Assembly: GCA_050010755.1 (NCBI GenBank)
Contig: JBEKKK010000001.1
Span: forward strand, 1,280,001 to 1,344,000
Length of the DNA stretch: 64,000 nt
Direction: 5' to 3'
Source: Candidatus Bathyarchaeia archaeon
Lineage (GTDB): Archaea > Thermoproteota > Bathyarchaeia > Bathyarchaeales > Bathycorpusculaceae
Part shown: piece by piece, positions 1 to 64,000 of the stretch
Layout of the letters: the number at the start of each line of letters is the position of its first letter
How positions within the stretch are numbered: the stretch's first letter is position 1
Made by a program: the position numbers and the translations under genes
Notes under the pieces: model-generated
Seen by the model: only the letters and a program-made list of their open reading frames with translations
What the model was told of the DNA's origin: nothing
Database searches by the model: none

Positions 1-500
1 AGCACGAGTCTTCCTTTCAGGTTCCCGCCAAAATGCTCTTTTGCAACAGCAGCCATCGTTTCATAGGTTCCCTGCAGAATCCCCTGCGTTCCGATGTAAG
101 CCCAGGATCCAGCCGTCATCTGCCCGTACATGATCAAGCCTTTCTGCTCCAACTCGTAGAAGTAGTCCCAAGTGGCCCATTTCGGCACAAGCATCGAATT
201 AACGATCAAGCCCCTCGGAGCCCATGTGTGCGTCTTGAAAACGGCAACGGGTTTTCCGCTCTGGATCAGCATGGTTTCGTCGGGCTCAAGCTCAGTAAGA
301 GTCTCGACTATCCGGTCAAAACACTCCCAGTTCCGACAAGCTTTTCCAGTACCGCCGTAGACAACGAGTTTTTCAGGATCCTTACCCACGTCCGGGTCAA
401 GAACGTTGCAGAGCATGCGCAGCATACCTTCAATCTGCCAATTCCTGCAGTGCAGTTCTTGCCCCGTCAAACAGTGAACAGGCTTCTCTAGCTCAACCAA
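1..500 (-). CDS. hutU: Urocanate hydratase, 5' part (runs off window start)
   Basis: Hand translation from TTG at 500: [58 protein letters not shown]...[28 protein letters not shown], the HutU signature motifs. Not in the ORF track because it is truncated. Confidence 0.95.
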
Positions 501-919
501 CAGGGTTCACCATGAACCAAGAATGTTGACGGCGCACTTTAATTCTTTGCCCAAAATGATCGTGTTAATTTATCGCGGGTGGTTGTTGGTGTTAACAGTC
601 GTCAAGTCAATCCTACGTTCTGTAAATTCGGCTCTGTCAAATCTTTTTCGAGCCATCTCTTGCATGAAAATTCGTCAAACCTATTAGTGAAGCGATACTG
701 AGGTTTTTTCCTTATGCCAATTTTTGAAACTCGCATGGTTCAATCTCTCGGTTTTTCATAACCGTTCTGAACTCTTTGGTCCAAATCCCTAGAGACTTCA
801 ACCCAAGAAGAAACGAATCTGACAGGGCTCAGTTCGCTCGAATCTCGCTACTAGCGCGCGTTAGTCAGTTGAAGAGACGAGATTCTGTTAATTCATCTGC
901 GAGGTTAGCGTCTGTTGCA

Positions 920-1470
920 TCACTGGTTAGTCGTCGTCGCTGTTTCAGAACTGCGCCTGCGGATTCTCATCTCTTCTGTCAGAATCCAGGTGCTGCCCCC
1001 GTCGTGTGTTTCCTCCGAGTGCCACCTGAAAGATCCGGGCTTGATTTCTGAAAAGACCCAGCGCTCTGGATAGCCATCTTTGTAACTCCCTCAAGGACGA
1101 TATCTCTCCCCACCTGCCGCGCCACGAATGTTTGGACCGAACGGAGTAGCACAGATATCGAGGTGCTGTGCCAGGCGTCGATCGAAGGATCGTAAACCCT
1201 TATTGTGGTACCCACAGGAATGGCTTTCTTGGAGTGCTCGTCATACGTCATCCACACATCCTGTACAGCCCTGCCGTTGAGGATCCACCCGAAATGGACC
1301 TCGCCACCTTTCTTGAAAACGACTCCGCTGGGGCTTGGGCTCTTGACGCCAACGATATCCCAATCACCCACGAACCGACCGAAGAGCATCAGTTTGGCTT
1401 TGAACTCAGGATACGGACCATTAGAGAAAAGCCCTTCGATACTCCTCTGTCCGCCGCTTTTGTCTTTCAG
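920..1470 (-). pseudogene. Frameshifted hypothetical beta-barrel-like protein
   Basis: ORF 979..1389 (LFGRFVGDW...GEVHFGWILNGRAVQDVW...GTTIRVYDP) loses protein-like character after LEGVTK. A shifted frame from ~1079 continues DGYPERWVFSEIKPGSFRWHSEETHDGGSTWILTEEMRIRR to TGA at 920-922. An in-frame upstream extension reaches a CTG at 1470. Confidence 0.7.
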
Positions 1471-1587
1471 TCAATCGACGCCGCCAATAAGTGTAAGCGC
1501 TCGCGCGCTATAATTTGCAGATACTATCTGAACTACTATAACTTTTGCTGTCCTAAACAGACTGCGCGCGCTTTACTCTAGGTTCTT

Positions 1588-3621
1588 CTAGCTTTGGCTT
1601 GTTTTCACAGCTTTCTTTTTGTAGATTATGGCTGCTAGTAGTGTTAATAGCATGAAAAGCATCGTGGCTTGAATCCATGGAAACTCTGGAACCACTACTA
1701 TTGGAACCGTAAGCGGGTAATGGTCAGTATTGTGTGTGTCGATTACGTAAGGCGTGTTCCAGACGCCGTCTGTTTCGGTGGCGTTCGGATACTTTGTCAG
1801 ATAGTCGCTCCAGTAGTTGCCCAAGCCTCCACTATCCCAAATGTTAGTTGAGTTTGAAGAAGAAACTTGGCTGGTGTTGTTTATGAAGTTGTTATGGTAG
1901 ATTGTGTTGTTAGAAGAAGAATCGAGATAGATGCCATCATAGGTGTTTGCTGCTATGTTGTTCCCGTTCAGGTTGTTATTGGCAGAAGAATAGAGATACA
2001 TGCCATCAAAGTTGTTTGTTATGTTGTTTCCGCTTAATCTGTTATTAGAAGAAGAATCGAACAAGATGCCAACCCTGTTGCTTGTTAAGCTATTTCCGCT
2101 CACATTGTTGTTATTAGAAGAAGACTCGAGCACGATGCCAGTAGAGTTGCCTAATATGTTGTTTCCTGTTATGTTGTTCGCGTTCAGGCTGTTATTAGAA
2201 GAAGAATAGAGATAGATGCCATCATAGGTGTTTGCTGTTATGTTGTTTTCGCTAATGGTGTTGTTTGAAGTGTTCTCGAGGAAGGTGCCATATTGAAAGT
2301 TCTCTATGTTTGTGTTTTCGATTGTTATGTTGTTTCTGTTAGATAGGTCTATTCCGTTTCCAGTTCCATCTCCTTGAATCGTGAATCCAGCTCCGTTCAG
2401 AACGATATTGTCCCTCTGCACAACGATTGACTCAATGATGATGTTGGCTGTAAACGTGTAAGTGATATTGTCAACAGTCGTAATCGGTGCTGTTGACGGG
2501 CTTATGCTTCCGTCAGCATTGATGGTAATGGGTCCGCCCTCATATGGAACCCAAAGTTGCATGAGTGGATAATAGTCGGTATTGTTTGCGTCAATGACAT
2601 ATGAAGTGTTCCAGACGCCGAAGCCGTCAACTTTAGTGGCGTTCGGATACTTTGTCAGATAGTCGCTCCAGTAGTTGCCCAGGCCTCCACTATCCCAAAT
2701 GTTAGTTGAGTTTGAAGAAGAAACTTGGCTGGTGTTGTTTATGAAGTCATTATGGTAGATCATGTTGTCAGAGGATGAGTAGAGCTCAATGCCATTCCCG
2801 TTTTTTACAACGTTGTTGCCAGACAACGTGTCACCAGAGGCAGAGTAGAGCTTAATGCCATATCCGTTGTTTGCAACGTTGTTGCCAGACAAAGTGCAAT
2901 TATAAGAAGATTCGAGCAAAATGCCAATGTTGCTGTTTGCCGTGACGTTGTTGCCAAACAATGTGTTGTTAGAAGCAGAGCTGAGCACAATGCCATCATT
3001 ACTGCTTGCCGTAACGTTGTTGCCCGACAAAGTGTTGTTATCAGACGATTGTTGGAGCCAAATGCCATACCGGTTGTTTACGACAGTGTTGTCAGAAAAA
3101 GCGTTACCAGGGGAAGAGTCGAGCCAAATGCCATACGCGTTGTTTACGACGGTGTTGCCAGAAAAAGCATTATTAGAAGAAGATTGGAGTTGAATGCCTT
3201 GTCCGTTGTTTACGACGGTGTTGCCAGAAAAAGTGTTACCGGAAGAAGAGCCGAGCAAAATGCCCCAGGTAAAGTTCGTTAAAATCAGGTTTGTTACTGT
3301 CACGTTGCTTATGTTCGTCATGGTCGTTATTCCGCTCTCGTTTCCGCCTCCGGTCACAGTGTAGCCTGCCCCGTTTAAAACAATGTTGTCTCTTTCAATC
3401 ACAATTCCACCAGTATTGGCGGCGGTGATGTTGATGTTGCCAGTTAAAGTGTATGTGATATTGTCTGCTGTATAGATGGGAGCAGTTGACGGCGTTATGC
3501 TCCCGTCTGCATTTATGTAAATGGGTGCAACATCAGCCTTGACTATCTGAATCAACCCAGTTATTGACGATACGGAAAGCAAACACAGAATTATAATCGA
3601 AACAAAAACAACTCTGTTCAT
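1588..3621 (-). CDS. Secreted NosD/CASH-type parallel beta-helix surface protein, two tandem modules, PEF-CTERM-like tail
   Basis: Signal peptide, 22-aa GIxLxxSSxNxxxGNxxxxN coils, two GNYWSDY...DxYPL module ends, C-terminal VPEFP + TM helix + KKK. Confidence 0.9.
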   Translation of the reverse strand: MNRVVFVSIIILCLLSVSSITGLIQIVKADVAPIYINADGSITPSTAPIYTADNITYTLTGNINITAANTGGIVIERDNIVLNGAGYTVTGGGNESGITTMTNISNVTVTNLILTNFTWGILLGSSSGNTFSGNTVVNNGQGIQLQSSSNNAFSGNTVVNNAYGIWLDSSPGNAFSDNTVVNNRYGIWLQQSSDNNTLSGNNVTASSNDGIVLSSASNNTLFGNNVTANSNIGILLESSYNCTLSGNNVANNGYGIKLYSASGDTLSGNNVVKNGNGIELYSSSDNMIYHNDFINNTSQVSSSNSTNIWDSGGLGNYWSDYLTKYPNATKVDGFGVWNTSYVIDANNTDYYPLMQLWVPYEGGPITINADGSISPSTAPITTVDNITYTFTANIIIESIVVQRDNIVLNGAGFTIQGDGTGNGIDLSNRNNITIENTNIENFQYGTFLENTSNNTISENNITANTYDGIYLYSSSNNSLNANNITGNNILGNSTGIVLESSSNNNNVSGNSLTSNRVGILFDSSSNNRLSGNNITNNFDGMYLYSSANNNLNGNNIAANTYDGIYLDSSSNNTIYHNNFINNTSQVSSSNSTNIWDSGGLGNYWSDYLTKYPNATETDGVWNTPYVIDTHNTDHYPLTVPIVVVPEFPWIQATMLFMLLTLLAAIIYKKKAVKTSQS
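1778..1902. repeat. Near-identical intragenic repeat, copy 1 (copy 2 at 2636-2760)
   Basis: ~125 bp encoding YHNxFINNTSQVSSSNSTNIWDSGGLGNYWSDYLTKYPNAT; 3 mismatches by eye. Confidence 0.9.
2636..2760. repeat. Near-identical intragenic repeat, copy 2
   Basis: Direct comparison with 1778-1902. Confidence 0.9.
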
Positions 3622-3728
3622 CCGTTGTCACTTCCGCAAATAATTTATGGGATTGATTGAATCAGTTCTTATGGTTTGTGGAAGAATCCTCAGCGCGTGT
3701 GCAATGAGAATAGGGCACGACGACGCGT

Positions 3729-5057
3729 TCACATTTTCTGTTCTTCTAGAAGTCGAAAGTCGCCGCGACTTGCTTCTTTATCAATCACGATTCTTCCGTT
3801 CTTAATAACCTTGTCAACCAGGTTAACTCCGAATCGGTAGCCGAGAAACTTGTGGTTGGGCACGTCGAGGACGATGACATCAGCCTTCTTTCCCAATTCC
3901 AAGCTGCCGACCTCGTTTGCCCGGCTCACGGCGTGAGCGGCGTTAATCGTAGTTGCCGTAATAGCTTCGGCAGGCGTCATTTTCATACAGTGACAGGCGA
4001 GCCCTATGACCAGTTGCTGATTTTCAACCCAGCAGTTCGGGTTAAAATCCGTACCCAAAGCCACGGGGACTCCACAGTCAATCATTTTGCGGGCATCGGC
4101 GTACCGGTTGGTCATTAGGCTGAAAGCTGCCGCGGGCAGCAGAATCGCTGCCACGCCTTTTTCGGCCATCGCCTTGATGCCCTGATCGGAGGAGAAGAGC
4201 AGGTGATCTGCAGAAGCCGCTCCGATGTCTGCCGCGAGTTCTGCCCCGCCCAGGCGGCTCATCTCGTCCGCGTGAACCTTGGGCTTCAGGCCTGAGCTCT
4301 TGCCCGTGCTCAGGATGCGCCTGGTCTGTTCAAGGCCGAACACTCCTTTCTCGCAGAACACGTCACAGAACTCTGCCAGTCCCTTCTCTGCCACTTTGGG
4401 GATCATCTCCTCGGTGACCAGATTAACGTAGCCTTGCAGGTTGTTTTCGAATTCGGGGGGAACAGCATGGGCCCCGAGAAACGTTGGAACTATGTCCACG
4501 CTGTGCAGCTGATTCAACCGTTTGACAACTTCCAACATCTTGAGCTCATCTTTGGTCGTCAGACCGTAGCCGCTCTTGGCTTCAACAGTCGTCGTTCCGT
4601 GCTCCAACATCGCATCCAAGGTTTCGGTGCCATTTTCGACGAGTTTCTCGAAACTCGCCTTTCTGGTCTCTCTGACCGTTTTCAGAATGCCGCCGCCCGC
4701 CTCGAGGATTTCCATGTAAGAGGCACCCGTCATTCGCAATTGAAACTCGTCTTCCCGTGAACCGGCAAACACAAGATGGGTGTGAGGGTCAACGAAGCCG
4801 GGAAGAACGATTTTCCCGTTTACACTCACGACGTTTTCAGCCTTGTAAGTTTTCGTGATGTCCGCGGTTTTTCCCACAGCGACGATTCTTCCATCCTTGA
4901 CTGCCAAGCCTCCGTCGCGCACTATTCCAAGCTCCTGCATCTGCTTTCCAGTGCGCGGCTTCTGAGATTCGCTTGAAAGCGTGACAAGCTCATTCGCGTT
5001 TACGACGAGCAGGTCCAGTTTTTCCCGTGGCCTTGTCTTCACTGATCTTCTACTCAA
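3729..5057 (-). CDS. hutI: Imidazolonepropionase
   Basis: PGFVDPHTH, GGGILKTV, EAKSGYGL, FCDVFCE, KVHADE, ALGTDFNP motifs. Confidence 0.95.
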   Translation of the reverse strand: MSRRSVKTRPREKLDLLVVNANELVTLSSESQKPRTGKQMQELGIVRDGGLAVKDGRIVAVGKTADITKTYKAENVVSVNGKIVLPGFVDPHTHLVFAGSREDEFQLRMTGASYMEILEAGGGILKTVRETRKASFEKLVENGTETLDAMLEHGTTTVEAKSGYGLTTKDELKMLEVVKRLNQLHSVDIVPTFLGAHAVPPEFENNLQGYVNLVTEEMIPKVAEKGLAEFCDVFCEKGVFGLEQTRRILSTGKSSGLKPKVHADEMSRLGGAELAADIGAASADHLLFSSDQGIKAMAEKGVAAILLPAAAFSLMTNRYADARKMIDCGVPVALGTDFNPNCWVENQQLVIGLACHCMKMTPAEAITATTINAAHAVSRANEVGSLELGKKADVIVLDVPNHKFLGYRFGVNLVDKVIKNGRIVIDKEASRGDFRLLEEQKM

Positions 5058-5970
5058 ACGTACCGCCTTTTTCGATGGCCTCTTGAACGGCTATTTCTAG
5101 GACGCGCTGCTCGGTCAGGTTGTCAACCTTCAAGTAGTACCCCGCGGTGTCGATTAGGGCCTTTAGCGGGGCCATGCCGCAGAATTCCGAACCCAAGATC
5201 GACACGTTGTAACGCGCACACTCAACCTTGAGAACTTCGAATACACGGTACAGCGGAGTTCTTTCGAAATCGCTTATGCTCATCCCGATTTGCGTGATGT
5301 TCTTCTCCGGAAGGAAGGCGGCCATCGCCTTGACGTTTGAGAACCCGCCCTTACTAGCATGCAAGGCCCGAGCTATCTTCCTGGCAACCTTCAAGTCTGC
5401 CGTCCCAATGTTAACGTTGAAGCCCGCCATGACCCTGCGCGCACCCGTTATCGTGGCGCCCGCGGTTGGATGAGGCTTCGCTGGCCCGAAGTCCGGCCTT
5501 CGCTCGGGTTTCGCAATCATCTCCCCAAGTCTCTCATAGTCCCCATCACGAATCCAATCCAAATCTCTCCGCTCATGCTTCAAAGAAGCGATACCATAAA
5601 GGTACACGGGCACGTGGCACTTTTCTGCAAGACTCTGGCCGAACCTCTTCGAGAGTTCGATACAGTCGTCAATTGTGACGTTTTTCAACGGAACAAACGG
5701 GACAACGTCAATTGCGCCGATTCGGGGGTGCTGGCCCTTGTGCTTTTTCATGTCAATCAGTTCCACAGCTTTGAAAGCCATTTTCAGCGCAGCCGCAAGC
5801 ACAGACTCTTCGTCTCCAACGAAAGAAACCACAAGTCTGTTGTAATAATCATCAAAAGAACAGTCGAGCAAAAATGCGTTCCTAGTTTTCCTAAGCTCCC
5901 CAAGAATGCTCTCCACAACTTCAGGATCTGAAGTGCTGAAGTTCGGCACGCACTCAACTAGGCCCGCCAT
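5050..5970 (-). CDS. ftcd: Glutamate formimidoyltransferase (stand-alone FT domain)
   Basis: LVECVPNFS, HPRIGAIDVVPFVP, PDFGP, HPTAGAT motifs; overlaps hutI. Confidence 0.93.
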   Translation of the reverse strand: MAGLVECVPNFSTSDPEVVESILGELRKTRNAFLLDCSFDDYYNRLVVSFVGDEESVLAAALKMAFKAVELIDMKKHKGQHPRIGAIDVVPFVPLKNVTIDDCIELSKRFGQSLAEKCHVPVYLYGIASLKHERRDLDWIRDGDYERLGEMIAKPERRPDFGPAKPHPTAGATITGARRVMAGFNVNIGTADLKVARKIARALHASKGGFSNVKAMAAFLPEKNITQIGMSISDFERTPLYRVFEVLKVECARYNVSILGSEFCGMAPLKALIDTAGYYLKVDNLTEQRVLEIAVQEAIEKGGTFE

Positions 5971-6250
5971 TCTTCTCCCACTCAGCTTCTAAAAGCGACG
6001 CAAACAAATAAGTGTATTTCGGGAAAAATCCAGAACCGAGACACAGTAACAAAAGAACGGGCCTACCCGCTAACCTCCAATTAGCTTCTTCTGTTGCTGT
6101 GCTAATGATTTCTTGACTTTTCGTAAACTGAACCCGAGCGCGCGCGTCGCGTGAACCTCGCCCAAACAACGACTGGGAGGCTGACCGTACGAGTTGCAGG
6201 ATTCTCAGAAGATTACCGGGATACTGCGAGAAAGGCCATTGCAAGGGACG

Positions 6251-7312
6251 TCAGATTGCTTTGACAATCTTGTATCCGGAGGCTCTTCTCAGCCTATTCA
6301 TAACCGCCAATCCAAGTCCTTCGAGAGGCACGCCTTCAGCCACAATGACGTCAACTCCTTCCATATCAAACTCCCTCAGACTGGCAAACAAGCTCCGAGC
6401 AATACTGCCCAAGTCACTTCTGCTTCCAACACACTTCACAACGCCAGTCTTGTAAGAACCGGCGGTTTCAGCAGTGCACAAAACCCCCACCTTGCTCCCC
6501 CTCCTTACATAATATGCTACCAACTCGTTCACTTTCTTCACAAGGGCAGGCAACTCGCCCTCAACCACGACCACGCAAGCATCGGGTGCGTAATGCTTAT
6601 GCTTCAATCCAGGCGAACGAACCGGCCCAGCGGGCACAGGCTTTTCAGCCGACACCGCCGGATTAAGAACCACACAGCCCAGAACCTCCTTCAACGCCTC
6701 AAACGGCGTTCCACCGGGCCGCAAAACCTCAGGAGGATCCACCGTCAGGTCCAAAACAGTAGACTCGACACCCACCGCCGTCGGACCAGCATCCAAAACT
6801 GCGTCAATCCTCCCGTTCAAATCATCCAAAACGTGCCTTGCTAAAGTTGGACTCGGCCTTCCCGCTAGGTTGGCGCTGGGCGCAGAAACTGGACAACCGC
6901 TCTCCCGAATCAACGCCAAGGCAACCTCGTGCCTGGGCATCCTCACAGCAACCGTATCTAAGCCGGCAACGGTCACGTCAGGTAAGGCCCTCGACCGCTT
7001 CAAAACCAAAGTCAGCGGCCCAGGCCAGAACAATTTCATCAGCGCCTCTGCCTTCGGCGGAACCTCCCTGGCAACCCTGCGAACATCCTCAACACCGCAC
7101 ACATGTACGATAGGTGGGTTATCTAGCGGGCGCTTCTTTGCCTCGAAAAGTGCCAAAACGGCCGAACCGTTCAAAGCGTCTGCCCCTAGCCCGTACACGG
7201 TCTCCGTCGGAAAGGCTACTAAACCGCCACGTCTGATGAGCCTTGCCGCGACACGAACCTTCTCGATGTCAGGGGTCTCGGGGTCGACCTTCAACAGCAC
7301 CGTTTTCTTCAT
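6251..7312 (-). CDS. sua5: L-threonylcarbamoyladenylate synthase (Sua5/TsaC with SUA5 C-domain)
   Basis: VAFPTETVYGLG, KKRPLDNP, WPGPLT, APSANLAGRPSPT, SPGLKHKHYAP. Confidence 0.95.
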   Translation of the reverse strand: MKKTVLLKVDPETPDIEKVRVAARLIRRGGLVAFPTETVYGLGADALNGSAVLALFEAKKRPLDNPPIVHVCGVEDVRRVAREVPPKAEALMKLFWPGPLTLVLKRSRALPDVTVAGLDTVAVRMPRHEVALALIRESGCPVSAPSANLAGRPSPTLARHVLDDLNGRIDAVLDAGPTAVGVESTVLDLTVDPPEVLRPGGTPFEALKEVLGCVVLNPAVSAEKPVPAGPVRSPGLKHKHYAPDACVVVVEGELPALVKKVNELVAYYVRRGSKVGVLCTAETAGSYKTGVVKCVGSRSDLGSIARSLFASLREFDMEGVDVIVAEGVPLEGLGLAVMNRLRRASGYKIVKAI

Positions 7313-7382
7313 CGGAAACGGTAGAATCGCACCTCAGCTTTTAAACCTCGCCAACGGGGAACACGAAAAAAGAAGAGCAGGC

Positions 7383-7937
7383 CTAGACGACGTATCGATC
7401 CATAATCTTCTTTATGCCCTTCGGCGGAGCCTGTTTTGCGGCTAGTTGCTTCAGTATCGACATGACCTGCGGCTGAAAACGAGCGATATCCGTCAAACTC
7501 ACCAGGCCTACGAGACGCTTCCCATCAACCACCGGTAACTTCTTGATTTTCATCTGAAACATCAACTTCACAGCCTCTCCCAAATCCATACTCGGCTCTG
7601 CCACGACAAGCGGGCTCGTCATCACATCCTTAACCTTCGTCTTCTTGGCATCCTTCGCACCCGCAACAATCCGCTTCAAGACATCCCTCTCCGTGAGAAT
7701 ACCCATAGCCTTTCCCTTCTTCACCGCGATCAAACAGCCAATCTCGAACTTGTTCATAACATCAACGGCCTCCTTAACCGTCACGCCATCATCAATCGTG
7801 ACGACTTCCTTCACCATCACGTCCTCAACTTTCAGGGAAATCTCGCCTTCCTTCTCTTCGGCTTCATCTTTAGGCAATGCAATCACCAACCCTTTATGAC
7901 ATGCCGATTTGAGTATATAAAACTCTGCAGCGTCCAC
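7383..7937 (-). CDS. CBS-pair domain protein (start may be TTG at 7877)
   Basis: Two CBS repeats (VEDVM...GILTERDV; VKDVMT...LPVVD...GLVSLTDI). Confidence 0.85.
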   Translation of the reverse strand: MDAAEFYILKSACHKGLVIALPKDEAEEKEGEISLKVEDVMVKEVVTIDDGVTVKEAVDVMNKFEIGCLIAVKKGKAMGILTERDVLKRIVAGAKDAKKTKVKDVMTSPLVVAEPSMDLGEAVKLMFQMKIKKLPVVDGKRLVGLVSLTDIARFQPQVMSILKQLAAKQAPPKGIKKIMDRYVV

Positions 7938-7942
7938 TGCGC

Positions 7943-9283
7943 CTACAGACCATGCAAGCCCCGCACAAGCGCCTCGGCATTCTTCGAAACTGGGATTCTC
8001 GCCCTCTCAAACTTTTCTCTAGGCTTAGCAAACGGCCTAGTCGCGTCAACACCCACTTTCGTAGTAGAACCCGTTTCTTGATCTGCGGAAGAGTCCAAAG
8101 TTGAGCCACGGACGTTGTTGACCACGAACAGATCCTTGCTGGCTTGGAACCTCGTGGCAATAGCCCACTCAACGCTGGAAGCATCGAACACGTCTATATC
8201 CGAATCCACTACAACTGCGTGCTTCAAACTTGGATGAGCAGCAAGAGCGGCCAACAAAACGTTCTTCCCATCTCCATCAAGCTGTTTTTCAACGGAAATC
8301 ACCGCGTGCAGCCATCCACATCCGCCCGCTGACAGGTTCACAGCATAAACTTTAGGCACGACCTTCGAGACCGCCTCCCAAATGAGCACCTCATGCGGGA
8401 CACCCATCAGAAGCCTATGTTCAGCCCCAGAAGGCAGAAGCCCGTGATAGAGATAATCCTCTCGCTGCCGCACCCCGACGACGGTGACGATTGGCTGCTT
8501 CCTCTGCACATCATAAGTACCCGTAACATCCACGAAAGGACCCTCAACAACTTCTTTCACAGCTGAGATCCTCCCTTCTAGCACCAGCTCCGCATCAGCT
8601 GGGGCACAGGCATCAACGTCTTCGCACTCAATCAGACGAAGCCCACCGTCCATCAGAGCGTTAGCAACGTCGAACTCGCAAACCCCGAAAGGAAGAGGAG
8701 ACGAAGCAGCCAGCATGACCGCAGGGTGGACGCCAATGGAAATTGCCACATCAAGATCCTTACCCGCTTCCTTCGCCATTCGCCACAGCTTAAAAAGATG
8801 CCGCGGAACCAGCCTAATCGCCAAATGATTTCTATCTAAGACCCGAAGACGATGTACGGAAACGTTCTCAACTTTTCCATCAACGTTTTTCGCATGAACG
8901 ACGCCCGAAGTGATGTACGGAGCTGCATCCCTTTCGAAGTGCGTCAAAATCGGAACACTCGACAGGTCAACAACCTTAACTTTTTTCGCGGCAGCATTTT
9001 CAACTACCTTGGGTTTCTTCGGCGAGTGCCAAGCCTTCATCAACGTTTCGCAGAGTCCGTCTTGATCGACGTCAAGCGCCCTGCATATCCTATTTCGCGT
9101 CCCGCAAACGTTAGCGACAACCCTCCTGTCGCTGCCCTTCACCTTTTCGAAGAGAAGAATCGGGCCATCCTTGTCAAATTCTTTCAAAACATGGGAGATT
9201 TCAAAACGAGGAGAAACTGCCTCTTTCACACGCAGAACCTCTCCTTCCCCCTCGGACTTCTCGATGAAGTCTCTGAGGCTCAC
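7943..9283 (-). CDS. ubiD: UbiD-family prFMN-dependent decarboxylase (possibly the anhydromevalonate-phosphate decarboxylase of the archaeal MVA pathway)
   Basis: NVSVHRL, AELVLEG, EGPFVDVTGTY, VEWAIATRFQ, GSTLD, KVGVDAT. The substrate is inference. Confidence 0.9.
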   Translation of the reverse strand: MSLRDFIEKSEGEGEVLRVKEAVSPRFEISHVLKEFDKDGPILLFEKVKGSDRRVVANVCGTRNRICRALDVDQDGLCETLMKAWHSPKKPKVVENAAAKKVKVVDLSSVPILTHFERDAAPYITSGVVHAKNVDGKVENVSVHRLRVLDRNHLAIRLVPRHLFKLWRMAKEAGKDLDVAISIGVHPAVMLAASSPLPFGVCEFDVANALMDGGLRLIECEDVDACAPADAELVLEGRISAVKEVVEGPFVDVTGTYDVQRKQPIVTVVGVRQREDYLYHGLLPSGAEHRLLMGVPHEVLIWEAVSKVVPKVYAVNLSAGGCGWLHAVISVEKQLDGDGKNVLLAALAAHPSLKHAVVVDSDIDVFDASSVEWAIATRFQASKDLFVVNNVRGSTLDSSADQETGSTTKVGVDATRPFAKPREKFERARIPVSKNAEALVRGLHGL

Positions 9284-9651
9284 GCCGTCACTCCCTCCCT
9301 CTGCGGTTCGTCATGAGCAACCTTGTCCAAGAGTTTCCTAAAAATCGACTGCGCCTGTCTCTCATCCATCGACTCCAAATAAACTGAAACAAGAGCTATC
9401 TTACCCTTCCTCTCAGCCAAGTTCTCAGCAAACATTCGAGCTGAAATCGCGTTCCTATCCCCCAGGAGAATCGAAGACGAAGGAGGTCCCAACATGTCCT
9501 TGGGTCTCGGAACAGCAATTGCCAGCGTCCCAAGCTTATCCACTCTTTCGCTCAACAGAACCAGACAGGAATTTTTGGCCTCCAAATAAACTTCGAGGAA
9601 ATGCACGTTCTGTTCGACAATCTCCTCCTTCACAACCCGCGCACGTTCCAT
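9280..9651 (-). CDS. PAC4/PSMG4-like (proteasome assembly chaperone 4-like) protein
   Basis: EQNVHF...LGTLAIAVP...PSSSILLGD...FAENLAERKGKIALVSVYL aligns by eye with human PSMG4 as recalled (EQLVHF...LRNLAVAM...PVSTSLLGD...LAQRLARKTNKQVFVSYNL). ATG at 9651 gives 123 aa. Confidence 0.6.
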   Translation of the reverse strand: MERARVVKEEIVEQNVHFLEVYLEAKNSCLVLLSERVDKLGTLAIAVPRPKDMLGPPSSSILLGDRNAISARMFAENLAERKGKIALVSVYLESMDERQAQSIFRKLLDKVAHDEPQREGVTA

Positions 9652-9725
9652 GCCCAAACCTCCAGCACTTATTAGAAGCTTCACATACTCACTATTTATC
9701 ACTTTCAAGAAATCGAGGCAATAAA

Positions 9726-10397
9726 ATGGCAGACGGTCGTCCGAAGAACATTCTGGAAATACTTCGAAAAACCTTCACCATGCCAAAGTGGGTAACCTCA
9801 ACAGAAGACCCCTTTAGAACACTGATTGTGACGATAATTTCACAGAATACAGCCGACAGAAACACGGCAAAAGCCTTCGAAAACCTTTCGAAAAGGTTCA
9901 AAATCACCCCCGAAGCACTCGCGAAGGCCGAACAGAAAGAAATTGAACAGTGCCTAAGAGTCGGAGGACTGTACAGAAACAAGGCAAAAACAATAAAACA
10001 AGTCTCAAAAACAATTCTGGAAAAATACCACGGAGAACTGAAACCCATCCTTTCATTGCCAACCGAAAAAGCAAGAGAAACACTAATGCAATTCCCAGGA
10101 GTCGGACCCAAAACGGCCGACGTTGTCCTCCTCTTCAGCGCCAATAAGAACACCATCCCAGTCGACACTCACGTAAACCGCGTCTCAAAACGGTTAGGCC
10201 TCGCCCCGGCAAAAGGAAACTACGAAGCCGTTCGCAAAGCACTCCAAACAATCTACGATCAAGTCGACTACATGCAAGTCCACGTGCTACTAATCTCACA
10301 CGGAAAAAAATACTGCAAAGCAAGACTCCCCCTGTGCAAACAATGCCCAATAAACACCCTCTGCCCATCCAGACACCTCTGGGATAAGAACAATTGA
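9726..10397 (+). CDS. nth: Endonuclease III
   Basis: ISQNT, HhH FPGVGPKTAD, PVDTHV, C-x6-C-x2-C-x5-C FeS motif; ATG 9726 preferred. Confidence 0.95.
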   Translation: MADGRPKNILEILRKTFTMPKWVTSTEDPFRTLIVTIISQNTADRNTAKAFENLSKRFKITPEALAKAEQKEIEQCLRVGGLYRNKAKTIKQVSKTILEKYHGELKPILSLPTEKARETLMQFPGVGPKTADVVLLFSANKNTIPVDTHVNRVSKRLGLAPAKGNYEAVRKALQTIYDQVDYMQVHVLLISHGKKYCKARLPLCKQCPINTLCPSRHLWDKNN

Positions 10398-10530
10398 AAT
10401 AGTCAAGAGGCCGCAGACTTCCTTTCCACAGGAGAGCCAACAACCCCTTCAAAAACAAATTCACCAAAAACAACAGCACACTTTTGACCATTTTCGCAAC
10501 ACGCATTGTCAACCAACATCGCCGTTTACG

Positions 10531-10604
10531 CTTACACATTACGCTGCAACATTACGTCTGACGTAAAGAAAAAAAGGGGAGGGGCCGTTCACAGTTAAAA
10601 TCTT
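10531..10604 (+). repeat. Dispersed repeat copy A
   Basis: GCAACA-TTACGTctgACGTAA-AGAAAAAAAGGGGAGGGG-CCGTTCACAGTT; matches copies B and C. Confidence 0.8.
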
Positions 10605-10829
10605 CCACCCCAGCACGACGTCAAACTCACGAACAGAAAGACGACAGACACTAACAGTCACCGCCAACACGGAGATTTACGCTGCAATATCACAATGCAA
10701 TATCATAATTGACCTCACCATAAACGGAAAAAGTTTAGCCGCAAGGCGCAGTAAAGCCTGTTTAAAACATGGTTTGTCACGAAACAAAATTACAACTAAC
10801 CTCAAACCATAGAGCCGGAGGGGGCGAAA

Positions 10830-10910
10830 GCAACATGGAAAACTTACAAAGCAACATTACATTGCAACATTACATCTTATGTAAAGAAATAAAAGGGAGG
10901 GGCAGACCGC
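10830..10910 (+). repeat. Dispersed repeat copy B
   Basis: GCAACATGGAAAACTTAC-AAAGCAACATTAC-ATTGCAACA-TTACATcttATGTAA-AGAAATAAAAGGGAGGGGG. Confidence 0.8.
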
Positions 10911-10916
10911 ACGAGT

Positions 10917-12233
10917 TCAGAACGGTGCCTTCAACGATGAAGAGTCCATCTGACTTTCTTCCTCAACGCCTGGAACTTCCTTCATGTTCTTGTCCAGCCT
11001 CACCTTTCCCAGGGAAAGCACGCAGATGTCTCCCGAAACCGGCGTGGATATCTTCAAGCTTTTCCTCAGATAATCAATCGCCTGCAGCACACCTATGCCG
11101 AGAAACCTCCTGTTCGAATCAAACACGCCCGCGAGCAACCCCTCTTCTTCACCCTTCCGAGTCACAACAACCTTCTTCTTCACATACTCCTCAACTTTCC
11201 TAACGTTATCAGGATCAATCCAACGCCTCCTTCCGATGATAACACACACCTTGTCACTCACCTCGGAAAGCTGCAGAGGCTTCATCCCCAGAAGTCCATT
11301 AATCTTGTCCGCCTGTCTAGCGCTCATACGAGCCTTGCAAATATCAAAAAGCTCATTCCCCTCAAACTTCAACCAGCTCAACGAAAGCGACTGCACCTTC
11401 GAATTCCCCAAATACTTTATGTAACCAAGCTCCCGCAAGCTCCTACGCCTACCAATATCCCTCTGCCTAATAGCAAAAGGAGACTCCACAACAACTTTCT
11501 TAAAACCCTCAATCCCAGCAATAACAGGAGAAAGCTCATCCTTCTGCTGAACACAGAAGACGATATCCGGCCTAAGCTCCCCAACAAGCCGAACCTTATA
11601 GTCCAGCGCCCCTTCACCCTCAACCCAACCGTCAGTGTTTATCACAACGAACTCAGGGTTGCTCGCCAAGATTTCCTTCTTCAAAGAGGCTAATGCCCCA
11701 ATCACCTTATCCCCAACATTGCTTGCAGACGTCTCCCCAATGAAGAAAGCATTCTTCGCACGCAAACTGAACAAATCTGTAATCGGCCGCGCAACAAAAG
11801 CATACCCGACCGTTGACGGAGGCCCTATGTCCGACTGACCTAAATCTCCATCCAGAACCGCCACCTTCTTCTTCTCAGCCAAAGCCCTGTTCACAAGAAG
11901 CGTGCAAAAGCTTGATTTTCCAGAATCAACCGTTCCAAGCACCATCGCCGTAACAGGTTTCTTTTCTAAACCCAGGAACTCCTTAGATCCTTCATTCCAA
12001 GAACCCGGAACCGTGGTCCCCTCGACTTCTTCCGCCGAACCCGTGTCTCCCAATGCGATTTCGAAGGCGGCGGTTTCCTCCACAACAAACGGCAACCTCT
12101 TGCCCTCCCGCACAACAACTTTCGCGGTCCCACTAATGACCGAGCCAAACACTTCCACCTTGCCCGAAGTCACTAGGACCGAGGCTGGCCCATCAACCAG
12201 CAGCGTTGTCCCTTTCTTAACCGTTCGATTCAT
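10917..12233 (-). CDS. Clp1/Grc3-family polynucleotide 5'-hydroxyl kinase
   Basis: GTVDSGKS P-loop, DGDLGQSDIGPP, INTDGWVEG, RRRSLRE lid, N-terminal beta domain. Confidence 0.9.
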   Translation of the reverse strand: MNRTVKKGTTLLVDGPASVLVTSGKVEVFGSVISGTAKVVVREGKRLPFVVEETAAFEIALGDTGSAEEVEGTTVPGSWNEGSKEFLGLEKKPVTAMVLGTVDSGKSSFCTLLVNRALAEKKKVAVLDGDLGQSDIGPPSTVGYAFVARPITDLFSLRAKNAFFIGETSASNVGDKVIGALASLKKEILASNPEFVVINTDGWVEGEGALDYKVRLVGELRPDIVFCVQQKDELSPVIAGIEGFKKVVVESPFAIRQRDIGRRRSLRELGYIKYLGNSKVQSLSLSWLKFEGNELFDICKARMSARQADKINGLLGMKPLQLSEVSDKVCVIIGRRRWIDPDNVRKVEEYVKKKVVVTRKGEEEGLLAGVFDSNRRFLGIGVLQAIDYLRKSLKISTPVSGDICVLSLGKVRLDKNMKEVPGVEEESQMDSSSLKAPF

Positions 12234-12870
12234 CTGACATTCTCCTCTGAAACCTATAGCCCCTTCTTCCAGCTATTTGTATCGCTGAAACGATATCCCT
12301 CAAGCCTCTTCTATGTTTCGTTTCGCTCAGACCACGACTTGTTCCAGACTCACTCACGCTTTCCAGCGAAACGCTCGCTGGCAACGTCTCGTCCAAGACA
12401 CGCAACAGATTCTGAGTACACTGCGGAACCCCGTCACCTATTTTCACGGAAATAGATTCGACCGCAGCGCCTTCGAAATCCCTCACGATACCTGCTATCT
12501 TGTCCGATGCTTCTTCGAAGCCGAAACAGTTTCCTGTTTCTTCAACTTTTCCATCAGCCAGAACTGCCCACCCAAAGACTTCACCAGGATCCACGCCAAT
12601 TGTGATTCTCTGAAAGAACGCCTTTCCCTGAACGCTTCTTAACGCCTCGCTTACTAACGTTTCCAGGCGCATCCCCTCTTGCAAAGCGAGTATTCTCTTA
12701 TGCCTCACCAAAGGTTTCTCTTTCTCCGTCGTGATTACAACTTCAATTTCTATGGGAACCGATTCATATGGAGTCAGACTCAGGAACGGCACATTCCTCC
12801 TCTTTAACTCATTGACAATCAAATAATAATCTTTCCCACAAACCGTTACGACTGCTATTTTCGCTTTCAT
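12217..12870 (-). CDS. Conserved archaeal protein with RNase H-like C-terminal domain
   Basis: IGVDPG, VKIGDG, VSESGTS, RDIVSAIQIA pattern; overlaps clp1. Confidence 0.7.
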   Translation of the reverse strand: MKAKIAVVTVCGKDYYLIVNELKRRNVPFLSLTPYESVPIEIEVVITTEKEKPLVRHKRILALQEGMRLETLVSEALRSVQGKAFFQRITIGVDPGEVFGWAVLADGKVEETGNCFGFEEASDKIAGIVRDFEGAAVESISVKIGDGVPQCTQNLLRVLDETLPASVSLESVSESGTSRGLSETKHRRGLRDIVSAIQIAGRRGYRFQRRMSDESNG

Positions 12871-12952
12871 ACCTCAATCCTGTTTGCACAAGGCATTCGA
12901 ACGCAAAGCAAATTATAGGTTTCGACGTTTATATTTGTTGGCGTGTACAAAA

Positions 12953-13651
12953 GTGCTGCGAAACATTTCCACAGGTAGCAAGGCAATAGATGCGGATCTG
13001 GGCGGAGGTCTGATGGCAGAGAACATTAACCTCATCTACGGTGAGGCCGAAACTGGGAAAACAACCCTTGCTATGCAGTGCGCCGTGAATTGTGCCAAGC
13101 AAGGCCACAAAACATTATTTGTCGACTGCGACGACACGTTCTCAGTTGAGCGACTCGGCCAGATAACAGCCAAAAGATTCGCAGAAACAGCCGAACTCAT
13201 CATCCTGACGAAGCCCCACAACTTTCGCGAACAAGCAACAATCATAGATCAATTGGCCGATTACACCACAAACAACTTTACATTCACAATCTTCGACACG
13301 TTCACATCACTGTACCGCCTAGCAGTTTCAGAGTCCCCATCAAAAACGTTCGAATTGAATCGAGAACTGAACAGACAGCTAGCAGTATTAGCTCAGACAG
13401 CCAAAATCAACAAAATCGCACTTCTCATAACAAGTCAAGTCCATAGCGTTCTTGACCATGCTCCAATGACTGTGGAACCCGTTGCCACGAGGGTTCTAAA
13501 ATTTTGGGCCAGCGAAATAATCGCCTTAACACCAACCGAAAACCCCCAGATAGTGAAAATGACCCTGGAAAAAAACCCTCGAAAACTCCAGACCAAGACT
13601 CACCTCCTTAGGATTGAAGAGTCCGGAATACACGATTATCCCAATCACTGA
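12953..13651 (+). CDS. radB: RadB-like RecA-family ATPase
   Basis: ISTGSKAIDADLGGG, YGEAETGKTT, LITSQV; no RadA N-terminal domain; GTG 12953 preferred. Confidence 0.8.
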   Translation: MLRNISTGSKAIDADLGGGLMAENINLIYGEAETGKTTLAMQCAVNCAKQGHKTLFVDCDDTFSVERLGQITAKRFAETAELIILTKPHNFREQATIIDQLADYTTNNFTFTIFDTFTSLYRLAVSESPSKTFELNRELNRQLAVLAQTAKINKIALLITSQVHSVLDHAPMTVEPVATRVLKFWASEIIALTPTENPQIVKMTLEKNPRKLQTKTHLLRIEESGIHDYPNH

Positions 13652-13664
13652 TGGAGCCAACGAA

Positions 13665-14165
13665 ATGGAGATAACTAATCTGATTGTCAAAGCGATAATT
13701 TTCATACTTCCAGCATACTGTGCCAATGCAACTCCAGTCATTGCAGGAGGAGGTTTGCCGATGGACTTGGGGAGAAAATTCATTGACGGAAAACCAATCT
13801 TCGGAAAAAACAAGACCTTCCGAGGTTTTTTTGTCGGTTTAATCGTCGGCACGTGCGTCGGCCTTGGAGAAAGCACTATTTTCAAATATCCTTTAACGTT
13901 CGGTCTGCTGTTGTCGTTAGGCGCCCTATTCGGTGACCTTGCCGGAGCTTTTCTAAAAAGGAGACTCGGAATTGCGCCTGGAAATCTCTTGCCGATTGTA
14001 GATCAAATCGATTTCGTCGTGGGCGCACTAATCTTTTCGCTTCTACTCTCCTCGTCTCTGCTCACTTGGGAACTCGCTTTGACAGTTCTTCTAATTACCC
14101 CACCGATCCATCTGCTGACAAATTTTACAGCCTACAAATTGGGGTTGAAAAGAAACCCTTGGTGA
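13665..14165 (+). CDS. carS: CDP-archaeol synthase
   Basis: LPAYCANATPV, PMDLG, GKNKTFRG, GDLAGAFLKRRLG, DQIDF, LKRNPW. Confidence 0.95.
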   Translation: MEITNLIVKAIIFILPAYCANATPVIAGGGLPMDLGRKFIDGKPIFGKNKTFRGFFVGLIVGTCVGLGESTIFKYPLTFGLLLSLGALFGDLAGAFLKRRLGIAPGNLLPIVDQIDFVVGALIFSLLLSSSLLTWELALTVLLITPPIHLLTNFTAYKLGLKRNPW

Positions 14166-14172
14166 ACTATTG

Positions 14173-14595
14173 TCAACCGCCGCTGAGCTTCACTTTTATC
14201 GCGAGCTCCAAAAATATGTAAGCCATGAATGCTAAGGCCAACCCGATTATGAGCATCATGTAAGCCTGTCTAGGCTTATAGATGTACCTCGTGCTTTGAT
14301 ACACCACTATCAATCCGATCACACCCATAGAATAGATGATTGCCGCAAGAACACTGTCGCTAATAAATTGCTCAGTAAGATATGGATTGAGAAAGAGGAA
14401 TGCATTATTATAGTAAACTGCAGCCAAAGGCTTCTGAATCAAATCGTAAATTCCACCTGCAAAAAGAAACACCGCAAAACCAACCGCCAAGATTGGGATA
14501 AGGAGATTCGACGGCTTAGCATTTATTATCGTCCTATAAAGCCTGTTAACTGAAAATGACAGCGACGAGACACGCCTCTTAACTGATCTTGACAT
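14173..14595 (-). CDS. OSTC/DC2 (OST3/OST6 TM-domain)-like oligosaccharyltransferase accessory subunit
   Basis: Three TM helices; PS...FLFAGGIYDLIQKP...EQFISD...MGVIG...LIIG...KLSG aligns by eye with human OSTC as recalled (PS...FLITGGIIYDVIVEP...GQYIME...MGGLG...LFIG...KLPG). Confidence 0.7.
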   Translation of the reverse strand: MSRSVKRRVSSLSFSVNRLYRTIINAKPSNLLIPILAVGFAVFLFAGGIYDLIQKPLAAVYYNNAFLFLNPYLTEQFISDSVLAAIIYSMGVIGLIVVYQSTRYIYKPRQAYMMLIIGLALAFMAYIFLELAIKVKLSGG

Positions 14596-14777
14596 TCTTC
14601 AGGTCCTCCTTTTCCATCAATTGCCAGGCAACTTCTTCTATTCACTCGCCTGTAAATGGAATCTTAGCAATCTAACTTAAATACTCTTTCCAAGAGATCC
14701 CCACAGCTTTTCTCCAACCAATATAATTCTTTATGATGATGGTACGGTCTTTTGCCTTGTTCCGGCAACAACCCTAT

Positions 14778-16883
14778 TCATCCACTCAACTGCCCCATAT
14801 TCGACGTTGCAATTCCTCTCTCTCCTTTTCCTTTCAACGCGCAATCAGGATTGAAACACAATATCCATAGTTCTCTTCCTTTCGTTCGGACTTGAATGGT
14901 AGGCCATCCGCACCCTCTGCAGTTCTTGCCATTCGCTTTGATTGTGCCCCTTTGTGGGATAGCAAACGAAGCCCTGCACAATCCTCTAAAGTAGTTAGTA
15001 CAGCCGACGAAGCGTTTTCCAGTTTTCTTCGAGCGTACAGTCACAAGCTTTCCAGTCTTGCAGATTGGGCATGCCCCGATCATGCTTTCTTCCAATCTTG
15101 TCTTTTCCAAGGCATTACTCAAGCGCTCACCGATCTCTTCCTCTTTTTGCTGAAGTTCCTTCAGCATTGGTCCAAGAGTTTCAATTGCACTGGCCAAGAC
15201 GTCCTCCCTTTTTACTAGGTTCTGGCATATCCCATTGATACTGTCCTCCAGCTCCCTTGTCATTTCAACAGAAACGATTTTCCCACAATTACTCTGCAGA
15301 GTTTCCAAAACCCCAAAGCCCAAGTCAGTCACTTCCATTCTCTCGTTTCGAATATATTTTCTTTCATAAAGAGTCTGTATTGCATCGGCTCTAGTCGCCT
15401 TCGTCCCAATTCCAACCTCTTCCATTTTTTGAAGCAAGGTGCTAGGATTATATCGTGGCGGCGGCTTAGTGAATCTGCTTTCTAGGATGACCTTCTTGAA
15501 GTTGACCATTTGCCCCTCCTTTACCGGAGGCAACAGCGTTTCCTTTGATATTACGTAAGGCCCGTAGAATCGTTGCCATCCTTGTTCTAACGTACATTTT
15601 CCTTCGGCAAGGAAGAGATATTCGTTGACCTTGATTTTCGCCCTGACAATCTGCTTTACTGCTGGCTCACCGAAAACCGCCATGAACCTACGAACCACAA
15701 GATCCCAAATACTTCTCTCAGATTTGTTCAGCAATCGTTCGGGCAAATTCCCGGTTGGAAAGATGGCTGGATGAGCTGAGTCTTCTCTGGCTCCTTCATG
15801 GGGCTTCAACGTTGGTTTGCTCAAAAGATCAGCCGCAAGCCTCCATTCTCGAACGCTGCTCAAATTCTTAAGAATCATACGATAGTTTATCGCGGCAGGA
15901 AGCTTTTGGCTACCCGTTCGTGGATAAGAGATTAACGCGTCCAAATACAAACGTTGAGCGATGCTTAAAGTTTTCTTGAGGTCATATCGAAACAGTTTAT
16001 AAGCTTCAACCTGCAAGCTCCCTAAATCAAAAGGAACAGGTGCTAGTTGCTGAAATTGTAGGGCTTCCACCTGTTCAATTTTTCCGCTTCCTTTGCAGGC
16101 AGTTCTAACAGCGTCTGCTTCTTTCTTAGTATTTATCACTCTCTTTTCGAATTCTGCTAGGCAAGTTTGTCCATCTATTTCCACCTGTGCTTTGATTCGC
16201 CAATACGGCATGGGTACGAAACTTCTTATGGAATTTTCCCTGGAAACTAAAAATTTTAGGAGCGGTCCCTGAACTCGACCCGTGCTCAACGCACTGTATC
16301 TTCCGCTCCAGTTCTTCACCGCAAACGTCAGGGCTCTAGAGAGATTGATGCCATAAAGCCAGTCAATTTCATGCCTCGTTGTGCCAGCTTCGACAAGCGC
16401 AAAATCCAAATGCGGTAGAGACTCGTCGTAAGACTTTTCCAGTTCTTCTTTAGTCAAGGTGGAGTATTTCATGCGTCTCGACACTTTTTCCTTGTTCTTG
16501 CAAGCGTATTTCAGAATACAGTATCCAATTATGCTTCCTTCCATATCGTAATCGCAAGCGTCAATGAAAGAATCTGCTTTCTTGGACAGTTTCGAGATGA
16601 CTTGAAGCCATGTGCGGATATGCTCTGCTTTTCTCTCGGCCTGAAATCGAGGCACCCATTTGAAATTGAAAACGGGATAAGTGCGTCTTCCCTTCGCTCC
16701 CGACGAAACCGTGTATAAGTGTCCAAGCGCAGGAACGATCACAATTTCCTTGTCACGCCTAGCCACGTAGTAGGGGACACCGTCCTCTTCCATCATTCTT
16801 GCGTTCTGGCTCAGGTCAAGCGCTGAAGCTATTCTTCGAGCAGCATCCGGCTTTTCAGCGATTATTAAAGTATACTTTTCCAT
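14778..16883 (-). CDS. topA: Type IA DNA topoisomerase with C-terminal Zn ribbons
   Basis: IAEKPDAA, ACDYDMEG, STGRVQGP, catalytic LISYPRT, AHPAIFPT, GIGTKATR, CPIC/GCTNY; ATG 16883 preferred. Confidence 0.95.
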   Translation of the reverse strand: MEKYTLIIAEKPDAARRIASALDLSQNARMMEEDGVPYYVARRDKEIVIVPALGHLYTVSSGAKGRRTYPVFNFKWVPRFQAERKAEHIRTWLQVISKLSKKADSFIDACDYDMEGSIIGYCILKYACKNKEKVSRRMKYSTLTKEELEKSYDESLPHLDFALVEAGTTRHEIDWLYGINLSRALTFAVKNWSGRYSALSTGRVQGPLLKFLVSRENSIRSFVPMPYWRIKAQVEIDGQTCLAEFEKRVINTKKEADAVRTACKGSGKIEQVEALQFQQLAPVPFDLGSLQVEAYKLFRYDLKKTLSIAQRLYLDALISYPRTGSQKLPAAINYRMILKNLSSVREWRLAADLLSKPTLKPHEGAREDSAHPAIFPTGNLPERLLNKSERSIWDLVVRRFMAVFGEPAVKQIVRAKIKVNEYLFLAEGKCTLEQGWQRFYGPYVISKETLLPPVKEGQMVNFKKVILESRFTKPPPRYNPSTLLQKMEEVGIGTKATRADAIQTLYERKYIRNERMEVTDLGFGVLETLQSNCGKIVSVEMTRELEDSINGICQNLVKREDVLASAIETLGPMLKELQQKEEEIGERLSNALEKTRLEESMIGACPICKTGKLVTVRSKKTGKRFVGCTNYFRGLCRASFAIPQRGTIKANGKNCRGCGWPTIQVRTKGRELWILCFNPDCALKGKGERGIATSNMGQLSG

Positions 16884-17316
16884 GATTGAAACAGACCATG
16901 TTGAATTCGCTAAACCCTGCATCTCTGAACTCTGGTGTATTGATCAGAATATTGAACTTTTCCTCCGTTGAATGTTCTTCAGTCCTTTCGTTCCCAAGCC
17001 GCTTCTAGCACCGCGAGTCACAAGGGAAATTCCTCAAAAGTCACAATTAGATCCGTCAATGTGCTTGAAAGAAAACCCATGCTTATGAGTTGTTGATCAC
17101 GGTTGTCTTCGGTCTATTGAAAAACGCAAATGAAGGAGTAAGACGGAAGGAGTAAGACGCATGCACTCGAATCTTCGTTCTTAACAAGACAGAAGAATGC
17201 TTCGCAGAAAAGATATTGTCGTTCGCGCGATCACGCATCTTGCACCGATTCCTCTAGCAACTGATAAATATGCCGCGAACGTGTAGTTCCCTTGTTGATA
17301 ACGGAGTGCAGCGTTT

Positions 17317-17481
17317 ATGCCTCAACGTGTAACCTGTCAAGGCTGTGGCCACGTGTTGTATGAAGGGCCTGATCTAAAACCCCCGGATGAAATTTTACAC
17401 GAGCATGAAGGTAAGTGTCCGAGTTGTGGCAAAAAACTCTCCTTCATTCCTATAGACGTAAATGTGAAACCTTCGAAATGA
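17317..17481 (+). CDS. Small Zn-ribbon protein (54 aa)
   Basis: MPQRVTCQGCGHVLYEGPDLKPPDEILHEHEGKCPSCGKKLSFIPIDVNVKPSK; two CxxC pairs; below the ORF-track cutoff. Confidence 0.8.
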   Translation: MPQRVTCQGCGHVLYEGPDLKPPDEILHEHEGKCPSCGKKLSFIPIDVNVKPSK

Positions 17482-17502
17482 TCCATTTTTGAGGAAAAAG
17501 AC

Positions 17503-18651
17503 GTGGGCGAAGAGAATCGCAGAACTCAAATTTATGAAATACACCGAAAAACTTCAAGACTAACGGTTTTCGCCGGCTTTGAAATGCCGTTATACTACAC
17601 CGATATAATCCCTGAGCATCTGGCCGTACGAAATAGTGTCGGTGTCTTTGATATCAGCCATATGGGAAGAGTGTTATTAACAGGAATTGATGCTGAACGC
17701 TTCCTGAATCATGTGATAACGAACGATGTCTCAGCGTTACAGCCCAACGCTGCACAATATTCAGTTATGTGTAACGAGAACGGCGGCATAATTGACGACT
17801 TTGTCGTTTACCGGTTGGCAGACGAGAAATTTCTCGTGGTTTTCAACGCGAGCAACCGCGAAAAAGACTATAACTGGTTAACTCAGAATGCAAAGGGTTT
17901 CAACGTGAAGATCGAAGAAATCTCTGACAACGTGGCAATGTTTGCGGTTCAAGGTCCAAGAGCCGAAAAAACACTTCAAAAAATCGCGACCGAGGATTTG
18001 AGCAAGATTGGAAGATTCAAGTGCGAGCCTTCCAATTTGGCTGGTGTAGAAGTCTTCCTGTCCAGAACGGGTTATACAGGTGAAGACGGCTTCGAGATCT
18101 TCGTATGGAATGCTACAATTGCAAAACCAGGTAACGCCACGAGGCTCTGGGAAGCAATTCTTGACGCTGGAACGCCGCTAGGAATAGAACCGTGTGGTTT
18201 AGGGGCCAGGGACACTTTAAGACTTGAAGCAGGACTGTGCTTGTACGGAAACGATATTGATGAAACTACAACGCCACTAGAGGCTGCGCTCGGTTTTGTA
18301 GTGAAACTACAGAAGGATAGATTCATAGGAAAAGATGTCTTATCCAAACAGAAAGCTGAAGGAGTGAAGCGCAAGCGCGTTGGAATGACCATGATAGATC
18401 CCGGGATACCTCGACAAGGCTTCGAAATCCGGGCTGAATCTGGAGAAAAAATAGGCAAAATAACAAGTGGAACTTTTTCCCCTTTGCTGAACTTCGGAAT
18501 AGGCATGGGTTACGTCCAGACACCTCATGCCCAAGAAGAAAGTATCGTGAACGTCATAATACGCGGCAAAATAGCTACAGGCAGAATAGCCGCATTTCCG
18601 TTTTACGACAGTGAAAAATATGGCTTCAAACGAAAGACAGCTATTGTTTAA
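17503..18651 (+). CDS. gcvT: Aminomethyltransferase (glycine cleavage T protein)
   Basis: FAGFEMP, FDISHMG, GGIIDD, AVQGP, RTGYTGEDGFE, GLGARDTLRLEAG, ITSGTFSP. Confidence 0.95.
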   Translation: MGEENRRTQIYEIHRKTSRLTVFAGFEMPLYYTDIIPEHLAVRNSVGVFDISHMGRVLLTGIDAERFLNHVITNDVSALQPNAAQYSVMCNENGGIIDDFVVYRLADEKFLVVFNASNREKDYNWLTQNAKGFNVKIEEISDNVAMFAVQGPRAEKTLQKIATEDLSKIGRFKCEPSNLAGVEVFLSRTGYTGEDGFEIFVWNATIAKPGNATRLWEAILDAGTPLGIEPCGLGARDTLRLEAGLCLYGNDIDETTTPLEAALGFVVKLQKDRFIGKDVLSKQKAEGVKRKRVGMTMIDPGIPRQGFEIRAESGEKIGKITSGTFSPLLNFGIGMGYVQTPHAQEESIVNVIIRGKIATGRIAAFPFYDSEKYGFKRKTAIV

Positions 18652-18761
18652 AAACGAAATCTCTCCTAGCTCACATTTTTCTTTTGGAAAAGTATATAAC
18701 GACGGCCCATGTCATCTAAACTAACTTCAAACAGTAAGTAACCGTAAACAAAATAACAGAC

Positions 18762-21065
18762 TTGAACATAGCCAGTAGGAGGAAGGAAACCAAAGTGAAG
18801 CTGCCCAACATATCTCGAGAAACCCTGGGAAAACTTCGAGTAAAGATCAGTTCCACTTCTTTGCTTTCTTTCGCGGCGTTGATACTTATCCTGTTCATCG
18901 CTTACATCATACGCATGCTTCCACTGCGTTGGGAAATTGGATCTGGAACAGGCTTCATAAACCTGTCCGAGTTTGATGCATTTTTCGAATTTCGCATAGG
19001 TAACTATATGGTGCAAAACGGGTTGCTTTCGCCTTATTGGCCAAAACTGTGGCTCGATACCCAACTCTGGTATCCCGCGGGAATTAACATGGGCACAGAA
19101 TCGCTACCGTCAATACCCATGACTGGAGCTTTTCTTTATGACATAGTTCATGCTCTGGGGGTCAACATAGATTTTATGAGTTTTTGTGCGCTTCTTCCAC
19201 CAATATTTGGCACCTTGTGTGTTCTAATTATGTATTTCATCGGCAAGGAATATGGAGGAAAAGCCGTCGGATTGCTCGCTGCGCTTATCTTGGCTCTGGA
19301 CGCATCTTTTATTACAAGAAGCAATTTGGGCTGGTTTGAAACTGAAACAGCCACATTTTCCTTTCTGCTTTTCTTTTTGCTTTTTCCGAAAGCAATCGAA
19401 GAAGAGAGATCGATAAGCTCCTCATTGAAACTGTCGCTGGCCTGCGGATTGTGCTTGGCCTACTTCATATGTGGGTGGGGTGCAGCGTATTATCTGGTAG
19501 ATTTGGCAGTACTCTTCGTTTTCGTCTTGCTCCTGTTGAGAAGGTACACCCGGCGCATACTGTTTGCCTACAGCATAACATATGGATTAGGGCTTATAAT
19601 AGCAATGAGCGCTCCATTCTTGGGAATACAATATCCAGTAAGCTATGCGGTCTTGCCCGTGGCTGGCGTGTTCCTCTTGCTGTGCCTTAGTGAAGTTCTG
19701 AAGATTCTAACCTCGGCAAGAGAGAGATTCGCCCTCGTAGTAGCAACCATAATAGCCATCATTGGCGCCTTCACGGCTATCTTCACCCTAGGATATGCAA
19801 ATAACATAGCGGGCAAGTTCATAACAGTCTTGGATCCTTTATTACGAAGTGCCAGTCCACTCACTGAGTCCGTTGCTGAGCACGGTATAACCGCTTGGGG
19901 CTCAATGTATTATGATCTGGGCATCTTGATTCTTTTCTTTGTTGTCGGGCTGTATTTCATTTCAAGAAATCTGGTCAACAAGAACCTGTTCTTGTTACTC
20001 TTTGGATTGACATCACTGTACTTCGCTGGCTCCATGGTGCGCTTGCTTTATCTTCTAGCACCAGCCTTTGGCCTTATCGCCGCCGTAGGAATAGTAGGTA
20101 TACTGAGACCATTCATCGCAATGCTGAAAGAACCACCGAAGATAACAACGAAAAAGTTTCGTCTAGAGCATGTGGGAAAAGAATTTAGCGGAACTGCCGT
20201 TTTCCTAATATTCCTGATTCTAGTGACGCAGTTTGCGGTGTCACCGCAGTCAGGTGGCATTCCAGCTGTGTACACGCAAGCTTACAGTCCTTTGACGATT
20301 ACGGCAGCGAGCCTTCCCATAGTTCCCAATGCTGCTGTAACAGAATGGCTTGACATGGTTACATGGACTAAGAATAATCTCGCTTCGACCGACGTCGTGG
20401 ATGCTTGGTGGGACTATGGATTCTGGCTGACAATTCTCGGAAATGTGACGACGCTCAACGATAACGCCACGATAAACGGAACGCAGATAGAAAATGTGGG
20501 TTTCACGATGATGGCAAACGAGAATGATTCAATAAAGATGCTGAAGGCTTACAATGCAAAATACATTCTCGTCTTCACCACGCTCGCCATAGAATCGCAA
20601 TCAGGTATAAACTACGCGGTTGAAGCTGGCTACGGAGACGAAGGAAAATGGACGTGGATGGCAAGGATCTCCGCGCAGAGCAGCTATGACATTAATGTTA
20701 CTCCCACCTCCCCTTGGACAAACTGGAATTGGACTGACGAGACGGCGTTCGGATCATTCACAAATGTTACTACCTATTGGCCGAACGATTGGTTATGGAA
20801 CAACCAAGGAACAAATTCGACGATTTATCAACTGATGACTTGGGCGAGAACCTTGTATTGCAATGCGCAAGGAGTAACCGACCCCGACGCGGGCAACGCT
20901 ACTGGAGGAATAAACCCCGATACTGGCGTGTCAAACCCCGTGCCACTCTACTTTACACCTGCACACATTTCCGGGTTGGATCTTAACCCAACTGACGCCA
21001 CTGATCAGTACGGTGGGTTGGTGCCACTCGTCGCGCTTTTCAAGATAGACTATCCTGACGGGTGA
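18762..21065 (+). CDS. aglB: Oligosaccharyltransferase catalytic subunit AglB/STT3
   Basis: SEFD, SVAEH, WWDYG, DNAT motifs; multi-TM N-terminal region. Confidence 0.95.
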   Translation: MNIASRRKETKVKLPNISRETLGKLRVKISSTSLLSFAALILILFIAYIIRMLPLRWEIGSGTGFINLSEFDAFFEFRIGNYMVQNGLLSPYWPKLWLDTQLWYPAGINMGTESLPSIPMTGAFLYDIVHALGVNIDFMSFCALLPPIFGTLCVLIMYFIGKEYGGKAVGLLAALILALDASFITRSNLGWFETETATFSFLLFFLLFPKAIEEERSISSSLKLSLACGLCLAYFICGWGAAYYLVDLAVLFVFVLLLLRRYTRRILFAYSITYGLGLIIAMSAPFLGIQYPVSYAVLPVAGVFLLLCLSEVLKILTSARERFALVVATIIAIIGAFTAIFTLGYANNIAGKFITVLDPLLRSASPLTESVAEHGITAWGSMYYDLGILILFFVVGLYFISRNLVNKNLFLLLFGLTSLYFAGSMVRLLYLLAPAFGLIAAVGIVGILRPFIAMLKEPPKITTKKFRLEHVGKEFSGTAVFLIFLILVTQFAVSPQSGGIPAVYTQAYSPLTITAASLPIVPNAAVTEWLDMVTWTKNNLASTDVVDAWWDYGFWLTILGNVTTLNDNATINGTQIENVGFTMMANENDSIKMLKAYNAKYILVFTTLAIESQSGINYAVEAGYGDEGKWTWMARISAQSSYDINVTPTSPWTNWNWTDETAFGSFTNVTTYWPNDWLWNNQGTNSTIYQLMTWARTLYCNAQGVTDPDAGNATGGINPDTGVSNPVPLYFTPAHISGLDLNPTDATDQYGGLVPLVALFKIDYPDG

Positions 21066-21949
21066 AGGAAGACATTTTGTTCCCCAGAGCTCCTGACCAG
21101 CATAAGCCAAACAGGCCGCTGGTTCCGAACGGTTTAGGCATCTTCTATGTCATTATCAGCGCTGTTTACATTTTTCTTCTGTATTTCTTCGGCGTGGAGA
21201 ACGTGGCTAACGGGATTTCTGCGCCTCTTACCTTGGCGGCATGCATATTGTTCGGTGGTTTCATGGGCCTGCTGGACGACTGGATCGATCTCAGGTGGCG
21301 ATACAAGGCGTTCCTTCCACTTGTGGCTGCCATACCTCTTGTTACTTTTGCAAGTAAGGTCGGAGCGCGTACTTCGATAGCCCTTCCGCTTTTGGGAACC
21401 ATCCACTTCGGACCGGTATATTACTTTATAATCATTCCAGTCCTCGTGACGATAATCACGAACACTGTTAATCAGCTTGGTGGTCTGAACGGTTTAGAAA
21501 CAATCTGTCCCGCAATAATTATGATAGGGCTGATGGTCATCTCAGGATCTTTCGCAATTCTCCTGCTTTGTCCGTTGATTGTTTGGCTGATACTTGCCTT
21601 CTTTAATTTTCAAGGCAGAATTTTCATCGGTAATACTGGATCTTTCGCCATAGGGATTACGCTCGCTGCTTTTGCAGTTATTTCGGACCTGAAGTTCGAT
21701 TTGGTGATTTCAGTTTTGCCATACATATTCAACTCAGTTGTAATTCTCTTGACATTTTTCTTTTACAAGACTAAGGCCAGCGTTTCCTTTGACGGCAAGC
21801 GACTCGTGTCAGATCACAGGAGGAGCCTAGTAACGCTTATCTCGTTTAACCGTCCGCTGACCGAAAGACAGATGGTCATCATAATCTCGCTTTTGGTTGC
21901 GGCAACAACTTTCGCAGCTGTCCTTGCTCGACTACTGTTAAATCTCTGA
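21062..21949 (+). CDS. MraY/GPT-family polyprenyl-phosphate GlcNAc-1-P transferase (AglH/Alg7-like)
   Basis: DQHKP..VP, GLLDDW, NTVNQLGGLNGLE, FIGNTG; overlaps the aglB stop. Confidence 0.85.
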   Translation: MKEDILFPRAPDQHKPNRPLVPNGLGIFYVIISAVYIFLLYFFGVENVANGISAPLTLAACILFGGFMGLLDDWIDLRWRYKAFLPLVAAIPLVTFASKVGARTSIALPLLGTIHFGPVYYFIIIPVLVTIITNTVNQLGGLNGLETICPAIIMIGLMVISGSFAILLLCPLIVWLILAFFNFQGRIFIGNTGSFAIGITLAAFAVISDLKFDLVISVLPYIFNSVVILLTFFFYKTKASVSFDGKRLVSDHRRSLVTLISFNRPLTERQMVIIISLLVAATTFAAVLARLLLNL

Positions 21950-22034
21950 CACTTTGATTTCCCTCAAACTCGTTTTTCAACGCAGTGCCCTAAAGAAAGA
22001 GTACGTGGCCAACACGGTTCGCAGAGCAGCGCGC

Positions 22035-24725
22035 CTAGAGGAAATGTTCCAGTTTCGTCAGGCCGATTATTTCTTCAAAATCTAGGCCTAGGGCGTCTAA
22101 GACCTGATCAAACGTTGATTGCAGATAGGCGACGTACTTGTCGACATCGACCTCATTCCGTGTTGCGAGTTCGACAGGCTTGACGTGTGGTTCCCTGGTG
22201 ATCTTGACGAAGCTTATCAGGTCGCCTGCCTTCAAGTCTGCCCCTTTTTCTCTCAAGATTTTGGCAGCTTTTACATGTTGTGGCGTTGTCTTTGTGTAGT
22301 GTTCTATGTCCTCCCCCAAGACCACGTTGAAGGCGAGATCGCTCATGCTGTCCCATTCTCGCCTCTTGAGTTGCTGGTAGCACTCCCGCACATTTTCTGC
22401 TATATCCATTTTCGCTTTCTCGAAATCTGCAGGTGTCTTAACAGTCGCCAGATGTGTTTTCATTCTTTCAAACGCCTTTTTTATGAAAATTGGTATATGC
22501 CGTTTCTTGCCTGTAAGTCCTTTTACGTCAACAGTCCCATCTTCTAGCACGCCTAAGTAGTTCTTTTTTCGAGAACTGAACACGGCGTACCTGTAGACCT
22601 TGTCAACGTCGAGACTCATTTTTAGCTCTTGCTCAGTCCAACCTGCCAACTCTTCGATCTGTTGCTTCGAAGGATTTTTCAAGAATAGGCTGTCCGTGTC
22701 TCCATAAAGCACTTGGATATTCAGCTTCTCAGCTTTGCCGAGTATTTGTGTTATAGAGTGTCTCCCGATTGCAGCGGTAGCTTCGGCCACCGGTGGACAA
22801 TAAAGGTCGAAGCTTTCGGCTCCAAATACTCCGTAGCTTGCGTTCAGAATTACTTTTAACGCTCCTTGAGTTACGTTATACCAACTTCTTAGGTCAGGGG
22901 TAAGAGCCTTGTCTTTGGATTTTGGTTTGTACCATTGCACTCGCAAGTCCCTCAGCGAGCCGATGAGAAGACTTTCTAGCGCCCGTTTTTTCCTGCAGAC
23001 CCAGTGGGGCGTGCCAGGAATGACGTTGCTACGGCATTCAGGGTGTTGACACAAGATGGATTGGTAGCCCAAGTTCCAGACCTTTATTATTGAAGGGTAC
23101 AAGCTTGGAAAGTCCATAACGGCCACATTGAAGTGAACTCCGGGAACAGGCTCAACGACAATGGCGCCCTTGTATTTTTTGCCCTTGATGATTGCTTTTG
23201 TCGCGGTCTTGCCCTTCATTGCTAATATTTCTTGAGGGGTTGGAATGAGCATGTTTCTGTGGCGATGTTCTCTTTGGAGGAAGTCTCTTATCCAGCGCGA
23301 CACCCCTTGCCTGCTAACATCCTCCATGGGCATGCTGCTGATTCTCGCGAGTAGAAGAATCAGCTTCATGACCTGTTCGTCTTCGAAACTTGTGAGTTTG
23401 AAAGTTATTTCGGAGTCCCTGAAACAGTATTTGGCCAGTTCAGTGTAAGTTAGCTCTCCCAAGTTTTTGTCAAGCTGAATTTTCTCCAGTCGGATTAGGG
23501 CCCTTCCTACCTCGTTGAGGGTCACGTCCCGGTAGCGGCCGTTAAAAGCGTATATTTGGATTGAGCGATTAAAGAAGAACTTGTAGAGATCAATGTGGAC
23601 TCCATAGCTCAGAAGGCAGGAGCGTTTGCCGATTTCTATTGGAATGTCGCTGTGCTTTATGCCTAGGTTCATGGCGCGGTGGGCTAGATAACGGAGGTCG
23701 AAATCGTCCCCGTTGAACGTTAGCACGAAGGGGTAGTCCCAAAGGGCGTCGAAAACGGCTCTTAAGAGTTTTTCTTCTGTGTCGAAGTATTCGATTGTTA
23801 CGCCCGCAGGCAAGTGTTCTGTTCCTTCGCGGATTTCTTCTCGCTTAAGAACGAGAATTGTCTCAAGCCCGTCAGAGGCGAACATTGACACGCAGATAAC
23901 TTGGTAAGCCGCCTCTCTCGGGTCTGGGACTCGTGTCGGAATGGGCGCCAATACCTCGATATCGATGGCTACGCGGCGGAACTTTGGAGCTGGATATTCC
24001 AGAAGTCTGGCCCATTCTACTATGAACTCGCATTCTTCGCTCGTAGCTTCCTTGAAGACTTCGCGTATTTTTGCCACTGTTCTTTCCGTGTCCTGCAAGG
24101 TTTTCTTAACGAGATTGCTGTCTTTGACCTCGTAAATCATTCCTGGAAACAGGTTTCTGTCGAATATGTAGGATTGATAGTATTTTATCGTTGATTCCCA
24201 TACTTTGATTTGATCTTGGGCTATTGGTGTTTCCGAGACTTTGGGGAAGTCTTCGGGTATTATGTCTCTGATGCATCCTGTTGGGCGTCCGCCGATGGCG
24301 AGAGGATCTTTGGTCAGGATTTTTGTTATTTTCACGTTCTTGTCCAGAAGGGGGTCGAATTTTTCGACGATTTCAAATCGGTCTAGACCCTGGTGCTGGG
24401 TCAAGCGGCTGATTCTTTCAAGCTCGTACCGTGACAGGTTGGTTAGGCAGTATGGCTGGTGTCCGGTGTTGTCGTACCAGAAATAGATCTGTCCCGAGAT
24501 TGGTTCATAGAGTTTCATCACTGCCTTTCCAATTTTTCCGTCGTATGTGGCGGATACAATGTAGGAAGCGGACAAGTTCTGAGGTGCCACTGGAGGAAAA
24601 GAAAAGCGTTTCACTTTTTCATTGGCCCGGCTTCCAGAGATGACAGCGATTCTGGGCTCCGCTTTCTCCTCTTTCACATACGGAGCTTCTTTGCGTGCAA
24701 AGTCTTCTAAGCGTTTCTGTGCCAT
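22035..24725 (-). CDS. polB1: DNA polymerase B1 (TACK-type)
   Basis: YDNTGHQPY N-terminal motif, intact exonuclease motifs (AIDIEV, FNGDDFD, YCFRD), DFPSLYPS, KVILNASYG, YGDTDS, KGLTGKK. Confidence 0.95.
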   Translation of the reverse strand: MAQKRLEDFARKEAPYVKEEKAEPRIAVISGSRANEKVKRFSFPPVAPQNLSASYIVSATYDGKIGKAVMKLYEPISGQIYFWYDNTGHQPYCLTNLSRYELERISRLTQHQGLDRFEIVEKFDPLLDKNVKITKILTKDPLAIGGRPTGCIRDIIPEDFPKVSETPIAQDQIKVWESTIKYYQSYIFDRNLFPGMIYEVKDSNLVKKTLQDTERTVAKIREVFKEATSEECEFIVEWARLLEYPAPKFRRVAIDIEVLAPIPTRVPDPREAAYQVICVSMFASDGLETILVLKREEIREGTEHLPAGVTIEYFDTEEKLLRAVFDALWDYPFVLTFNGDDFDLRYLAHRAMNLGIKHSDIPIEIGKRSCLLSYGVHIDLYKFFFNRSIQIYAFNGRYRDVTLNEVGRALIRLEKIQLDKNLGELTYTELAKYCFRDSEITFKLTSFEDEQVMKLILLLARISSMPMEDVSRQGVSRWIRDFLQREHRHRNMLIPTPQEILAMKGKTATKAIIKGKKYKGAIVVEPVPGVHFNVAVMDFPSLYPSIIKVWNLGYQSILCQHPECRSNVIPGTPHWVCRKKRALESLLIGSLRDLRVQWYKPKSKDKALTPDLRSWYNVTQGALKVILNASYGVFGAESFDLYCPPVAEATAAIGRHSITQILGKAEKLNIQVLYGDTDSLFLKNPSKQQIEELAGWTEQELKMSLDVDKVYRYAVFSSRKKNYLGVLEDGTVDVKGLTGKKRHIPIFIKKAFERMKTHLATVKTPADFEKAKMDIAENVRECYQQLKRREWDSMSDLAFNVVLGEDIEHYTKTTPQHVKAAKILREKGADLKAGDLISFVKITREPHVKPVELATRNEVDVDKYVAYLQSTFDQVLDALGLDFEEIIGLTKLEHFL

Positions 24726-24878
24726 CTCAGTTTTGACCCTGTTACCTTTATGCGTTCAAAACCTAAAATCTCTTCTCCTCTGGGCGAAAACATCCGGTCG
24801 GACGTGACGCACGCTGAATACAGAATGCCTTTAATTCTCATTCGCTTGATCCTTGATGTTTGAGGAGATGCTGAAGCC

Positions 24879-26243
24879 ATGCTTAAGGAAGCTTGGATGC
24901 TTTCGATTGAGACCCTGAGCTGGATGGAAATGCGAAGGTTAAGCGAGCCGTTGGCTTTGGCGAGGACTGTTAAACAGCTGGGAGTTACTGATTACAACGT
25001 TGTGAGGATGGCTCACCTGCTTGTTTCTGAGACTGTGAGACGGAAGAACTTTATAGACAGGTTCATTGACGGCGTTGTGAAGCCAGATTCTTTGAGTGAT
25101 TTCGATTTTGGAACTCGGGCGTTTTTGAGGCTTTATGTCTATCAGGCTCGAATTGTCAAGAACTGGGTTAGGGCAGATTTTGACGAGGCCGAGAACGTCG
25201 TGAAGCTTGGTCGCTCTATCTTGGGGTGGAAGACTCTGCAGAGGGTCGAACCGTTTCTGGGCGTGTTGCTTACGCAAGAGGAGGCTTCGGTGTTTGAGGG
25301 TGGAAGCGACGAGCAATTGATCGGGCTTCGGACTTTTCACCCATCGTGGTTTGTGAGATACTGCATAGGGCACTTCGGCAGGGGAGAGACAGTTGACGTG
25401 CTGCGGGCGGATATGAAGCCGCCTCCGAGCTACGTGAGGTTGAACACCCTTAAGGCTGATGAGGTCGAAATTCTGCAGAGGCTCTGCGGAGACGGGGTTA
25501 GCGTTGAGAAAGTCGACGGGTTGAGATATACGTACGAGGTTACGGCCGCTTCTCAGCCTGTGGCCAGAACTGCAAGTTTTCAAGAAGGGTTGCTTTTTGT
25601 ACAGGATAAGGCAAGCTGTTTCGCCGTAGAAGCAGGAAACCCAAAAGGTGGCATGACCGTTCTTGACGTCTGTGCGGCGCCGGGAGCGAAGACCTCATTC
25701 CTGGCACAGCTGATGCAGAATAGGGGTGAAATCATCAGTGTGGATTATTCAAAGCGCAGGATGGCTACATGGGAGAATGAAATCAATCGGGCCGGCGTTG
25801 GGATTGCCGAGCCGGTGATTGCTGATGCGCGGTTCAGTTTGCCTTTGGATGTCAAGGCTGACTTGGTGGTTTTGGATCCGCCGTGTACGGGAACGGGCAC
25901 TTTTGCGAAGAATCCGGCGGCCAAGTGGAGGCTTGCGCCGAGGTCTATTGAGAAGATGGCTGAGATTCAGTGGCAAATGTTGAATAACTGTTCTGATTAC
26001 GTGAAGCCTGGAGGAACGCTGGTTTATTCTACGTGTAGCATAACCGTTGAAGAGAATGAGATGCTGATTGAACGGTTTATGAAATGGCATCCGGAGTTTT
26101 TGCTGACTGAAATAGCGCCGAAGATTGGTTTGCCAGGGCTGAGGGGGCTGGACAAGTGTCAACGACTTTATCCTCACGTGCACCGTTGCAATGGGTTCTT
26201 CATCGCAAAACTGTTGAAGAGCAAGGGCACGGAAGGTGCCTGA
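24879..26243 (+). CDS. RsmB/NOP2-family RNA m5C methyltransferase with NusB-like N-terminus
   Basis: VRLNTLK, QDKAS, DVCAAPGAKT, DPPCTGTG, YSTCS, GFFIAKL. Confidence 0.92.
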   Translation: MLKEAWMLSIETLSWMEMRRLSEPLALARTVKQLGVTDYNVVRMAHLLVSETVRRKNFIDRFIDGVVKPDSLSDFDFGTRAFLRLYVYQARIVKNWVRADFDEAENVVKLGRSILGWKTLQRVEPFLGVLLTQEEASVFEGGSDEQLIGLRTFHPSWFVRYCIGHFGRGETVDVLRADMKPPPSYVRLNTLKADEVEILQRLCGDGVSVEKVDGLRYTYEVTAASQPVARTASFQEGLLFVQDKASCFAVEAGNPKGGMTVLDVCAAPGAKTSFLAQLMQNRGEIISVDYSKRRMATWENEINRAGVGIAEPVIADARFSLPLDVKADLVVLDPPCTGTGTFAKNPAAKWRLAPRSIEKMAEIQWQMLNNCSDYVKPGGTLVYSTCSITVEENEMLIERFMKWHPEFLLTEIAPKIGLPGLRGLDKCQRLYPHVHRCNGFFIAKLLKSKGTEGA

Positions 26244-26290
26244 GGCTTCAGCTCCTCCTTCTTGGCGCGGGCAGCGGTTTTCGTTCTGTG

Positions 26291-27190
26291 TTATTGTTTT
26301 CTTGATTTTTCGATGAAACAGAGGAGTTCGAAGATTATTTTTGCGGCCTGAATGGCTGAGATGCCTTGGTCGTAGTTTGGGGCGATTTCGAGGACGTCGA
26401 AGCCTAGCACGCGTCTGTCGCACACGCTTTCGAGCATGTCGAGTAGAACGTTTGTTTCAAGTCCGTCTGCTTCGGGGTTTTGTGCTGCGGGAACGTAGGC
26501 GGGGTCGAGAACGTCCATGTCGACGGATATGTAGATGTTCTTGTAGGCGTCGAGTATTTTCTTCAGTTTGTCGGCGCTTCGTTGGGTTCCCTGTTTTCTT
26601 ATCTGTTGGGTTGTGAGAGATTCTATTCCTGCCTTCTTTGCGTATGCCAGTTCTTCTTTGCAGACTGCTCTTGTGCCGACTTCTATGATTTTTGCGGGTT
26701 TGGTTTCTTCGTTTATTCGGCGCATGAAGGTTGTGTGGGAGAGTTTGAGGCCTAGGAACTCGTTGCGCAGGTCGAGGTGTGCGTCGAAGCTGACTATCGC
26801 CGTTTCGGAGGCTTTGTCTCTGAGGCTTCTTGCGATTCCGAGGGTTATCGTGTGTTCTCCGCCGATGGTTACGGGTGTTTTTTGATTTTCAACGATGCTT
26901 GTTATGACGTGTTCTAGGGTTTTGAGGGTTTTTTCGGTGTTTGCGGAGACGTGCAGGTCGCCTAGATCGTGCAGGGATAGGTCTTCAACGTCTGTTCCTG
27001 TGCGCATGCTGTAGGTTTCGATGTTGAGCGATGCTTGTCTAATCGCGGTGGGACCGAAACGTGCTCCGGTGCGGTAGGTGCTGGTGACGTCGAAGGGAAC
27101 GCCTAAGATTATGTAATCTGCTTTTTCGAACGGTTTTTGAAGTCCGCTGAAGACGTTTGATTGTGAAACGAATAGTTCTTGATCGCTCAT
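26291..27190 (-). CDS. speB: Agmatinase
   Basis: GVPFD, GARFGP, GGEHTIT, FDAHLD, SVDMDVLDP; ATG 27190 preferred. Confidence 0.92.
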   Translation of the reverse strand: MSDQELFVSQSNVFSGLQKPFEKADYIILGVPFDVTSTYRTGARFGPTAIRQASLNIETYSMRTGTDVEDLSLHDLGDLHVSANTEKTLKTLEHVITSIVENQKTPVTIGGEHTITLGIARSLRDKASETAIVSFDAHLDLRNEFLGLKLSHTTFMRRINEETKPAKIIEVGTRAVCKEELAYAKKAGIESLTTQQIRKQGTQRSADKLKKILDAYKNIYISVDMDVLDPAYVPAAQNPEADGLETNVLLDMLESVCDRRVLGFDVLEIAPNYDQGISAIQAAKIIFELLCFIEKSRKQ

Positions 27191-27224
27191 ACGCGTTTTC
27201 ACGTCCTGCCCTGTTTATCTTGGC

Positions 27225-27375
27225 CCTCGGTTCTAAACCTTTCCATGTCTCCTCCTGAAGTGGCAGGCTCACGGCATTTCTTTCCAATTCCAGACGAATG
27301 GCTTCCCGCGAGCTTTACAGTGACCCTCGGAAGAAGCGGGCTAGAGTCGCCTCTCTCTTTGAGTCCAGGTCCAAC
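27225..27375. ncRNA. Candidate structured RNA / long leader upstream of speB
   Basis: GC-balanced non-coding stretch with minus-strand stems AGAG-GCGA-CTCT, GCTTC/GAAGC with CCGAG/CTCG(C)GG, and CCTGGA/TTCAGG; family not recognised. Confidence 0.3.
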
Positions 27376-27390
27376 ATTAGGCTTTATCAC

Positions 27391-27488
27391 AAGATGTCAA
27401 CTGTGAACGGTGTCCCCCCTCCCCTTTTTTTCTTTACATCTAATGTAATGTTGCTTTGTAATGTTGCTTTGTAAGTTTCCCATGTTGC
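27391..27488 (-). repeat. Dispersed repeat copy C (inverted relative to A and B)
   Basis: Reverse complement: GCAACATGGGAAACTTAC-AAAGCAACATTAC-AAAGCAACA-TTACATtagATGTAA-AGAAAAAAAGGGGAGGGGGGACA-CCGTTCACAGTTGACATCTT. Confidence 0.85.
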
Positions 27489-27729
27489 GTGTGCGCGTTC
27501 CGAAAAAGGCTAAACTTGGAAAGATATTGCATTAGTTGCCAGGAACTTCGGAAGACACATCTAGCACAATTCACCACCTAACGTGGGTTGCCATCCACAA
27601 CCGTTGTTTTCTTAGCGCTCGCGTTTTAATAACTGGCCATGTTCAGTTGGCTGTTTTTTCGACTCCAGTCTGGTCAATTGAAAAAGACCATGAACTTTCT
27701 CGCTTCGACAAAGAAAGAGCGGCCGCGTC

Positions 27730-29283
27730 TCATGACGTTTTGCCGATTGTGCTCACTGGCTTTGTTGATTCCTTGGGTGCTCTGAAACTTCTCGTCCTCC
27801 TAAGATCTACTAGGGCCACCAACAGAGTGACTACGCAAAGTGACGCGGCGATTGCAACGAGAAGCGAAGGTGGGGCTAAACTTTGAGCGGGAGGGAAATT
27901 TAAGTTTTCGCCGAGGACGTTTGTTCCGATGATTTCAACAGTGTGGTTGCCTTGGACGCGCTGGAATGACAACGCGGTGGCGACGGCGGTTTCTGTTGCC
28001 GTGTAAGAGATTGGGATCCCATCCACTTTAATTGTCCACTGCGACGTCAGGTTGCATGTTAGAAGTTTCTTTGGAACGCTGATTTGGAGAAACCAATTTT
28101 CCATCGAGAGAACGTCAAAGCGTATCTCCTTATCGGTCGCGTTGAAAACGGCGTTAAAAAGCCCAGAGGGTGCATTCGTTTTCGTGACCCCGGTTACGTT
28201 ATCCGCCACTTGGACTCCAAAGTTTGTTCCATTAGAGGGAACGGTAAAGCTCTCAATGACCTCGGCCGGGATGTATGCTTCCCCGTTGCTCGCGAATCCG
28301 CCGCTCATTAAGTAGGTGTCGATCAGTCGGATGTCTGAAACGCCAATCCCAACCGACGTGAATTTAAGGTAAGCCAGCTGTCCGCTTCCACTGGCTCCCG
28401 CGACGTTGAGATCTGCGAGGAAATCGTTCGCAAGAGGCGTGCTTTCCAATTGATTACTCGGGTTTGAGTATGACATAGTCGTAAATCCTGTGAATTCTGC
28501 TGACTCTTTCAGAAAGTCACCTTCATAGAAGCCAGTGCACTTCAAAATCGATGAGTTAAAATCAATACCTGCCGACCACTCCCAAAGGTTGTAAACGTTT
28601 GATATTCTTATGTTTACAGTAAAGTCTTGGCCAAGGCTCGTCGACTCTACCGCTGACGGCTCCGTGAATAAAGTTGTATTCTGATGCTGCAGTTCATAAG
28701 CAGCCTCGTCAGTTACGACGCTGACGATCCCATAGGGGTACAGCATGCTGTTGTCCGAGGGAGTCGGATCTCCAGGCAGATATGCCGTTGCCCTGAGGGC
28801 ATAACCCCCCAATGCCCATCCAGTAGTGTTCCAGACAAAAGTCGAATATGTTTGTTCCCCTGGACTCAGATTGGTCACTGTCTGATTTGGAGCCACACTA
28901 GTTGAATTAGCAAAGACACCCACGCCGAAGCTTTCTGTAAAGGCACCTGTGTTCAGAACGGTAACTGATATGTCCACTGAAGAGTCATTTGCCACGCTGG
29001 GAGATAGGCCCATATCCACCGGCGCAACATTTGTTACGGCGACATCGTGAACAAGCGCGCTATGTCCAGGAGATGCGCCGTTCGCAGGCATTACGCTTAC
29101 GAGCATTATTGAAGGGTTCGCCAAAAGAGTCAGTATTAGCAGAACAAGGACTATTTTCGATTTGATTTTCTCTGTTTTTGACAGGCGTGATTTGAGGTTT
29201 CTCATTATGTATCGCATTCTCAGTCGCCATACTTCAAGATGATCTTTCGCTAACTTTACTCTATACGTTCGAACGTTTCCCAT
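27730..29283 (-). CDS. Membrane-anchored surface protein (CARDB/Ig-like plus cohesin-like domains); true start probably downstream
   Basis: Signal/TM segment, HDVAVTNV..VTVLNTG..WNTTG..DNS CARDB pattern, FTVNIRISNVYNL..FNSSILKC..EGDFL cohesin pattern, C-terminal TM + RR; many NxS/T sequons. Confidence 0.75.
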   Translation of the reverse strand: MGNVRTYRVKLAKDHLEVWRLRMRYIMRNLKSRLSKTEKIKSKIVLVLLILTLLANPSIMLVSVMPANGASPGHSALVHDVAVTNVAPVDMGLSPSVANDSSVDISVTVLNTGAFTESFGVGVFANSTSVAPNQTVTNLSPGEQTYSTFVWNTTGWALGGYALRATAYLPGDPTPSDNSMLYPYGIVSVVTDEAAYELQHQNTTLFTEPSAVESTSLGQDFTVNIRISNVYNLWEWSAGIDFNSSILKCTGFYEGDFLKESAEFTGFTTMSYSNPSNQLESTPLANDFLADLNVAGASGSGQLAYLKFTSVGIGVSDIRLIDTYLMSGGFASNGEAYIPAEVIESFTVPSNGTNFGVQVADNVTGVTKTNAPSGLFNAVFNATDKEIRFDVLSMENWFLQISVPKKLLTCNLTSQWTIKVDGIPISYTATETAVATALSFQRVQGNHTVEIIGTNVLGENLNFPPAQSLAPPSLLVAIAASLCVVTLLVALVDLRRTRSFRAPKESTKPVSTIGKTS

Positions 29284-29286
29284 GCT

Positions 29287-29751
29287 TTATCGAACGCTCC
29301 TTCTGGATGAGGGTAAATTGGAATAGAGCGTGACTGCATCATACCACAGGATTATTGAGGCTACGATTCCCGGAAGTAAGGCGAGGAAAACTGTCGGTGT
29401 AAAGAATTTCCAGAACAGAACTGTAAAGGACAGACACATGAGCGTGGTCGCAGTTGCATAGATGATTTGCTTGGGAAAAACGAGGCCATGAACCACAAAG
29501 AAGCGATCTATCAGTCGGACCTTTGTTTCTCCGTTGATCTTGTAGTTTCCATAGGAATCTTTGGTCAAGATTCTATTATGAGCCAGCTTTTCAAGATGGT
29601 AGTATGCGCTGCTGGGGCTCGAAAAACCCATGGCCCTCTGGATTTCTCTAACACCGCAAGTCTGTTTCTTCCTCAGAAGATAGAAGTATACAATCAATGT
29701 ATTCCCTGAGATGTCCGCTGACTGCTCCTTGTCTCCCGAGGGCAACGACAC
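29287..29751 (-). CDS. Winged-HTH regulator with two C-terminal TM helices
   Basis: GNTLIVYFYLL..GVREIQRAMGFSSPSSAYYHLEKL followed by two hydrophobic segments. Confidence 0.8.
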   Translation of the reverse strand: MSLPSGDKEQSADISGNTLIVYFYLLRKKQTCGVREIQRAMGFSSPSSAYYHLEKLAHNRILTKDSYGNYKINGETKVRLIDRFFVVHGLVFPKQIIYATATTLMCLSFTVLFWKFFTPTVFLALLPGIVASIILWYDAVTLYSNLPSSRRSVR

Positions 29752-30753
29752 ACACCTTTCGGGGCCAACCCTCCCCCAACATTATTGTTATTACGTCGTT
29801 CTAATTAAACGATACTTTCGAACAGCAAGTTAGCGCATCTTGAGCAAGTACCCAAGATGCTTCGTGATGAACCGTGGGGAACTTTTTGACTGATCAGAGC
29901 TTTTGTTTAACCGAAAAGACAGAAAGAGGTCGCTTATAACAATGAACGTGTCTGCACATGCTTGCGCGAAGTTTTGCCGGTGTAACTACTGGGAGAAAGT
30001 TCCAGATTTCGGACACGGGTTCCACGAAGATAGGGTCATGGTGAGTGTTGTTCGAAGTTTCTGGTTGCTAGCGCGATATCTCTAGCGTACGCTTCTGTAT
30101 AGAACGCGCGTCTGCGTGGGAGCGTTTTTCGCTGAGCAACATTGCAAATCTCATGCAGTAAGATGATTGCGAATCAACAATGCATAGCGAAATCGATGTT
30201 TAAGAGTGTTAGAACAGGGCATGTGTCGATTTTTGGCATATTGTCATTTTTGCAATTTCCTATATACGTTTTGAAGCGAATCTGACTGTTGCTAGTGATG
30301 CGGTAGTATGAGCCAAAAACTTTCCAGTAAGAAGTTCTTGGAATTGTTTGATGTCTTATGGCAGGAAGGACCAAGAACAGAATACAAGAACCCTGACAGT
30401 TGGGCCGGCTATTAGCTGAGGATTAGCGCGCGCTCTCGCATTGGTTCAGAAAACATGCATAAGAGACTCTGCGCGTGCTGGCAAAGCGCCGCGTGCGCCA
30501 TCAAAATCACAATAACGTTACTACTGTAAAGTCGTTTCACTTGTTGAGCGCGCACTAACAGTAGAATGGCCATATGACGGAAAATGATGCGGCTCACGTG
30601 TCCAATATTGATTGTGAATCCAGTATGTTAATATGCTGCGTTCTCGAGTCTATCGGAGTAAGCAAGATTTTTGCCCATAGTATCGTGAAACCGGATTGTT
30701 CCGTTTTTGCTTTTGGCATATCTGCTAGAAGAAAAGAATTCGAGGTGAAAAAC

Positions 30754-30840
30754 ATGCAAGACACTAAGGAAATGGAAGAACGAATTAGGCGAACCGAAAT
30801 TTGGATGTATCGGTCTAAGACGCACGAAATGCAACGATAG
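30754..30840 (+). CDS. Putative microprotein (28 aa)
   Basis: MQDTKEMEERIRRTEIWMYRSKTHEMQR; GAGGTGA SD upstream; T-tract downstream. Confidence 0.5.
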   Translation: MQDTKEMEERIRRTEIWMYRSKTHEMQR

Positions 30841-31007
30841 TAGATTTCCTATCTTTTTTCCTTGAAAGGTATCTCTGTTTAACAATCACTCCAATCCGAA
30901 TCAAGAATTTTGTTATGGCACGCGCCAGTTGAGTCGGTTTTTGCTGCGCACTTCTAATATACTGGATAATTGAATATTATCATGCAGGGCACGCGGGGTT
31001 TGGGAGG

Positions 31008-31199
31008 ATGAGCTACAAGGAGGAAATGGAAAAAGGAGTCAAAGAGCGCTCTTTGAGTTATGAGATGTGGTTGAGACACGTCAAAAACTTGACTGGGCAA
31101 GAAATCTTTGAAATTAAGAATGAGGTCAACCGAGACCCCGCCAAGAACCGTGAACTGAAGGAAGAATACGAAAAGTGGAAGGCCAGCGTGCCTAAATAG
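31008..31199 (+). CDS. Small helical hypothetical protein (63 aa)
   Basis: GGAGG SD immediately upstream; protein-like charged composition. Confidence 0.6.
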   Translation: MSYKEEMEKGVKERSLSYEMWLRHVKNLTGQEIFEIKNEVNRDPAKNRELKEEYEKWKASVPK

Positions 31200-31265
31200 T
31201 CGTCAATTAACGCACGCCAAAATTATTAAAGCACTATACGCATATCATACCTTCTGGGAATATAA

Positions 31266-31355
31266 ATGCCGAAAAAAGAAAAACCGTTAACTAAGAAAGA
31301 GCGAGACGAGAAAAGGAAAAAACATAAGGAGAAGCAAAGCAAGACACAGAGTTAA
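31266..31355 (+). CDS. Putative Lys-rich microprotein (29 aa)
   Basis: MPKKEKPLTKKERDEKRKKHKEKQSKTQS; upstream AAAATTATTAAA promoter-like element; downstream T-tract. Confidence 0.5.
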   Translation: MPKKEKPLTKKERDEKRKKHKEKQSKTQS

Positions 31356-31527
31356 GCCCTAAGAAAGAGCTTTGCAAAACCCTTTTTCTCTTTTTACTTT
31401 AAAGTTGGCTTCTTTAATGAAATGAGAGAAAGACGCTTCAGTTTGGGATATTGTCGGCTTCCTCCGTTAATGCGAAAGAAATATGTTTTAAGCTTGTTCA
31501 TCTATAGTTGATTTGTAGCTGAGAGTT

Positions 31528-31656
31528 ATGCCGAGTGTATTGAAACGTAAACAAAAGAATGCTCAAATCGCACAACAGAAAAAGATGGAACGGGATAAAG
31601 AAGCTAAAAAGAAACAGTTGAGACAGCAACTTCCTGCCAAGGGCAAGAAACGTTAA
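31528..31656 (+). CDS. Putative Lys/Gln-rich microprotein (42 aa)
   Basis: MPSVLKRKQKNAQIAQQKKMERDKEAKKKQLRQQLPAKGKKR; TTTTAAG TATA-like element upstream. Confidence 0.5.
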   Translation: MPSVLKRKQKNAQIAQQKKMERDKEAKKKQLRQQLPAKGKKR

Positions 31657-31878
31657 AGCCACTAAAAGGAGCTATGGTAACCATCTAGAAGCTTATGCCT
31701 AGCGCGCGCTGGAAGATGGATTAATTTATGGATACCGTGATGACCATTTGACAAGGCTTCAAGCGATACTTCTATTACGGAGATTGAATAAATTCGGTCT
31801 AGTTGAAGGATTCAAGGGAACTCAAAGTCATTTTGGAAAATCAACCATCAAGTTTGTAGGATAGGAAGGTGAGAAAAA

Positions 31879-32016
31879 ATGGGCGAGAGAAGATACAACA
31901 GAAGTAAAAGCTACAAATGTCCATCATGTAGTCTAGAATTCAAGAGTGAGGGAGTACCTGGACACTGTCCACGATGTCACGCTGTAATTGAAATCAAAAG
32001 AAACAATAGGAGATAA
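31879..32016 (+). CDS. Small Zn-finger protein (45 aa)
   Basis: MGERRYNRSKSYKCPSCSLEFKSEGVPGHCPRCHAVIEIKRNNRR; GGAAGGTGA SD. Confidence 0.65.
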   Translation: MGERRYNRSKSYKCPSCSLEFKSEGVPGHCPRCHAVIEIKRNNRR

Positions 32017-32142
32017 AAAGAAACCCCGCGCGTGTTCGACTTTAGTGATTCTAGACATAGTGTTTATAAGAAGCGATGCGAACTGTGGACGAAGCGTGTA
32101 AGAAGCAATTTTTGCACAGCGACATAGAAGGAGTTGAGAGAG

Positions 32143-32292
32143 TTGACGTATGAGAGAAAAGAGATGCACAAGGCAGTTTGCGCTGAATGCGGAAAGGAAT
32201 GCGAAGTACCATTCAAGCCCGATGGCAGCAGACCCGTATACTGCCGAGAGTGTTACGCGAAAAGAGCACCGCCACGAAGAAATCGATTTTAG
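32143..32292 (+). CDS. CxxC-x17-CxxC domain protein (49 aa)
   Basis: TTG start: MTYERKEMHKAVCAECGKECEVPFKPDGSRPVYCRECYAKRAPPRRNRF; TTTATAAG promoter element, GGAG SD, T-rich terminator. Confidence 0.9.
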   Translation: MTYERKEMHKAVCAECGKECEVPFKPDGSRPVYCRECYAKRAPPRRNRF

Positions 32293-32320
32293 ATTAAGCC
32301 AAGTGCTCTAATCTGAGATT

Positions 32321-32347
32321 GGTTTTCCAGTTTCTTTATTCTTTTTT
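32321..32347 (+). terminator. Oligo-T terminator-like tract
   Basis: GGTTTTCCAGTTTCTTTATTCTTTTTT after the CxxC gene, ending at a TAGCGCGCGC motif. Confidence 0.5.
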
Positions 32348-32535
32348 AGCGCGCGCCGATGTTGATGGGAAAGATGGTGCGGACTGATTTTCTGTAATAT
32401 AATATGAGGAAGAGCAGAGGAGCAACACCGCTATTTCTTAGTCTCATTTTGGAACTAAAAGTCTTGATGGCACAATAGATCATGGCCAAATGGTGGCTCG
32501 AGCCTCACAAACATTGCGCGCTAGCGCGGTAGTAG

Positions 32536-32667
32536 GAATTTGAAGAAGACGACAAATATTGCACTGCTACAGTTGGCTACATTGAAGATGCTGGAAAACT
32601 GCTAGAAGCGGGATTTGAATACGTTTGCGACCATGGAAGTATTCTGCTATTCAGAAAAAGGAAGTGA
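32536..32667 (+). pseudogene. C-terminal remnant of an archaeal tyrosine integrase
   Basis: EFEEDDKYCTATVGYIEDAGKLLEAGFEYVCDHGSILLFRKRK* resembles the LxEAGFEYV...FRKRK tail I recall from Bathyarchaeia/Nitrososphaeria integrases; preceded by TAG TAG with no start codon. Confidence 0.7.
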
Positions 32668-32795
32668 AATAAAGCCTTACCCCAAACGCACGCTCTGGGT
32701 TCTGGTCCATCGTCGGGTTATTAGTCTTCGTGGTGCCGGTGGGTGATGATTTGATTTCTTGCGGTATTGTTTCTTGAGGTTCTGTGGAGTCTGCG

Positions 32796-33467
32796 TCAGA
32801 TGGTTTTCTCTGAAATTTCGTCTGATGGTTTCAGATAGGAAGATGGTTTGGAGCCATATTGGCAAAGGCTGGATAGTCTTCGCTGTAGCTCTTGGATACG
32901 TTCTTTCATAGTCATGACAGGCATTTTGACTCCGAGTGCCTCCCAAGTGTGGGAAGCGTCACCTAGATTTCCATTGACAAGTTTGGTCAAACAACTGATA
33001 GCGGCTTCCTCATTTCCTGTTAGAGATATTGCTCTGATATCGGCAGCTATTTCTTGCTCTTTAGCGATGGCAGGCAAAGGGAGAGGGATGTTGAATAGAT
33101 AGAAAAACGTTTTTGCCCCATTTAGAATGGCGTGAGTATCGCTTTTGCAGTTTCTTATGAGTGCATCGATGAATCCATCACTGGCACGAGGTACAACATG
33201 ATTAAGATAGATGTGGGAAGTTTCATGTGCCAATATGAACTTTTGTTCATCGTAGGTTAGAGTTTTGTTCAAATAATCCTTGTTTACGGACACGTTTCCG
33301 AAGGCTACGTTGACTTTCTTATTCACGACAGGAATCGTGTCGTTAATATATAGTCCAATAGCCTTTGCTATGTCGTCCCGACAATTAGTGACAATAATAA
33401 CTCGTAGGTCAACATTCAAAGACTCTAAAAACTGATTGACTTCAATTTGCATTTCTTGTATCTGCAT
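32796..33467 (-). CDS. M48-like zinc metalloprotease
   Basis: FILAHETSH (HExxH), EQEIAAD third ligand, ERI tail. Confidence 0.8.
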   Translation of the reverse strand: MQIQEMQIEVNQFLESLNVDLRVIIVTNCRDDIAKAIGLYINDTIPVVNKKVNVAFGNVSVNKDYLNKTLTYDEQKFILAHETSHIYLNHVVPRASDGFIDALIRNCKSDTHAILNGAKTFFYLFNIPLPLPAIAKEQEIAADIRAISLTGNEEAAISCLTKLVNGNLGDASHTWEALGVKMPVMTMKERIQELQRRLSSLCQYGSKPSSYLKPSDEISEKTI

Positions 33468-33867
33468 TGAGACCTCTGGTAGTTACATTGTAAACTTGAT
33501 AAACCTTCTGATGGATCAGCTTCTAGCTCATTATCGCCCGCGCTTGACTTCACCAAAAACCTTGGATTCAAGGAAGACAATGTCACAAGACTAGGTCTAA
33601 AACTAAAATGGTAGCGCGCGCTTCTCTTTTCGGCATTAGCTAGAAGCGCGCCCATTAATCGCCTATAGCAGCATAAAGAGGGTTCGTCCTTGGGTAGCGA
33701 GCTTTAACTCAACGGTTTCTCATAGGACTTAGCTGGTGAAAGTCGAAATGATCATGGCGTCTATGATGACATCACGTCAGTATGAAGGGATTTAAGTTTG
33801 GTCCTTTTTTCCCAGGATGATTTGACATTAAGTTGATTCTGAGGCGCCACAACACTATCTTCCAAAG

Positions 33868-33963
33868 TAGGCTTACAATGAGCTTGTAGAGCAACTGAAA
33901 GAAGAGAAAAAACTCGGCGAAGGAATAAAGAGAAATTTGGAGAGTATTGGATGTAGCGTCTGA
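33868..33963 (+). pseudogene. Remnant resembling the C-terminus of type I R-M methyltransferase HsdM
   Basis: RLT / (1-nt shift) / ELVEQLKEEKKLGEGIKRNLESIGCSV*, matching the recalled HsdM tail pattern RLTxELxEQxxExxxLxxxIKxNLxxIG. Confidence 0.5.
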
Positions 33964-33977
33964 GGAAGAGAGCGCGC

Positions 33978-34328
33978 GTGTTTAACTTTGCGTCAGATAG
34001 CTTTTGCTCTCAACTTTCGTCTGATGGAAGCACAAAACTCTTATCATACCAACAGCTTCACGGGGGGGGTTGCTGGAAGCGATTAATCACGGATAACGAA
34101 TCTTTCTTGTGCCCAAAATGCAATAAAAAGACGTTTTCTGTTGGAAACGCAGATTCTATATGGCAAGAAGGAATATCGAATCCAGAATTGATAGATTTGA
34201 TAAAGAACCTAATGGCTGAGGGAAAAATGAAGGAATATCGCTTCTGGCGATGCAAACATTGCAACATCTACTATCAGACTGATCTGAATGTGAAATTTCT
34301 GAAGCGATTTCCGTTACGAGAACGGTAG
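33978..34328 (+). CDS. Hypothetical double-CxxC Zn-finger protein (start uncertain)
   Basis: CPKC...CKHC; flanked by 10-bp inverted repeats GAGAGCGCGC. Confidence 0.55.
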   Translation: MFNFASDSFCSQLSSDGSTKLLSYQQLHGGGCWKRLITDNESFLCPKCNKKTFSVGNADSIWQEGISNPELIDLIKNLMAEGKMKEYRFWRCKHCNIYYQTDLNVKFLKRFPLRER

Positions 34329-34545
34329 TGCGCGCTCTCGTAGAAATGTTTGGTGCGCTTGCTTTGGGGGTAATGTTTTGTCGCGCGCACTTATGCTTTT
34401 GTTTTTGACTAATTAATCGCACTTTTGGGCACATACGTTTATATGTCATGTTGAGTGTGTTAGGTACAAGAAAAGTTTGCCGTTGGCTCGTAACAGTTTT
34501 TATGTGTACTGGAAATGGCTTGCTTTTTTTATCAGGCACGAGAAT

Positions 34546-34845
34546 ATGAATAGGATGACAAAGATGCTTATTGGAAACCGTAACAAGTTGCAGATAATGG
34601 CAGAGATTCTAGGGAAGTTGCGGGAACCAACCAGTAAAACGAATATTATGTTTCATTGTAACATGAACTCCATGCAGTCAGGTCAATATCTAAACCTGAT
34701 GGGATCAAGTGATCTTGTTCGAAAGGATGATCTGGCTGGAAAAGTCACTTATAAGAGAACAGAAACTGGCAGAAAGTTTCTGGAAGCATATAACAGGATG
34801 ATCCTTCTAATTGATCCAAGCATTTCTGCACCCTTTCTAGCCTGA
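34546..34845 (+). CDS. Archaeal winged-helix regulator (HTH_45-like)
   Basis: RNKLQIMAEIL...KTNIMFHCNMN...YLNLM...YKRTETGRKFL. Confidence 0.85.
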   Translation: MNRMTKMLIGNRNKLQIMAEILGKLREPTSKTNIMFHCNMNSMQSGQYLNLMGSSDLVRKDDLAGKVTYKRTETGRKFLEAYNRMILLIDPSISAPFLA

Positions 34846-34879
34846 CGATAGAAAAGGAATTGTCCAGATAGAGGTGATA

Positions 34880-35053
34880 TTGTTGCTGAGTATGAAGGAC
34901 GTTAGGAAGTGCAGAAACTCATTAGAACTGAACAATTTCATAGAAAAATACATTGCAGAGAGGAACTCGCCAAACGAGAGTTTCAACAGCACATATTGGA
35001 CTCTGTTCGAAGAGTGGAAAAAAACACTTAAGGATAAACCTTTACGAGCGTAA
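34880..35053 (+). CDS. Small hypothetical protein (57 aa)
   Basis: GAGGTGA SD then TTG: MLLSMKDVRKCRNSLELNNFIEKYIAERNSPNESFNSTYWTLFEEWKKTLKDKPLRA. Confidence 0.5.
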   Translation: MLLSMKDVRKCRNSLELNNFIEKYIAERNSPNESFNSTYWTLFEEWKKTLKDKPLRA

Positions 35054-35090
35054 AGATAGATCGATTACGCCCGATTACGTTTGACGAGAG

Positions 35091-35145
35091 TGTGAGGTTA
35101 AATGGGATGGTGGAGCATTAACCTTATTAACGATACTGTAAATGC
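35091..35145 (+). repeat. 55-bp direct repeat copy 1 (contains TATA-like CTTATTAA)
   Basis: 49/55 identical to 36740-36794 by eye. Confidence 0.85.
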
Positions 35146-35326
35146 GTTTAAAATTGAGCGTGCTTATTGCAAGAGCCACAAGCATTAATTTACTCGAAAC
35201 CCACGAGAGAGTTTTTGCGGATCAAAAATAGTTAATGCAGGGCCAAAAAGAAGCGCTGTGCAGGTTCGTTTGAGCACGACAAAATTAATAAGTGAAGACC
35301 ATTCTCTCCAGAATAGTGGTTCTTGA

Positions 35327-36157
35327 ATGGATCCGGTGACGTTGGGAATAATACTTTTCGTTCTTTTTATCGTGCTGATAATTCTTCTGAGCGGCATTAG
35401 AGTCGTGAAAGAGTGGGAAAGGGCTCCGCTACTCACTTTAGGCAGATACAGGGGACTCAAAGGTCCAGGAATAATTTACGTGCCACCAATCATAAGCCGC
35501 GTGCCTTTTGTAATATCAATGAGGCTGCAGGTGGTCTCATTCAAGACTGAGCAGACTCTCACCAAGGACAACGTGCCCGTGGTTGTGGACGCCGTGATGT
35601 ACTTCCAGCCCGTTGACTTGCAGAAAGTGGTGCTGGGCGCGGAAAGTTTCAGAGATGCCACCAACTTTGCCGCACAGACGACGCTGAGAGAGGTTATCGG
35701 GCAGGCAAGCTTCGATGAAGTGCTTACTGAAAGAGAAAAAGTCGGCTCAATCGCTCGAGGAATAATCGATTCGAAGACAGAGGCTTGGGGAATAAAGGTG
35801 ACGTCGGTTGAAATCAGGGACGTCGCCATTCCTCAAGTGCTCCAAGATGCGATGTCCAGACAAGCACAGGCCGAACGTGAGAGAAGAGCGAGAGTCACAT
35901 TGGCGACAGCGGAATTTGAAGCGGCACAGAAAATGATTGAAGCCGCAAACCTCTACGAAAAAAGCCACGAAGCCTTAAGACTGAGGTGGATGAACATCCT
36001 CTACGAAATTGGACAGCAATCCAAAACAAACACGATTATGCTAGTTCCATCGTCGATGCCAGAAGCAGGATGGCCACCAACCGGCATGTATGGCTTCAAA
36101 GAAATCGCCAAAGACACAAGCAAGAAAGATACTAAGACGGAGAATCAGAAAACCTAG
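35327..36157 (+). CDS. SPFH/band-7 (stomatin-like) protein
   Basis: N-terminal TM, LKGPG, LTKDNVPV, AQTTLREVIG, WGIKVTSVEIRDV, QAQAERERRA. Confidence 0.93.
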   Translation: MDPVTLGIILFVLFIVLIILLSGIRVVKEWERAPLLTLGRYRGLKGPGIIYVPPIISRVPFVISMRLQVVSFKTEQTLTKDNVPVVVDAVMYFQPVDLQKVVLGAESFRDATNFAAQTTLREVIGQASFDEVLTEREKVGSIARGIIDSKTEAWGIKVTSVEIRDVAIPQVLQDAMSRQAQAERERRARVTLATAEFEAAQKMIEAANLYEKSHEALRLRWMNILYEIGQQSKTNTIMLVPSSMPEAGWPPTGMYGFKEIAKDTSKKDTKTENQKT

Positions 36158-36169
36158 CAGGTGCTAATA

Positions 36170-36370
36170 TTAGGGCCGTCTTTGTATGAGTATCCTGTCT
36201 ATTTTTCCTTCTGCTAGTTGTTCCTGCATCTCTTTGACGAAGCTGTAGAATTCGTCTGGAAACATGGCGGCTTCTGTGTTCATGTCGAACGTTTTTGTCT
36301 GGGCCACCGTGTTGGCGTAAAGGCCGTTCTTAATTCCTTCCACACTAACCCGTACCATACCATCATCCAT
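36170..36370 (-). CDS. Small hypothetical protein
   Basis: 66-aa ORF with protein-like composition downstream of the YwbE-like gene. Confidence 0.55.
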   Translation of the reverse strand: MDDGMVRVSVEGIKNGLYANTVAQTKTFDMNTEAAMFPDEFYSFVKEMQEQLAEGKIDRILIQRRP

Positions 36371-36425
36371 GGAAATAAGAAAGGGAGATAGGTTATATGC
36401 ATATCTAACAAGTCAAGGCGTGCTA

Positions 36426-36623
36426 CTATCCTATTATTGATTGTACTCTGCCGACTTTCCCGTCTATCAGTCGTACCTTGATTCCGTGGGGGTGAGTTGA
36501 GCTGTTGGTGAGGATATTCTTGACGACGCCCTCGGTTAATTTGCCGTTGCGTTGGTCCTGCTTCAGGACGATTCTTACGCGGATACCAGGATTGATTTGG
36601 CTCCTCTGCTGATTTGGTTGCAT
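36426..36623 (-). CDS. YwbE/DUF2196-family protein
   Basis: IVLKQDQRNGKLTEGVVKNILTNSSTHPHGIKVRLIDGKVGRVQ signature. Confidence 0.9.
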   Translation of the reverse strand: MQPNQQRSQINPGIRVRIVLKQDQRNGKLTEGVVKNILTNSSTHPHGIKVRLIDGKVGRVQSIIG

Positions 36624-36739
36624 TTCCGATAATAGGTTCTTCGGGGCTTATAGCGTATTCGCACCGCTTATCCAAAACGATGAATCGGTGCCGAGGGCAA
36701 GCACGCGCTTTCCTTTTCTTCTACGACGTCGTCAGAAGT

Positions 36740-36794
36740 TGTGAGGTTAAATGGGACAGTGGAACATTAAACTTATTAACGATACCGTGAATGC
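36740..36794 (+). repeat. 55-bp direct repeat copy 2 (likely promoter of the 36809 gene)
   Basis: Direct comparison with 35091-35145. Confidence 0.85.
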
Positions 36795-36808
36795 ATTACG
36801 CTTAAAGG

Positions 36809-37177
36809 GTGAATCAAAAGGTGTCGATTGCATCAAAGCTGAAGATTGAAAACACGGGCATGTTTCTGACAACCCTTTTCTACGCGATTGTCGGAATAAT
36901 CTTCTTCGTCCTGCTGCCCATAGCCGGTTTCACCCCATACCTAGCCATGATCGGCATATTCAGCCTACTGACCGCCTACGGAGTCTTCAGAAGGAGAACT
37001 TGGGCCATCTGGTTCGTGATAATTCTATTTTTTGGTGCAACCACATTCTCAGCCGTGATGATATACAACATCCTACAAATAGACACTCTCCTCGGCCTAA
37101 GCTCGATAGGCTATCTGATTCTAACATGGGTTTTCACACTGTACGCGGTGTTGAAAAGAAAAGCATTCGAAACCTAG
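36809..37177 (+). CDS. Small 4-TM membrane protein
   Basis: Four hydrophobic segments. Confidence 0.75.
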   Translation: MNQKVSIASKLKIENTGMFLTTLFYAIVGIIFFVLLPIAGFTPYLAMIGIFSLLTAYGVFRRRTWAIWFVIILFFGATTFSAVMIYNILQIDTLLGLSSIGYLILTWVFTLYAVLKRKAFET

Positions 37178-37235
37178 ATTGAACTGGTTGCCGAAGATCC
37201 TCAGAGTGATTTCCTCCAGGCAGCCTGCTGACTGT

Positions 37236-38483
37236 CTAGCAGATTGTTTGATTCTTGAATAGCTTCACTGTGACTGGTTCGCCGGCATCAATGAACTGGA
37301 CGTTCTCAACAATTTCAATGAACCCGTCAGCCCATGCGAGCGTTGTTATTGCACCAGAAAGTGATGTGGGCAAGGGCTCAGCGACGAGTCCTCTTGGTTT
37401 TTTTGTTTTCAGCTTGACCATGATGAAGGTTCTGCGGCCTTTTGCCGGGAACATTCTCATCGATGCGATGGCTTTCACTTCCTGCGGCTTCTCGTTCGTT
37501 CTGCCGCTCATTGCCTGAATCAGCGGACGCGCGAATAGCAGAAAAGTCAGCAGGGCTGAGGTTGGATGGCCAGGGAGCGAGAAAACTGGTTTGCCAGCAA
37601 TAGAAGCCACGGTAGTGGGTTTACCAGGTTTGAGTGCAATCCCATTGATGATTAGGCCTGGCTTTCCAAGAGCATTAACCGTCTTGGGCATTATGTCCTT
37701 TGGACCCACGGAGACCCCTCCAGATGTCACGACCATGTCTGAGCAAGCGAGTGCTCGAACCAGCGCCCCACGGAGTTCATCCGCCTTGTCGGGAAAGACC
37801 CCCAGGTAAACAGGGTTTCCTCCGCTTTCAAGCACCGCCGCGCAGAGGGAGTAGGCGTTTATGTCGTAAATCTTCCCAGGGGGTAGCTCACTGCCCGGTT
37901 CGGCTATCTCCGGTCCAGTTGAAAGAATAGCGATTCTAGGAAGTCGGAAGACCTTGGTCTTCGCCCTCCCCAAGGCTGCCAAGACACCGATTTCCCTTGA
38001 GCCTAACAGTTGACCCTTCCGGAGGATCGTTTCACGTTTCTTGATGTCGGAGCCAGCTTTCATGATGTTCTCGTTCTTTGTCGCGGACTCGAAAACCGTG
38101 ACTTGGTCGCCCTCACGAGTTGTGTGTTCCATCATGACGACTGCGTCCGCGCCTTCGGGTATTGGTGCCCCAGTCACGATTTCAGCGGCTTTGCCCTTTG
38201 TGACCGTGGTTTCAGGAAGCTCTCCGATGTTCACTGTTCCAGAAATGTGCAGCACGACTGGTCTGTTCTCTTCTGCGTCAAACGTATCTTCTGCTTTGAC
38301 GGCGTATCCGTCAACTGTGGATCTATTGAAGGGAGGAATGTCCATGTTGGCAGTTATGTTTTCGGCGAGAACCCGATTAGTGGACTCTAGGAGAGAAATC
38401 TCTTCGACACCTAAAGGTTTAGTCTTAAACTGGCTTTCGATGACCTTTTTCGCCTCATCAAAAGTCAAAAGTTTCCTGAACAT
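37236..38483 (-). CDS. moeA: Molybdopterin molybdotransferase
   Basis: PPFNRSTVDGYAV, TGAPIPEGADAVVM, TSGGVSVG, KPGKP, LPGHP. Confidence 0.95.
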   Translation of the reverse strand: MFRKLLTFDEAKKVIESQFKTKPLGVEEISLLESTNRVLAENITANMDIPPFNRSTVDGYAVKAEDTFDAEENRPVVLHISGTVNIGELPETTVTKGKAAEIVTGAPIPEGADAVVMMEHTTREGDQVTVFESATKNENIMKAGSDIKKRETILRKGQLLGSREIGVLAALGRAKTKVFRLPRIAILSTGPEIAEPGSELPPGKIYDINAYSLCAAVLESGGNPVYLGVFPDKADELRGALVRALACSDMVVTSGGVSVGPKDIMPKTVNALGKPGLIINGIALKPGKPTTVASIAGKPVFSLPGHPTSALLTFLLFARPLIQAMSGRTNEKPQEVKAIASMRMFPAKGRRTFIMVKLKTKKPRGLVAEPLPTSLSGAITTLAWADGFIEIVENVQFIDAGEPVTVKLFKNQTIC

Positions 38484-38488
38484 TTTCC

Positions 38489-39724
38489 TCAGCCTTCCAC
38501 GTTGTCGAACAATTGGACATGGACTTGCTCTTTTTCCTCTAGGCCTTCTCGGTTTTCAGGAACGACGACAAAGCCGTTAGCCTTTGTCATCGTCGAAATC
38601 ATGCCCGAGCCGCGAGCGCTGATAGGCTCCGCCATTAACTCGTCATCACGTGGGAAAACGCGGACGCGAACGAAATTTCTTCTCCCAAGGGCTGTGGCAA
38701 TTCCTCTAGTCATTTTGGCCTTAACCGTGAGCCTGGGTTCAGCTCGTTTCAACCCCATCATTCTGGAAATCAAGGGTCTTGCGAACACTTCAAAGCCTAT
38801 CATCGCAGCAACTGGGTTGCCTGGAAGAATCAAAATCGGCTTTCCTTTGGCTACTGCAAGAGCCGTGGGCATAGCCGGTCGCATTGCCACGCCGTGAACA
38901 ATCACGCCTGGCTTTGCAACTTTGTTGACGGCGTCTGGTACGAAGTCTGATCCTCCGACGCTTGTCCCGCCGGAAGTTATTATTGCATCCGCCTTTTCGA
39001 GTCCGATTCTCAGCCTTTCAGAAATCTCATGAACATTGTCCTTTACTATGCCCATGTCTAAGGGCTCTGCGCCCAAGTCTCTGCAAAGAGCGGAGAGTAC
39101 GAGTTTGTTTGTTTCGAAAATCTGGCTTCCTTCAAGTCTGTTCCCTAACTCTACAAGTTCGTTTCCAGTGGCCAGAACGGCGATTCTTGGCTTGTCGTAC
39201 ACTTTGACCTTGCTGATTCCCAAAGCAGCTATTAGCCCCAGATGCTGCGGCTTCAGGCGAGTCCCGACCATTGTTGCAACATCTCCTTTTCGGACGTCCT
39301 CGCCCTTTTTGGAAACATTTTCGCCCGGTGTCACTTGACTCCAAACATCGACTCTGTCTCTTGCCAACTTGGTGTCTTCAAGCATCACCACCGCGTCTGC
39401 ACCCTCAGGAATCGGGTTTCCAGTCCAGACCTGCTTTGCTCCTCCAACGTCTATTCGATTTTTGTCAGTGAGGTGGAACACTTTGGGTTTGAATTGTGAC
39501 GCTCCCGCTGTTTTTTCGGCGCTAACGGCATATCCGTCGACTGCTGACCTGTTGAATCTAGGCACGTCCATTTCTGCGACGACGTTCTCGGCTAGAACAC
39601 GATTCAAAGCGGAATCCAGAGGAACAGAAACTGTTCTCGGTTGCTTGAACACGACAGCCGCAAGAAACTTCTGCAAAGCCTCATCGACTGGCGTCAGTTT
39701 CTGGAAACCTTTGAGTCGCACCAA
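38489..39724 (-). CDS. moeA: Molybdopterin molybdotransferase (second paralogue)
   Basis: FNRSAVDGYAV, TGNPIPEGADAVVMLE, ATGNEL, TSGGTSVG, LPGNP. Confidence 0.95.
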   Translation of the reverse strand: MVRLKGFQKLTPVDEALQKFLAAVVFKQPRTVSVPLDSALNRVLAENVVAEMDVPRFNRSAVDGYAVSAEKTAGASQFKPKVFHLTDKNRIDVGGAKQVWTGNPIPEGADAVVMLEDTKLARDRVDVWSQVTPGENVSKKGEDVRKGDVATMVGTRLKPQHLGLIAALGISKVKVYDKPRIAVLATGNELVELGNRLEGSQIFETNKLVLSALCRDLGAEPLDMGIVKDNVHEISERLRIGLEKADAIITSGGTSVGGSDFVPDAVNKVAKPGVIVHGVAMRPAMPTALAVAKGKPILILPGNPVAAMIGFEVFARPLISRMMGLKRAEPRLTVKAKMTRGIATALGRRNFVRVRVFPRDDELMAEPISARGSGMISTMTKANGFVVVPENREGLEEKEQVHVQLFDNVEG

Positions 39725-39795
39725 AACATGTACCCCAAGACAGCACTGGAGGATTTGATAGAAAAACGTATCGCAACAGGCTCGTTAATCCGGCT

Positions 39796-40656
39796 TCAGC
39801 TCCACTCCTTCTGAAGTATGTCGCGCATTCGCAGGGCGTCTATGTCTAGGATTGGGCTTTCACTTATTATAACGGGTTTCAACCTGAATTCAGATATGAC
39901 CTTTGCCAGCATCTCAAATTCTGGCCCATAACGCGTTTCTTCCAACGTGTGATGACGTTTTTCGCCGTTTTTTGTGAATTCGATTTTCGTAAAGTGGCAG
40001 TGCATATTCTCAACTGCCTCTGTTCCAAGCCTGGTTTCCACTTTTTCCACAACGCGTCGAAAATCATCAACGGTTCGGAACTTGCCTTGGTCTCTTGCGT
40101 GCAAGTGTGACCAATCAATAACCAACTGTGTTTGGTCAAGCGTTTCGCACAATCCCATAATTTCATCTAAACTTCCAAGTTGGAAAAGCCGTCCCATGGT
40201 TTCGGGACCGATCTTGACGTCGCGGATTCCAAGCGACTGGAGGGTTTCAATGGTCTCTCGCAAGGCTCTTAGGCATTTGCTGAAAGCTTGATCGACTGAG
40301 TTTTCGCCGTAGAATCCTGGATGAAAAACGACAACATAGGCGTTCATCCATTCGGCCGCCACAGAGCATGCGATGAGTCGCTGTTTGCTGGCTTCAACAA
40401 TTCGGCTGCTTCCACAAAAGTTTATGAAATATGAACCGTGCAGGCTGAGCCACACATCGTTTTCTTTTGCCGCAAAGCCAAGCTTCTCGGCGTCCTCTTT
40501 CTTTATCTGCGGTTTCTTCCCCCACCGCACCGCCTCATATTCAAAGGCATCAAGACCCTCTTCCTGCAAAAGTTTCGGAACATCTGCCAAAGCCGCCTTC
40601 ATAAATCTGAATGACGGAGGAACCCCAGCAGGACCGAACCGGGGGTGGTCAGCCAT
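39796..40656 (-). CDS. Endonuclease IV-like TIM-barrel protein
   Basis: RFGPAG, SLHGSYFIN, VFHPG, GPETMG, IDWSHLHAR, HCHF, ISESP. Confidence 0.9.
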   Translation of the reverse strand: MADHPRFGPAGVPPSFRFMKAALADVPKLLQEEGLDAFEYEAVRWGKKPQIKKEDAEKLGFAAKENDVWLSLHGSYFINFCGSSRIVEASKQRLIACSVAAEWMNAYVVVFHPGFYGENSVDQAFSKCLRALRETIETLQSLGIRDVKIGPETMGRLFQLGSLDEIMGLCETLDQTQLVIDWSHLHARDQGKFRTVDDFRRVVEKVETRLGTEAVENMHCHFTKIEFTKNGEKRHHTLEETRYGPEFEMLAKVISEFRLKPVIISESPILDIDALRMRDILQKEWS

Positions 40657-40677
40657 TCGAAACCCCCTTTTTCTCTT

Positions 40678-41640
40678 CTACTTCTTCCTGTATCGATAGC
40701 TTCTGCGCGAATACTGCCCGTACAAAAGAACCAGAAAAACTGAAATCCAAGCCGCAAGGTTCTGGAAGGCCAGGTATTTACCTGCGGAATCAAGGTTCGC
40801 CAAAGGCCCAATCAAACTGCCGAAGGCCGTTCCAACGGCTCTAACGCCAGGAGACAGGGCTACCAGGCCATTGTGTATTCCTGTAGCGATCCAGCCGATG
40901 GGCGACACGGCGTGGGCGAAGCCGCTCAAAGAATTGGCAACTGACACCACGAAGTGGTAAAGCGGAGAGTGGCTTTGGTACGAGCTTGTGATTGCCTGAT
41001 AGATAGCTCCAGGAAAGGTCAATTGAGAGACTATAAGCACCAGAACCGCAAAAGCCAAGAGAACGATCAAGGCACTCTTGATGGTCGCTCTTGCAGAGTA
41101 GATTCTTTGCCTTATGGAGGGAAAACCCTTGTCCTTTGGAGGAGTTGGCTCAGTCTTTTGAACTGGACTCTTGGCTGGTCGACTTTTTTGGGTCGGTGGT
41201 TGCTTAATCTCCGTTCTTCCTATCGGCAGTGTCTGCCTAACTGAAAGCTTCTTCGTCAGGTAGATCCAAGCGAACGAAAGCGTGATGATAACGGCAATTG
41301 GAACCAATTCAAACAGGATGCTGACCCTAATCGTCGCTGGCCAGCTCGTTGTCAATTGACCTACGTCTTTAACGCCTAAATCCATTGCATACAAAACCAC
41401 GAGAACCTCGGCTATCACCGCCACAGCTAAGAATATTATTATTGAAAGTGAGCCCTTCAACGATTTCCAATGGATCACAGCATGCCCCGTGGGAGGTTGA
41501 GACGTCAAACATTTCACCGTGAGTTTTTTGCCGCTACTAAGTTGAATATTTGCTGAAAATATTAAGGTTCTCATTAAAAAGGGTAACGTTGAGGACTCCG
41601 TGCGATCCTGATTCTTTTCACAGGAATCAAAAGAAGCCAT
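40678..41640 (-). CDS. Hypothetical multi-TM membrane protein (start uncertain)
   Basis: Several TM helices, Pro/Lys-rich linker, basic C-terminal tail. Confidence 0.7.
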   Translation of the reverse strand: MASFDSCEKNQDRTESSTLPFLMRTLIFSANIQLSSGKKLTVKCLTSQPPTGHAVIHWKSLKGSLSIIIFLAVAVIAEVLVVLYAMDLGVKDVGQLTTSWPATIRVSILFELVPIAVIITLSFAWIYLTKKLSVRQTLPIGRTEIKQPPTQKSRPAKSPVQKTEPTPPKDKGFPSIRQRIYSARATIKSALIVLLAFAVLVLIVSQLTFPGAIYQAITSSYQSHSPLYHFVVSVANSLSGFAHAVSPIGWIATGIHNGLVALSPGVRAVGTAFGSLIGPLANLDSAGKYLAFQNLAAWISVFLVLLYGQYSRRSYRYRKK

Positions 41641-41865
41641 GAAGCCAACTGGGACAATTTTGATGGGAAAGCTAGAGAGAATCTAGAGAAGGAATGCAGA
41701 AAATGCAGGGCCAGAATTAACTTGGTTCTCTGGAAATGTTTAAACGGTTTAAAGAGGAAGTGTTAAGAGATCTTGTAACGATTAGAACTATGTTGGTTTC
41801 GGAGTGAAATAGAAACGACGGCCAAAGCAGAGAGGCAAGAACTCTACAGGGATCGGAACACTCAA

Positions 41866-42795
41866 GTGCTCTTGAGCAAACTCTTAGCTGGCGAACCTAG
41901 CGAAATCGAGCCCAGGTTCGACTCCAAACGAGGATATCGATACGAAATCGTTGAAACAATCGTGGGAGACGCTTCAAAGGCTGAAGCATTCTTAGAAAGA
42001 CTCTATGAAGCGGGAATACTGGCAAGAGAGCTTCATGACGAAGTCATTTTTTGCTCCAAATGTAATTCGGCTGGAATTTCAACGCGCTATTGCTGCCCGT
42101 ACTGCAAATCATTCAATATCAAAAAAAGTTCCTTGATTGAACACATCAAATGCGGATACATGGACGTAGAGGAAGACTTTCACAAAGGTGACAAGCTTAT
42201 CTGCCAGAAATGCCACGACGAACTGAAAAAACTCGACGTTGATTACAAGCGGGCGGGAACATGGTGCACCTGTAAGGAATGCGGCAAGAGCTTCGACATC
42301 CCCTTGGTCAAATTGTTCTGCAGAGACTGCCACAACGAATTCACATTTGAGGACGCAACAATCAAAGAGGTTTACAGATACTCTCTCAAAGAGGAGGCGA
42401 GAAGAGAAGCCGCTGAGGGTTGCGTTTTGATTCCGCCGATAAGCGAGTTCCTTGCAGAAAACGGCTTTGAAGTTAGAAGCCCCGCCTTTCTGAAGGGGAA
42501 GTCAGGAGCAAATCACGCGTTCGACATAGTTGCGTCGAGAAAAGAAAACGCTCAGAGCGTAACAGTGATTGATTTGGCCACGTCGACCGACAACGTGGTG
42601 TCAGAGCAGCCTGTAATTGCACTGTTCGCAAAGATATTTGACGTATCGCCCCACGCGGCCTATCTTATCGCAATTCCCAAGCTAAATGACGATGCAAAGA
42701 AAATGGCCGAATTGTACAATATTCACGCCATTGAGGGCAAGAATCAAAAAGAAGCAATGGATAGCTTAAAGGAAAAAATCACACAAGCAAAGTGA
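41866..42795 (+). CDS. TackOD1-like multi-Zn-ribbon protein with C-terminal restriction-endonuclease-like domain
   Basis: GYRY...CSKC...CPYC...EHIKCG...CQKC...DVDY...CKEC...CRDC, then LKGKSGANHAFDI. The frame stays open upstream to an ATA at 41809 after GGAGTGA. Confidence 0.75.
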   Translation: MLLSKLLAGEPSEIEPRFDSKRGYRYEIVETIVGDASKAEAFLERLYEAGILARELHDEVIFCSKCNSAGISTRYCCPYCKSFNIKKSSLIEHIKCGYMDVEEDFHKGDKLICQKCHDELKKLDVDYKRAGTWCTCKECGKSFDIPLVKLFCRDCHNEFTFEDATIKEVYRYSLKEEARREAAEGCVLIPPISEFLAENGFEVRSPAFLKGKSGANHAFDIVASRKENAQSVTVIDLATSTDNVVSEQPVIALFAKIFDVSPHAAYLIAIPKLNDDAKKMAELYNIHAIEGKNQKEAMDSLKEKITQAK

Positions 42796-42914
42796 AGTCG
42801 TATGGATCAGGCGCAAGTCGAACGGCTTCAACCTTGATAATTCCTAACAAGAGTAAAGGAACAGAGAATTCTCGCTAAGTGAGTAAACCAACGCAGCATC
42901 GCAGTTCACAGTTT

Positions 42915-43793
42915 TCAGGATACGAAGATGATAGCGGCGATTATTAGGAAAGCTCCTGCGCCGGTAATCAATGTTAAGGTCTCGTTCAAGAAGATTGAGG
43001 AGATTGCCAATGCGACTAGCACTTCTGCCAGAAGAATGATGGTGGAGTTCACTGCGGAGATGTATTTCAGACCTTCAGACCAGAGGTAGTATGGAATGAC
43101 CCAGCAGAATATGGCGGTGTAGGATATGGCAAGCCACGCGTCAGGCGGCAAGTTGGAAGGGGAGCTGGTCGAAAAGAGGAGGCAGGGTATTAGGGGAAGC
43201 AGGGTTACGAAAATCACCCACGTTGTTGGCTGAATTATGTCTTTTACACCGGAGACCAGTCTTTTGTTGTAAACCGTAAAGAAGGCCCAAACGACTCCGG
43301 ACAGGAGAACAAGCAAATCGCCGACGATAGCTCCTTGGCCCAGCATTTGGAAATCGAGGTTCGTCGTTATCAAGAAAACCCCGGCGATTCCTAATATTAT
43401 TCCGAGCGCTCTCCTGTTTCCTAGACGTTCTTTCAGTATTAGCCAGCTCAGGATCGCAACCCATATCGCGCTCAGATTAACGAGCAACGAAGATTTTGAG
43501 GCCGAGGTAGAGTTCATTCCAACGTACTGGAACAGATAAGCAACTCCGTTAGCGATGCCCAAGAACCACACTATTCTGTTCTTCGCGAATTCGAAGCCGA
43601 AATTTCTCCTCATCAATAGTAAAAACAGCATTACGATTGAAGCTATGAGAAACCTCAAGAAAACGAACATGTAAGCGTCCACGTACCGTAGCCCGATTTT
43701 TATCGCTGGAAAAGAGGTGCCCCACAAAACGCTGGCGATGCCCGTAAGGATGATCGCCTTTATCTTCTTGTCACGGCCGCCTGAATCCTGCAA
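42915..43793 (-). CDS. DMT/EamA-family transporter
   Basis: LWGTSFPAIK, FLRFLIA, ILKERL, GDLLVLLS, FLNE; about 10 TM helices. Confidence 0.92.
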   Translation of the reverse strand: MQDSGGRDKKIKAIILTGIASVLWGTSFPAIKIGLRYVDAYMFVFLRFLIASIVMLFLLLMRRNFGFEFAKNRIVWFLGIANGVAYLFQYVGMNSTSASKSSLLVNLSAIWVAILSWLILKERLGNRRALGIILGIAGVFLITTNLDFQMLGQGAIVGDLLVLLSGVVWAFFTVYNKRLVSGVKDIIQPTTWVIFVTLLPLIPCLLFSTSSPSNLPPDAWLAISYTAIFCWVIPYYLWSEGLKYISAVNSTIILLAEVLVALAISSIFLNETLTLITGAGAFLIIAAIIFVS

Positions 43794-43931
43794 GTATTAT
43801 TCCTTTCTTCCATCATGCGCACTGGTTCAAATAAATCTACTGAAGCAAAGAAAAACAAACGCAATAAGCTGGCGATAGGTCGGGCGCTTAAATATGACTT
43901 GGACGTTAAGACATGACGGTGGAAATTCAAA

Positions 43932-44213
43932 ATGGTCGGACCTACATTTTCTCTATCTGAAAAGTGGACCCAGTTTCTAAAACATCTGGCGGACGAGCAC
44001 GAAATTGATCTCAACGTCGCAATAGATGAACTGTTCGAATGGGCGTTATCAGATGATGAAGACAGAGAACAGTTCAGAGATTGGCTGGATGAAGCCTATC
44101 CGCCACCCGGGGAAGCTGAAGAGCAAGCAAAGGCTACCGGAGAAGAAGCCGCCGAGGAAGAAGAGGAAAACGAAGAAGAATCTGAAGAAGAATCCCACGA
44201 ACACCGAGACTAG
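43932..44213 (+). CDS. Small hypothetical protein with Glu-rich tail
   Basis: RHH-like N-terminus (FSLSEKW..L..LA......NVAIDEL); strongly acidic C-terminus. Confidence 0.7.
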   Translation: MVGPTFSLSEKWTQFLKHLADEHEIDLNVAIDELFEWALSDDEDREQFRDWLDEAYPPPGEAEEQAKATGEEAAEEEEENEEESEEESHEHRD

Positions 44214-44273
44214 TCTTAAAAGCTGCGTTCAAAGCTTAAAAGCTTCGCTTCTCAAACATAGCCGGAGAATTGC

Positions 44274-44774
44274 ATGAAGATTTTGGTCGTATATGACACG
44301 GGTTCTATCTCGCGAGGGGCTGGAGCTGCATCAGGAAACACGGCAAAAGTTGCCGGGACGATAAGTGAAGTTCTCAAAGAAAAGGGGTTTGACGTTGACT
44401 GTGTTTATGTCAAGGATGTTGACCCAGCAAGTGCGAGGAATTATGATTGTCTATTAGCCGGGTCGCCCACGCAGTGGCACAGGGCAACTGGGCCTATCAT
44501 GCAATTTCTTGGCAGATTGGCCAAAGCCGAGTTCACAGGAAAACTTGCCGCGGCATTTGACACGCAATTGCAGATTCCATTGAGCGGAAACGCGGGAAGA
44601 GGGATAGAGAAGAAGCTCCGAAAACTTGGTTTCAAGATAGTTGCGCCACCGTTGGTCACCTACGTCCAAGGCAAGAAGAACGTCGAAGGCAAGAATGAAA
44701 TCCAACTGAAAGAGGGAGAACTGGAGAAAGCTAAGAGCTGGGCAGAAGAAGTTGCCAAGGTTCTTCCCAAATAG
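44274..44774 (+). CDS. Flavodoxin-family protein
   Basis: KILVVYDT..GNTAKVA, AGSPT, AAAFDT, GELEKAKSWA. Confidence 0.9.
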   Translation: MKILVVYDTGSISRGAGAASGNTAKVAGTISEVLKEKGFDVDCVYVKDVDPASARNYDCLLAGSPTQWHRATGPIMQFLGRLAKAEFTGKLAAAFDTQLQIPLSGNAGRGIEKKLRKLGFKIVAPPLVTYVQGKKNVEGKNEIQLKEGELEKAKSWAEEVAKVLPK

Positions 44775-45241
44775 AGCTTTAGGTTTGTCTCGCAAATAGC
44801 GTGCGCATATCCAAGATCTGAAGAGCTCAAACTTGCTTATCAGAAAGTGGTTTTCACGTAGCGCGCGCAATTCCTGGTGCCCCTCATCGGAATGCTGCTG
44901 TTCCTTTATTACGCACGGGCATGTTAAGACTGGCCTCCAAAACTCTGCACTTCTTCGACAAATGCAAGCGCGCTAAAGAGCTGGACTAAAAAACTTGGAA
45001 ATTACGACAAGAGGGCCACCGCCACTAACCGATATCTCCATGTTGAATGGGCGATAAGGAATCTTTTCGGCGAGCGTTCTCTCTGGGAACTTCTCGTCGA
45101 GGGAAGGGCAGACAGAGATGGAGTGTGTCTCGCGCGCACATGATGAACTAGCTCGACAAATCAAAACAGCAGGTTTGAAATTCGGTGCCGGGCAGTGTTG
45201 CGAAAAAAGCTTATTTTAGCAAAAGAGGGCGTAGTTGGGTT

Positions 45242-45420
45242 TGGTGGGGCCGGCCGGATTTGAACCGACGACCTACGGGTTTCTTCTCGGTATAACTGCT
45301 CCCGAATTTCTTCATTCCCTTTCGGGTCGGATTGTAATTGGGTAAACACATGGGCTACCTTGCGGTTTCTCATGGGTTGATTCTGGAGCCCGTCGTCATA
45401 CCTGCCTAGACTACGACCCC
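45242..45420 (-). tRNA. tRNA-Trp(CCA) with a 102-nt intron at 37/38 (intron 45281-45382); encoded CCA end
   Basis: Acceptor stem GGGGTCG/CGGCCCC-ACCA, anticodon arm ACGGG-CTCCAG|A-CCCGT, T arm GTCGG-TTCAAAT-CCGGC. Confidence 0.92.
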
Positions 45421-45554
45421 CGAGAATTTCTTAAGAGGCTTTGGATATATGCGTTGTTCCTTCGACGGCCAGATTGCGTGGAAATATAACTTCGGATATG
45501 GGGTTTATACGAGGGAAGCGATAAGCTTATGAGTAGAAGATTGGCGTGTATGTT

Positions 45555-45680
45555 GGGGTTTGCCGGTCATAGGGCGTGGGTCCCACCTGATCCCATACCG
45601 AACTCAGAAGTTAAACCACGTTCCGTTTCCGGTTATAGTGTGGTCTTCGGCCATGTGAACCCGGGAAAGCTGGTAGCCCC
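45555..45680 (+). rRNA. rrf: 5S rRNA (stand-alone)
   Basis: GGTCATAG...CACCTGATCCCATACCGAACTCAGAAGTTAA; terminal helix GGGGTT/AGCCCC. Confidence 0.93.
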
Positions 45681-45764
45681 ACCTAATCAATCCTGCTGAT
45701 TTGGAGGAGAATTAGCTAAGGCTTATAACTAAGTGCTGATAGTGTTTTTGCAAAAGGTGAGTCC

Positions 45765-46907
45765 GTGAGTATAAACGTCGCTTTGATGGGCGTTCAGGTC
45801 AAGGTTGCACAGTTGTTCAATACGTCGGATTGGACGTGGGTTCTGAACATTGCGTTCTATGGGGTTTTCGTGGCTTTCATATTTTATGGTCAAAAGATCC
45901 AGATGTACGTGATGCTCAACGAAGTCGGTGGGTCGCTGTTCAGGCTGAAGTACATCAAGGAAGAAGGGCGAAAAATCGCTGTCGAAACTGTGAAGGAGAT
46001 TGGGAAGCCCCAGGCGGATCCTACCGACAAGATTGACAGATTCTTGGAGTACTTCACGATTGGGCCGCAGAGCCTTGACCCTGCGGGTGTTGTTTGGAAG
46101 CTCGAGCACATACTTGACGTGAGGGACACGCGTTTGAAGGATGAGGTGAAGCTGATGGCGCCAGCGTCGGATGAGACCCAAGTGAACAATCTAGAAAACA
46201 CGCTTGAGGCCGCCAGTGCACTCAACTTTATCTACAAAATTGTTCGTCACTATTACCTGCTTGGCAAGAAGACGAAGAACCTCTACGTGATATTGCAGAT
46301 ACAGATGATTCTGCCGCTCGTCATGCGGGAAGCAGAAGCTTATGCAAGCGCTCTAAAGGCGTTTGCGTACGGTCAACCCATCGGCGACGGGGCAGGCGCC
46401 CTCGTTGCCGCAAAACTCATGCACGGTTACGAAACGAGAAAAGTGGAGAAAGACTGCGTTGTCGCCTCCGTTCCCTTTGAAGGACGTACTGCGTTTGTTA
46501 TAAAGGCAGAAGGGCCGGGGGGAAACGTGGGAAAACCTGGAGACGCGATCAAGACGGTGATTGAAGAGAATGAAGGAAAAATCGCCATGGTGATCATGAT
46601 TGACGCGGCGCTCAAGCTTGAGGGAGAGGAGTTGGGAGAGGTGGCTGAAGGAGTGGGCGCAGCTATCGGTGGACCGGGCGTCGACCAGTACAAGATTGAA
46701 GACTCGCTGGTGAAGTATCACATTCCGATTAACGCTGTGATAATAAAAGAGGATGTCGGCGATGCGGTGTCGCCTCTCCGTAAGGAAGAGTTTGACGCGA
46801 CTGACAAAGCACTCGAAAGGGTGAAGCAGGTCGTGATGGAAAAGACGAAGGAAGGAGACAAAGTGATAATCGCCGGAATCGGAAACACCATCGGCATCGG
46901 ACAATAG
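45765..46907 (+). CDS. DUF1512-family protein
   Basis: LDPAGVV, PIGDGAGALVA, KAEGPGGNVGKPG, IDAALKLEGE, GIGNTIGIGQ. Confidence 0.9.
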   Translation: MSINVALMGVQVKVAQLFNTSDWTWVLNIAFYGVFVAFIFYGQKIQMYVMLNEVGGSLFRLKYIKEEGRKIAVETVKEIGKPQADPTDKIDRFLEYFTIGPQSLDPAGVVWKLEHILDVRDTRLKDEVKLMAPASDETQVNNLENTLEAASALNFIYKIVRHYYLLGKKTKNLYVILQIQMILPLVMREAEAYASALKAFAYGQPIGDGAGALVAAKLMHGYETRKVEKDCVVASVPFEGRTAFVIKAEGPGGNVGKPGDAIKTVIEENEGKIAMVIMIDAALKLEGEELGEVAEGVGAAIGGPGVDQYKIEDSLVKYHIPINAVIIKEDVGDAVSPLRKEEFDATDKALERVKQVVMEKTKEGDKVIIAGIGNTIGIGQ

Positions 46908-46919
46908 GAGGCAAGCGGA

Positions 46920-47351
46920 ATGAGCGGAAACCAGAATCAAACAACGAACAGGGTCTCTTCATTTGTGCTCATTGTCGTTTTCCTAACCCTAGCACTGTCG
47001 CTTGTGGCACTGATTTTCGGGGCAACCGTTCTTGCAGGATACGTCAACATCGGAAGCGACCTGACAAGCGCCTACATTCTGCTGGCCCTCGGCATCCTAG
47101 GAATAGCCATATCTGGATACGTGGTTGTCGAGGCGAGAAGAAGACTGATGAAACTGAAGGTCGCTGTTTCTCCAGTCATGACCACTCTCGAGTGCAAAAA
47201 ATGCGGTGTCAAGAACACCAGAGAATTCAAACGAGGCGACTATATTTTCAAGGAAACCGAAGACCCCTGCCAGAAATGCAACGACAAAATGCTGATAACG
47301 GCAATTTACAAGGAAGTCAAAGACAAGGAAAAGGAACATTTACAGTTCTAG
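46920..47351 (+). CDS. 2-TM membrane protein with C-terminal Zn ribbon
   Basis: CKKC...REFKRGDYIFK...CQKC...ITAIY. Confidence 0.85.
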   Translation: MSGNQNQTTNRVSSFVLIVVFLTLALSLVALIFGATVLAGYVNIGSDLTSAYILLALGILGIAISGYVVVEARRRLMKLKVAVSPVMTTLECKKCGVKNTREFKRGDYIFKETEDPCQKCNDKMLITAIYKEVKDKEKEHLQF

Positions 47352-48256
47352 GTCAACACGTGACAACCATCCTCAACTATCATGACCGTGTGCTCCGCCT
47401 GAGCGACCGTTCTTCGACTTGCTTCGATGAATATAGGGTAGCGCATGAGAGCCTTCGAAGCCAAAAGCTCATCGAAAGCCTGTTTGTGCTGTTCTTTGGG
47501 CACTGCGCCCTGCAACCAGCGCTCGGCGAAGGGCAGAGTCCTGAAGTTTTCTTCAATGAATTTCAGAAGCCGTTTAGCATAGGGATCTCTTGGCGACCTC
47601 GACTTGACGAACCTGAAAATTGTAGACTCGCTCCCGTCTTCAACTCTTCCCGCTGCATCGGGCATCGTCACGAACGGCTCAATAGCGTAGACTCCGCCGA
47701 GTTTGAGTTTCGTGAAAGACAATTGGGACACATTCGGTATTGAAGTCCCAGTGTGCAGCACGTACCGGCCAACCTGGTGCCCAGTGAGGTTTGATATGGG
47801 TTTGAAGCCGCGGGATTTTATCGTCTTCTCGATCAACGCGCCGAGTGTTGAGGCAGAAATTCCCGGCCTAATGATATCCGTAGCAGCTTTCACTGCGCGC
47901 TCAGCGGTTGCCACGAGATCTTCATACTCACGGTTTAAACAAACTGTCACCGCCGTGTCGGTCACATAACCGTCCACGTGTGCGCCAATGTCCACCTTGA
48001 CAACCGAGTTCTCGGGGATCCGCTTCTTGTCGCCTGGTGGAGAAGTGTAGTGTGCCGCCACCTCGTTGATTGAAACGTTGCATGGAAAAGCCGGCTTTGC
48101 ACCCTTTTTCTTAATCAGCTCCTCTGCCTTCTCGCAGATGTCGATTATCATCATGCCTTCTCGGACGTAGCCCTTGATCTCCTCCCGTGCCTCCCGAAGA
48201 ATCCTTCCGGACAGCTTAAACTTCTCGACGGCATCCTTGTCAAATTCACCCATCAA
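47348..48256 (-). CDS. map: Methionine aminopeptidase type II
   Basis: AFPCNVSINEVAAHY, KVDIGAHVDG, DTA, NLTGH, AIEPF, AQAEHT. Confidence 0.95.
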   Translation of the reverse strand: MMGEFDKDAVEKFKLSGRILREAREEIKGYVREGMMIIDICEKAEELIKKKGAKPAFPCNVSINEVAAHYTSPPGDKKRIPENSVVKVDIGAHVDGYVTDTAVTVCLNREYEDLVATAERAVKAATDIIRPGISASTLGALIEKTIKSRGFKPISNLTGHQVGRYVLHTGTSIPNVSQLSFTKLKLGGVYAIEPFVTMPDAAGRVEDGSESTIFRFVKSRSPRDPYAKRLLKFIEENFRTLPFAERWLQGAVPKEQHKQAFDELLASKALMRYPIFIEASRRTVAQAEHTVMIVEDGCHVLT

Positions 48257-48379
48257 ATTCCCAACCTTTCAAGACAGAGCAAAGACTGAACTTTCACAGC
48301 ATCCCTTTTTTTACACGCAGCTGACTTAAATGTTTAATCGGCGACTATTTGAACGCACCGAACTGGCCCCGTCCTCCAC

Positions 48380-48943
48380 CTAACCCTTGGATTCGACGAC
48401 TTTTGGCTCAAGAGTCGCATATTTGTCTCCTCCAAGATGAAAAATCATTTGCGCTTTTCCCAAGTCATACGAGTCTCCGAAGGCCCCTTTGTCAACTTGG
48501 GCGTTGACTATTTCTCCTAGGAATATCGTGTGATCTCCTGCAGTGAATTGGCTGTGAAGTTTACATTCAAGATGACCCACGCACTCTCGTATCAGCGGAG
48601 CCTTGACTTTCTTTGCCGGAAGCGCTGTCAAGCCTGTTTCTTTGAATTTGTCATGGTTTCTGCCGCTGGTCGTTCCGCAGAGTACGGTCTTGCCGAGCAG
48701 GTCCATCGTAGGTATGTTAACAACAAACTCTTTCGATTCCTCGATGAGGCCATGTGAGTGTCTCCGAGGTGAGACGCTTATGGCCACGAGGGGCGGGCTT
48801 GCCGAGGCGGGCATCGCCCACGCCAGGGTTATTATGTTGGATTTTCCGTTTTTTCCTACGCTCGTGACGAGCACCGTGTGCATTGGATGAAGAAGCCTGT
48901 AGCTTGAACTGATGTTGACTTCCACCTTTTCTTTCTCGAGCAT
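48380..48943 (-). CDS. Flavin reductase-like protein
   Basis: YRLLHP, NIITLAW, EFVVNIP, CGTTSGR, GDHTIFLGEI; ATG at 48943 (the track's longer 5' end overlaps trpS). Confidence 0.9.
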   Translation of the reverse strand: MLEKEKVEVNISSSYRLLHPMHTVLVTSVGKNGKSNIITLAWAMPASASPPLVAISVSPRRHSHGLIEESKEFVVNIPTMDLLGKTVLCGTTSGRNHDKFKETGLTALPAKKVKAPLIRECVGHLECKLHSQFTAGDHTIFLGEIVNAQVDKGAFGDSYDLGKAQMIFHLGGDKYATLEPKVVESKG

Positions 48944-48957
48944 GTGCCAAACGCACC

Positions 48958-50088
48958 TCAACGTTTCACGTGATACTTCTCTACTTTGTCTCTTGCTTTT
49001 TCCCTTTTCTTCTGGTGTTCGGCGAGAAAACGGTTGATCCGTTCGGTCAGATCTTTTTTGCACTCGCCGCACATTATTCCGCCGGTTCTGCACAGTCTCT
49101 CTCTTTCGCTGAGTTTTTTGTCGTCTTCCTCGAAGAGGTAGAGGAAGTACTGGTACACGGAGCAAACGTCTGGGTTCGCGCCTTCCTTCCTCTGTTCCGC
49201 AACGGTTGCCTTTCCGCCCGTGAAGGCTTTCCAGACCTTTCTCTTCACGACATCGGGCGAGTCGACGGTGAATATTGCCGTGTCTGGCTCGGACGCGCTC
49301 ATTTTTCCTCCTATTCCCAGTCCCGGCAGGAAGCGATTATGAATTTGCGCGGGTTTGTAGTAGCCGAGTTTTGATGCGATGTCTCGGGTGATTCTCCAGT
49401 AAGGATCTTGATCGATGGCGGCCGGGATGAGTGCGGGAACGTTTTCTCCAGTCAGTTTCTTGTGTATGAAGCAGGGAACCGCTTGTACGGCGGGCCAGAA
49501 CACCCAGCCGAGGTTCATGCTCTCTTGAAACCCGAAAGTGGCTTTGGCCGTTGAGTAGGTTATCCGTTTGGCCACTTCCAATGCGATGTCGTAGAGCAGG
49601 TCGATGTCTTGAACGTCGTAGATTATGAACGTCTTCTCCGGTTCAAAACCCAGCGCTACCAAGTCTAGGGCGTTGTCGTAGCCCAATTGGGTGGTTTCGG
49701 CGAGTTTGCGTTCGTCGTCCACAACAAACTTCTCGTCGTCGGTCATTTGAAAATAGAGCCTGGTGTCAAACGCATCCTGCAGGTGTTTCGTGAAGATCCA
49801 CGGGACGAGATGTCCTATGTGAACAGGACCTGATGGGCCTCGCCCAGTGTACAACACGAATTTTGTTCCCTTGTCGTACAAGTCCAAAACCGTGTCCAAG
49901 TCGCGGTGAGAAAAGAACAGTTTTCTTCGCAGCTGGAGATGAATTTCACCCGTGTAATGTGCCAACCTCTTCAGCAGTTCGTCGGTCAGCGGTTGGGTTC
50001 CAAACTCACGTATCAAACGGTCATAGTCAACCTCACCCCGAACTTCCCACGGGGTGACGACCATTTCATTTTTCTTCTCACCCGTCAA
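48958..50088 (-). CDS. trpS: Tryptophanyl-tRNA synthetase
   Basis: VTPW, YTGRGPS, HIGH, IDQDPY, KMSAS. Confidence 0.96.
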   Translation of the reverse strand: MTGEKKNEMVVTPWEVRGEVDYDRLIREFGTQPLTDELLKRLAHYTGEIHLQLRRKLFFSHRDLDTVLDLYDKGTKFVLYTGRGPSGPVHIGHLVPWIFTKHLQDAFDTRLYFQMTDDEKFVVDDERKLAETTQLGYDNALDLVALGFEPEKTFIIYDVQDIDLLYDIALEVAKRITYSTAKATFGFQESMNLGWVFWPAVQAVPCFIHKKLTGENVPALIPAAIDQDPYWRITRDIASKLGYYKPAQIHNRFLPGLGIGGKMSASEPDTAIFTVDSPDVVKRKVWKAFTGGKATVAEQRKEGANPDVCSVYQYFLYLFEEDDKKLSERERLCRTGGIMCGECKKDLTERINRFLAEHQKKREKARDKVEKYHVKR

Positions 50089-50273
50089 ATTTCACGCCTA
50101 CCACGGTTCCCTATACATTTCAAAGAAAAGTATTAAGTCTTGTGCGACATGCGCTCATGCCTTTCAAATGAGGCACGGTGTGAATTGTACGCGTTCCAGA
50201 GTCAGGCTTTTATTAAAATATGAGCATTTACATTACAAAATCCAATCTATCTGGCTCAAAGGTGCGGAACAGC

Positions 50274-51785
50274 ATGGTTGACTTGAGAGAACACGAACGT
50301 CGGACGCTTTCAGCGTTGAGCAACTTCATTGGGGAGGCGAACGTTGAGCAACTCATTCAGAATAGCGGACTGTCGGATGCGGCTGTGATGCGTGCCGCCT
50401 TGGCACTGCAGGAAAAAGGACTTATAACGATTCATGAATGCAGAGAGACGTTGCTGAAGCTCAGCGCAGAGGGAAAGCTTCACGCTAATAAGGGCCTGCC
50501 GGAACGGCGTCTCATGAACGCTTTAGAGAACCTCGGCGGGAAAGCTGCTCGCAAGGATGCCTTTGAAAAGGCAGGTTTGGAAAAGCAATTCATGCCAATC
50601 GCGCTGGGGTGGGCTCAGAAGAAAAAATGGACGATGCTCGACTCGAAAGCTGACGTGTTGCAGGCTATCGTTAAACCGGCAGTGGGTGACGATGAGAGGC
50701 TGCTCAAGGTTCTTGCTGAAAAGGAAAACGTGACGGCGGAAGAGTTAGATGCTAAGCTTCAAGGTGCTGTGCAGGTTCTTAAAGGAAGGAAGCTTCTCGA
50801 CGTCGAGGGAAAGATACGGCGCGTTTTTGAATTGACGGCAGCCGGAAAGCAAGGCTTGAGGGAAAGAAAGAGTGAGGCTCCTGAAGTGACACAGTTGACG
50901 CAGGAGCTTATCGTCGGCGGCAAATGGAAGAGTGTGAAGCTTCAAAGATACAACGTGGAGGCATCGGTGGCTGAGACATGGCCCGGCAAGAAGCATCCCT
51001 ACACACAATTCTTGGAAGAAGTGAGAGAAAAGCTTGTTACCCTGGGATTCAGAGAAATGATCGGCACGGCAGTTGAAACGTCCTTCTTTAACTTCGACGC
51101 CCTCTACACGCCCCAGGACCATCCGGCCCGAGAAGCATCAGGCATTTACTTCGTCAAATCGCCAAAAGAAGGAAGCATAGACGTTCCCGCGAAAATCCTT
51201 GACAACGTGAGAAAGACTCATGAAAACGGCTGGAAAACAGGCTCCACAGGCTGGAAATACAAGTACTCGGAGAAAGAAGCCAAACGACTCATTCTGCGAG
51301 GACACGGAACATGCCTCAGTGCTAGAACGTTGCTGAGCAAAGACCTGCAGGTTCCGGGTAGATACTTCTCGTTTGCGCGATGCTACAGACCGGAAATAGT
51401 TGACAAGCTGCACCTGACAGAGTTCAATCAGGTTGAAGGCATAATCATTGAAAAGGATTTGACGTTGCGAGATCTGCTGGGTGTGCTGGGAAAATTTGCC
51501 ACCGAAATCGCGGGGGCAGACAAGGTTAGGTTCAGGCCGGACTACTTTCCCTTCACGGAACCGAGCGTTGAACTTGCCGCGTACAAGAAAGGTGTCGGAT
51601 GGATAGAGTTCGGCGGCTCAGGAATTTTCAGACCCGAAGTTACAATGCCCATGGGCATCAAGGAGCCAGTTATCGCTTGGGGTTTAGGCATCGACCGATT
51701 GTTCATGATGAGGGCCAAGGTCGAGGAGATACGATACATTTTCAGCCAAGACCTAGACTGGGTCAGAAGGAAGGCGGTGGTCTAG
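50274..51785 (+). CDS. pheS: Phenylalanyl-tRNA synthetase alpha subunit
   Basis: GLPERR, FNFDALYTPQDHPARE, HLTEFNQVEG, YFPFTEPS, GIFRPE, AWGLGIDR; ATG 50274 preferred. Confidence 0.96.
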   Translation: MVDLREHERRTLSALSNFIGEANVEQLIQNSGLSDAAVMRAALALQEKGLITIHECRETLLKLSAEGKLHANKGLPERRLMNALENLGGKAARKDAFEKAGLEKQFMPIALGWAQKKKWTMLDSKADVLQAIVKPAVGDDERLLKVLAEKENVTAEELDAKLQGAVQVLKGRKLLDVEGKIRRVFELTAAGKQGLRERKSEAPEVTQLTQELIVGGKWKSVKLQRYNVEASVAETWPGKKHPYTQFLEEVREKLVTLGFREMIGTAVETSFFNFDALYTPQDHPAREASGIYFVKSPKEGSIDVPAKILDNVRKTHENGWKTGSTGWKYKYSEKEAKRLILRGHGTCLSARTLLSKDLQVPGRYFSFARCYRPEIVDKLHLTEFNQVEGIIIEKDLTLRDLLGVLGKFATEIAGADKVRFRPDYFPFTEPSVELAAYKKGVGWIEFGGSGIFRPEVTMPMGIKEPVIAWGLGIDRLFMMRAKVEEIRYIFSQDLDWVRRKAVV

Positions 51786-53483
51786 ATGCCGACGATAGAC
51801 ATAGACTATGCCGAGTTCGAAAGGCTGCTCGGAAAAATGCTGCACAAAGACTTGGATGAGATCAACGATGCGCTTGCATTTGTCAAGGGAGAGGCGAACC
51901 TGTTCGATGAGAAAGAAGGAACTATGAGCGTTGAGATAAAGGATACAAATCGTCCGGACATCTGGAACATCGAGGGCCTAGTCAGAGCTCTGCGAGGGTT
52001 TCTGGGCATCGAAGAGGGTTTGAAGCGATATTCAGTTGGCAAGCAGTCAGCCGAGGTTCACGTTGATCAGGGACTGGAAAACATACGTCCCTACATCGGC
52101 TGCTCCATAGTCAAGAATCTGAAACTGAATGACACCATAATCCGCGGCTTCATGCACATGCAGGACAAGCTCGATCAGACTTACGGAAGGAACAGGCGGC
52201 GAACTTCAATCGGGCTTTACAACTTGGATTTAATTAAACTGCCGTTGCAGTATACGGTCGCAAAGCCGAATGAAATCAGCTTCGCGCCGCTGGGCTTCAC
52301 GGAAAAGATGAGCCTGAAAGAAATGCTTGCGCATCATCCGAAAGGCCTAGAGTACGGCCACATCGTCAGCAAACACGAGGTCTACCCCCTCCTCTTGGAC
52401 GCGGAGAACAAGCCTCTCTCCTTCCCTCCGATAATCAACTCTAACGACCTTGGAAGAATCACCGAAGATACAAAAAACGTTCTCGTCGAAGTTACAGGAA
52501 CAATGGAAGAGACAACGCTCAACACTCTGAAAATCGTCACCCTCTCCTTGATAGACCGTGGCGGCAAAGCTTACGCAGCCAAAATCCACTATCCGCACAG
52601 AAACTTGGACGTTCTGACACCAAGCTTCGAAACCGGCCAAATGGACTTGAACGTTGATTACGCCAACACTGTCTTGGGCTTGAAGCTGAAGGCCAAGCAG
52701 ATTGCACAGATGCTGCGCAAGGCAGGCCACGGCGCTGAAGAAACTGAGGGGAATAGTGTGCACGTGGAGATTCCGTGTTACAGAGTCGACGTGATGCATC
52801 CTGTAGATCTCGTCGAAGACGTTGCCATAGCCTACGATTACAACAACATCAAGCCGCTGTGGCGCGAAATGCCCACGACCGGAGGGGTGAGGCCTGAACA
52901 GAGATTGATTGGCGTGGCGAGAGAGTTGATGATTGGACTGGGGTTTCAGGAAGTCCTCACGTTCACACTTACGAACCCTGACACCCTCTTCAAGAAAATG
53001 AACCTCAAGAAAGAGAAGATAATTGAAATCTCCAACCCCAAAGTCAACACATTGACATGCCTGAGAAGCTGGTTGCTGCCCAACCTCATCGAATTTGTGA
53101 GCAACAACCTGCACGTTGAATGCCCGCAGAAAATATTCGAACTCGGCAAAGTCACCCTCCTCGATGAGAAGAGAGAAACTAGAAGCAGGGACGAAGACAG
53201 AGTTGCCGCAATCATCTACGACGCAAACGCCAGCTTCACAGAAGCCAAATCAACAGTCGAAGCTTTCATGGCGAACCTAGGGCTCAAATGGCAAATAAAA
53301 GAAACGGAACATCCCAGCTTCATAAGCGGCAGAGCAGGCGAGATAATCGTCGAAGGAACGGAAGTTGGAGTCTTGGGCGAAATCAACCCGAAAGTCCTCG
53401 AAGCATGGAAACTGGAAAACCCCACGGCAGCCTTCGAACTGGACGTTGAAAAGATAATCAAAATCAAACAAAAAAACAAGTGA
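51786..53483 (+). CDS. pheT: Phenylalanyl-tRNA synthetase beta subunit
   Basis: MPTI, NRPD, PPIINS, YRVDVMHPVDLVEDVAIAY, GEINP. Confidence 0.96.
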   Translation: MPTIDIDYAEFERLLGKMLHKDLDEINDALAFVKGEANLFDEKEGTMSVEIKDTNRPDIWNIEGLVRALRGFLGIEEGLKRYSVGKQSAEVHVDQGLENIRPYIGCSIVKNLKLNDTIIRGFMHMQDKLDQTYGRNRRRTSIGLYNLDLIKLPLQYTVAKPNEISFAPLGFTEKMSLKEMLAHHPKGLEYGHIVSKHEVYPLLLDAENKPLSFPPIINSNDLGRITEDTKNVLVEVTGTMEETTLNTLKIVTLSLIDRGGKAYAAKIHYPHRNLDVLTPSFETGQMDLNVDYANTVLGLKLKAKQIAQMLRKAGHGAEETEGNSVHVEIPCYRVDVMHPVDLVEDVAIAYDYNNIKPLWREMPTTGGVRPEQRLIGVARELMIGLGFQEVLTFTLTNPDTLFKKMNLKKEKIIEISNPKVNTLTCLRSWLLPNLIEFVSNNLHVECPQKIFELGKVTLLDEKRETRSRDEDRVAAIIYDANASFTEAKSTVEAFMANLGLKWQIKETEHPSFISGRAGEIIVEGTEVGVLGEINPKVLEAWKLENPTAAFELDVEKIIKIKQKNK

Positions 53484-53637
53484 AATCGCCGCAGCCAATC
53501 GAACATATTCCGTATGGGCTATGACATCATCGAAACGGCTACTCATCTATGAGTTTTGCAGGGCTCGACATTCAACATGTTTGGACAAGTGGAGTGGGAG
53601 ACAGCAACCCTTAACTTTTCAGCCGCTCCTTCTCTTC

Positions 53638-53878
53638 TGGCGATGACAGGAATTTGAGCCCTAGATAATCCCGCTGGCATATCCACGCAGACGGACTCAA
53701 CGGAAGAAGCAAGCTTCGCTTGCCGGTTCTTGTGATGGCGAGTTTACCCAAACGTGGGACACGGCGGGCGCGGGCCTAAAAAGCCTACGACGGAGAGAGC
53801 TTAACCTAGAGGAGCGTACCGCCCCACAGTGAAGTTAAGTGTTTGGTTACGTAGGGAACAAGATGGCCCGCGAAAACA
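53638..53878 (+). ncRNA. Candidate structured RNA: two K-turn/ACA hairpins plus a 5' C/D-like segment
   Basis: Nested stems identified by eye (see finding); TATA-like CCTTAACTT ~25-30 nt upstream; no ORF. Confidence 0.55.
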
Positions 53879-53937
53879 ACTCTTAAGTTTGTCATGTGTA
53901 TACAGATAGGTAAAACCCGAAGCAGGCAGAGCAAAAT

Positions 53938-55026
53938 TTGGACTTAGAAACGAAAATCGAGCTTGTGTGCAGACCGCCGACGGAAGAAGTCATAACTCCT
54001 GAAGACTTGCGGAAACTCTTGGAGGTTGAGGAGCATCCGATAGCCTACAACGGCTGGGAACCGTCCGGTCTGGTTCACCTTGGAACAGGCGTCGTCTGCG
54101 CCTACAAGATGAAAGACTTCCTAGATGCTGGAATACGGTACAAGGCCTATCTTTCAACGTGGCATGCTTGGCTAAACAACAAGATGGGCGGCGACCTAAA
54201 ACTCATAAGAAAAGCCGCGGATCTCTTCAGACACTCATGGATAGCCCTGGGCGTTCCAGAAGACAAGGTCGAATTCATCTACTCGGACGAGCTTTACGAC
54301 GATTTGAAATACTGGGAAAAAACGGTGATGGTGTCGAAAAACCTCTCAATAGCGAGGGTGACACGCACGCTCGAGGTTGCAGGAAGACAGGAGTCTGAGG
54401 CCAAACACGTTTCGGACTACCTGTACACGCCCATGCAAGTAGCCGACATATTCCACATGGAAGTAAAAATTTGTCAACTAGGCATGGATCAACGCAAAGC
54501 AAACGTCGTGGCCAGAGAACTTGGCGAAAGGCTCGGGTTCTGGAAACCCGTGTGCGTGCACCACAGCTACCTCCAAGGCCTAGCGAAGCCGCCCATTTGG
54601 CCTATTCCGAAAGAGAAAGAAAGGGAAATACTCTCATCGATAAAAATGTCGAAGAGCAAGCCTGAAACCTGCATATTCATATACGACTCGCCCGAAGAAA
54701 TCAAACAGAAAATTTCACACGCCTTCTGCCCAGAAAAAACCGTGGAGTACAATCCAATCTTGGAGATATGCAAGTTCATAATATTCAGAGAAAACAAGGC
54801 CTTCACCATACAAAGACCGCCCAAATTTGGAGGGCCAATAGCTTTCGAAAACCTCAAGGAGCTCCAAAATGCGTACGCGGAAGGTAAACTTCATCCGCAG
54901 GACCTCAAGAACGCTGTGGCAGAAGAGCTCGCACGGATGCTTGAACCCGTGAGAAGATACTTCGAAAACAACAAAGAAGCAAGAGAATGCCTCAACGCGG
55001 TTAGCAACTCCAAAGTGACAAGGTGA
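53938..55026 (+). CDS. tyrS: Tyrosyl-tRNA synthetase
   Basis: AYNGWEPSG, HLG, YTPMQVADI, GMDQRK, KMSKS, LHPQDLK. Confidence 0.96.
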   Translation: MDLETKIELVCRPPTEEVITPEDLRKLLEVEEHPIAYNGWEPSGLVHLGTGVVCAYKMKDFLDAGIRYKAYLSTWHAWLNNKMGGDLKLIRKAADLFRHSWIALGVPEDKVEFIYSDELYDDLKYWEKTVMVSKNLSIARVTRTLEVAGRQESEAKHVSDYLYTPMQVADIFHMEVKICQLGMDQRKANVVARELGERLGFWKPVCVHHSYLQGLAKPPIWPIPKEKEREILSSIKMSKSKPETCIFIYDSPEEIKQKISHAFCPEKTVEYNPILEICKFIIFRENKAFTIQRPPKFGGPIAFENLKELQNAYAEGKLHPQDLKNAVAEELARMLEPVRRYFENNKEARECLNAVSNSKVTR

Positions 55027-55448
55027 AAACCTCGTCGACACACCTTAGAGAAAGACAAGAAAACATCCAGCAAACGCTGCAATGTCTAGTTGATGAATCA
55101 GCAAGGGGAACGCCGATAGTTGTTGAAGGCAAGAAAGACCTGGAAACCCTGCGAACGCTGGGCGTTCAGGGACTGATAGTGACCGCCAAGACAGGCGGAA
55201 AATCCCGTTTAGATCTCCTAACAGAAATAGAGAAAATCGGTTACCGAGAAGTCATTCTGCTGTTGGATTTTGACAGGCGAGGGAAAGAATGGACGGCGAT
55301 CCTGAGACAAAACCTGGAAAAGGCAAGGATAAAAGTCAACGTCACATATAGGAAAGCACTCTTGAGGTCAGCAGGCAAGGAACTGAAGGACATCGAAGGC
55401 CTGGCAGCCTACTTGCAGACCTTGAGCAAAAAACTCGGCGAAAGATGA
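55023..55448 (+). CDS. Stand-alone Toprim-domain protein
   Basis: IVVEGKKD, LLDFDRRG, KDIEGL. Confidence 0.9.
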   Translation: MKTSSTHLRERQENIQQTLQCLVDESARGTPIVVEGKKDLETLRTLGVQGLIVTAKTGGKSRLDLLTEIEKIGYREVILLLDFDRRGKEWTAILRQNLEKARIKVNVTYRKALLRSAGKELKDIEGLAAYLQTLSKKLGER

Positions 55449-55715
55449 ACCTAGTCCCGTTTCCGCTCACGTGGGAAATTCTCTTTACGCTCAGTCCGGG
55501 GGGATGCACGTCCTCAAGGCTTCGAACCCTGTCAATCTGCCGCGAAAAAGCTTGGTAAAATCTGGATGGGGATAAAAAGCTTAAAGAGGATGATCAATAA
55601 TTCATAAACGTAATATATAGCAGATATTAAGACACAATCTCGTGGTTCGAGGGAGCAATCCTCGGGTCGCGCGATTAACGCTGATCATTAACAAATCATT
55701 CGGAGGTGCCCCAGC

Positions 55716-56876
55716 ATGGGTCCATCCCAGACGTTTACCATAAAGTATGTTGTAAGTGCGAAGTTCGATATTGAAGGAGTAGTTGAAAAACCAGATGTGA
55801 TAGGAGCAGTTTTCGGTCAGACGGAAGGCCTTTTCGGACCCGAGCTTGACCTGCGAGAACTGCAAAAATCCGGCAGAATCGGTAGAATAGAAATCGATTT
55901 ACACTCAAAAAACGACAAGACGACTGGCACGATAACGATTCCGACAAGCCTGGACAGGGTTTCCACGGCATTGATTGCTGCGAGCATAGAGAGCATAAAC
56001 AGGGTCGGCCCGTGCGCTTCAAAGGTGACTCTTGAAAAGGTCGAAGATGTCAGGGAGGCCAGAAGAAAGGTAATAATTGACAGGGCCAAGGACATCCTTC
56101 ACAAGTGGACGATTGAATCGATGCCTTCCGTGGACGAGGTGTTCAAAGAAGTTTCTGAGACGCTTAAGACGGGGAAAGTTGGAAAATACGGTTCAGAAGA
56201 GCTGCCGATTGGACCTGAACTTGAAACGGCAAAAGAAATAATCGTTGTTGAAGGAAGAGCGGACATAATTAACCTCATGCGCTGCGGCCTGATGAACACT
56301 GTGGCTCTGGAGGGCGCGAAGGTTCCGGAGGCGGTGAAGACGCTGTGCAAGGAGAGGGAAGCAACGGCCCTTCTCGACGGAGACAGAGGCGGAGACTTAA
56401 TCTTCAAAGAACTCTTGCAGGTGACCGACATAAAGTACATTGCAAGAGCACCGAGAGGAAAAGAAGTTGAGGAGCTGAACTGCAAGGAAATATTCGAAGC
56501 TCTCGACGCCAAAATTGCCATTCAAGAGCCAGTGAAGCCGGAACCGCCAAAGCTGGTCAGACGGGAAAAGGTGAAAGTGGAAGTTCCGAAGGAAATCGTT
56601 GAGACGATGAACTCGCTGGAAGGAACTTTGGAGGCCGTGCTGTTGAACGAGAAATCGGAGCAGACGGAGCGAATGCCGGTCAGCCAGCTTGCCGAAAAGC
56701 TTCAACAGGTCGAAGGAGTGGACACGATAGTTTTCGACGGCATAATAACCCAGAGAATAGTTGACGTGGCAAGCGAGAAAAACATAAAAAGAATCATAGC
56801 TTCACGCGTGTCTGACGCTGTTAAGCCTTCATTAACCGTTCAACTTCTAACGTTTGGAGAAGTCGCTGAGGGCTAA
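55716..56876 (+). CDS. dnaG: Archaeal DnaG (exosome-associated primase-like protein)
   Basis: GVVEKPDVIGAVFGQTEGL, RELQKSGRIGRI, VVEGRAD, LDGDRGG, FDGIITQR. Confidence 0.96.
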   Translation: MGPSQTFTIKYVVSAKFDIEGVVEKPDVIGAVFGQTEGLFGPELDLRELQKSGRIGRIEIDLHSKNDKTTGTITIPTSLDRVSTALIAASIESINRVGPCASKVTLEKVEDVREARRKVIIDRAKDILHKWTIESMPSVDEVFKEVSETLKTGKVGKYGSEELPIGPELETAKEIIVVEGRADIINLMRCGLMNTVALEGAKVPEAVKTLCKEREATALLDGDRGGDLIFKELLQVTDIKYIARAPRGKEVEELNCKEIFEALDAKIAIQEPVKPEPPKLVRREKVKVEVPKEIVETMNSLEGTLEAVLLNEKSEQTERMPVSQLAEKLQQVEGVDTIVFDGIITQRIVDVASEKNIKRIIASRVSDAVKPSLTVQLLTFGEVAEG

Positions 56877-59257
56877 CCGCCGAAGAAGTCGGTTAGCTTT
56901 CTAGTTTCTTTTCCGCTGGTCTTCGACTTCAAGAGTTGTTCTTCAGTCACGTCGAAAGACTCGAGAATTCTCGCCGCTGCGGGCACAACCTGTTTGGAAA
57001 CGTAGTATTCCATGTCAACATCGTCGATGGATGCAAGGTTGTAGGGCTTAACCCTCTCGTACAGGCGGCCCTTGCCGCCGATCACCACGTAGCCTATCTT
57101 ATCGCCTACTCCTAGTTCCCAGCCCTTTGCCCTAAGCATCTTTGCGGCTTCAACGTGAGAAGCTCTGACCTCGTACTCTTCGGCAGGCTTGGTCAAAGTT
57201 TTCCAGATGACGAGATCGCGGTATGGCACACGCTTCTGCTGAAGCTCGTAGATGAACTGCTGCACAAAATCCACAGCCTTCTTGGGCGAATCATCCTTCA
57301 AAACGATTTCCAAGACTTTCTCCTGAACGGTTTTGGCTATGCCCGCCCAGTCTCCCCTGACAACCTCCATGCCCACTATGTCCAGTTTGCCATCTGGCAG
57401 AAGCCCGGCATAGCGTTTCTTGGCTTCCGTGAAGAATATTCTCGTGTAGATTTTGTCTGGCTTTATCTCCAGTCCCAGTTTTTTCCCAACGTCCCTTGTG
57501 AGTTTTTCGATTCGGGTAGGATCGTTCTCGATGAATATGCTGTCCGTGTCGCCGTACACCACTTTCAAGTCGTCCTTCTCGGCCATTTGAATCGCCGTGA
57601 GTATCGTGTGTCTTCCCCAGGCAGCCGCCGCCTCGGCCACCGGCTTCATGTACCACCGCGCACCCGTCCATCCAGCGTAACCGTAAGAGGCGTTGGCAAT
57701 CACTTTCACGGCTTTCTGCCTGGCGTCCAAGACGCGGTGCTCGACGCTGTCCGGCTTAAGCTTCTTCATTTCCGTTCGAACTTCGTCGCGGACGCGGATG
57801 AGATAGGAAAGCACCTCCTTGTAGAAGCCAGGAGGCTCTTTGCGAAACTTGTGATCCACCTCGGGGGCTGTGTACACTCCGCCCGGCGGTTCCGGCTCCT
57901 TGGGCGGCACGTATGTGTCCGGAGACAGGTTGTAGGCGATCATGATGTTCGGGTACATGGACTTGAAGTCTAAGACGGCGATGTTTTCGTGCAGTCCAGG
58001 CTTGGGTTTGAGGACGAGGCCGCCTGCGTACGGCCTGTAGGGTTGCTCAACCCTTCTGGGAATGAGTTCGCCGAGCTTGTGAGTATGTTTTATGAGAAAC
58101 CACTCGACTCGGAAGCCCGCCGCTGCTGTGCCGACGTGATCCAGGGGAAGGCTCACGAGGCTGGAGAGCTGCATGGCGAAATCCAAGATTGCCTCAGTTA
58201 TCTCCATGATGCAGCGAGTGTTGTCCATGGAAAACTGTTTCAGGCTCTCGCGCTTAGCTTCGACGTTCCAGTAATCTGCAAAGTCAATGTCTTCCACCAC
58301 AGTGCGGTCTTCAATCTTCATTATGCCCAAGTAGTCGGCGAGGTTAGCGAGAGTTTTGACTTTGACCTCGGGAAACTCATCCGCGTAATCGGCCAGATCC
58401 AGGTTTATTCTGCCGTTGAGTGACACGTGGCCGTAGACGCTTCTGTGCGGTTCTGTTTTGGCCCGGTCTATGCGCAGACGCAAACCCAGTTTTTTGCACC
58501 TCGCGTTGAGGTATTGCCAGTCCTGTCCGTTTATGCCATAGCCTACGATGACGTCGGGGTCGATGCTTTGCACATAATTGATGAACATCTCCAGGACAGG
58601 TTTGTCGTTCCTGTCTTCGCCTGCCAAGAACTGTTTCTGTTCGTGAAGGTTCGAACCGGTTGAAATCATGATCACGGGGTTTCTATCGGGTTTAGGGGAA
58701 CCCTCCTCGCTGTAGCATATTGTTGAAAAACCCAGAACTCGCAACTGCGGAGCCTCCATTTTCTCGATGACATTTGGGAACGATTTTGCCAGGTAGACCT
58801 TTTCCACTTGGACGCGCAGCTTGTTTTCTTCCTCCGAGGCTTCTATTTCGTGCCACCCGCACGGGACAACGTTGTTGTCGATGAGATACCGCATGGCAAC
58901 GCGAATGTCGTCTTCGAAGCAATCTTTGACGCCTTCGAGCTCTCGAAGTTGCCTTGCACATGTTGTCAGTTCCTCTCCGGTTTTGCAGGAGACCTTCACG
59001 GCCTTAACCGGCTTCCCGAAAAACCTGCGCTCAACAGCCTCGGGGTTGGCGGCCAGAACGCAAGGGCTCACGGTTATGCTTTCGACAACCTTCGCGGGGT
59101 CAGCATCATCCGCAACCACTGCGTAAAAGTAGGGTACGAAGCTCCTGTCGATGATGAGCACCCTCTTGCCGTCGTTGGTTATGCCCCACAGCCAGATTTC
59201 TGAGGATTCGTCTTTGGCTTCGTAGTTGATGTCCAATAGCCAAAAAGTTACCTTCAT
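56873..59257 (-). CDS. polB3: DNA polymerase B3 (polymerase motifs intact, exonuclease motifs degenerate)
   Basis: FWLLD N-terminus, DFKSMYPNIM, KVIANASYGY, YGDTDS, KKRYAG, VRGDW, terminal LTDFF PIP-like motif. Confidence 0.93.
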   Translation of the reverse strand: MKVTFWLLDINYEAKDESSEIWLWGITNDGKRVLIIDRSFVPYFYAVVADDADPAKVVESITVSPCVLAANPEAVERRFFGKPVKAVKVSCKTGEELTTCARQLRELEGVKDCFEDDIRVAMRYLIDNNVVPCGWHEIEASEEENKLRVQVEKVYLAKSFPNVIEKMEAPQLRVLGFSTICYSEEGSPKPDRNPVIMISTGSNLHEQKQFLAGEDRNDKPVLEMFINYVQSIDPDVIVGYGINGQDWQYLNARCKKLGLRLRIDRAKTEPHRSVYGHVSLNGRINLDLADYADEFPEVKVKTLANLADYLGIMKIEDRTVVEDIDFADYWNVEAKRESLKQFSMDNTRCIMEITEAILDFAMQLSSLVSLPLDHVGTAAAGFRVEWFLIKHTHKLGELIPRRVEQPYRPYAGGLVLKPKPGLHENIAVLDFKSMYPNIMIAYNLSPDTYVPPKEPEPPGGVYTAPEVDHKFRKEPPGFYKEVLSYLIRVRDEVRTEMKKLKPDSVEHRVLDARQKAVKVIANASYGYAGWTGARWYMKPVAEAAAAWGRHTILTAIQMAEKDDLKVVYGDTDSIFIENDPTRIEKLTRDVGKKLGLEIKPDKIYTRIFFTEAKKRYAGLLPDGKLDIVGMEVVRGDWAGIAKTVQEKVLEIVLKDDSPKKAVDFVQQFIYELQQKRVPYRDLVIWKTLTKPAEEYEVRASHVEAAKMLRAKGWELGVGDKIGYVVIGGKGRLYERVKPYNLASIDDVDMEYYVSKQVVPAAARILESFDVTEEQLLKSKTSGKETRKLTDFFGG

Positions 59258-59558
59258 GATGAGGTCCCCGTTTCAAATAATCGATACTGAACGGAAACAG
59301 CTTTTAAGGCTTGGCGTGCGCTTCAAAATAAAGATCAAGGCTGCAAGGGCGCCCAGACAGCAGAACCCTGCAGCCCTCGGGCCGTTCACTTCAGTGAGGT
59401 GCAATTGGCCCTACGGATGAGGCAAGCAGCATAGTGGATAAAAAGCTTGTCTAAAAGCTGAACAACACAACAACACAAGCATACGCGCGCAAAAAGCCCT
59501 CAAGTGAGCAACAAAATCGTTTCCTACCTGTCAGGATGTGCTTCGTCGGTTTTCTGCG

Positions 59559-61694
59559 TTACTGGTGTTTTTTCAGTAGGTCTACAACGTCGGGGAAGTC
59601 TATGCCCAGTGCTTTTGCTTTTTGTATGGTTGGGACTCCGTTTTTGTTCCATCCGCGTCTTGCGTAGACTGTGTCCTTCAGTTTTTCGTACTCTGCCTCG
59701 CGGTATTTTCGCAGTGCTGCCATTTTCTCTTCTGTGGACTTGCCTTGTGGGTCGTAGCCGATTTTTTCTTTCAGTTGTTTGTCGTAGCGTTCGGCTCGGC
59801 TTTCGTACTCTTCTTTTGTTACGGGTCCGACTGAGCGGTAGGGCAGTGCGTCGTGTTCTCGTGTGCCGAAGCCCATTCTGAGGTTGAAGATGCGTTGGAG
59901 GTTGTACACTTTTTCGCTCATGAAGATTATGTCTTCTGGCGTGATCTTCTTGCCGGTGACGGCTGAATAGAATCGTGCGTAGTTGTCTACGTGGGCCATG
60001 ACTTTGGCGGGTTCTTTTGTGTTCTTGTTGTCGACTGGGACGACGTCGTTCCATGGGAGTTTGCACAGTCCGTTGAGGCCGAACCACGTGCGGAACATGG
60101 GGAACCAGTGTAGGTTTTCGGCCTTCTGTTCAAAGGTGGGCATGAGGTTGTGAACCATGTCTAGGAATATCAGCCACGCCTCGTCGTGTTGTGGGCCTTT
60201 CAGGGCAAGTCCGTAGCCGCCCTGCTGGGCGAGCGACTCTTTCGTGACGTATTCCGAGAACTCTAGCCCCTTTGCTTCCATGCCGATGTCCTGCAGCACT
60301 CGTGGGTCGGCGCCGTATTCGTCTGCGAAGAGTTTCTTCATCTGTCTGATGCCTTTGCCGACTATTGTGCCGAAGCCCTCGCCCCTTGCCATTTGGTGCA
60401 CGAGTTCCAAGGATGCCTCTTTGTTTCCAAAATTCAGCTCCAGGCCGCCGGTCGCTCTCTTGTCTATCAAGCCCATCTCGTAGCATTCCATGGCGAAAGC
60501 CGTTGCCGTGCCGACTGAAATGGTGTCGAGGCCGTACACGTCGCAGTAGAAGTTCATCTCGATGACGTGGTCAGGGTCGTATATTCCGCAGTTGCTGCCC
60601 ACTCCGGCGATTGTTTCGTATTCTGGGCCGCTTACGAAGACTTTTTGTCCCTTGTAGGGCCCCGTCTTGGGCTCGAAGTCTTTGACGCCGTGAGAGCAGG
60701 CCAGTGCACAGCCCATCCAGCAGCCGTCGAAGCCCTTGTGGAATTTTTTCCTGTAGACTTCCTTGCCCAACTCTGCAGCCCTCGAGTCAGTGCCAAACCT
60801 GAAATTGTTCACGGGAAGAAGGTCAAAATCGTTCATTATCGTTACAAGATGTGTAGTTCCGATAGTTGCCATCTCGTTCTGTTTCGCATCGAGGCTTCGA
60901 ATCTCTTGTCCGTGAGCCGTGCCCACCTGCTTGACCATCTCGGCATCTGCTGGCCCGTTGGTCTCCACTGATATCCCGCCTGAGTACTTTACCGCGAGGG
61001 CTTTCACCCTCTTGTCTCGGAACACGGTGCCGATTCCGCCTCTTCCCGCTTGCTTAAACCTGTGAATCTTCCGTCCTGCGTCAAACCATGAGAAGTTCAG
61101 GCAGCCGAAAAACGTGTGTTCAGCTCCAGGCCCTGACGACACTACTGAGATGCATTGTCCGCTGTCCGGCGCGTACTTCTTGGCCAAAAAGTCTGTGATG
61201 AGATGAGCCTCCGAAGGCATTGAAGACGCATCTTCAACTCGGACGAGGCCCTGATCACCGTCAATGAGTATGACCACTTCAGACTTGGCCTTTCCCTGAA
61301 TCTCGATGGCGTCCCAACCTGCAAACTTCAGGTACGGGCCAAAGTAGCCGCCTACGTTTGAGTCTACCACGCTGCCAGTTAGGGGGGAGATTGAAACTGC
61401 GATGCTCTTTCCGCTACCGGGATATACTGGGGTTCCGCCCAGCGGACCGCAGGCGATGCACACCTCGTTCTCGGGATCGTCCCATTTAACTATGCGATCT
61501 TTCGGCAATGCGTTCCACAGGAGCCAAAGGTCGAAGCCTCGGCCGCCCGTGAAGGTTTCTCTCATCTCCTTGCTCACGGGTTTGCCGGCTATGCGCATGT
61601 TAGAAAGATCTATGTACAAGGTTCTGTTGTTGTAGCCTCTCTCAACCTTGCCTAGTTCGTATTTGAATTCGGCAATCGTCAAGTTGACATCCAC
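59559..61694 (-). CDS. aor: Aldehyde:ferredoxin oxidoreductase family (W/Mo-pterin)
   Basis: GGRG, SPLTG, DSNVGG, AGRGGIG, CWMGCALAC, GPEYET, GLDTIS, KGLE, GLCK, RGW. Confidence 0.92.
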   Translation of the reverse strand: MDVNLTIAEFKYELGKVERGYNNRTLYIDLSNMRIAGKPVSKEMRETFTGGRGFDLWLLWNALPKDRIVKWDDPENEVCIACGPLGGTPVYPGSGKSIAVSISPLTGSVVDSNVGGYFGPYLKFAGWDAIEIQGKAKSEVVILIDGDQGLVRVEDASSMPSEAHLITDFLAKKYAPDSGQCISVVSSGPGAEHTFFGCLNFSWFDAGRKIHRFKQAGRGGIGTVFRDKRVKALAVKYSGGISVETNGPADAEMVKQVGTAHGQEIRSLDAKQNEMATIGTTHLVTIMNDFDLLPVNNFRFGTDSRAAELGKEVYRKKFHKGFDGCWMGCALACSHGVKDFEPKTGPYKGQKVFVSGPEYETIAGVGSNCGIYDPDHVIEMNFYCDVYGLDTISVGTATAFAMECYEMGLIDKRATGGLELNFGNKEASLELVHQMARGEGFGTIVGKGIRQMKKLFADEYGADPRVLQDIGMEAKGLEFSEYVTKESLAQQGGYGLALKGPQHDEAWLIFLDMVHNLMPTFEQKAENLHWFPMFRTWFGLNGLCKLPWNDVVPVDNKNTKEPAKVMAHVDNYARFYSAVTGKKITPEDIIFMSEKVYNLQRIFNLRMGFGTREHDALPYRSVGPVTKEEYESRAERYDKQLKEKIGYDPQGKSTEEKMAALRKYREAEYEKLKDTVYARRGWNKNGVPTIQKAKALGIDFPDVVDLLKKHQ

Positions 61695-61902
61695 TCCATG
61701 TTAGAACCAGATGCTACTCAGGGCGCACTGATAGGTTTTTCGACAGCTTCGATGAAAACCGAAACATGATAAGCAAGCGATGAACGCTTGAATGCCGAGC
61801 GGTTTGCTGGGAACACGTTTGTCTTGCGGTTAAGAATCTATGGCTTTAATATCAGAGGCGGATTATTGAGTGTCAACCGCCAAGCATCGGGGGCAAAATG
61901 CT

Positions 61903-62985
61903 TTGAAGATTCTTGAGATTAACACGAAGAAGGGTTTTGTTAAGGTTGCGCCCGAGACGATTGATGACTTTTGGCACCTGTACAACGTTATTTACAGGAA
62001 CGACAGGGTCTACGCTGGTACGACGAGAGAGATTAAGCTGGATGAGAAGTACGGTAGACCAAAGCGGGGGGAAAGAATCCCAGTTTTCCTCGGTGTCACC
62101 GTGGAGGACGTGGGTTGGGACCAGTTTTTGGGCAGGCTTAGAGTACACGGGGTAATCTGCGAAGCGCCGGAAACTGTGCCGACTGGTGCCCATCACACGC
62201 TGAACATCACGTTGAACACGCCCATTACAATTGTCAAGAAATCTTGGGCGAGGCATGAGATTGAGAGGTTGAAGAGGGCCAGCAGAACCTCAGAGCAACC
62301 GATAATCGTGGTTTCCATAGACGATGAAGGCTACCTCATAGCGACGACCGCCCAGTACGGAATCGAGGAGAGAGTTGATGAGAGAATAAAACTTCCCGGA
62401 AAACACGAAGCAGAGAGAAGAAGCGAAGCCACGAACGCGTATTTCAAACAAGTATTGAACAGTTTACGTCAAGTGTGGACGCCCATTCACAGTCCGATAG
62501 CAGTTATAGGGGTGGGTTTCGTCAAGAACGATTTTGCAAAGTATGTGAAGACCGAAGCGCCCGACGTTGCGGCTTCAGTGGCGGACGTGAAGAGCGTTAA
62601 CAACGGGGGCATGGCTGGAATTCATGAAGCGCTCCGTTCTGGAGTGTTGTTGAAAACCGTGGGAAATCTGCGCGTGGCCGAAGAAACGATGCTGGTCGAG
62701 GAAGTTTTGAAGCGGCTTGGAAAAGGAGAGGCAACAGTGACCTACGGTTTTGAAGAAGTCAAGCGTGCAGCGGAGCTCGGCGCCGTTGAGAAAATCCTGT
62801 TAACGGACAAGATGCTCCGCGAATCCGACGACGATAAACGGTTGCTGATAGAAGAAGTTATGGAAGCGGCTGAGAAGAAGGGCGGAGCAATAACCGTTGT
62901 AAGCACGGGGCACGAGGCAGGCACCCAGCTCAGCGGGCTCGGCGGCATAGCTGCACTCCTGCGTTTTCCATTGCATCTGGAGTGA
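61903..62985 (+). CDS. pelA: Pelota/Dom34 mRNA surveillance factor
   Basis: PETIDDFWHLYNVI, RLRVHG, HHTL, LPGK, GGIAALLRF; TTG 61903 preferred. Confidence 0.95.
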   Translation: MKILEINTKKGFVKVAPETIDDFWHLYNVIYRNDRVYAGTTREIKLDEKYGRPKRGERIPVFLGVTVEDVGWDQFLGRLRVHGVICEAPETVPTGAHHTLNITLNTPITIVKKSWARHEIERLKRASRTSEQPIIVVSIDDEGYLIATTAQYGIEERVDERIKLPGKHEAERRSEATNAYFKQVLNSLRQVWTPIHSPIAVIGVGFVKNDFAKYVKTEAPDVAASVADVKSVNNGGMAGIHEALRSGVLLKTVGNLRVAEETMLVEEVLKRLGKGEATVTYGFEEVKRAAELGAVEKILLTDKMLRESDDDKRLLIEEVMEAAEKKGGAITVVSTGHEAGTQLSGLGGIAALLRFPLHLE

Positions 62986-63083
62986 GGCTGACGCTCACAG
63001 GCGCGTGCAAAGCACACTCTGAAAGAAAGGAATTCTACGAAAGCGGCTCTGAAGTTTCGGCTTTTTCAATGAGGAATGAATCC

Positions 63084-63638
63084 TCAATCTACGTCGCCTT
63101 TAATCTTCCTCACATTCGCCTTTTCTAGTGCTATTATTATGGGCATTGTTATTACAAGTGCCAGTGTTCCGCCAATAAGCGTCCATACCCCCCAAAAAGT
63201 CAGCCCATACAGCAGTCCTCCTCCCATGAAGAATATTATGATCAGTACGCCCGCAAGGTAGGAAGATACCATCGTTGCAATTGCTGTGATTGCCAAGCTG
63301 CTTTTTGTAATCCGGATTTTGTGATGGTTTGAAAGCATCAGCAGGTCAAAGACGACTGCTGAGCCTAAAAAGCAGAGTATCAGGTAAGGCGCTCCTAGGA
63401 GTATGGCAAATATCGTGCCTATTATGGCGGCCATCGTGCTGGTGCCGAACGTTCCAGTCACCCATGCCACGAGGAGCAGTGTGAAGAAAATTCCAAAGGC
63501 ATGCAGCACTGGGAGCCCGGTAAGGCTGAAACTGAGCGGGCCCAAAATCAAATTCACTGCAATCCAGAGTGCACAGAACATGCCTGTCAACGCTACATCT
63601 AAGCTTGTGAAGTAATACTTGTTTCCAGTTCTGTTCAT
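63084..63638 (-). CDS. Integral membrane protein, ECF S-component-like
   Basis: 184 aa, about 6 TM helices, N-terminal TSLDVALTGMFCAL typical of S-components. Confidence 0.6.
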   Translation of the reverse strand: MNRTGNKYYFTSLDVALTGMFCALWIAVNLILGPLSFSLTGLPVLHAFGIFFTLLLVAWVTGTFGTSTMAAIIGTIFAILLGAPYLILCFLGSAVVFDLLMLSNHHKIRITKSSLAITAIATMVSSYLAGVLIIIFFMGGGLLYGLTFWGVWTLIGGTLALVITMPIIIALEKANVRKIKGDVD

Positions 63639-63720
63639 TCAGTAACACTTTTATGCGCAATAGTGACACGTTAGTACATAAAAACTTTGGGCTCTCCCCG
63701 CGGAAGATGGTTGTGAGAGA

Positions 63721-64000
63721 ATGGCGAAAATCAAGCGTGCAGGCGTAACATTCCCTCCAGACCTGCTGAAAGATTTTGACGAAACCGTCAAAATGATGGG
63801 TTACAAGAATCGATCTAAGGCTGTTCAGGACGCAGTCAGAATGTTCGTAGCAGAGAGGAAGTCGCTTCAAAACGAAATCAAGGATCAAGCCGGGCTTATG
63901 ATGATGCTGTACGATCATGAAGCGAGGGGACTTGAAAATGCATTAACGCATGTGCAACACCATTTTGCAAACGTCATCTGCTCTTCAATGCACATTCACC
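63721..64000 (+). CDS. nikR: NikR-family regulator (runs off window end)
   Basis: MAKIKRAGVTFPPDLLKDFD..MGYKNRSKAVQDAVR RHH domain; YDHE..QHH..SSMHIH metal-site motifs. Confidence 0.88.
   Translation, partial: MAKIKRAGVTFPPDLLKDFDETVKMMGYKNRSKAVQDAVRMFVAERKSLQNEIKDQAGLMMMLYDHEARGLENALTHVQHHFANVICSSMHIH

Follow-up and report, generated by a model that had tools for sequence, protein, structure and literature searches.

The attC sites of integrons are bulged hairpins of 55-140 nt with RYYYAAC/GTTRRRY ends, associated with IntI, a single orientation and promoterless cassettes. The DUS and USS words of Neisseria and Haemophilus, which serve uptake in naturally competent bacteria, often lie as inverted pairs behind genes and are frequent within genes too. 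Bacterial REPs, in turn, are hot spots of rearrangement and insertion. Most REPs are located downstream of genes, and TAG stops are supplied by REP termini (PMC3733652). HIP1 (GCGATCGC) of cyanobacteria is a GC-rich octamer palindrome, hyper-abundant in one lineage and of debated function (PMC5861425, PMC4390886); it is abundant inside genes too (PMC5861425) and linked to orphan methyltransferases (PMC4390886).

Here we describe TA-(GC)3-4-TA, a short self-complementary repeat specific to one Bathyarchaeia sub-clade, as found in a 64-kb stretch of DNA (the window) and in loci of its relatives. On the best reading, it is closer to bacterial REP repeats than to a new integron-like cassette system. 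It is like DUS/USS in being a 9-12-mer far over expectation, but those words are frequent in genes and act in DNA uptake, on which none of the present findings bear. With attC it shares a position directly after, or overlapping, the stop of a gene-sized unit, and the bracketing of single genes in a chain, but none of the attC features listed above; lacking attC-like length, structure and core sites, the motif was rejected as an integron attC. Like HIP1, it is a GC-rich octamer palindrome hyper-abundant in one lineage; unlike HIP1, it hardly occurs in coding DNA, and its surroundings showed no methyltransferase. REP, BIME and REPIN elements come closer, being likewise short GC-rich palindromes, intergenic and lineage-specific, found preferentially 3′ of genes and in convergent gaps, and present as single, double or paired copies; in both cases the TAG end can be used as the stop of the neighbouring gene (PMC3733652). 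The differences are that the motif belongs to an archaeon, that it is a perfect loopless palindrome of only 12 bp, most copies of which fold no better than shuffles, that GTAG precedes the core in only 9/29 copies (near chance), and that no RAYT-type transposase was seen in the window or five relatives.

Repeat unit, enrichment and lineage

The first-pass annotation had placed TAGCGCGCG at 852, 1502 (minus strand), 30424, 31700, 32347, 33612 and 44859 of the window. All seven copies are exact, where 100 dinucleotide shuffles average 0.35 copies and never exceed 2, and its 12 additional GCGCGC cores are all present. GCGCGC gives 29 overlapping matches in the window (16.8 expected, shuffle maximum 27), and three cores that had gone unlisted, at 5437, 29055 and 47895, lie within long ORFs. 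In an unbiased Markov-3 k-mer scan of the window, the GCGCGCGC / AGCGCGCGC / AGCGCGCGCT family is the top over-represented word at k=8, 9 and 10. In intergenic DNA, GCGCGCGC reaches a ratio of observed to expected of 21.3 and TAGCGCGC one of 16.6, against 2.3 and 1.9 in coding DNA; control GC palindromes reach 0.5-0.6 in intergenic DNA. The supposed location in AT-rich patches holds for the island (GC 0.40-0.45) but not for the 1-kb bins of 852, 1502 and 44859 (0.48-0.49), nor are all copies non-coding: 852 and 1502 fall within long ORFs, though these are without family support.

The true repeat unit is a 12-bp palindrome, TA-GCGCGCGC-TA. Cores of 6, 7, 8, 9 and 10 nt occur 29, 17, 25, 5 and 1 times, respectively. 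TA flanks at least one side in 23/52 sites, against a TA background of 4.4%, and both sides in just 5/52; among half-sites, A stands at position -1 in 60%. Copies often combine a perfect half with a degenerate one.

The motif is specific to the closest relatives of the window, with 25 exact 8-nt cores found over 215 kb and 11 over 1.21 Mb, for a clade delimited post hoc, after the counts were known. Across 80 loci, drawn wholly from the surroundings of one gene (Band-7), 22 copies were counted against 2.96 expected; 14 of these belong to L001, L002, L003, L005 and L008, and 67 loci have none.

The inverted pairs and imperfect hairpins pointed out earlier survive only in part. Most pairs are trivial because, the core being self-complementary, any two copies pair. 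Five of the six were folded (33968/34339, which encloses a gene, was left out); 30425/30479 and 33612/33651 beat their shuffles, but 1492/1576, 44859/44975 and 32347/32523 do not (z -0.6, -0.15 and -0.2). Altogether, 3/10 folded segments did better than shuffles, and complementarity past the core is absent, with 2.94 of 10 positions complementary over 32 pairs and 2.45 over random pairs.

Table 1. Motif copies and neighbouring genes in the window
Positions	Strand	Feature	Remarks
852..863	+	motif copy TAGCGCGCGTTA	1 mismatch to 12-bp palindrome
1501..1510	-	motif copy, TAGCGCGCGA on minus strand	
1564..1573	.	GCGCGCGCT core	15 nt past stop of NosD-like gene (1588-3621, minus)
6137..6146	.	AGCGCGCGCG core	within 96-aa ORF without support
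22028..22037	.	AGCGCGCC core	fused to TAG stop of family-B DNA polymerase gene (minus); convergent gap
30424..30482	+	motif copy TAGCGCGCGCTC, start of 56-nt imperfect hairpin ending at GCGCGTGCT	fold z -2.3
30546..30557	.	degenerate copy GAGCGCGCACTA	
31700..31711	+	motif copy TAGCGCGCGCTG	44 nt past small basic ORF, 168 nt ahead of Zn-ribbon gene 31879
31879..32292	+	zinc-finger gene pair (31879-32016; 32134-32292 = CxxC-x17-CxxC treble clef)	single unit between two motif copies
32347..32358	+	motif copy TAGCGCGCGCCG	55 nt past treble-clef gene stop
32514..32531	.	double copy TTGCGCGC-TA-GCGCGGTA	
32536..32667	+	tyrosine-recombinase gene remnant, last 43 codons + stop	begins 5 nt past double motif
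32796..33467	-	M48-like metallopeptidase gene	strand opposite to other island genes
33612..33655	+	motif copy TAGCGCGCGCTT, start of 10-bp-stem hairpin ending at AGAAGCGCGC	fold z -4.0
33968..33979	.	GAGAGCGCGCG copy	left edge of Zn-ribbon gene unit
34089..34328	+	small Zn-ribbon gene, start approximate	79-98 aa homologues align near full length
34326..34337	.	copy TAGTGCGCGCTC	first three bases TAG = stop of Zn-ribbon gene
34382..34389	.	CGCGCGC core	
34477..34845	+	winged-helix gene, HTH_45	Sso10a-family-like but below curated cutoff
35250..35264	.	decayed copy GAAGCGCTGTGCAGG	left edge of Band-7 module; aligns to L001 GAGCGCGCTGTGTAG; DNA leftward unrelated
35327..36157	+	SPFH/Band-7 gene	usual NfeD partner gene missing
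44859..44870	+	motif copy TAGCGCGCGCAA	
44966..44975	.	copy AAGCGCGCTA	
45131..45138	.	CGCGCGC core	~107 nt past 3′ end of intron-bearing tRNA
59484..59491	.	CGCGCGC core	68 nt past aldehyde:ferredoxin oxidoreductase stop (59559-61694, minus)

Gene edges, junctions and remnants

With genes called as longest ORFs and nothing more, 50/61 site clusters are intergenic, though intergenic DNA makes up 21% of the sequence, and density is 2.60 per kb in convergent gaps, 1.35 in tandem and 0.97 in divergent ones. Copies stand at the edges of transcription units, straight after stops, where some supply the TAG, or just upstream of promoters, and show no shared orientation with respect to genes. A stop codon is no more than 10 nt away from 8/61 sites, where random placement in these intergenic gaps would give 4%, and up to 25 nt upstream of start codons the sites are depleted (1/53 against 7%). 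Core genes are flanked in relatives, namely those for TBP, Alba, enolase, eRF1, L38e and UbiD; at the TBP gene of L005, one copy is fused to the stop and another lies directly upstream of a TATA-like TTTTATAAA, presumably the place where a BRE would be expected in archaeal promoters. An orthologous GNAT gene has a copy downstream in both L003 and L004, with differing adjoining bases. The motif is densest in gene-poor, low-GC DNA bearing integrase remnants; in the window, sites cluster in three gene-poor patches and most units are without one. The four full copies of the island are all on the + strand, spaced by 1276, 647 and 1265 bp. The GCGCTAGCGCGG arrangement of the double copy at 32514-32531 also occurs in L002, and L001 has a related one at 10853-10872, with a TA shared between the two copies. 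L001 also shows the series tRNA, site, ORF, site, 650 bp, site, Zn-ribbon gene, site, Band-7, double site.

The claim that the motif marks junctions is upheld by alignment to relatives, a comparison that the first-pass annotation had suggested. A site is found no more than 30 nt from 11/34 ends of blocks shared between genomes, compared with 23/380 ordinary gene ends (Fisher p 1.7e-5). This figure is biased because homology blocks commonly stop at gene edges, where the motif also sits, a bias that the ordinary-gene-end control lessens without eliminating, and block ends are non-independent since pairs are counted in both genomes. The SPFH/Band-7 gene is the sole DNA within 25-46 kb common to the window and its closest relatives, and there the homology with L001 starts at a motif copy in both; that between L001 and L002 at the Zn-ribbon module starts inside the motif. 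In L001, NfeD is replaced by 235 bp with motif-like palindromes at both ends, and the NfeD position in L002-L005 and L008 is without a site. Gaps carrying a site number 0/17 when syntenic and 15/35 at breaks, the syntenic ones totalling only 1906 bp and being partly the same gap repeated across loci. The sole clean-edged insertion, L003 versus L004, is bounded by a different direct repeat of 15-17 bp, with motif copies inside it.

The integrase tail noticed beside the palindrome is real, 32536-32664 showing 65-79% identity to the last 43 aa of ~300-aa PF00589 integrases; it starts 5 nt past the double palindrome at 32514-32531. Three integrase remnants were found in 81 sequences and all three start 0-15 nt from a site, whereas a point placed at random in the sequence concerned would do so with a chance of 0.013, 0.026 and 0.004; they are truncated at differing residues (about 229, 267 and 270). 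Intact integrases read ...YTQLVEFEEDD... at the truncation point, with no motif there, and because this stretch cannot encode GCGCGC, motif-to-motif recombination cannot have made the truncations. No motif-encoded residues were found at the starts of 120 short integrase relatives. As an attachment site of the neighbouring remnant integrases the motif was rejected, the intact family lacking it at the truncation points. For a stretch of 30 aa that ends at 33963, 4 nt ahead of GAGAGCGCGCG, the alleged identity as an HsdM-like tail was not confirmed, with no tblastn match in plasmids and no NCBIfam family.

A co-occurring full-length recombinase or methyltransferase, also suggested as something to look for, did not appear: neither the 53 ORFs of the window, the 83 frames of the island nor the 123 ORFs in five relatives contained a transposase, RAYT or intact recombinase, and no DNA cytosine methyltransferase domain was found in the window or the five loci. 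No element whose terminal repeats were longer or whose internal sequence was repeated, no MITE and no clean filled-versus-empty site pair was found; with no MITE, the motif was rejected as a MITE end.

Readings of the repeat

We tentatively favour, at a rough probability of 0.45, a REP-like iterated palindrome acting as a preferred break-and-join point, and several other explanations have to be weighed with it. Possible, though rather unlikely, is a passive boundary element, a functional site at unit edges (bound, for example, by a transcription factor or by a chromatin or insulator protein, or serving as a 3′-end signal), which would appear at breakpoints because surviving rearrangements must fall at unit edges. 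Core genes flanked on both sides, such as TBP in L005, the GNAT-downstream copies, the depletion ahead of starts and a palindrome with conserved outer TA, as in dimeric DNA binders, are consistent with it. However, most units of the window have no motif while three gene-poor patches hold sites, convergent gaps are densest although no promoter is expected there, and three non-functional integrase remnants each starting at a copy stay unexplained, as do the palindromes at both ends of the NfeD replacement in L001 when L002-L005 and L008 have no site. IS630 and Tc1/mariner elements prefer TA targets, and it is conceivable, at long odds, that the sites are ends or footprints of a cut-and-paste element of similar behaviour. 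TA-GCGC and GCGC-TA would then be two abutted ends between a duplicated TA, the DNA between two copies would be movable, and a stop codon receiving an insertion at its TA would be restored as TAG. This would account for the palindrome, its TA flanks and variable core length, the TA-sharing doubles of L001 and the window, the motif-made TAG stops and the truncation of genes at arbitrary residues, but the searches described above gave no transposase, no longer element and no clean filled/empty pair, and TA is two-sided in only 5/52 sites.

The first-pass annotation had preferred a cassette or acquisition system, integron-like in outcome and peculiar to accessory DNA, in which a dedicated recombinase would join motif copies, capturing and shuffling arrayed genes. 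The island as a chain of copy-bounded segments with four full + strand copies, the chain in L001 from tRNA to double site, and the exact bracketing of single genes (the Zn-ribbon gene at ~34089-34328, TBP in L005) point that way. Nevertheless, core genes are flanked too, the only recombinase of the window is a 43-codon remnant, attC-like structure and core sites are missing, genes lie on both strands, apparently with upstream regions of their own, the intact integrase family has no motif at its truncation points, and the clean insertion uses another repeat, so that we regard such a system as improbable. Its alternative suggestion, a HIP1-like iterated palindrome that promotes rearrangement, came closer to the evidence, except that the motif, unlike HIP1, is nearly confined to intergenic DNA. 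A HIP1-like palindrome kept up by repair bias together with a methyltransferase, rearrangement being a side effect, would fit a GC-rich octamer palindrome that is strongly over-represented and lineage-specific, and HIP1 itself is linked to orphan methyltransferases (PMC4390886); nevertheless, coding and intergenic ratios of ~2 and 21 and the missing cytosine methyltransferase domain make it very improbable.

The REP-like reading also has evidence against it: no candidate enzyme gene in the searched window and relatives' ORFs, a different repeat at the only clean-edged insertion, a site of 12 bp, far shorter than a typical REP, the mere 3/10 folded segments that beat shuffles, the bias of the junction counts described above, the shortness and partial repetition of the syntenic gaps, and the missing motif-encoded residues at the starts of the 120 short integrase relatives. 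Under the REP-like reading, TA-(GC)3-4-TA would be a double-stranded DNA site for a putative dimeric, sequence-specific protein, and not an RNA or DNA hairpin, as suggested by the conserved outer TA, the exact 8-bp core and the perfect and degenerate halves. Such a protein may cut or join DNA, or recruit a factor that does so, and gene-sized modules would therefore be inserted, deleted or replaced preferentially with their ends at copies of the motif, which would persist solely where they are harmless, that is, between units.

The palindrome and its distribution

The 9-mer TAGCGCGCG, to which the first-pass annotation had drawn attention, is present at all seven positions listed for it in the window, while dinucleotide-preserving shuffles average 0.35 copies and reach two at most, and the twelve further GCGCGC cores named with it are likewise all in place. 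A k-mer count against a third-order Markov background, run on the window over all 8-, 9- and 10-mers, ranks GCGCGCGC, AGCGCGCGC and AGCGCGCGCT top at their respective lengths, the motif family being the top-ranked word. A longer repeat around the 9-mer was rejected: the flanks are unalignable and no repeat family spans the sites, and the unit is therefore short. Searches allowing mismatches, together with the comparison with relatives, define the full motif as the 12-bp palindrome TAGCGCGCGCTA, whose copies usually have one perfect and one degenerate half. The exact 8-bp core is preferred, an A occupies position -1 in 60% of half-sites, and 23 of 52 sites have TA next to the core on one side or both (TA background 4.4%).

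For comparison, the Band-7 gene that adjoins the gene-poor island of the window was used to gather 80 loci of Bathyarchaeia and related archaea, 1.36 Mb in all; the source genome lies outside this set and the closest match has 94% protein identity. Since all loci centre on one gene and gene calls are the longest ORFs of at least 100 aa, every count is limited to that frame. The 80 loci hold 22 copies of TAGCGCGCG (2.96 expected); five of the closest ones account for 14 of these, and 67 loci have none. The window and its close relatives L001-L008 (215 kb), a close set delimited only once the counts were known, contain 77 GC runs and 25 exact (GC)4 cores, against 11 such cores in the remaining 1.21 Mb. 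Within this set the observed/expected ratio of GCGCGCGC is 21.3 in intergenic and 2.3 in coding DNA, and that of TAGCGCGC is 16.6 and 1.9; the coding ratio of GCGCGC is 0.84, and three control GC palindromes show no intergenic enrichment.

It had also been proposed that the cores form inverted pairs and imperfect hairpins. The pairs are largely automatic, because the core is self-complementary, and of ten DNA-folded segments three beat their shuffles (see the table), the other seven not differing from theirs. Inward complementarity past the core averages 2.94 of 10 positions in 32 pairs (null 2.45), with none reaching 6 of 10, and no second copy of any bracketed segment was found in 1.43 Mb. 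A MITE was rejected for want of a terminal inverted repeat extending past the core and of recurring interiors. Integron attC sites are bulged hairpins of 55-140 nt with inverse core and core sites and RYYYAAC/GTTRRRY ends; here hairpins of 40-56 nt open at two sites and at no others, and direct reading of the sequence bears out the remark that the RYYYAAC/GTTRRRY ends are lacking. With few folds, no complementarity past the core and no recurring segments, the sites are neither MITEs nor attC-like. A structured RNA at window 32340-32535 (196 nt) was rejected (RNA fold z -0.2), and no known RNA family scored above chance at the sites in window 29.7-35.4 kb (best E 3.2).

Sites at gene edges and at breaks of homology

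Fifty of 61 site clusters fall in intergenic DNA, which constitutes 21% of the total, with densities per kb of 2.60 in convergent, 1.35 in tandem and 0.97 in divergent gaps. Sites lie within 10 nt of a stop codon in 8 of 61 cases (4% under random placement within the same gaps), and just one of 53 is found 25 nt or less ahead of a start codon (7% under random placement). The TAG of the motif doubles as the stop codon of a gene at window 34326, L003 14026 and L005 18339 (TBP gene). The copies are not consistently oriented with respect to the gene. Core genes of the relatives (TBP, Alba, enolase, eRF1, ribosomal L38e and UbiD) are flanked by the motif too, which thus marks more than accessory DNA, contrary to the suggestion that it is specific to the latter.

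The suggestion that the motif marks junctions fared better, as sites are found at homology edges, near a share of the ends of shared blocks and at integrase remnants. Between the window and L001-L008, DNA homology is confined to Band-7 and roughly 75 bp ahead of the gene. Its left edge falls at GAAGCGCTGTGCAGG in the window (35250-35264) and at GAGCGCGCTGTGTAG in L001, the DNA further left being unrelated; its right edge is the stop codon, with a copy 3-25 nt beyond it in both L001 and L002. A Zn-ribbon module is common to these two loci at 91-97% identity, and its homology starts within the motif (GCGCGCGCAA), again with unrelated DNA to the left. In L002 the gene for NfeD separates the Zn-ribbon gene from Band-7, in L003, L004, L005 and L008 it is the immediate upstream neighbour of Band-7, and in L001 its place is taken by 235 bp flanked by TAGAGCGCACGCTCA and GAGAGAGAGCGCGCTG. 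The Band-7/SPFH genes of the window and of L001 stand without their usual upstream NfeD protease partner, a pairing kept in the five other loci.

Locus alignments, which the first-pass annotation had put forward as a check, place part of the block ends near sites. When all matches between different loci with an identity of 80% or more are taken as blocks, 11 of 34 clusters of block ends in the close set lie within 30 nt of a site; for ordinary gene ends the figure is 23 of 380 (Fisher p 1.7e-5), a coincidence inflated by the preference of both for unit edges, which the gene-end control corrects only partly. Sites occur in none of 17 syntenic gaps, in 15 of 35 gaps where synteny breaks and in 8 of 73 gaps with no homologue, a comparison that is only suggestive, as the syntenic gaps add up to no more than 1906 bp and some of them are redundant. 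A blastx search of the intergenic DNA of the clade against all long ORFs of the sequences compared, a small database, returned 11 gene fragments, few of them near sites; those within 40 nt are the integrase tail of the window and one 27-aa duplicate in L004.

Integrase remnants and the genomic setting

The window is archaeal chromosomal DNA with housekeeping genes, and the island within it (29.8-35.3 kb) is gene-poor and low in GC (0.40-0.45), and holds three small zinc-finger genes, an M48-like peptidase, a winged-helix protein and an integrase sequence that is a C-terminal remnant of 43 codons only. A tblastn search with four intact integrases against 81 sequences found three remnants only, all of which start 0-15 nt from a GC run, and no N-terminal part anywhere in these sequences. 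The intact proteins read YTQLVEFEEDD at the truncation point of the window and L028 remnants, a stretch unable to encode GCGCGC. Because the start residues differ and the intact proteins could not have supplied the motif at that point, the latter was brought to the junction and is not derived from the gene.

Features of the window and of relatives' loci
Feature	Sequence	Coordinates	Strand	Details
Integrase remnant	window	32536-32664		starts at about residue 267; random-point chance 0.013
Integrase remnant	L003	952-743		starts at about residue 229; random-point chance 0.026
Integrase remnant	L028	522-635		starts at about residue 270; random-point chance 0.004
Fold beating shuffles	window	30418-30486		z -2.3
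Fold beating shuffles	window	33606-33658		z -4.0
Fold beating shuffles	L001	10845-10880		z -3.4
Band-7/SPFH gene without NfeD partner	window	35327-36157		
Band-7/SPFH gene without NfeD partner	L001	10001-10834		
Direct repeat edging the 3.5-kb insertion	L003	699-715; 4224-4241		AAAAACCTT(T/A)CCTAT
5S rRNA gene	window	45559-45678		
tRNA with 106-nt intron in anticodon loop	window	45245-45420	minus	Rfam 44.3 bits; missed by ARAGORN
58-nt direct repeat	window	35091-35148; 36740-36797		88% identical
Second repeat family (GCAACATTAC / GTAATGT-rich)	window	10536-10585; 10816-10902; 27416-27502		
GTAATGT runs of like kind	L003	16870-17000		adjoin motif copies
NosD-like beta-helix gene	window	1588-3621	minus	tandem 66-69-nt repeats
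G run (cacgggggggg)	window	34061-34069		in open frame of a small Zn-ribbon gene

An attachment site in a split integrase gene (SSV-type) was rejected: the split point varies among the remnants, the intact YTQLVEFEEDD lacks the core, no N-terminal part was found in the 81 sequences and the L003 element has another repeat at its edges. Nor could a tRNA-associated element be upheld beside the tRNA of the window or in L001, where no tRNA 11-mer is directly repeated. The sole insertion with cleanly readable edges is a 3.5-kb segment of L003, missing from the syntenic L004, whose edges are a direct repeat and not the motif; it contains motif copies and genes of no known family, its left edge bears an integrase remnant, and it resembles an integrated element, now decayed, that had an attachment site of its own.

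In the protein database, 1159 short relatives (30-168 aa) of P0001, a member of the integrase family of roughly 300 aa, were found, several on contigs of at least 100 kb, and truncated integrases thus seem common in Bathyarchaeia genomes, beyond contig-end artefacts. Of 120 examined, 98 reach the C-terminus, 80 of these with a leader below 5 aa, and among the 22 whose leader has at least 4 aa, motif-encoded SAR, ARA or RAR was found at no junction. The ARA of P0096 was discarded, as it falls in the integrase-homologous part, where P0001 likewise has NARA; P0006 (MFFSARY...) is a lone anecdote at the protein level. The search for a virus or plasmid source of the integrase returned only generic integrases at 23-28% identity.

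Several other features of the window deserve mention. The intron-bearing tRNA, whose anticodon reads from the alignment as CCA (Trp), matches locus L041 in portions at 90%; archaeal tRNA-Trp introns carry C/D-box guide RNAs. The 58-nt direct repeat encloses the Band-7 gene and two small minus-strand genes, one of the YwbE family, contains the inverted repeat AAGGTTAA / TTAACCTC, and may represent either an ancient attachment site or a control region that was duplicated. In the second repeat family, the arm of 87 nt at 10.8 kb shows 84% complementarity to that at 27.4 kb, and its 10-mer occurs five times (0.09 expected). The repeats of the NosD-like gene account for most direct-repeat families of the window. 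The G run lies upstream of the conserved part of its Zn-ribbon gene, the start of which is uncertain because homologues begin about 20-45 codons into the frame. The Zn-ribbon ORF at 33957-34325, which extends from motif to motif, was rejected as a gene fragment, its homologues being complete at 79-98 aa.

Relation to known systems and possible meaning

No published description of the motif was found in the literature searched. Among known elements, REP/BIME sequences resemble it in that they are extragenic, lie mostly downstream of genes and can supply a TAG stop; in a survey of bacterial REPs, these are mostly downstream of genes and their termini often give a TAG stop (PMC3733652), which matches the placement seen here. 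Archaea are said in general terms, in a more recent paper on a software tool, to carry REP-like palindromes (PMC12306157). However, REP/BIME elements are imperfect palindromes of 20-40 nt with a stable stem-loop, whereas the motif has 12 bp and only three of ten folds have z below -2; they also bear a GTAG (or CGTC) tag at one end, which the motif lacks, a G preceding TAG in 9 of 29 TAGCGCGCG copies (2 of 7 in the window and 7 of 22 in the loci, by manual count) while TAG itself belongs to the consensus. Further REP/BIME hallmarks are more than 100 copies per genome and a cognate RAYT (Y1 transposase); no Y1 transposase was found in the 64-kb window and five 20-kb loci. As the motif departs on several points from REP, integron, MITE, HIP1 and split-attachment systems, we place it among the short intergenic iterated palindromes and outside any named family.

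Our preferred reading, to which we give slightly less than even odds (about 0.45), is that the motif is a REP-type iterated palindrome which marks unit edges and is a preferred point of breaking and joining. The conserved outer TA, the preferred 8-bp core and the lack of stable folds suggest that a dimeric protein would read it as double-stranded DNA. The main rival, somewhat unlikely in our view, is a passive boundary signal; the excess of block ends near sites over ordinary gene ends speaks for the break-and-join reading. That the copies are the footprint of a TA-targeting transposon is improbable; it would explain the TA flanks, but the bracketed segments do not recur in the 1.43 Mb compared. 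A methylation-linked palindrome of the HIP1 kind, raised earlier as an alternative, is very improbable, since HIP1 is abundant in coding and non-coding DNA alike, unlike GCGCGCGC, and such palindromes have a cognate orphan DNA methyltransferase, none of which was found in the window and five relatives' loci.

The integron-like cassette system originally proposed would account for a chain of small modules bounded by sites, but we hold it to be improbable as well. Integrons have IntI, attI and a promoter beside the array, whereas the window has the integrase remnant only, and no intact recombinase or transposase was found among 53 window ORFs, 83 island frames and 123 ORFs of five relatives; neither the full-length recombinase nor the methyltransferase sought as a companion of the motif was found in the window and these loci. 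Cassettes share one orientation and are mostly promoterless, and here the M48-like gene is encoded on the other strand, the Zn-ribbon gene begins about 70-110 nt past the motif and the Band-7 unit includes a conserved TTAATAA region upstream. The motif-to-motif Zn-ribbon ORF is a complete small gene, the sites are not attC-like, and the cleanly edged L003 insertion uses another repeat. A search for integrons or attC in Bathyarchaeota gave no literature match, although a paper on archaeal integrons escaped it. Unlikely, too, is a form of archaeal palindrome-ended mobility, in which a putative enzyme would take TA-(GC)4-TA as a generic left or right end, a single sequence serving as both because it is palindromic, and any gene-sized segment between two copies would be excised, inserted or swapped between genomes; such a process would chain single-gene modules and truncate genes where segments land.

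Little is understood of the ways in which genes are exchanged and reshuffled in the genomes of Bathyarchaeia, an abundant and uncultured group. The motif offers a handle for genome-wide counting, for the prediction of break-points and for the hunt for a protein that reads it. If it only marks unit edges, it would still be a candidate regulatory or chromatin signal of one clade. Were it to serve as an active end in DNA movement, it would give archaea a new and compact means of transferring genes as modules.

Follow-up and report, generated by a model that had tools for sequence, protein, structure and literature searches.

A double-hairpin RNA between archaeal pheT and tyrS genes is a probable box H/ACA guide for two sites in 23S rRNA

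RESULTS

Gene order and architecture of the RNA

The region between pheT and tyrS was examined in a 64-kb stretch of archaeal DNA, the whole of which is referred to as the window. A small non-coding RNA is located here on the + strand (53639-53873) and consists of a 5' K-loop followed by two hairpins of the box H/ACA type. A preliminary description of the window had placed a structured RNA between these genes, and every element listed in that description was present at its place. A TATA-like element (TTAACTTTT, + strand, 53611-53619) lies ~20 nt upstream of the GGCGAUGA motif and, as judged from its sequence, is likely to be the archaeal promoter element of this RNA; CTTAACTTTTCA is likewise present in related loci L001-L004, L006 and L008. 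The K-loop (+ strand, 53639-53660) has the form of a C/D-like K-turn, GGC-GAU-GA-loop-GA-GCC with CAGGAAUUU as the loop, and presumably provides an extra L7Ae site in the leader.

The structure of each hairpin (all elements on the + strand) was compared with that of 26 aligned relatives. Hairpin 1 is closed by an outer stem, CCCGCUG/CGGCGGG (53670-76/53762-68), for which 100% of the cells of the alignment pair and 2/7 pairs change on both sides. Its lower stem P1, (U)CCACG/CGUGG(G) (53682-87/53753-58), and upper stem P2, GGACUC/GAGUUU (53693-98/53740-45), have 5/6 and 3/6 compensatory pairs, respectively, and P2 has at its base two G.U pairs that never vary in the 26 sequences. The pocket between these stems is formed by a 5' guide strand PS1, CAGACGG (53688-53694), whose GACGG is invariant, and a 3' guide strand PS2, UUACCCAAA (53744-53752), whose UACCCA is invariant in 26/26 sequences. 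Above the pocket is a C/D-like K-turn, CGGA-AGAA...UUCU-UGU-GAUGG (CGGA, 53701-04; UGU bulge and GAUGG, 53731-38), with C-N-GA and GUGAUG motifs that are kept in the relatives, and an apical hairpin, GCAAGC-UUC-GCUUGC (within 53693-53745), of variable length. The K-turns or K-loops of archaeal H/ACA RNAs contain tandem G.A pairs and are expected ~9-10 nt from the pocket; here the K-turn lies 12 nt away when measured from the base of P2 as predicted, and 10 nt away should the two G.U pairs be counted as part of the pocket. The ACA box (53759-61) is in an internal loop in place of the usual tail or hinge, and the GACAC that contains it is invariant (26/26).

Hairpin 2 repeats this plan. The outer stem CGCGGGCC/GGCCCGCG (53769-76/53865-72) has 4/8 compensatory pairs and is followed by a conserved A (53873), the last base before a back-joint to 53670 that is described below. 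P1 is CCUACG/CGUAGG (53784-89/53850-55), with 4/5 counted pairs compensatory, and P2, likewise supported by compensatory changes, is CUUAAC/GUUAAG (53800-05/53834-39), with an apical stem GGAGCG/CGCCCC within 53800-53839. PS1, ACGGAGAGAG (53790-53799), contains a GAGAGAG that is nearly invariant in the alignment and is kept across phylum-level matches; PS2 is UGUUUGGUUA (53840-53849). A K-turn-like motif is formed by UAGA (53807-10) and GUGAAG (53829-34), with AG (53808-09) and UGA (53830-32) invariant, and has a bulge of 5 nt as compared to the usual 3 and a distance of 11-12 nt from the pocket. The CUAGA that had been considered as a possible D-like box turned out to be the non-bulged strand of this motif, as opposed to a D box of a methylation guide. 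The ACA box (53858-60) is two nt past P1, again within an internal loop, and is invariant (26/26). The outer stems of the two hairpins abut with zero linker: GGG directly followed by CGYGGG was present in all 26 aligned sequences (L021 with one extra G), and the same abutment occurs in 24/24 further loci with the same hairpin order (L047, L048 and L050-L071).

Scans against Rfam were performed for the entire window and for the locus. At gathering thresholds the 64-kb window produced a 5S rRNA as its sole match, leaving the pheT-tyrS RNA unmatched, whilst a scan of 53400-54000 at E <= 10 returned just two chance-level matches (i.e. GP20-b and astro_FSE) and none to an H/ACA family. The RNA, earlier described as unrecognised, was without a match to any Rfam family at both levels of stringency, other than the two chance-level ones.

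Comparative support for the structure

Folding of the single sequence reproduced both hairpins, with an energy that was unremarkable as compared to shuffled sequences (z = -0.44 for the + strand and -0.99 for the - strand); on the one sequence of the window alone, the structure is not beyond chance. DNA matches to the RNA at E <= 1.5e-7 were obtained in 27/40 relatives. RNAalifold predicted the same helices from the 26-sequence alignment, and a structure of 42 pairs in 7 helices was paired in 97.2% of cells with 22/42 pairs changing on both sides. No column shuffle out of 500 equalled these values, and slid controls paired in 34-46% of cells. The outer stems of both hairpins covary (e.g. column pair 66/187 is GC in 13, AU in 9 and GU in 4 sequences), in agreement with the proposal that the ACA boxes are enclosed. 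As read from these alignments, the comparative evidence settles the reality of the structure, and the two parallel domains of H/ACA type, each with a pocket, a K-turn or K-turn-like motif and an ACA, are conserved in the 26 relatives.

Two further interactions were considered. The 3' pocket strands are complementary to each other at 8/9 positions in the window, as previously reported, yet this complementarity is neither kept nor compensated in relatives, which have UUAGG, AUAGG or UUAGU opposite the invariant ACCCA; kissing of the two pockets was rejected. Energies for a helix between leader and trailer were inside the range of shuffled sequences in most relatives and somewhat better within the window's own genus (-12 to -14 versus -7 to -9 kcal/mol).

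Complementarity of the pockets to 23S rRNA

Searches for LSU and SSU rRNA in the window's own genome found none assembled, and targets were therefore tested on the rRNAs of relatives. The two sites described here are numbered as in E. coli, with positions that we take to be 2578-2580 and U1915/U1917; the 23S sequences carrying them are GAGCUGGGUUUAGACCGUCGUGAG and GGGAGUAACUCUGACUCUCUCAAGG. Hairpin 1 pairs on both sides of a UUU at ~2578-2580, with the ACCCA of PS2 complementary to UGGGU and the GACGG of PS1 complementary to CCGUC, giving 5+5 bp, or 6+6 bp in genome G040. From U53745 to G53758 is 14 nt, so that with U53745 opposite the second U of the UUU the third would be at n+15. The partner of hairpin 2 is helix 69, where the GGUUAC of PS2 (or its GUUA) pairs with GUAAC(U) and the GAGAGAG of PS1 with the CUCUCUC of the 3' strand, giving 6+7 bp. 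A register in which GUUA pairs with UAAC is also available in most relatives; in one large subgroup PS2 is GAUAGG, the GUUA/UAAC register is broken and the GGUUAC register alone holds. Pairing of hairpin 2 leaves U1915-C-U1917-G(-A) unpaired at about 16-20 nt from the ACA. The proposed pairings leave 4-5 target nucleotides unpaired as compared to two in a canonical pocket, where the unpaired U is ~15 nt from the ACA.

An unbiased two-part scan of 16S and 23S rRNA was performed with each genome's own guide for G012 and G040. For hairpin 2, helix 69 ranked first in both genomes, and in G040 the pairing was extended (UUUGAGAGAG with cucucuuaag). For hairpin 1, the 2580-region ranked first in G040 and second in G012. 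Both 23S sites ranked second when the window's own guides were tested against the rRNAs of G012: the site for hairpin 1 was outscored by 16S 1389-1409 (as it was with the G012 guide) and helix 69 by 16S 551-570. The top scores were reached by 1, 24, 27 and 6 of 200 shuffled guides, controls which are singly weak. A strict canonical 'UN' scan (contiguous pairs with exactly two unpaired nucleotides) found no convincing site common to G012 and G040 and did not rank the 2580-region or helix 69 sites, and the noise in a looser scan for co-located 5-mers was too high for it to be informative.

Both sites read as targets are very conserved. The helix 69 target GGGAGUAACUCUGACUCUCU(C/U) was present in 17/19 23S rows and UGGGUUUAGACCGUCGUGAGACAG, the other target, in 14/19, and this invariance, where seen, agrees with that of the guide strands. 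The scans cover 16S and 23S rRNA, and targets among tRNAs (e.g. U35 of tRNA-Tyr) are conceivable in addition.

The window's own genome encodes the proteins of an H/ACA particle, namely Cbf5 (428 bits), Nop10 (77 bits), Gar1 (35.5 bits) and L7Ae (103 bits), all above the curated cut-offs. From the combination of structure, pairing and protein genes we infer, with high confidence, that the RNA is a two-hairpin box H/ACA guide for pseudouridines at these two 23S sites. Hairpin 1 bound by Cbf5-Nop10-Gar1-L7Ae would convert the third U of the UUU (the equivalent of Haloferax volcanii 2605), and hairpin 2 with the same proteins would convert U1915 and/or U1917.

The non-canonical form of the pairings, with 4-5 unpaired target nucleotides, is also what might be seen if this H/ACA-type particle were a chaperone of pre-rRNA folding or processing, or had other targets such as 16S helix 44. 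Eukaryotic snR30/U17 is an H/ACA chaperone that binds pre-rRNA. The 16S sequence uuugggugag[GCGUG]gucu is complementary to the conserved UUUACCCAAA strand over its whole length and scores above the 23S site with the G012 and window guides, a score equalled by 1/200 shuffled guides; in G040, however, the part of this match that involves the 5' guide strand is lost. Moreover, both 23S sites are proven targets of H. volcanii sR-h45 with the same order of hairpins, and the pocket described for helix 69 in that RNA is also atypical (PMC7075261). A chaperone function or a 16S target in place of the two 23S sites is accordingly considered improbable.

Distribution, genomic context and presence in RNA libraries

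With a model built on hairpin 2, one full-length copy was detected in 132/151 genomes of the class and also in 29/131 genomes from other classes of the phylum. A tyrS-like ORF adjoined the RNA in 40/61 loci and pheT in 34/61. At 13 loci pheT was present without tyrS within ~1.4 kb downstream, and 8 loci had neither gene. The hairpins were also observed on integrative elements at a distance from pheT and tyrS.

Assembled metatranscriptome contigs were examined for presence of the RNA. Contigs from four runs (four studies) cover only 53647-53880 of the locus, with a summed word depth that reaches 1808 and 7564 as compared to 0 upstream and 5.45 downstream. Coverage of the RNA, which the preliminary description had named as a check, was hence observed in all four runs, in contigs from relatives that are 85-99% alike and so show neither the RNA ends nor the strand. 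Each of the four runs contained no more than a small share of the sampled words, and the runs name no habitat for the organism.

These observations bear on a possible role in cis, in which the RNA would be a leader controlling tyrS downstream of it or the pheST operon upstream of it (e.g. by binding L7Ae at its K-turns). Leaders controlled by L7Ae are known in archaea, and the synteny with both genes is strong. Against this role are the loci that lack tyrS or both genes, the hairpins on integrative elements, a TATA-like box read from the sequence between the RNA and tyrS, the depth of the contigs over the RNA (30-200 each, versus 5.45 for the single contig that extends into tyrS) and the match of invariant pocket strands to rRNA. 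Regulation in cis is very unlikely to be the function of this RNA.

The 5' K-loop

The motif GC[AGU]A[UC]GA-N(2-32)-GAGC of the K-loop was found in 18/26 aligned relatives, or 19/26 with the trimmed L015, and precedes hairpin 1 in a further class as well (L079, L080 and L086). Its boxes, GCGAUGA and (U/C)GAGC, form a K-turn in the same 19/26 relatives. The preliminary description had tentatively linked GGAAUUUGAG, at the 5' end, to a C/D-type guide for methylation of tRNA C56. This stretch is the loop of the K-loop, which among relatives is free to vary both in sequence and in length (from about 3 to 20 nt); between the boxes, the 26 relatives have no conserved antisense element and no C'/D' boxes. 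The genome also encodes Trm56 (148 bits), a protein enzyme whose presence argues against RNA-guided formation of Cm56. A composite in which the 5' GAUGA...GGAAUUUGAGCC is a C56 guide fused to mutually pairing H/ACA pockets draws on the C-box-like GCGAUGA and D-like UGAG of the K-turn and on the 8/9 complementarity of the pockets, but is largely refuted, and the least probable of the explanations, since the unconserved inter-box stretch cannot be a guide, C'/D' boxes are lacking, Trm56 is encoded and the pockets of relatives are less complementary to each other, with no changes that compensate.

A joint between the 3' and 5' ends of the two hairpins

One of the RNA-library contigs joins 53873 to 53670. 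This contig is 137 nt in length with a depth of 40.9 and 48 nt on the shorter side of the joint; it is a single contig from a relative in one run, as distinct from a count of junction reads. No tandem copy that could mimic the joint was seen, as nearly every genome has a single match to hairpin 2. The joint hints at a 204-nt circular dumbbell. A bulge-helix-bulge motif was absent by inspection, the CCGC after 53670 having no partner after 53874 (AAAC). RtcB is present in the window's own genome, whilst a gene for a Pab1020-type ligase was not found in this genome (93% complete).

A possible sequence of events would begin with a precursor carrying the K-loop, from which a mature circle (53670-53873) would be cut. 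The two outer stems would stack into one rod of ~15 bp, and the strand that joins hairpin 1 to hairpin 2 would act as a splint holding the 3' end beside the 5' end for ligation. The resulting dumbbell would have one H/ACA unit at each end, with each ACA in an internal loop, and an RNA that has no ends would carry two Cbf5 particles locked back to back. The gene itself would be an attachment site for integrase-bearing elements that bring their own replacement copy. This combination of a closed circle, a dumbbell of stacked stems and a gene that serves as attachment site is put forward tentatively, and we regard it as rather doubtful when taken as a whole. The literature searched, in which the H/ACA term itself matched nothing, contained no description of a double H/ACA RNA in the form of a circular dumbbell.

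DISCUSSION

The RNA described here most likely belongs to a known kind (i.e. a double box H/ACA guide) with an unusual packaging that is possibly circular. The closest comparison is with sR-h45 of H. volcanii, whose SL1 guides Psi2605 and SL2 guides Psi1940/1942 (PMC7075261). Both RNAs have two H/ACA stem-loops for the same target sites in the same 5'-3' order, with a K-turn or, in hairpin 2, a K-turn-like motif in each stem-loop and an ANA or ACA after each lower stem (PMC7075261). The 5' stem-loop of sR-h45 is directed to the UUU between helices 90 and 93 at n+15 and the 3' one to helix 69, where over two target nucleotides stay unpaired and the ACA is further away; the same is predicted for hairpins 1 and 2, respectively (PMC7075261). 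In the helix 69 stem-loop of sR-h45, UNUN is reported to be unpaired, at distances from the ACA of 17 and 19 as compared to 15 in its other stem-loop, and the departures of hairpin 2 from a canonical pocket resemble those of SL2 (PMC7075261). Shared targets and hairpin order also speak against the new RNA class offered in the preliminary description.

Several features distinguish the two RNAs. The stem-loops of sR-h45 are separated by a 56-nt linker that contains an H box (AUAGCU), whereas the hairpins of the pheT-tyrS RNA have zero linker; each ACA of the latter, unlike those of sR-h45, is in an internal loop closed by a covarying outer stem, and a 5' K-loop precedes hairpin 1 (PMC7075261). 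In place of the two A's with which sR-h45 pairs to the first two U's of the target, the pheT-tyrS RNA has one A followed by U's (PMC7075261).

Pf7 of Pyrococcus, Pab40 and Afu-4 are likewise described as multi-hairpin H/ACA sRNAs with adjacent hairpins, one of which guides the conserved pseudouridine of helix 69 (PMC2584109, PMC2377435). Grosjean et al. 2008 stated that stems II and III of Pf7 are homologous to the haloarchaeal hairpins, and that in Thermococcales these two hairpins lie next to each other (PMC2584109). Pf7 and Afu-4 have three hairpins as compared to two in the pheT-tyrS RNA, and the passages describing Pf7, Pab40 and Afu-4 contain neither outer closing stems nor a 5' K-loop (PMC2584109, PMC2377435). 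None of the Rfam families, including any that cover these RNAs, matched the pheT-tyrS RNA at E <= 10. Target sites and hairpin order suggest that the RNA is the counterpart, in its class, of sR-h45 and of the Pf7/Afu-4 lineage; common descent with these RNAs, beside which it is set by description, would be a plausible extension of this likeness. Atypical H/ACA or H/ACA-like RNAs of Sulfolobus and Pyrobaculum, from the same phylum-level lineage, also depart from the textbook hairpin and work with Cbf5, whereas the RNA reported here adds an extra stem (PMC11077068).

Among archaeal small RNAs, C/D box sRNAs are documented as circles, as is one form of the H/ACA RNA sR109 of Sulfolobus solfataricus, and circularisation in Thermococcus is described as requiring terminal stems, by which the ends are brought close (PMC3326292, PMC9014305). 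In the pheT-tyrS RNA the abutting outer stems would similarly keep the two ends side by side, as at a nick in a duplex; in contrast to the circular archaeal sRNAs, the joint was observed in a single contig and no gene for a Pab1020-type ligase was found.

A literature search for box H/ACA together with Bathyarchaeia or related taxon names found no publication, a search limited by the slash in the term. The family is missing from Rfam and can be added to annotation. The most conserved modifications of rRNA include the pseudouridines of helix 69 and those beside the peptidyl-transferase centre, and a probable guide for both has now been identified in a large, mostly uncultured archaeal class. 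Use as an integration site is usual behaviour for tRNA genes; integration at the gene for this RNA by elements carrying a spare copy speaks for an importance of the RNA to the cell. The variant architecture is relevant to the structural freedom that Cbf5 tolerates around the ACA box, to whether archaeal double H/ACA particles have a fixed geometry, as eukaryotic ones do, and to whether circularisation reaches multi-hairpin H/ACA RNAs. If true, the dumbbell would be a prokaryotic parallel to the obligate two-hairpin H/ACA snoRNP of eukaryotes.

A conserved two-hairpin RNA between pheT and tyrS

The RNA (53639-53873, + strand) lies in a 454-bp gap between an ORF ending at 53483 and another starting at 53938. 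Pfam assigns the neighbours as pheS-like (50220-51785), pheT (51786-53483; B5 and beta-chain domains) and a class I Trp/Tyr synthetase (53938-55026). All stems and motifs of the preliminary description were located at the coordinates given there, and both hairpins also appear when the + strand is folded for minimum energy. Fold energy showed no extra stability over shuffled sequence (z = -0.44 on the + strand, -0.99 on the - strand), so a single sequence is by itself no proof. A 261-nt stretch matched in 27 of 40 relatives (E <= 1.5e-7), of the same genus, family and order, with identities from 93% to ~70%; flanking non-coding DNA keeps far less. Alignment A1 comprised 26 full copies. L011 and L014, in which the gene is split, were excluded, as were L025, truncated at a contig end, and L030, which matched by chance. 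From A1, RNAalifold recovered the seven helices proposed. A 42-pair structure was paired in 97.2% of cells, with changes on both sides in 22 pairs; none of 500 shuffles equalled the observed pairing and covariation, and sliding partners by 1-3 columns lowered pairing to 34-46%. Conservation and covariation, the checks suggested at the outset, were thus both found, and the RNA is real and conserved. The pocket strands (GACGG, UACCCA, GAGAGAG and a portion of UGUUAGGUUAC) were invariant, as were the two ACA triplets and the G/A residues of the K-turns. The pairing proposed between the two pockets showed no covariation in relatives and is not retained.

Among 61 loci, 21 had both pheT and tyrS as neighbours, 19 tyrS only, 13 pheT only and 8 neither, counted within 1.5-kb flanks and with some genomes entered twice; this synteny is common, not obligatory. 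A trailer, AACAACU(C/U)UUAAGU (53874-53890), is kept in many relatives with a downstream tyrS. This stretch probably provides the tyrS BRE/TATA, and the small RNA may also end at its U-run. The leader (GAUGACA, GAAUUUGAG; 53640-53660) can pair with the trailer region (UGUCAU, CUUAAGUUU; 53880-53900), at -12 to -14 kcal/mol in the genus of the window vs -7 to -9 for shuffles; the pairing is lost in other genera.

Predicted targets in 23S rRNA

No Rfam family matched the RNA, either in a gathering scan of the whole window or in a scan of 53400-54000 at E <= 10. Because the genome has no assembled 16S or 23S rRNA, targets were sought in the rRNAs of two relatives, G012 from the same family and G040 from the same order. 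No site was common to both when the H/ACA search was strict and required exactly two unpaired target nucleotides. The search was relaxed to 2-6 unpaired nucleotides, using each genome's own guide strands. The top site for hairpin 2 was then helix 69 in both genomes (guaacu[CUGA]cucucuc), and the pairing of the G040 guide UUUGAGAGAG extends with cucucuuaag. For hairpin 1, a domain V site (cugggu[UUAGA]ccgucg) ranked first in G040 and second in G012. Guides of the window itself placed both 23S sites second on the G012 rRNAs. Between 1 and 27 of 200 shuffled guides matched the top score, so that the scores are not striking singly.

Weight is given to the assignment by its coincidence with published sites. 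According to one report (PMC7075261), the double stem-loop RNA sR-h45 of Haloferax volcanii uses its 5' stem-loop to form Psi2605, the last U of a UUU that lies between helices 90 and 93. In the same report its 3' stem-loop accounts for Psi1940 and Psi1942, both in helix 69, with UNUN unpaired in the pocket and ACA distances of 17 and 19, not 15. The RNA described here resembles sR-h45, as there reported, in both predicted target sites and in hairpin order. Grosjean et al. regard the hairpins of haloarchaea as homologous to stems II and III of Pf7 from Pyrococcus, and note that the two hairpins are adjacent in Thermococcales (PMC2584109). In hairpin 1 the third U would lie at n+15 (U53745 to G53758, 14 nt), and the spacing in hairpin 2 is longer and atypical (~16-20). 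The helix 69 target was conserved in 17 of 19 23S rows and the domain V motif was found in 14, its pattern being unmatched in the other five; the invariance of the guide strands fits, since the target sequences are invariant wherever readable. Genes for Cbf5, Nop10, Gar1 and L7Ae are present in the genome. The RNA is thus very probably a two-hairpin box H/ACA pseudouridine guide, with predicted targets in 23S rRNA at helix 69 and in the 2580 region.

The conserved 3' pocket strand of hairpin 1 pairs along its full length with a 16S site in G012 (L037, 1389-1409; uuugggugag[GCGUG]gucu(uu)). This site outranks the 23S site with both the G012 and window guides, and G040 lacks the portion that matches the 5' strand; the site represents either a second target or a chance match. 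A role in guiding tRNA Cm56, also proposed at first, is neither indicated nor needed, as the supposed T-arm antisense (GGAAUUUGAGCC), i.e. the variable loop and 3' half of a K-loop, is not conserved in relatives and a check for trm56 found Trm56 encoded in the genome.

Several features of the rRNA and protein genes were also recorded. In two loci (L103, G100:C3; L110, G215:C1), which match the 23S query from position 51 on only, the sequence just 5' of AAGGTAGCC is unrelated at the place expected for the helix 69 3' strand, and may be an rRNA intron beside the guide's target. The Cbf5 match (428 bits; G000:C7:1226-2200, - strand, L043) holds one in-frame TAA, which could be an intron, a frameshift or an assembly error; an intron in crenarchaeal cbf5 has been reported (PMC3326292). 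A 5S rRNA gene stands alone in the window (45559-45678, + strand; Rfam, 67.9 bits), and the 16S and 23S genes are hundreds of kb apart in G012 and G040.

A structural variant of a probable H/ACA guide

Box H/ACA guides are already known, and what is new in this probable member is its structure; the RNA is absent from Rfam. A further stem of 7-8 bp closes each hairpin and thereby places each ACA in an internal loop. This enclosure, noted in the preliminary description as an oddity, is real, because both outer stems covary. Between the outer stems there is no linker (GGG|CGCGGG): they abut in the 26 copies of the alignment, with an additional G in L021, and likewise in 24 of 24 other loci of the same order (L047, L048, L050-L071); linkers are present in more distant members of the class. 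Of 26 relatives, 19 have a C/D-like K-loop (GGC-GAU-GA-loop-GA-GCC) 5' of hairpin 1, whose loop is free to vary; the motif is also present in one family belonging to a different class (L079, L080, L086). At the base of the hairpin 1 upper stem, three pairs (two G.U, one A-U) lack supporting covariation. The G.U pairs are essentially invariant, and both G's are required for the predicted pairing with 23S CCGUC; counting these two pairs as pocket shortens the K-turn distance from 12 to 10 nt, the usual value. In distant relatives an additional short hairpin separates the outer and lower stems of hairpin 1 (A1 columns 70-97; L017, L019, L022-L029; e.g. CCUC-UAAC-GAGG), making the internal loop a three-way junction.

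Distribution and use as an attachment site

R1, a covariance model of hairpin 2, gave full-length matches in 132 of 151 sampled genomes of the class, including 86 of 95 high-quality ones, with one match per genome except in G121, which had two. In other classes of the phylum, 29 of 131 genomes matched, mostly from a small number of families (13/15, 8/8, 3/3, 2/2); no match was seen in several others (0/19, 0/13, 0/13). Two relatives have the gene interrupted within hairpin 1 (L041, G013:C84, 244-5282; L042, G021:C2, locus coordinates 1650-7790). The inserts are 4.8-6 kb long and flanked by the direct repeat CGGGTTTACCCAA, and a tyrosine recombinase gene adjoins the 5' half (Phage_integrase, 71 and 55 bits). 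Within each insert lies a separate, divergent copy of the two hairpins that lacks the 5' K-loop (R1, 85.5 and 83.2 bits). Together, the split gene, recombinase and additional copy indicate that the guide RNA gene is used for attachment in the way that tRNA genes are, with the element supplying a spare.

Expression and a possible circular form

Metatranscriptome coverage, another suggested check, was found in four runs from four studies, as contigs only. Contigs were placed on 53460-54060 at >= 85% likeness; they derive from relatives and close kin, and give neither strand nor ends. Contigs were confined to 53647-53880, with summed word depths of up to 1808 (run X2) and 7564 (run X3), and the small RNA is probably abundant. 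None of the four runs had a contig in 53460-53627, and downstream there was one 733-nt contig (depth 5.45); the fall in coverage at either edge can be taken only as a hint, as the flanks are less conserved and the contigs come partly from relatives.

One X2 contig (137 nt, depth 40.9, shorter side 48 nt) joins 53873, the base after the hairpin 2 outer stem, directly to 53670, the first base of the hairpin 1 outer stem. No tandem copy able to explain this joint was present in the genomes scanned with R1. A template switch by reverse transcriptase at the abutting ends would give the same junction, and the case for a circle rests on a single contig. Also against a circle, no Pab1020-type ligase was found in the 93%-complete genome and, although RtcB is encoded, no bulge-helix-bulge motif was seen on inspection. 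Precedents are described for a circular form of the H/ACA RNA sR109 in Sulfolobus (PMC3326292) and for ligase-dependent circularisation of C/D sRNAs with terminal stems (PMC9014305), and both hairpins are retained in the predicted circular fold. A circular mature RNA is put forward tentatively, as the less probable form. In it, both ends would meet at a nick within a stacked duplex, held there by the strand between the hairpins, and joining them would give a dumbbell capped on each side by an H/ACA unit. If true, the circle would make sense of the architecture.
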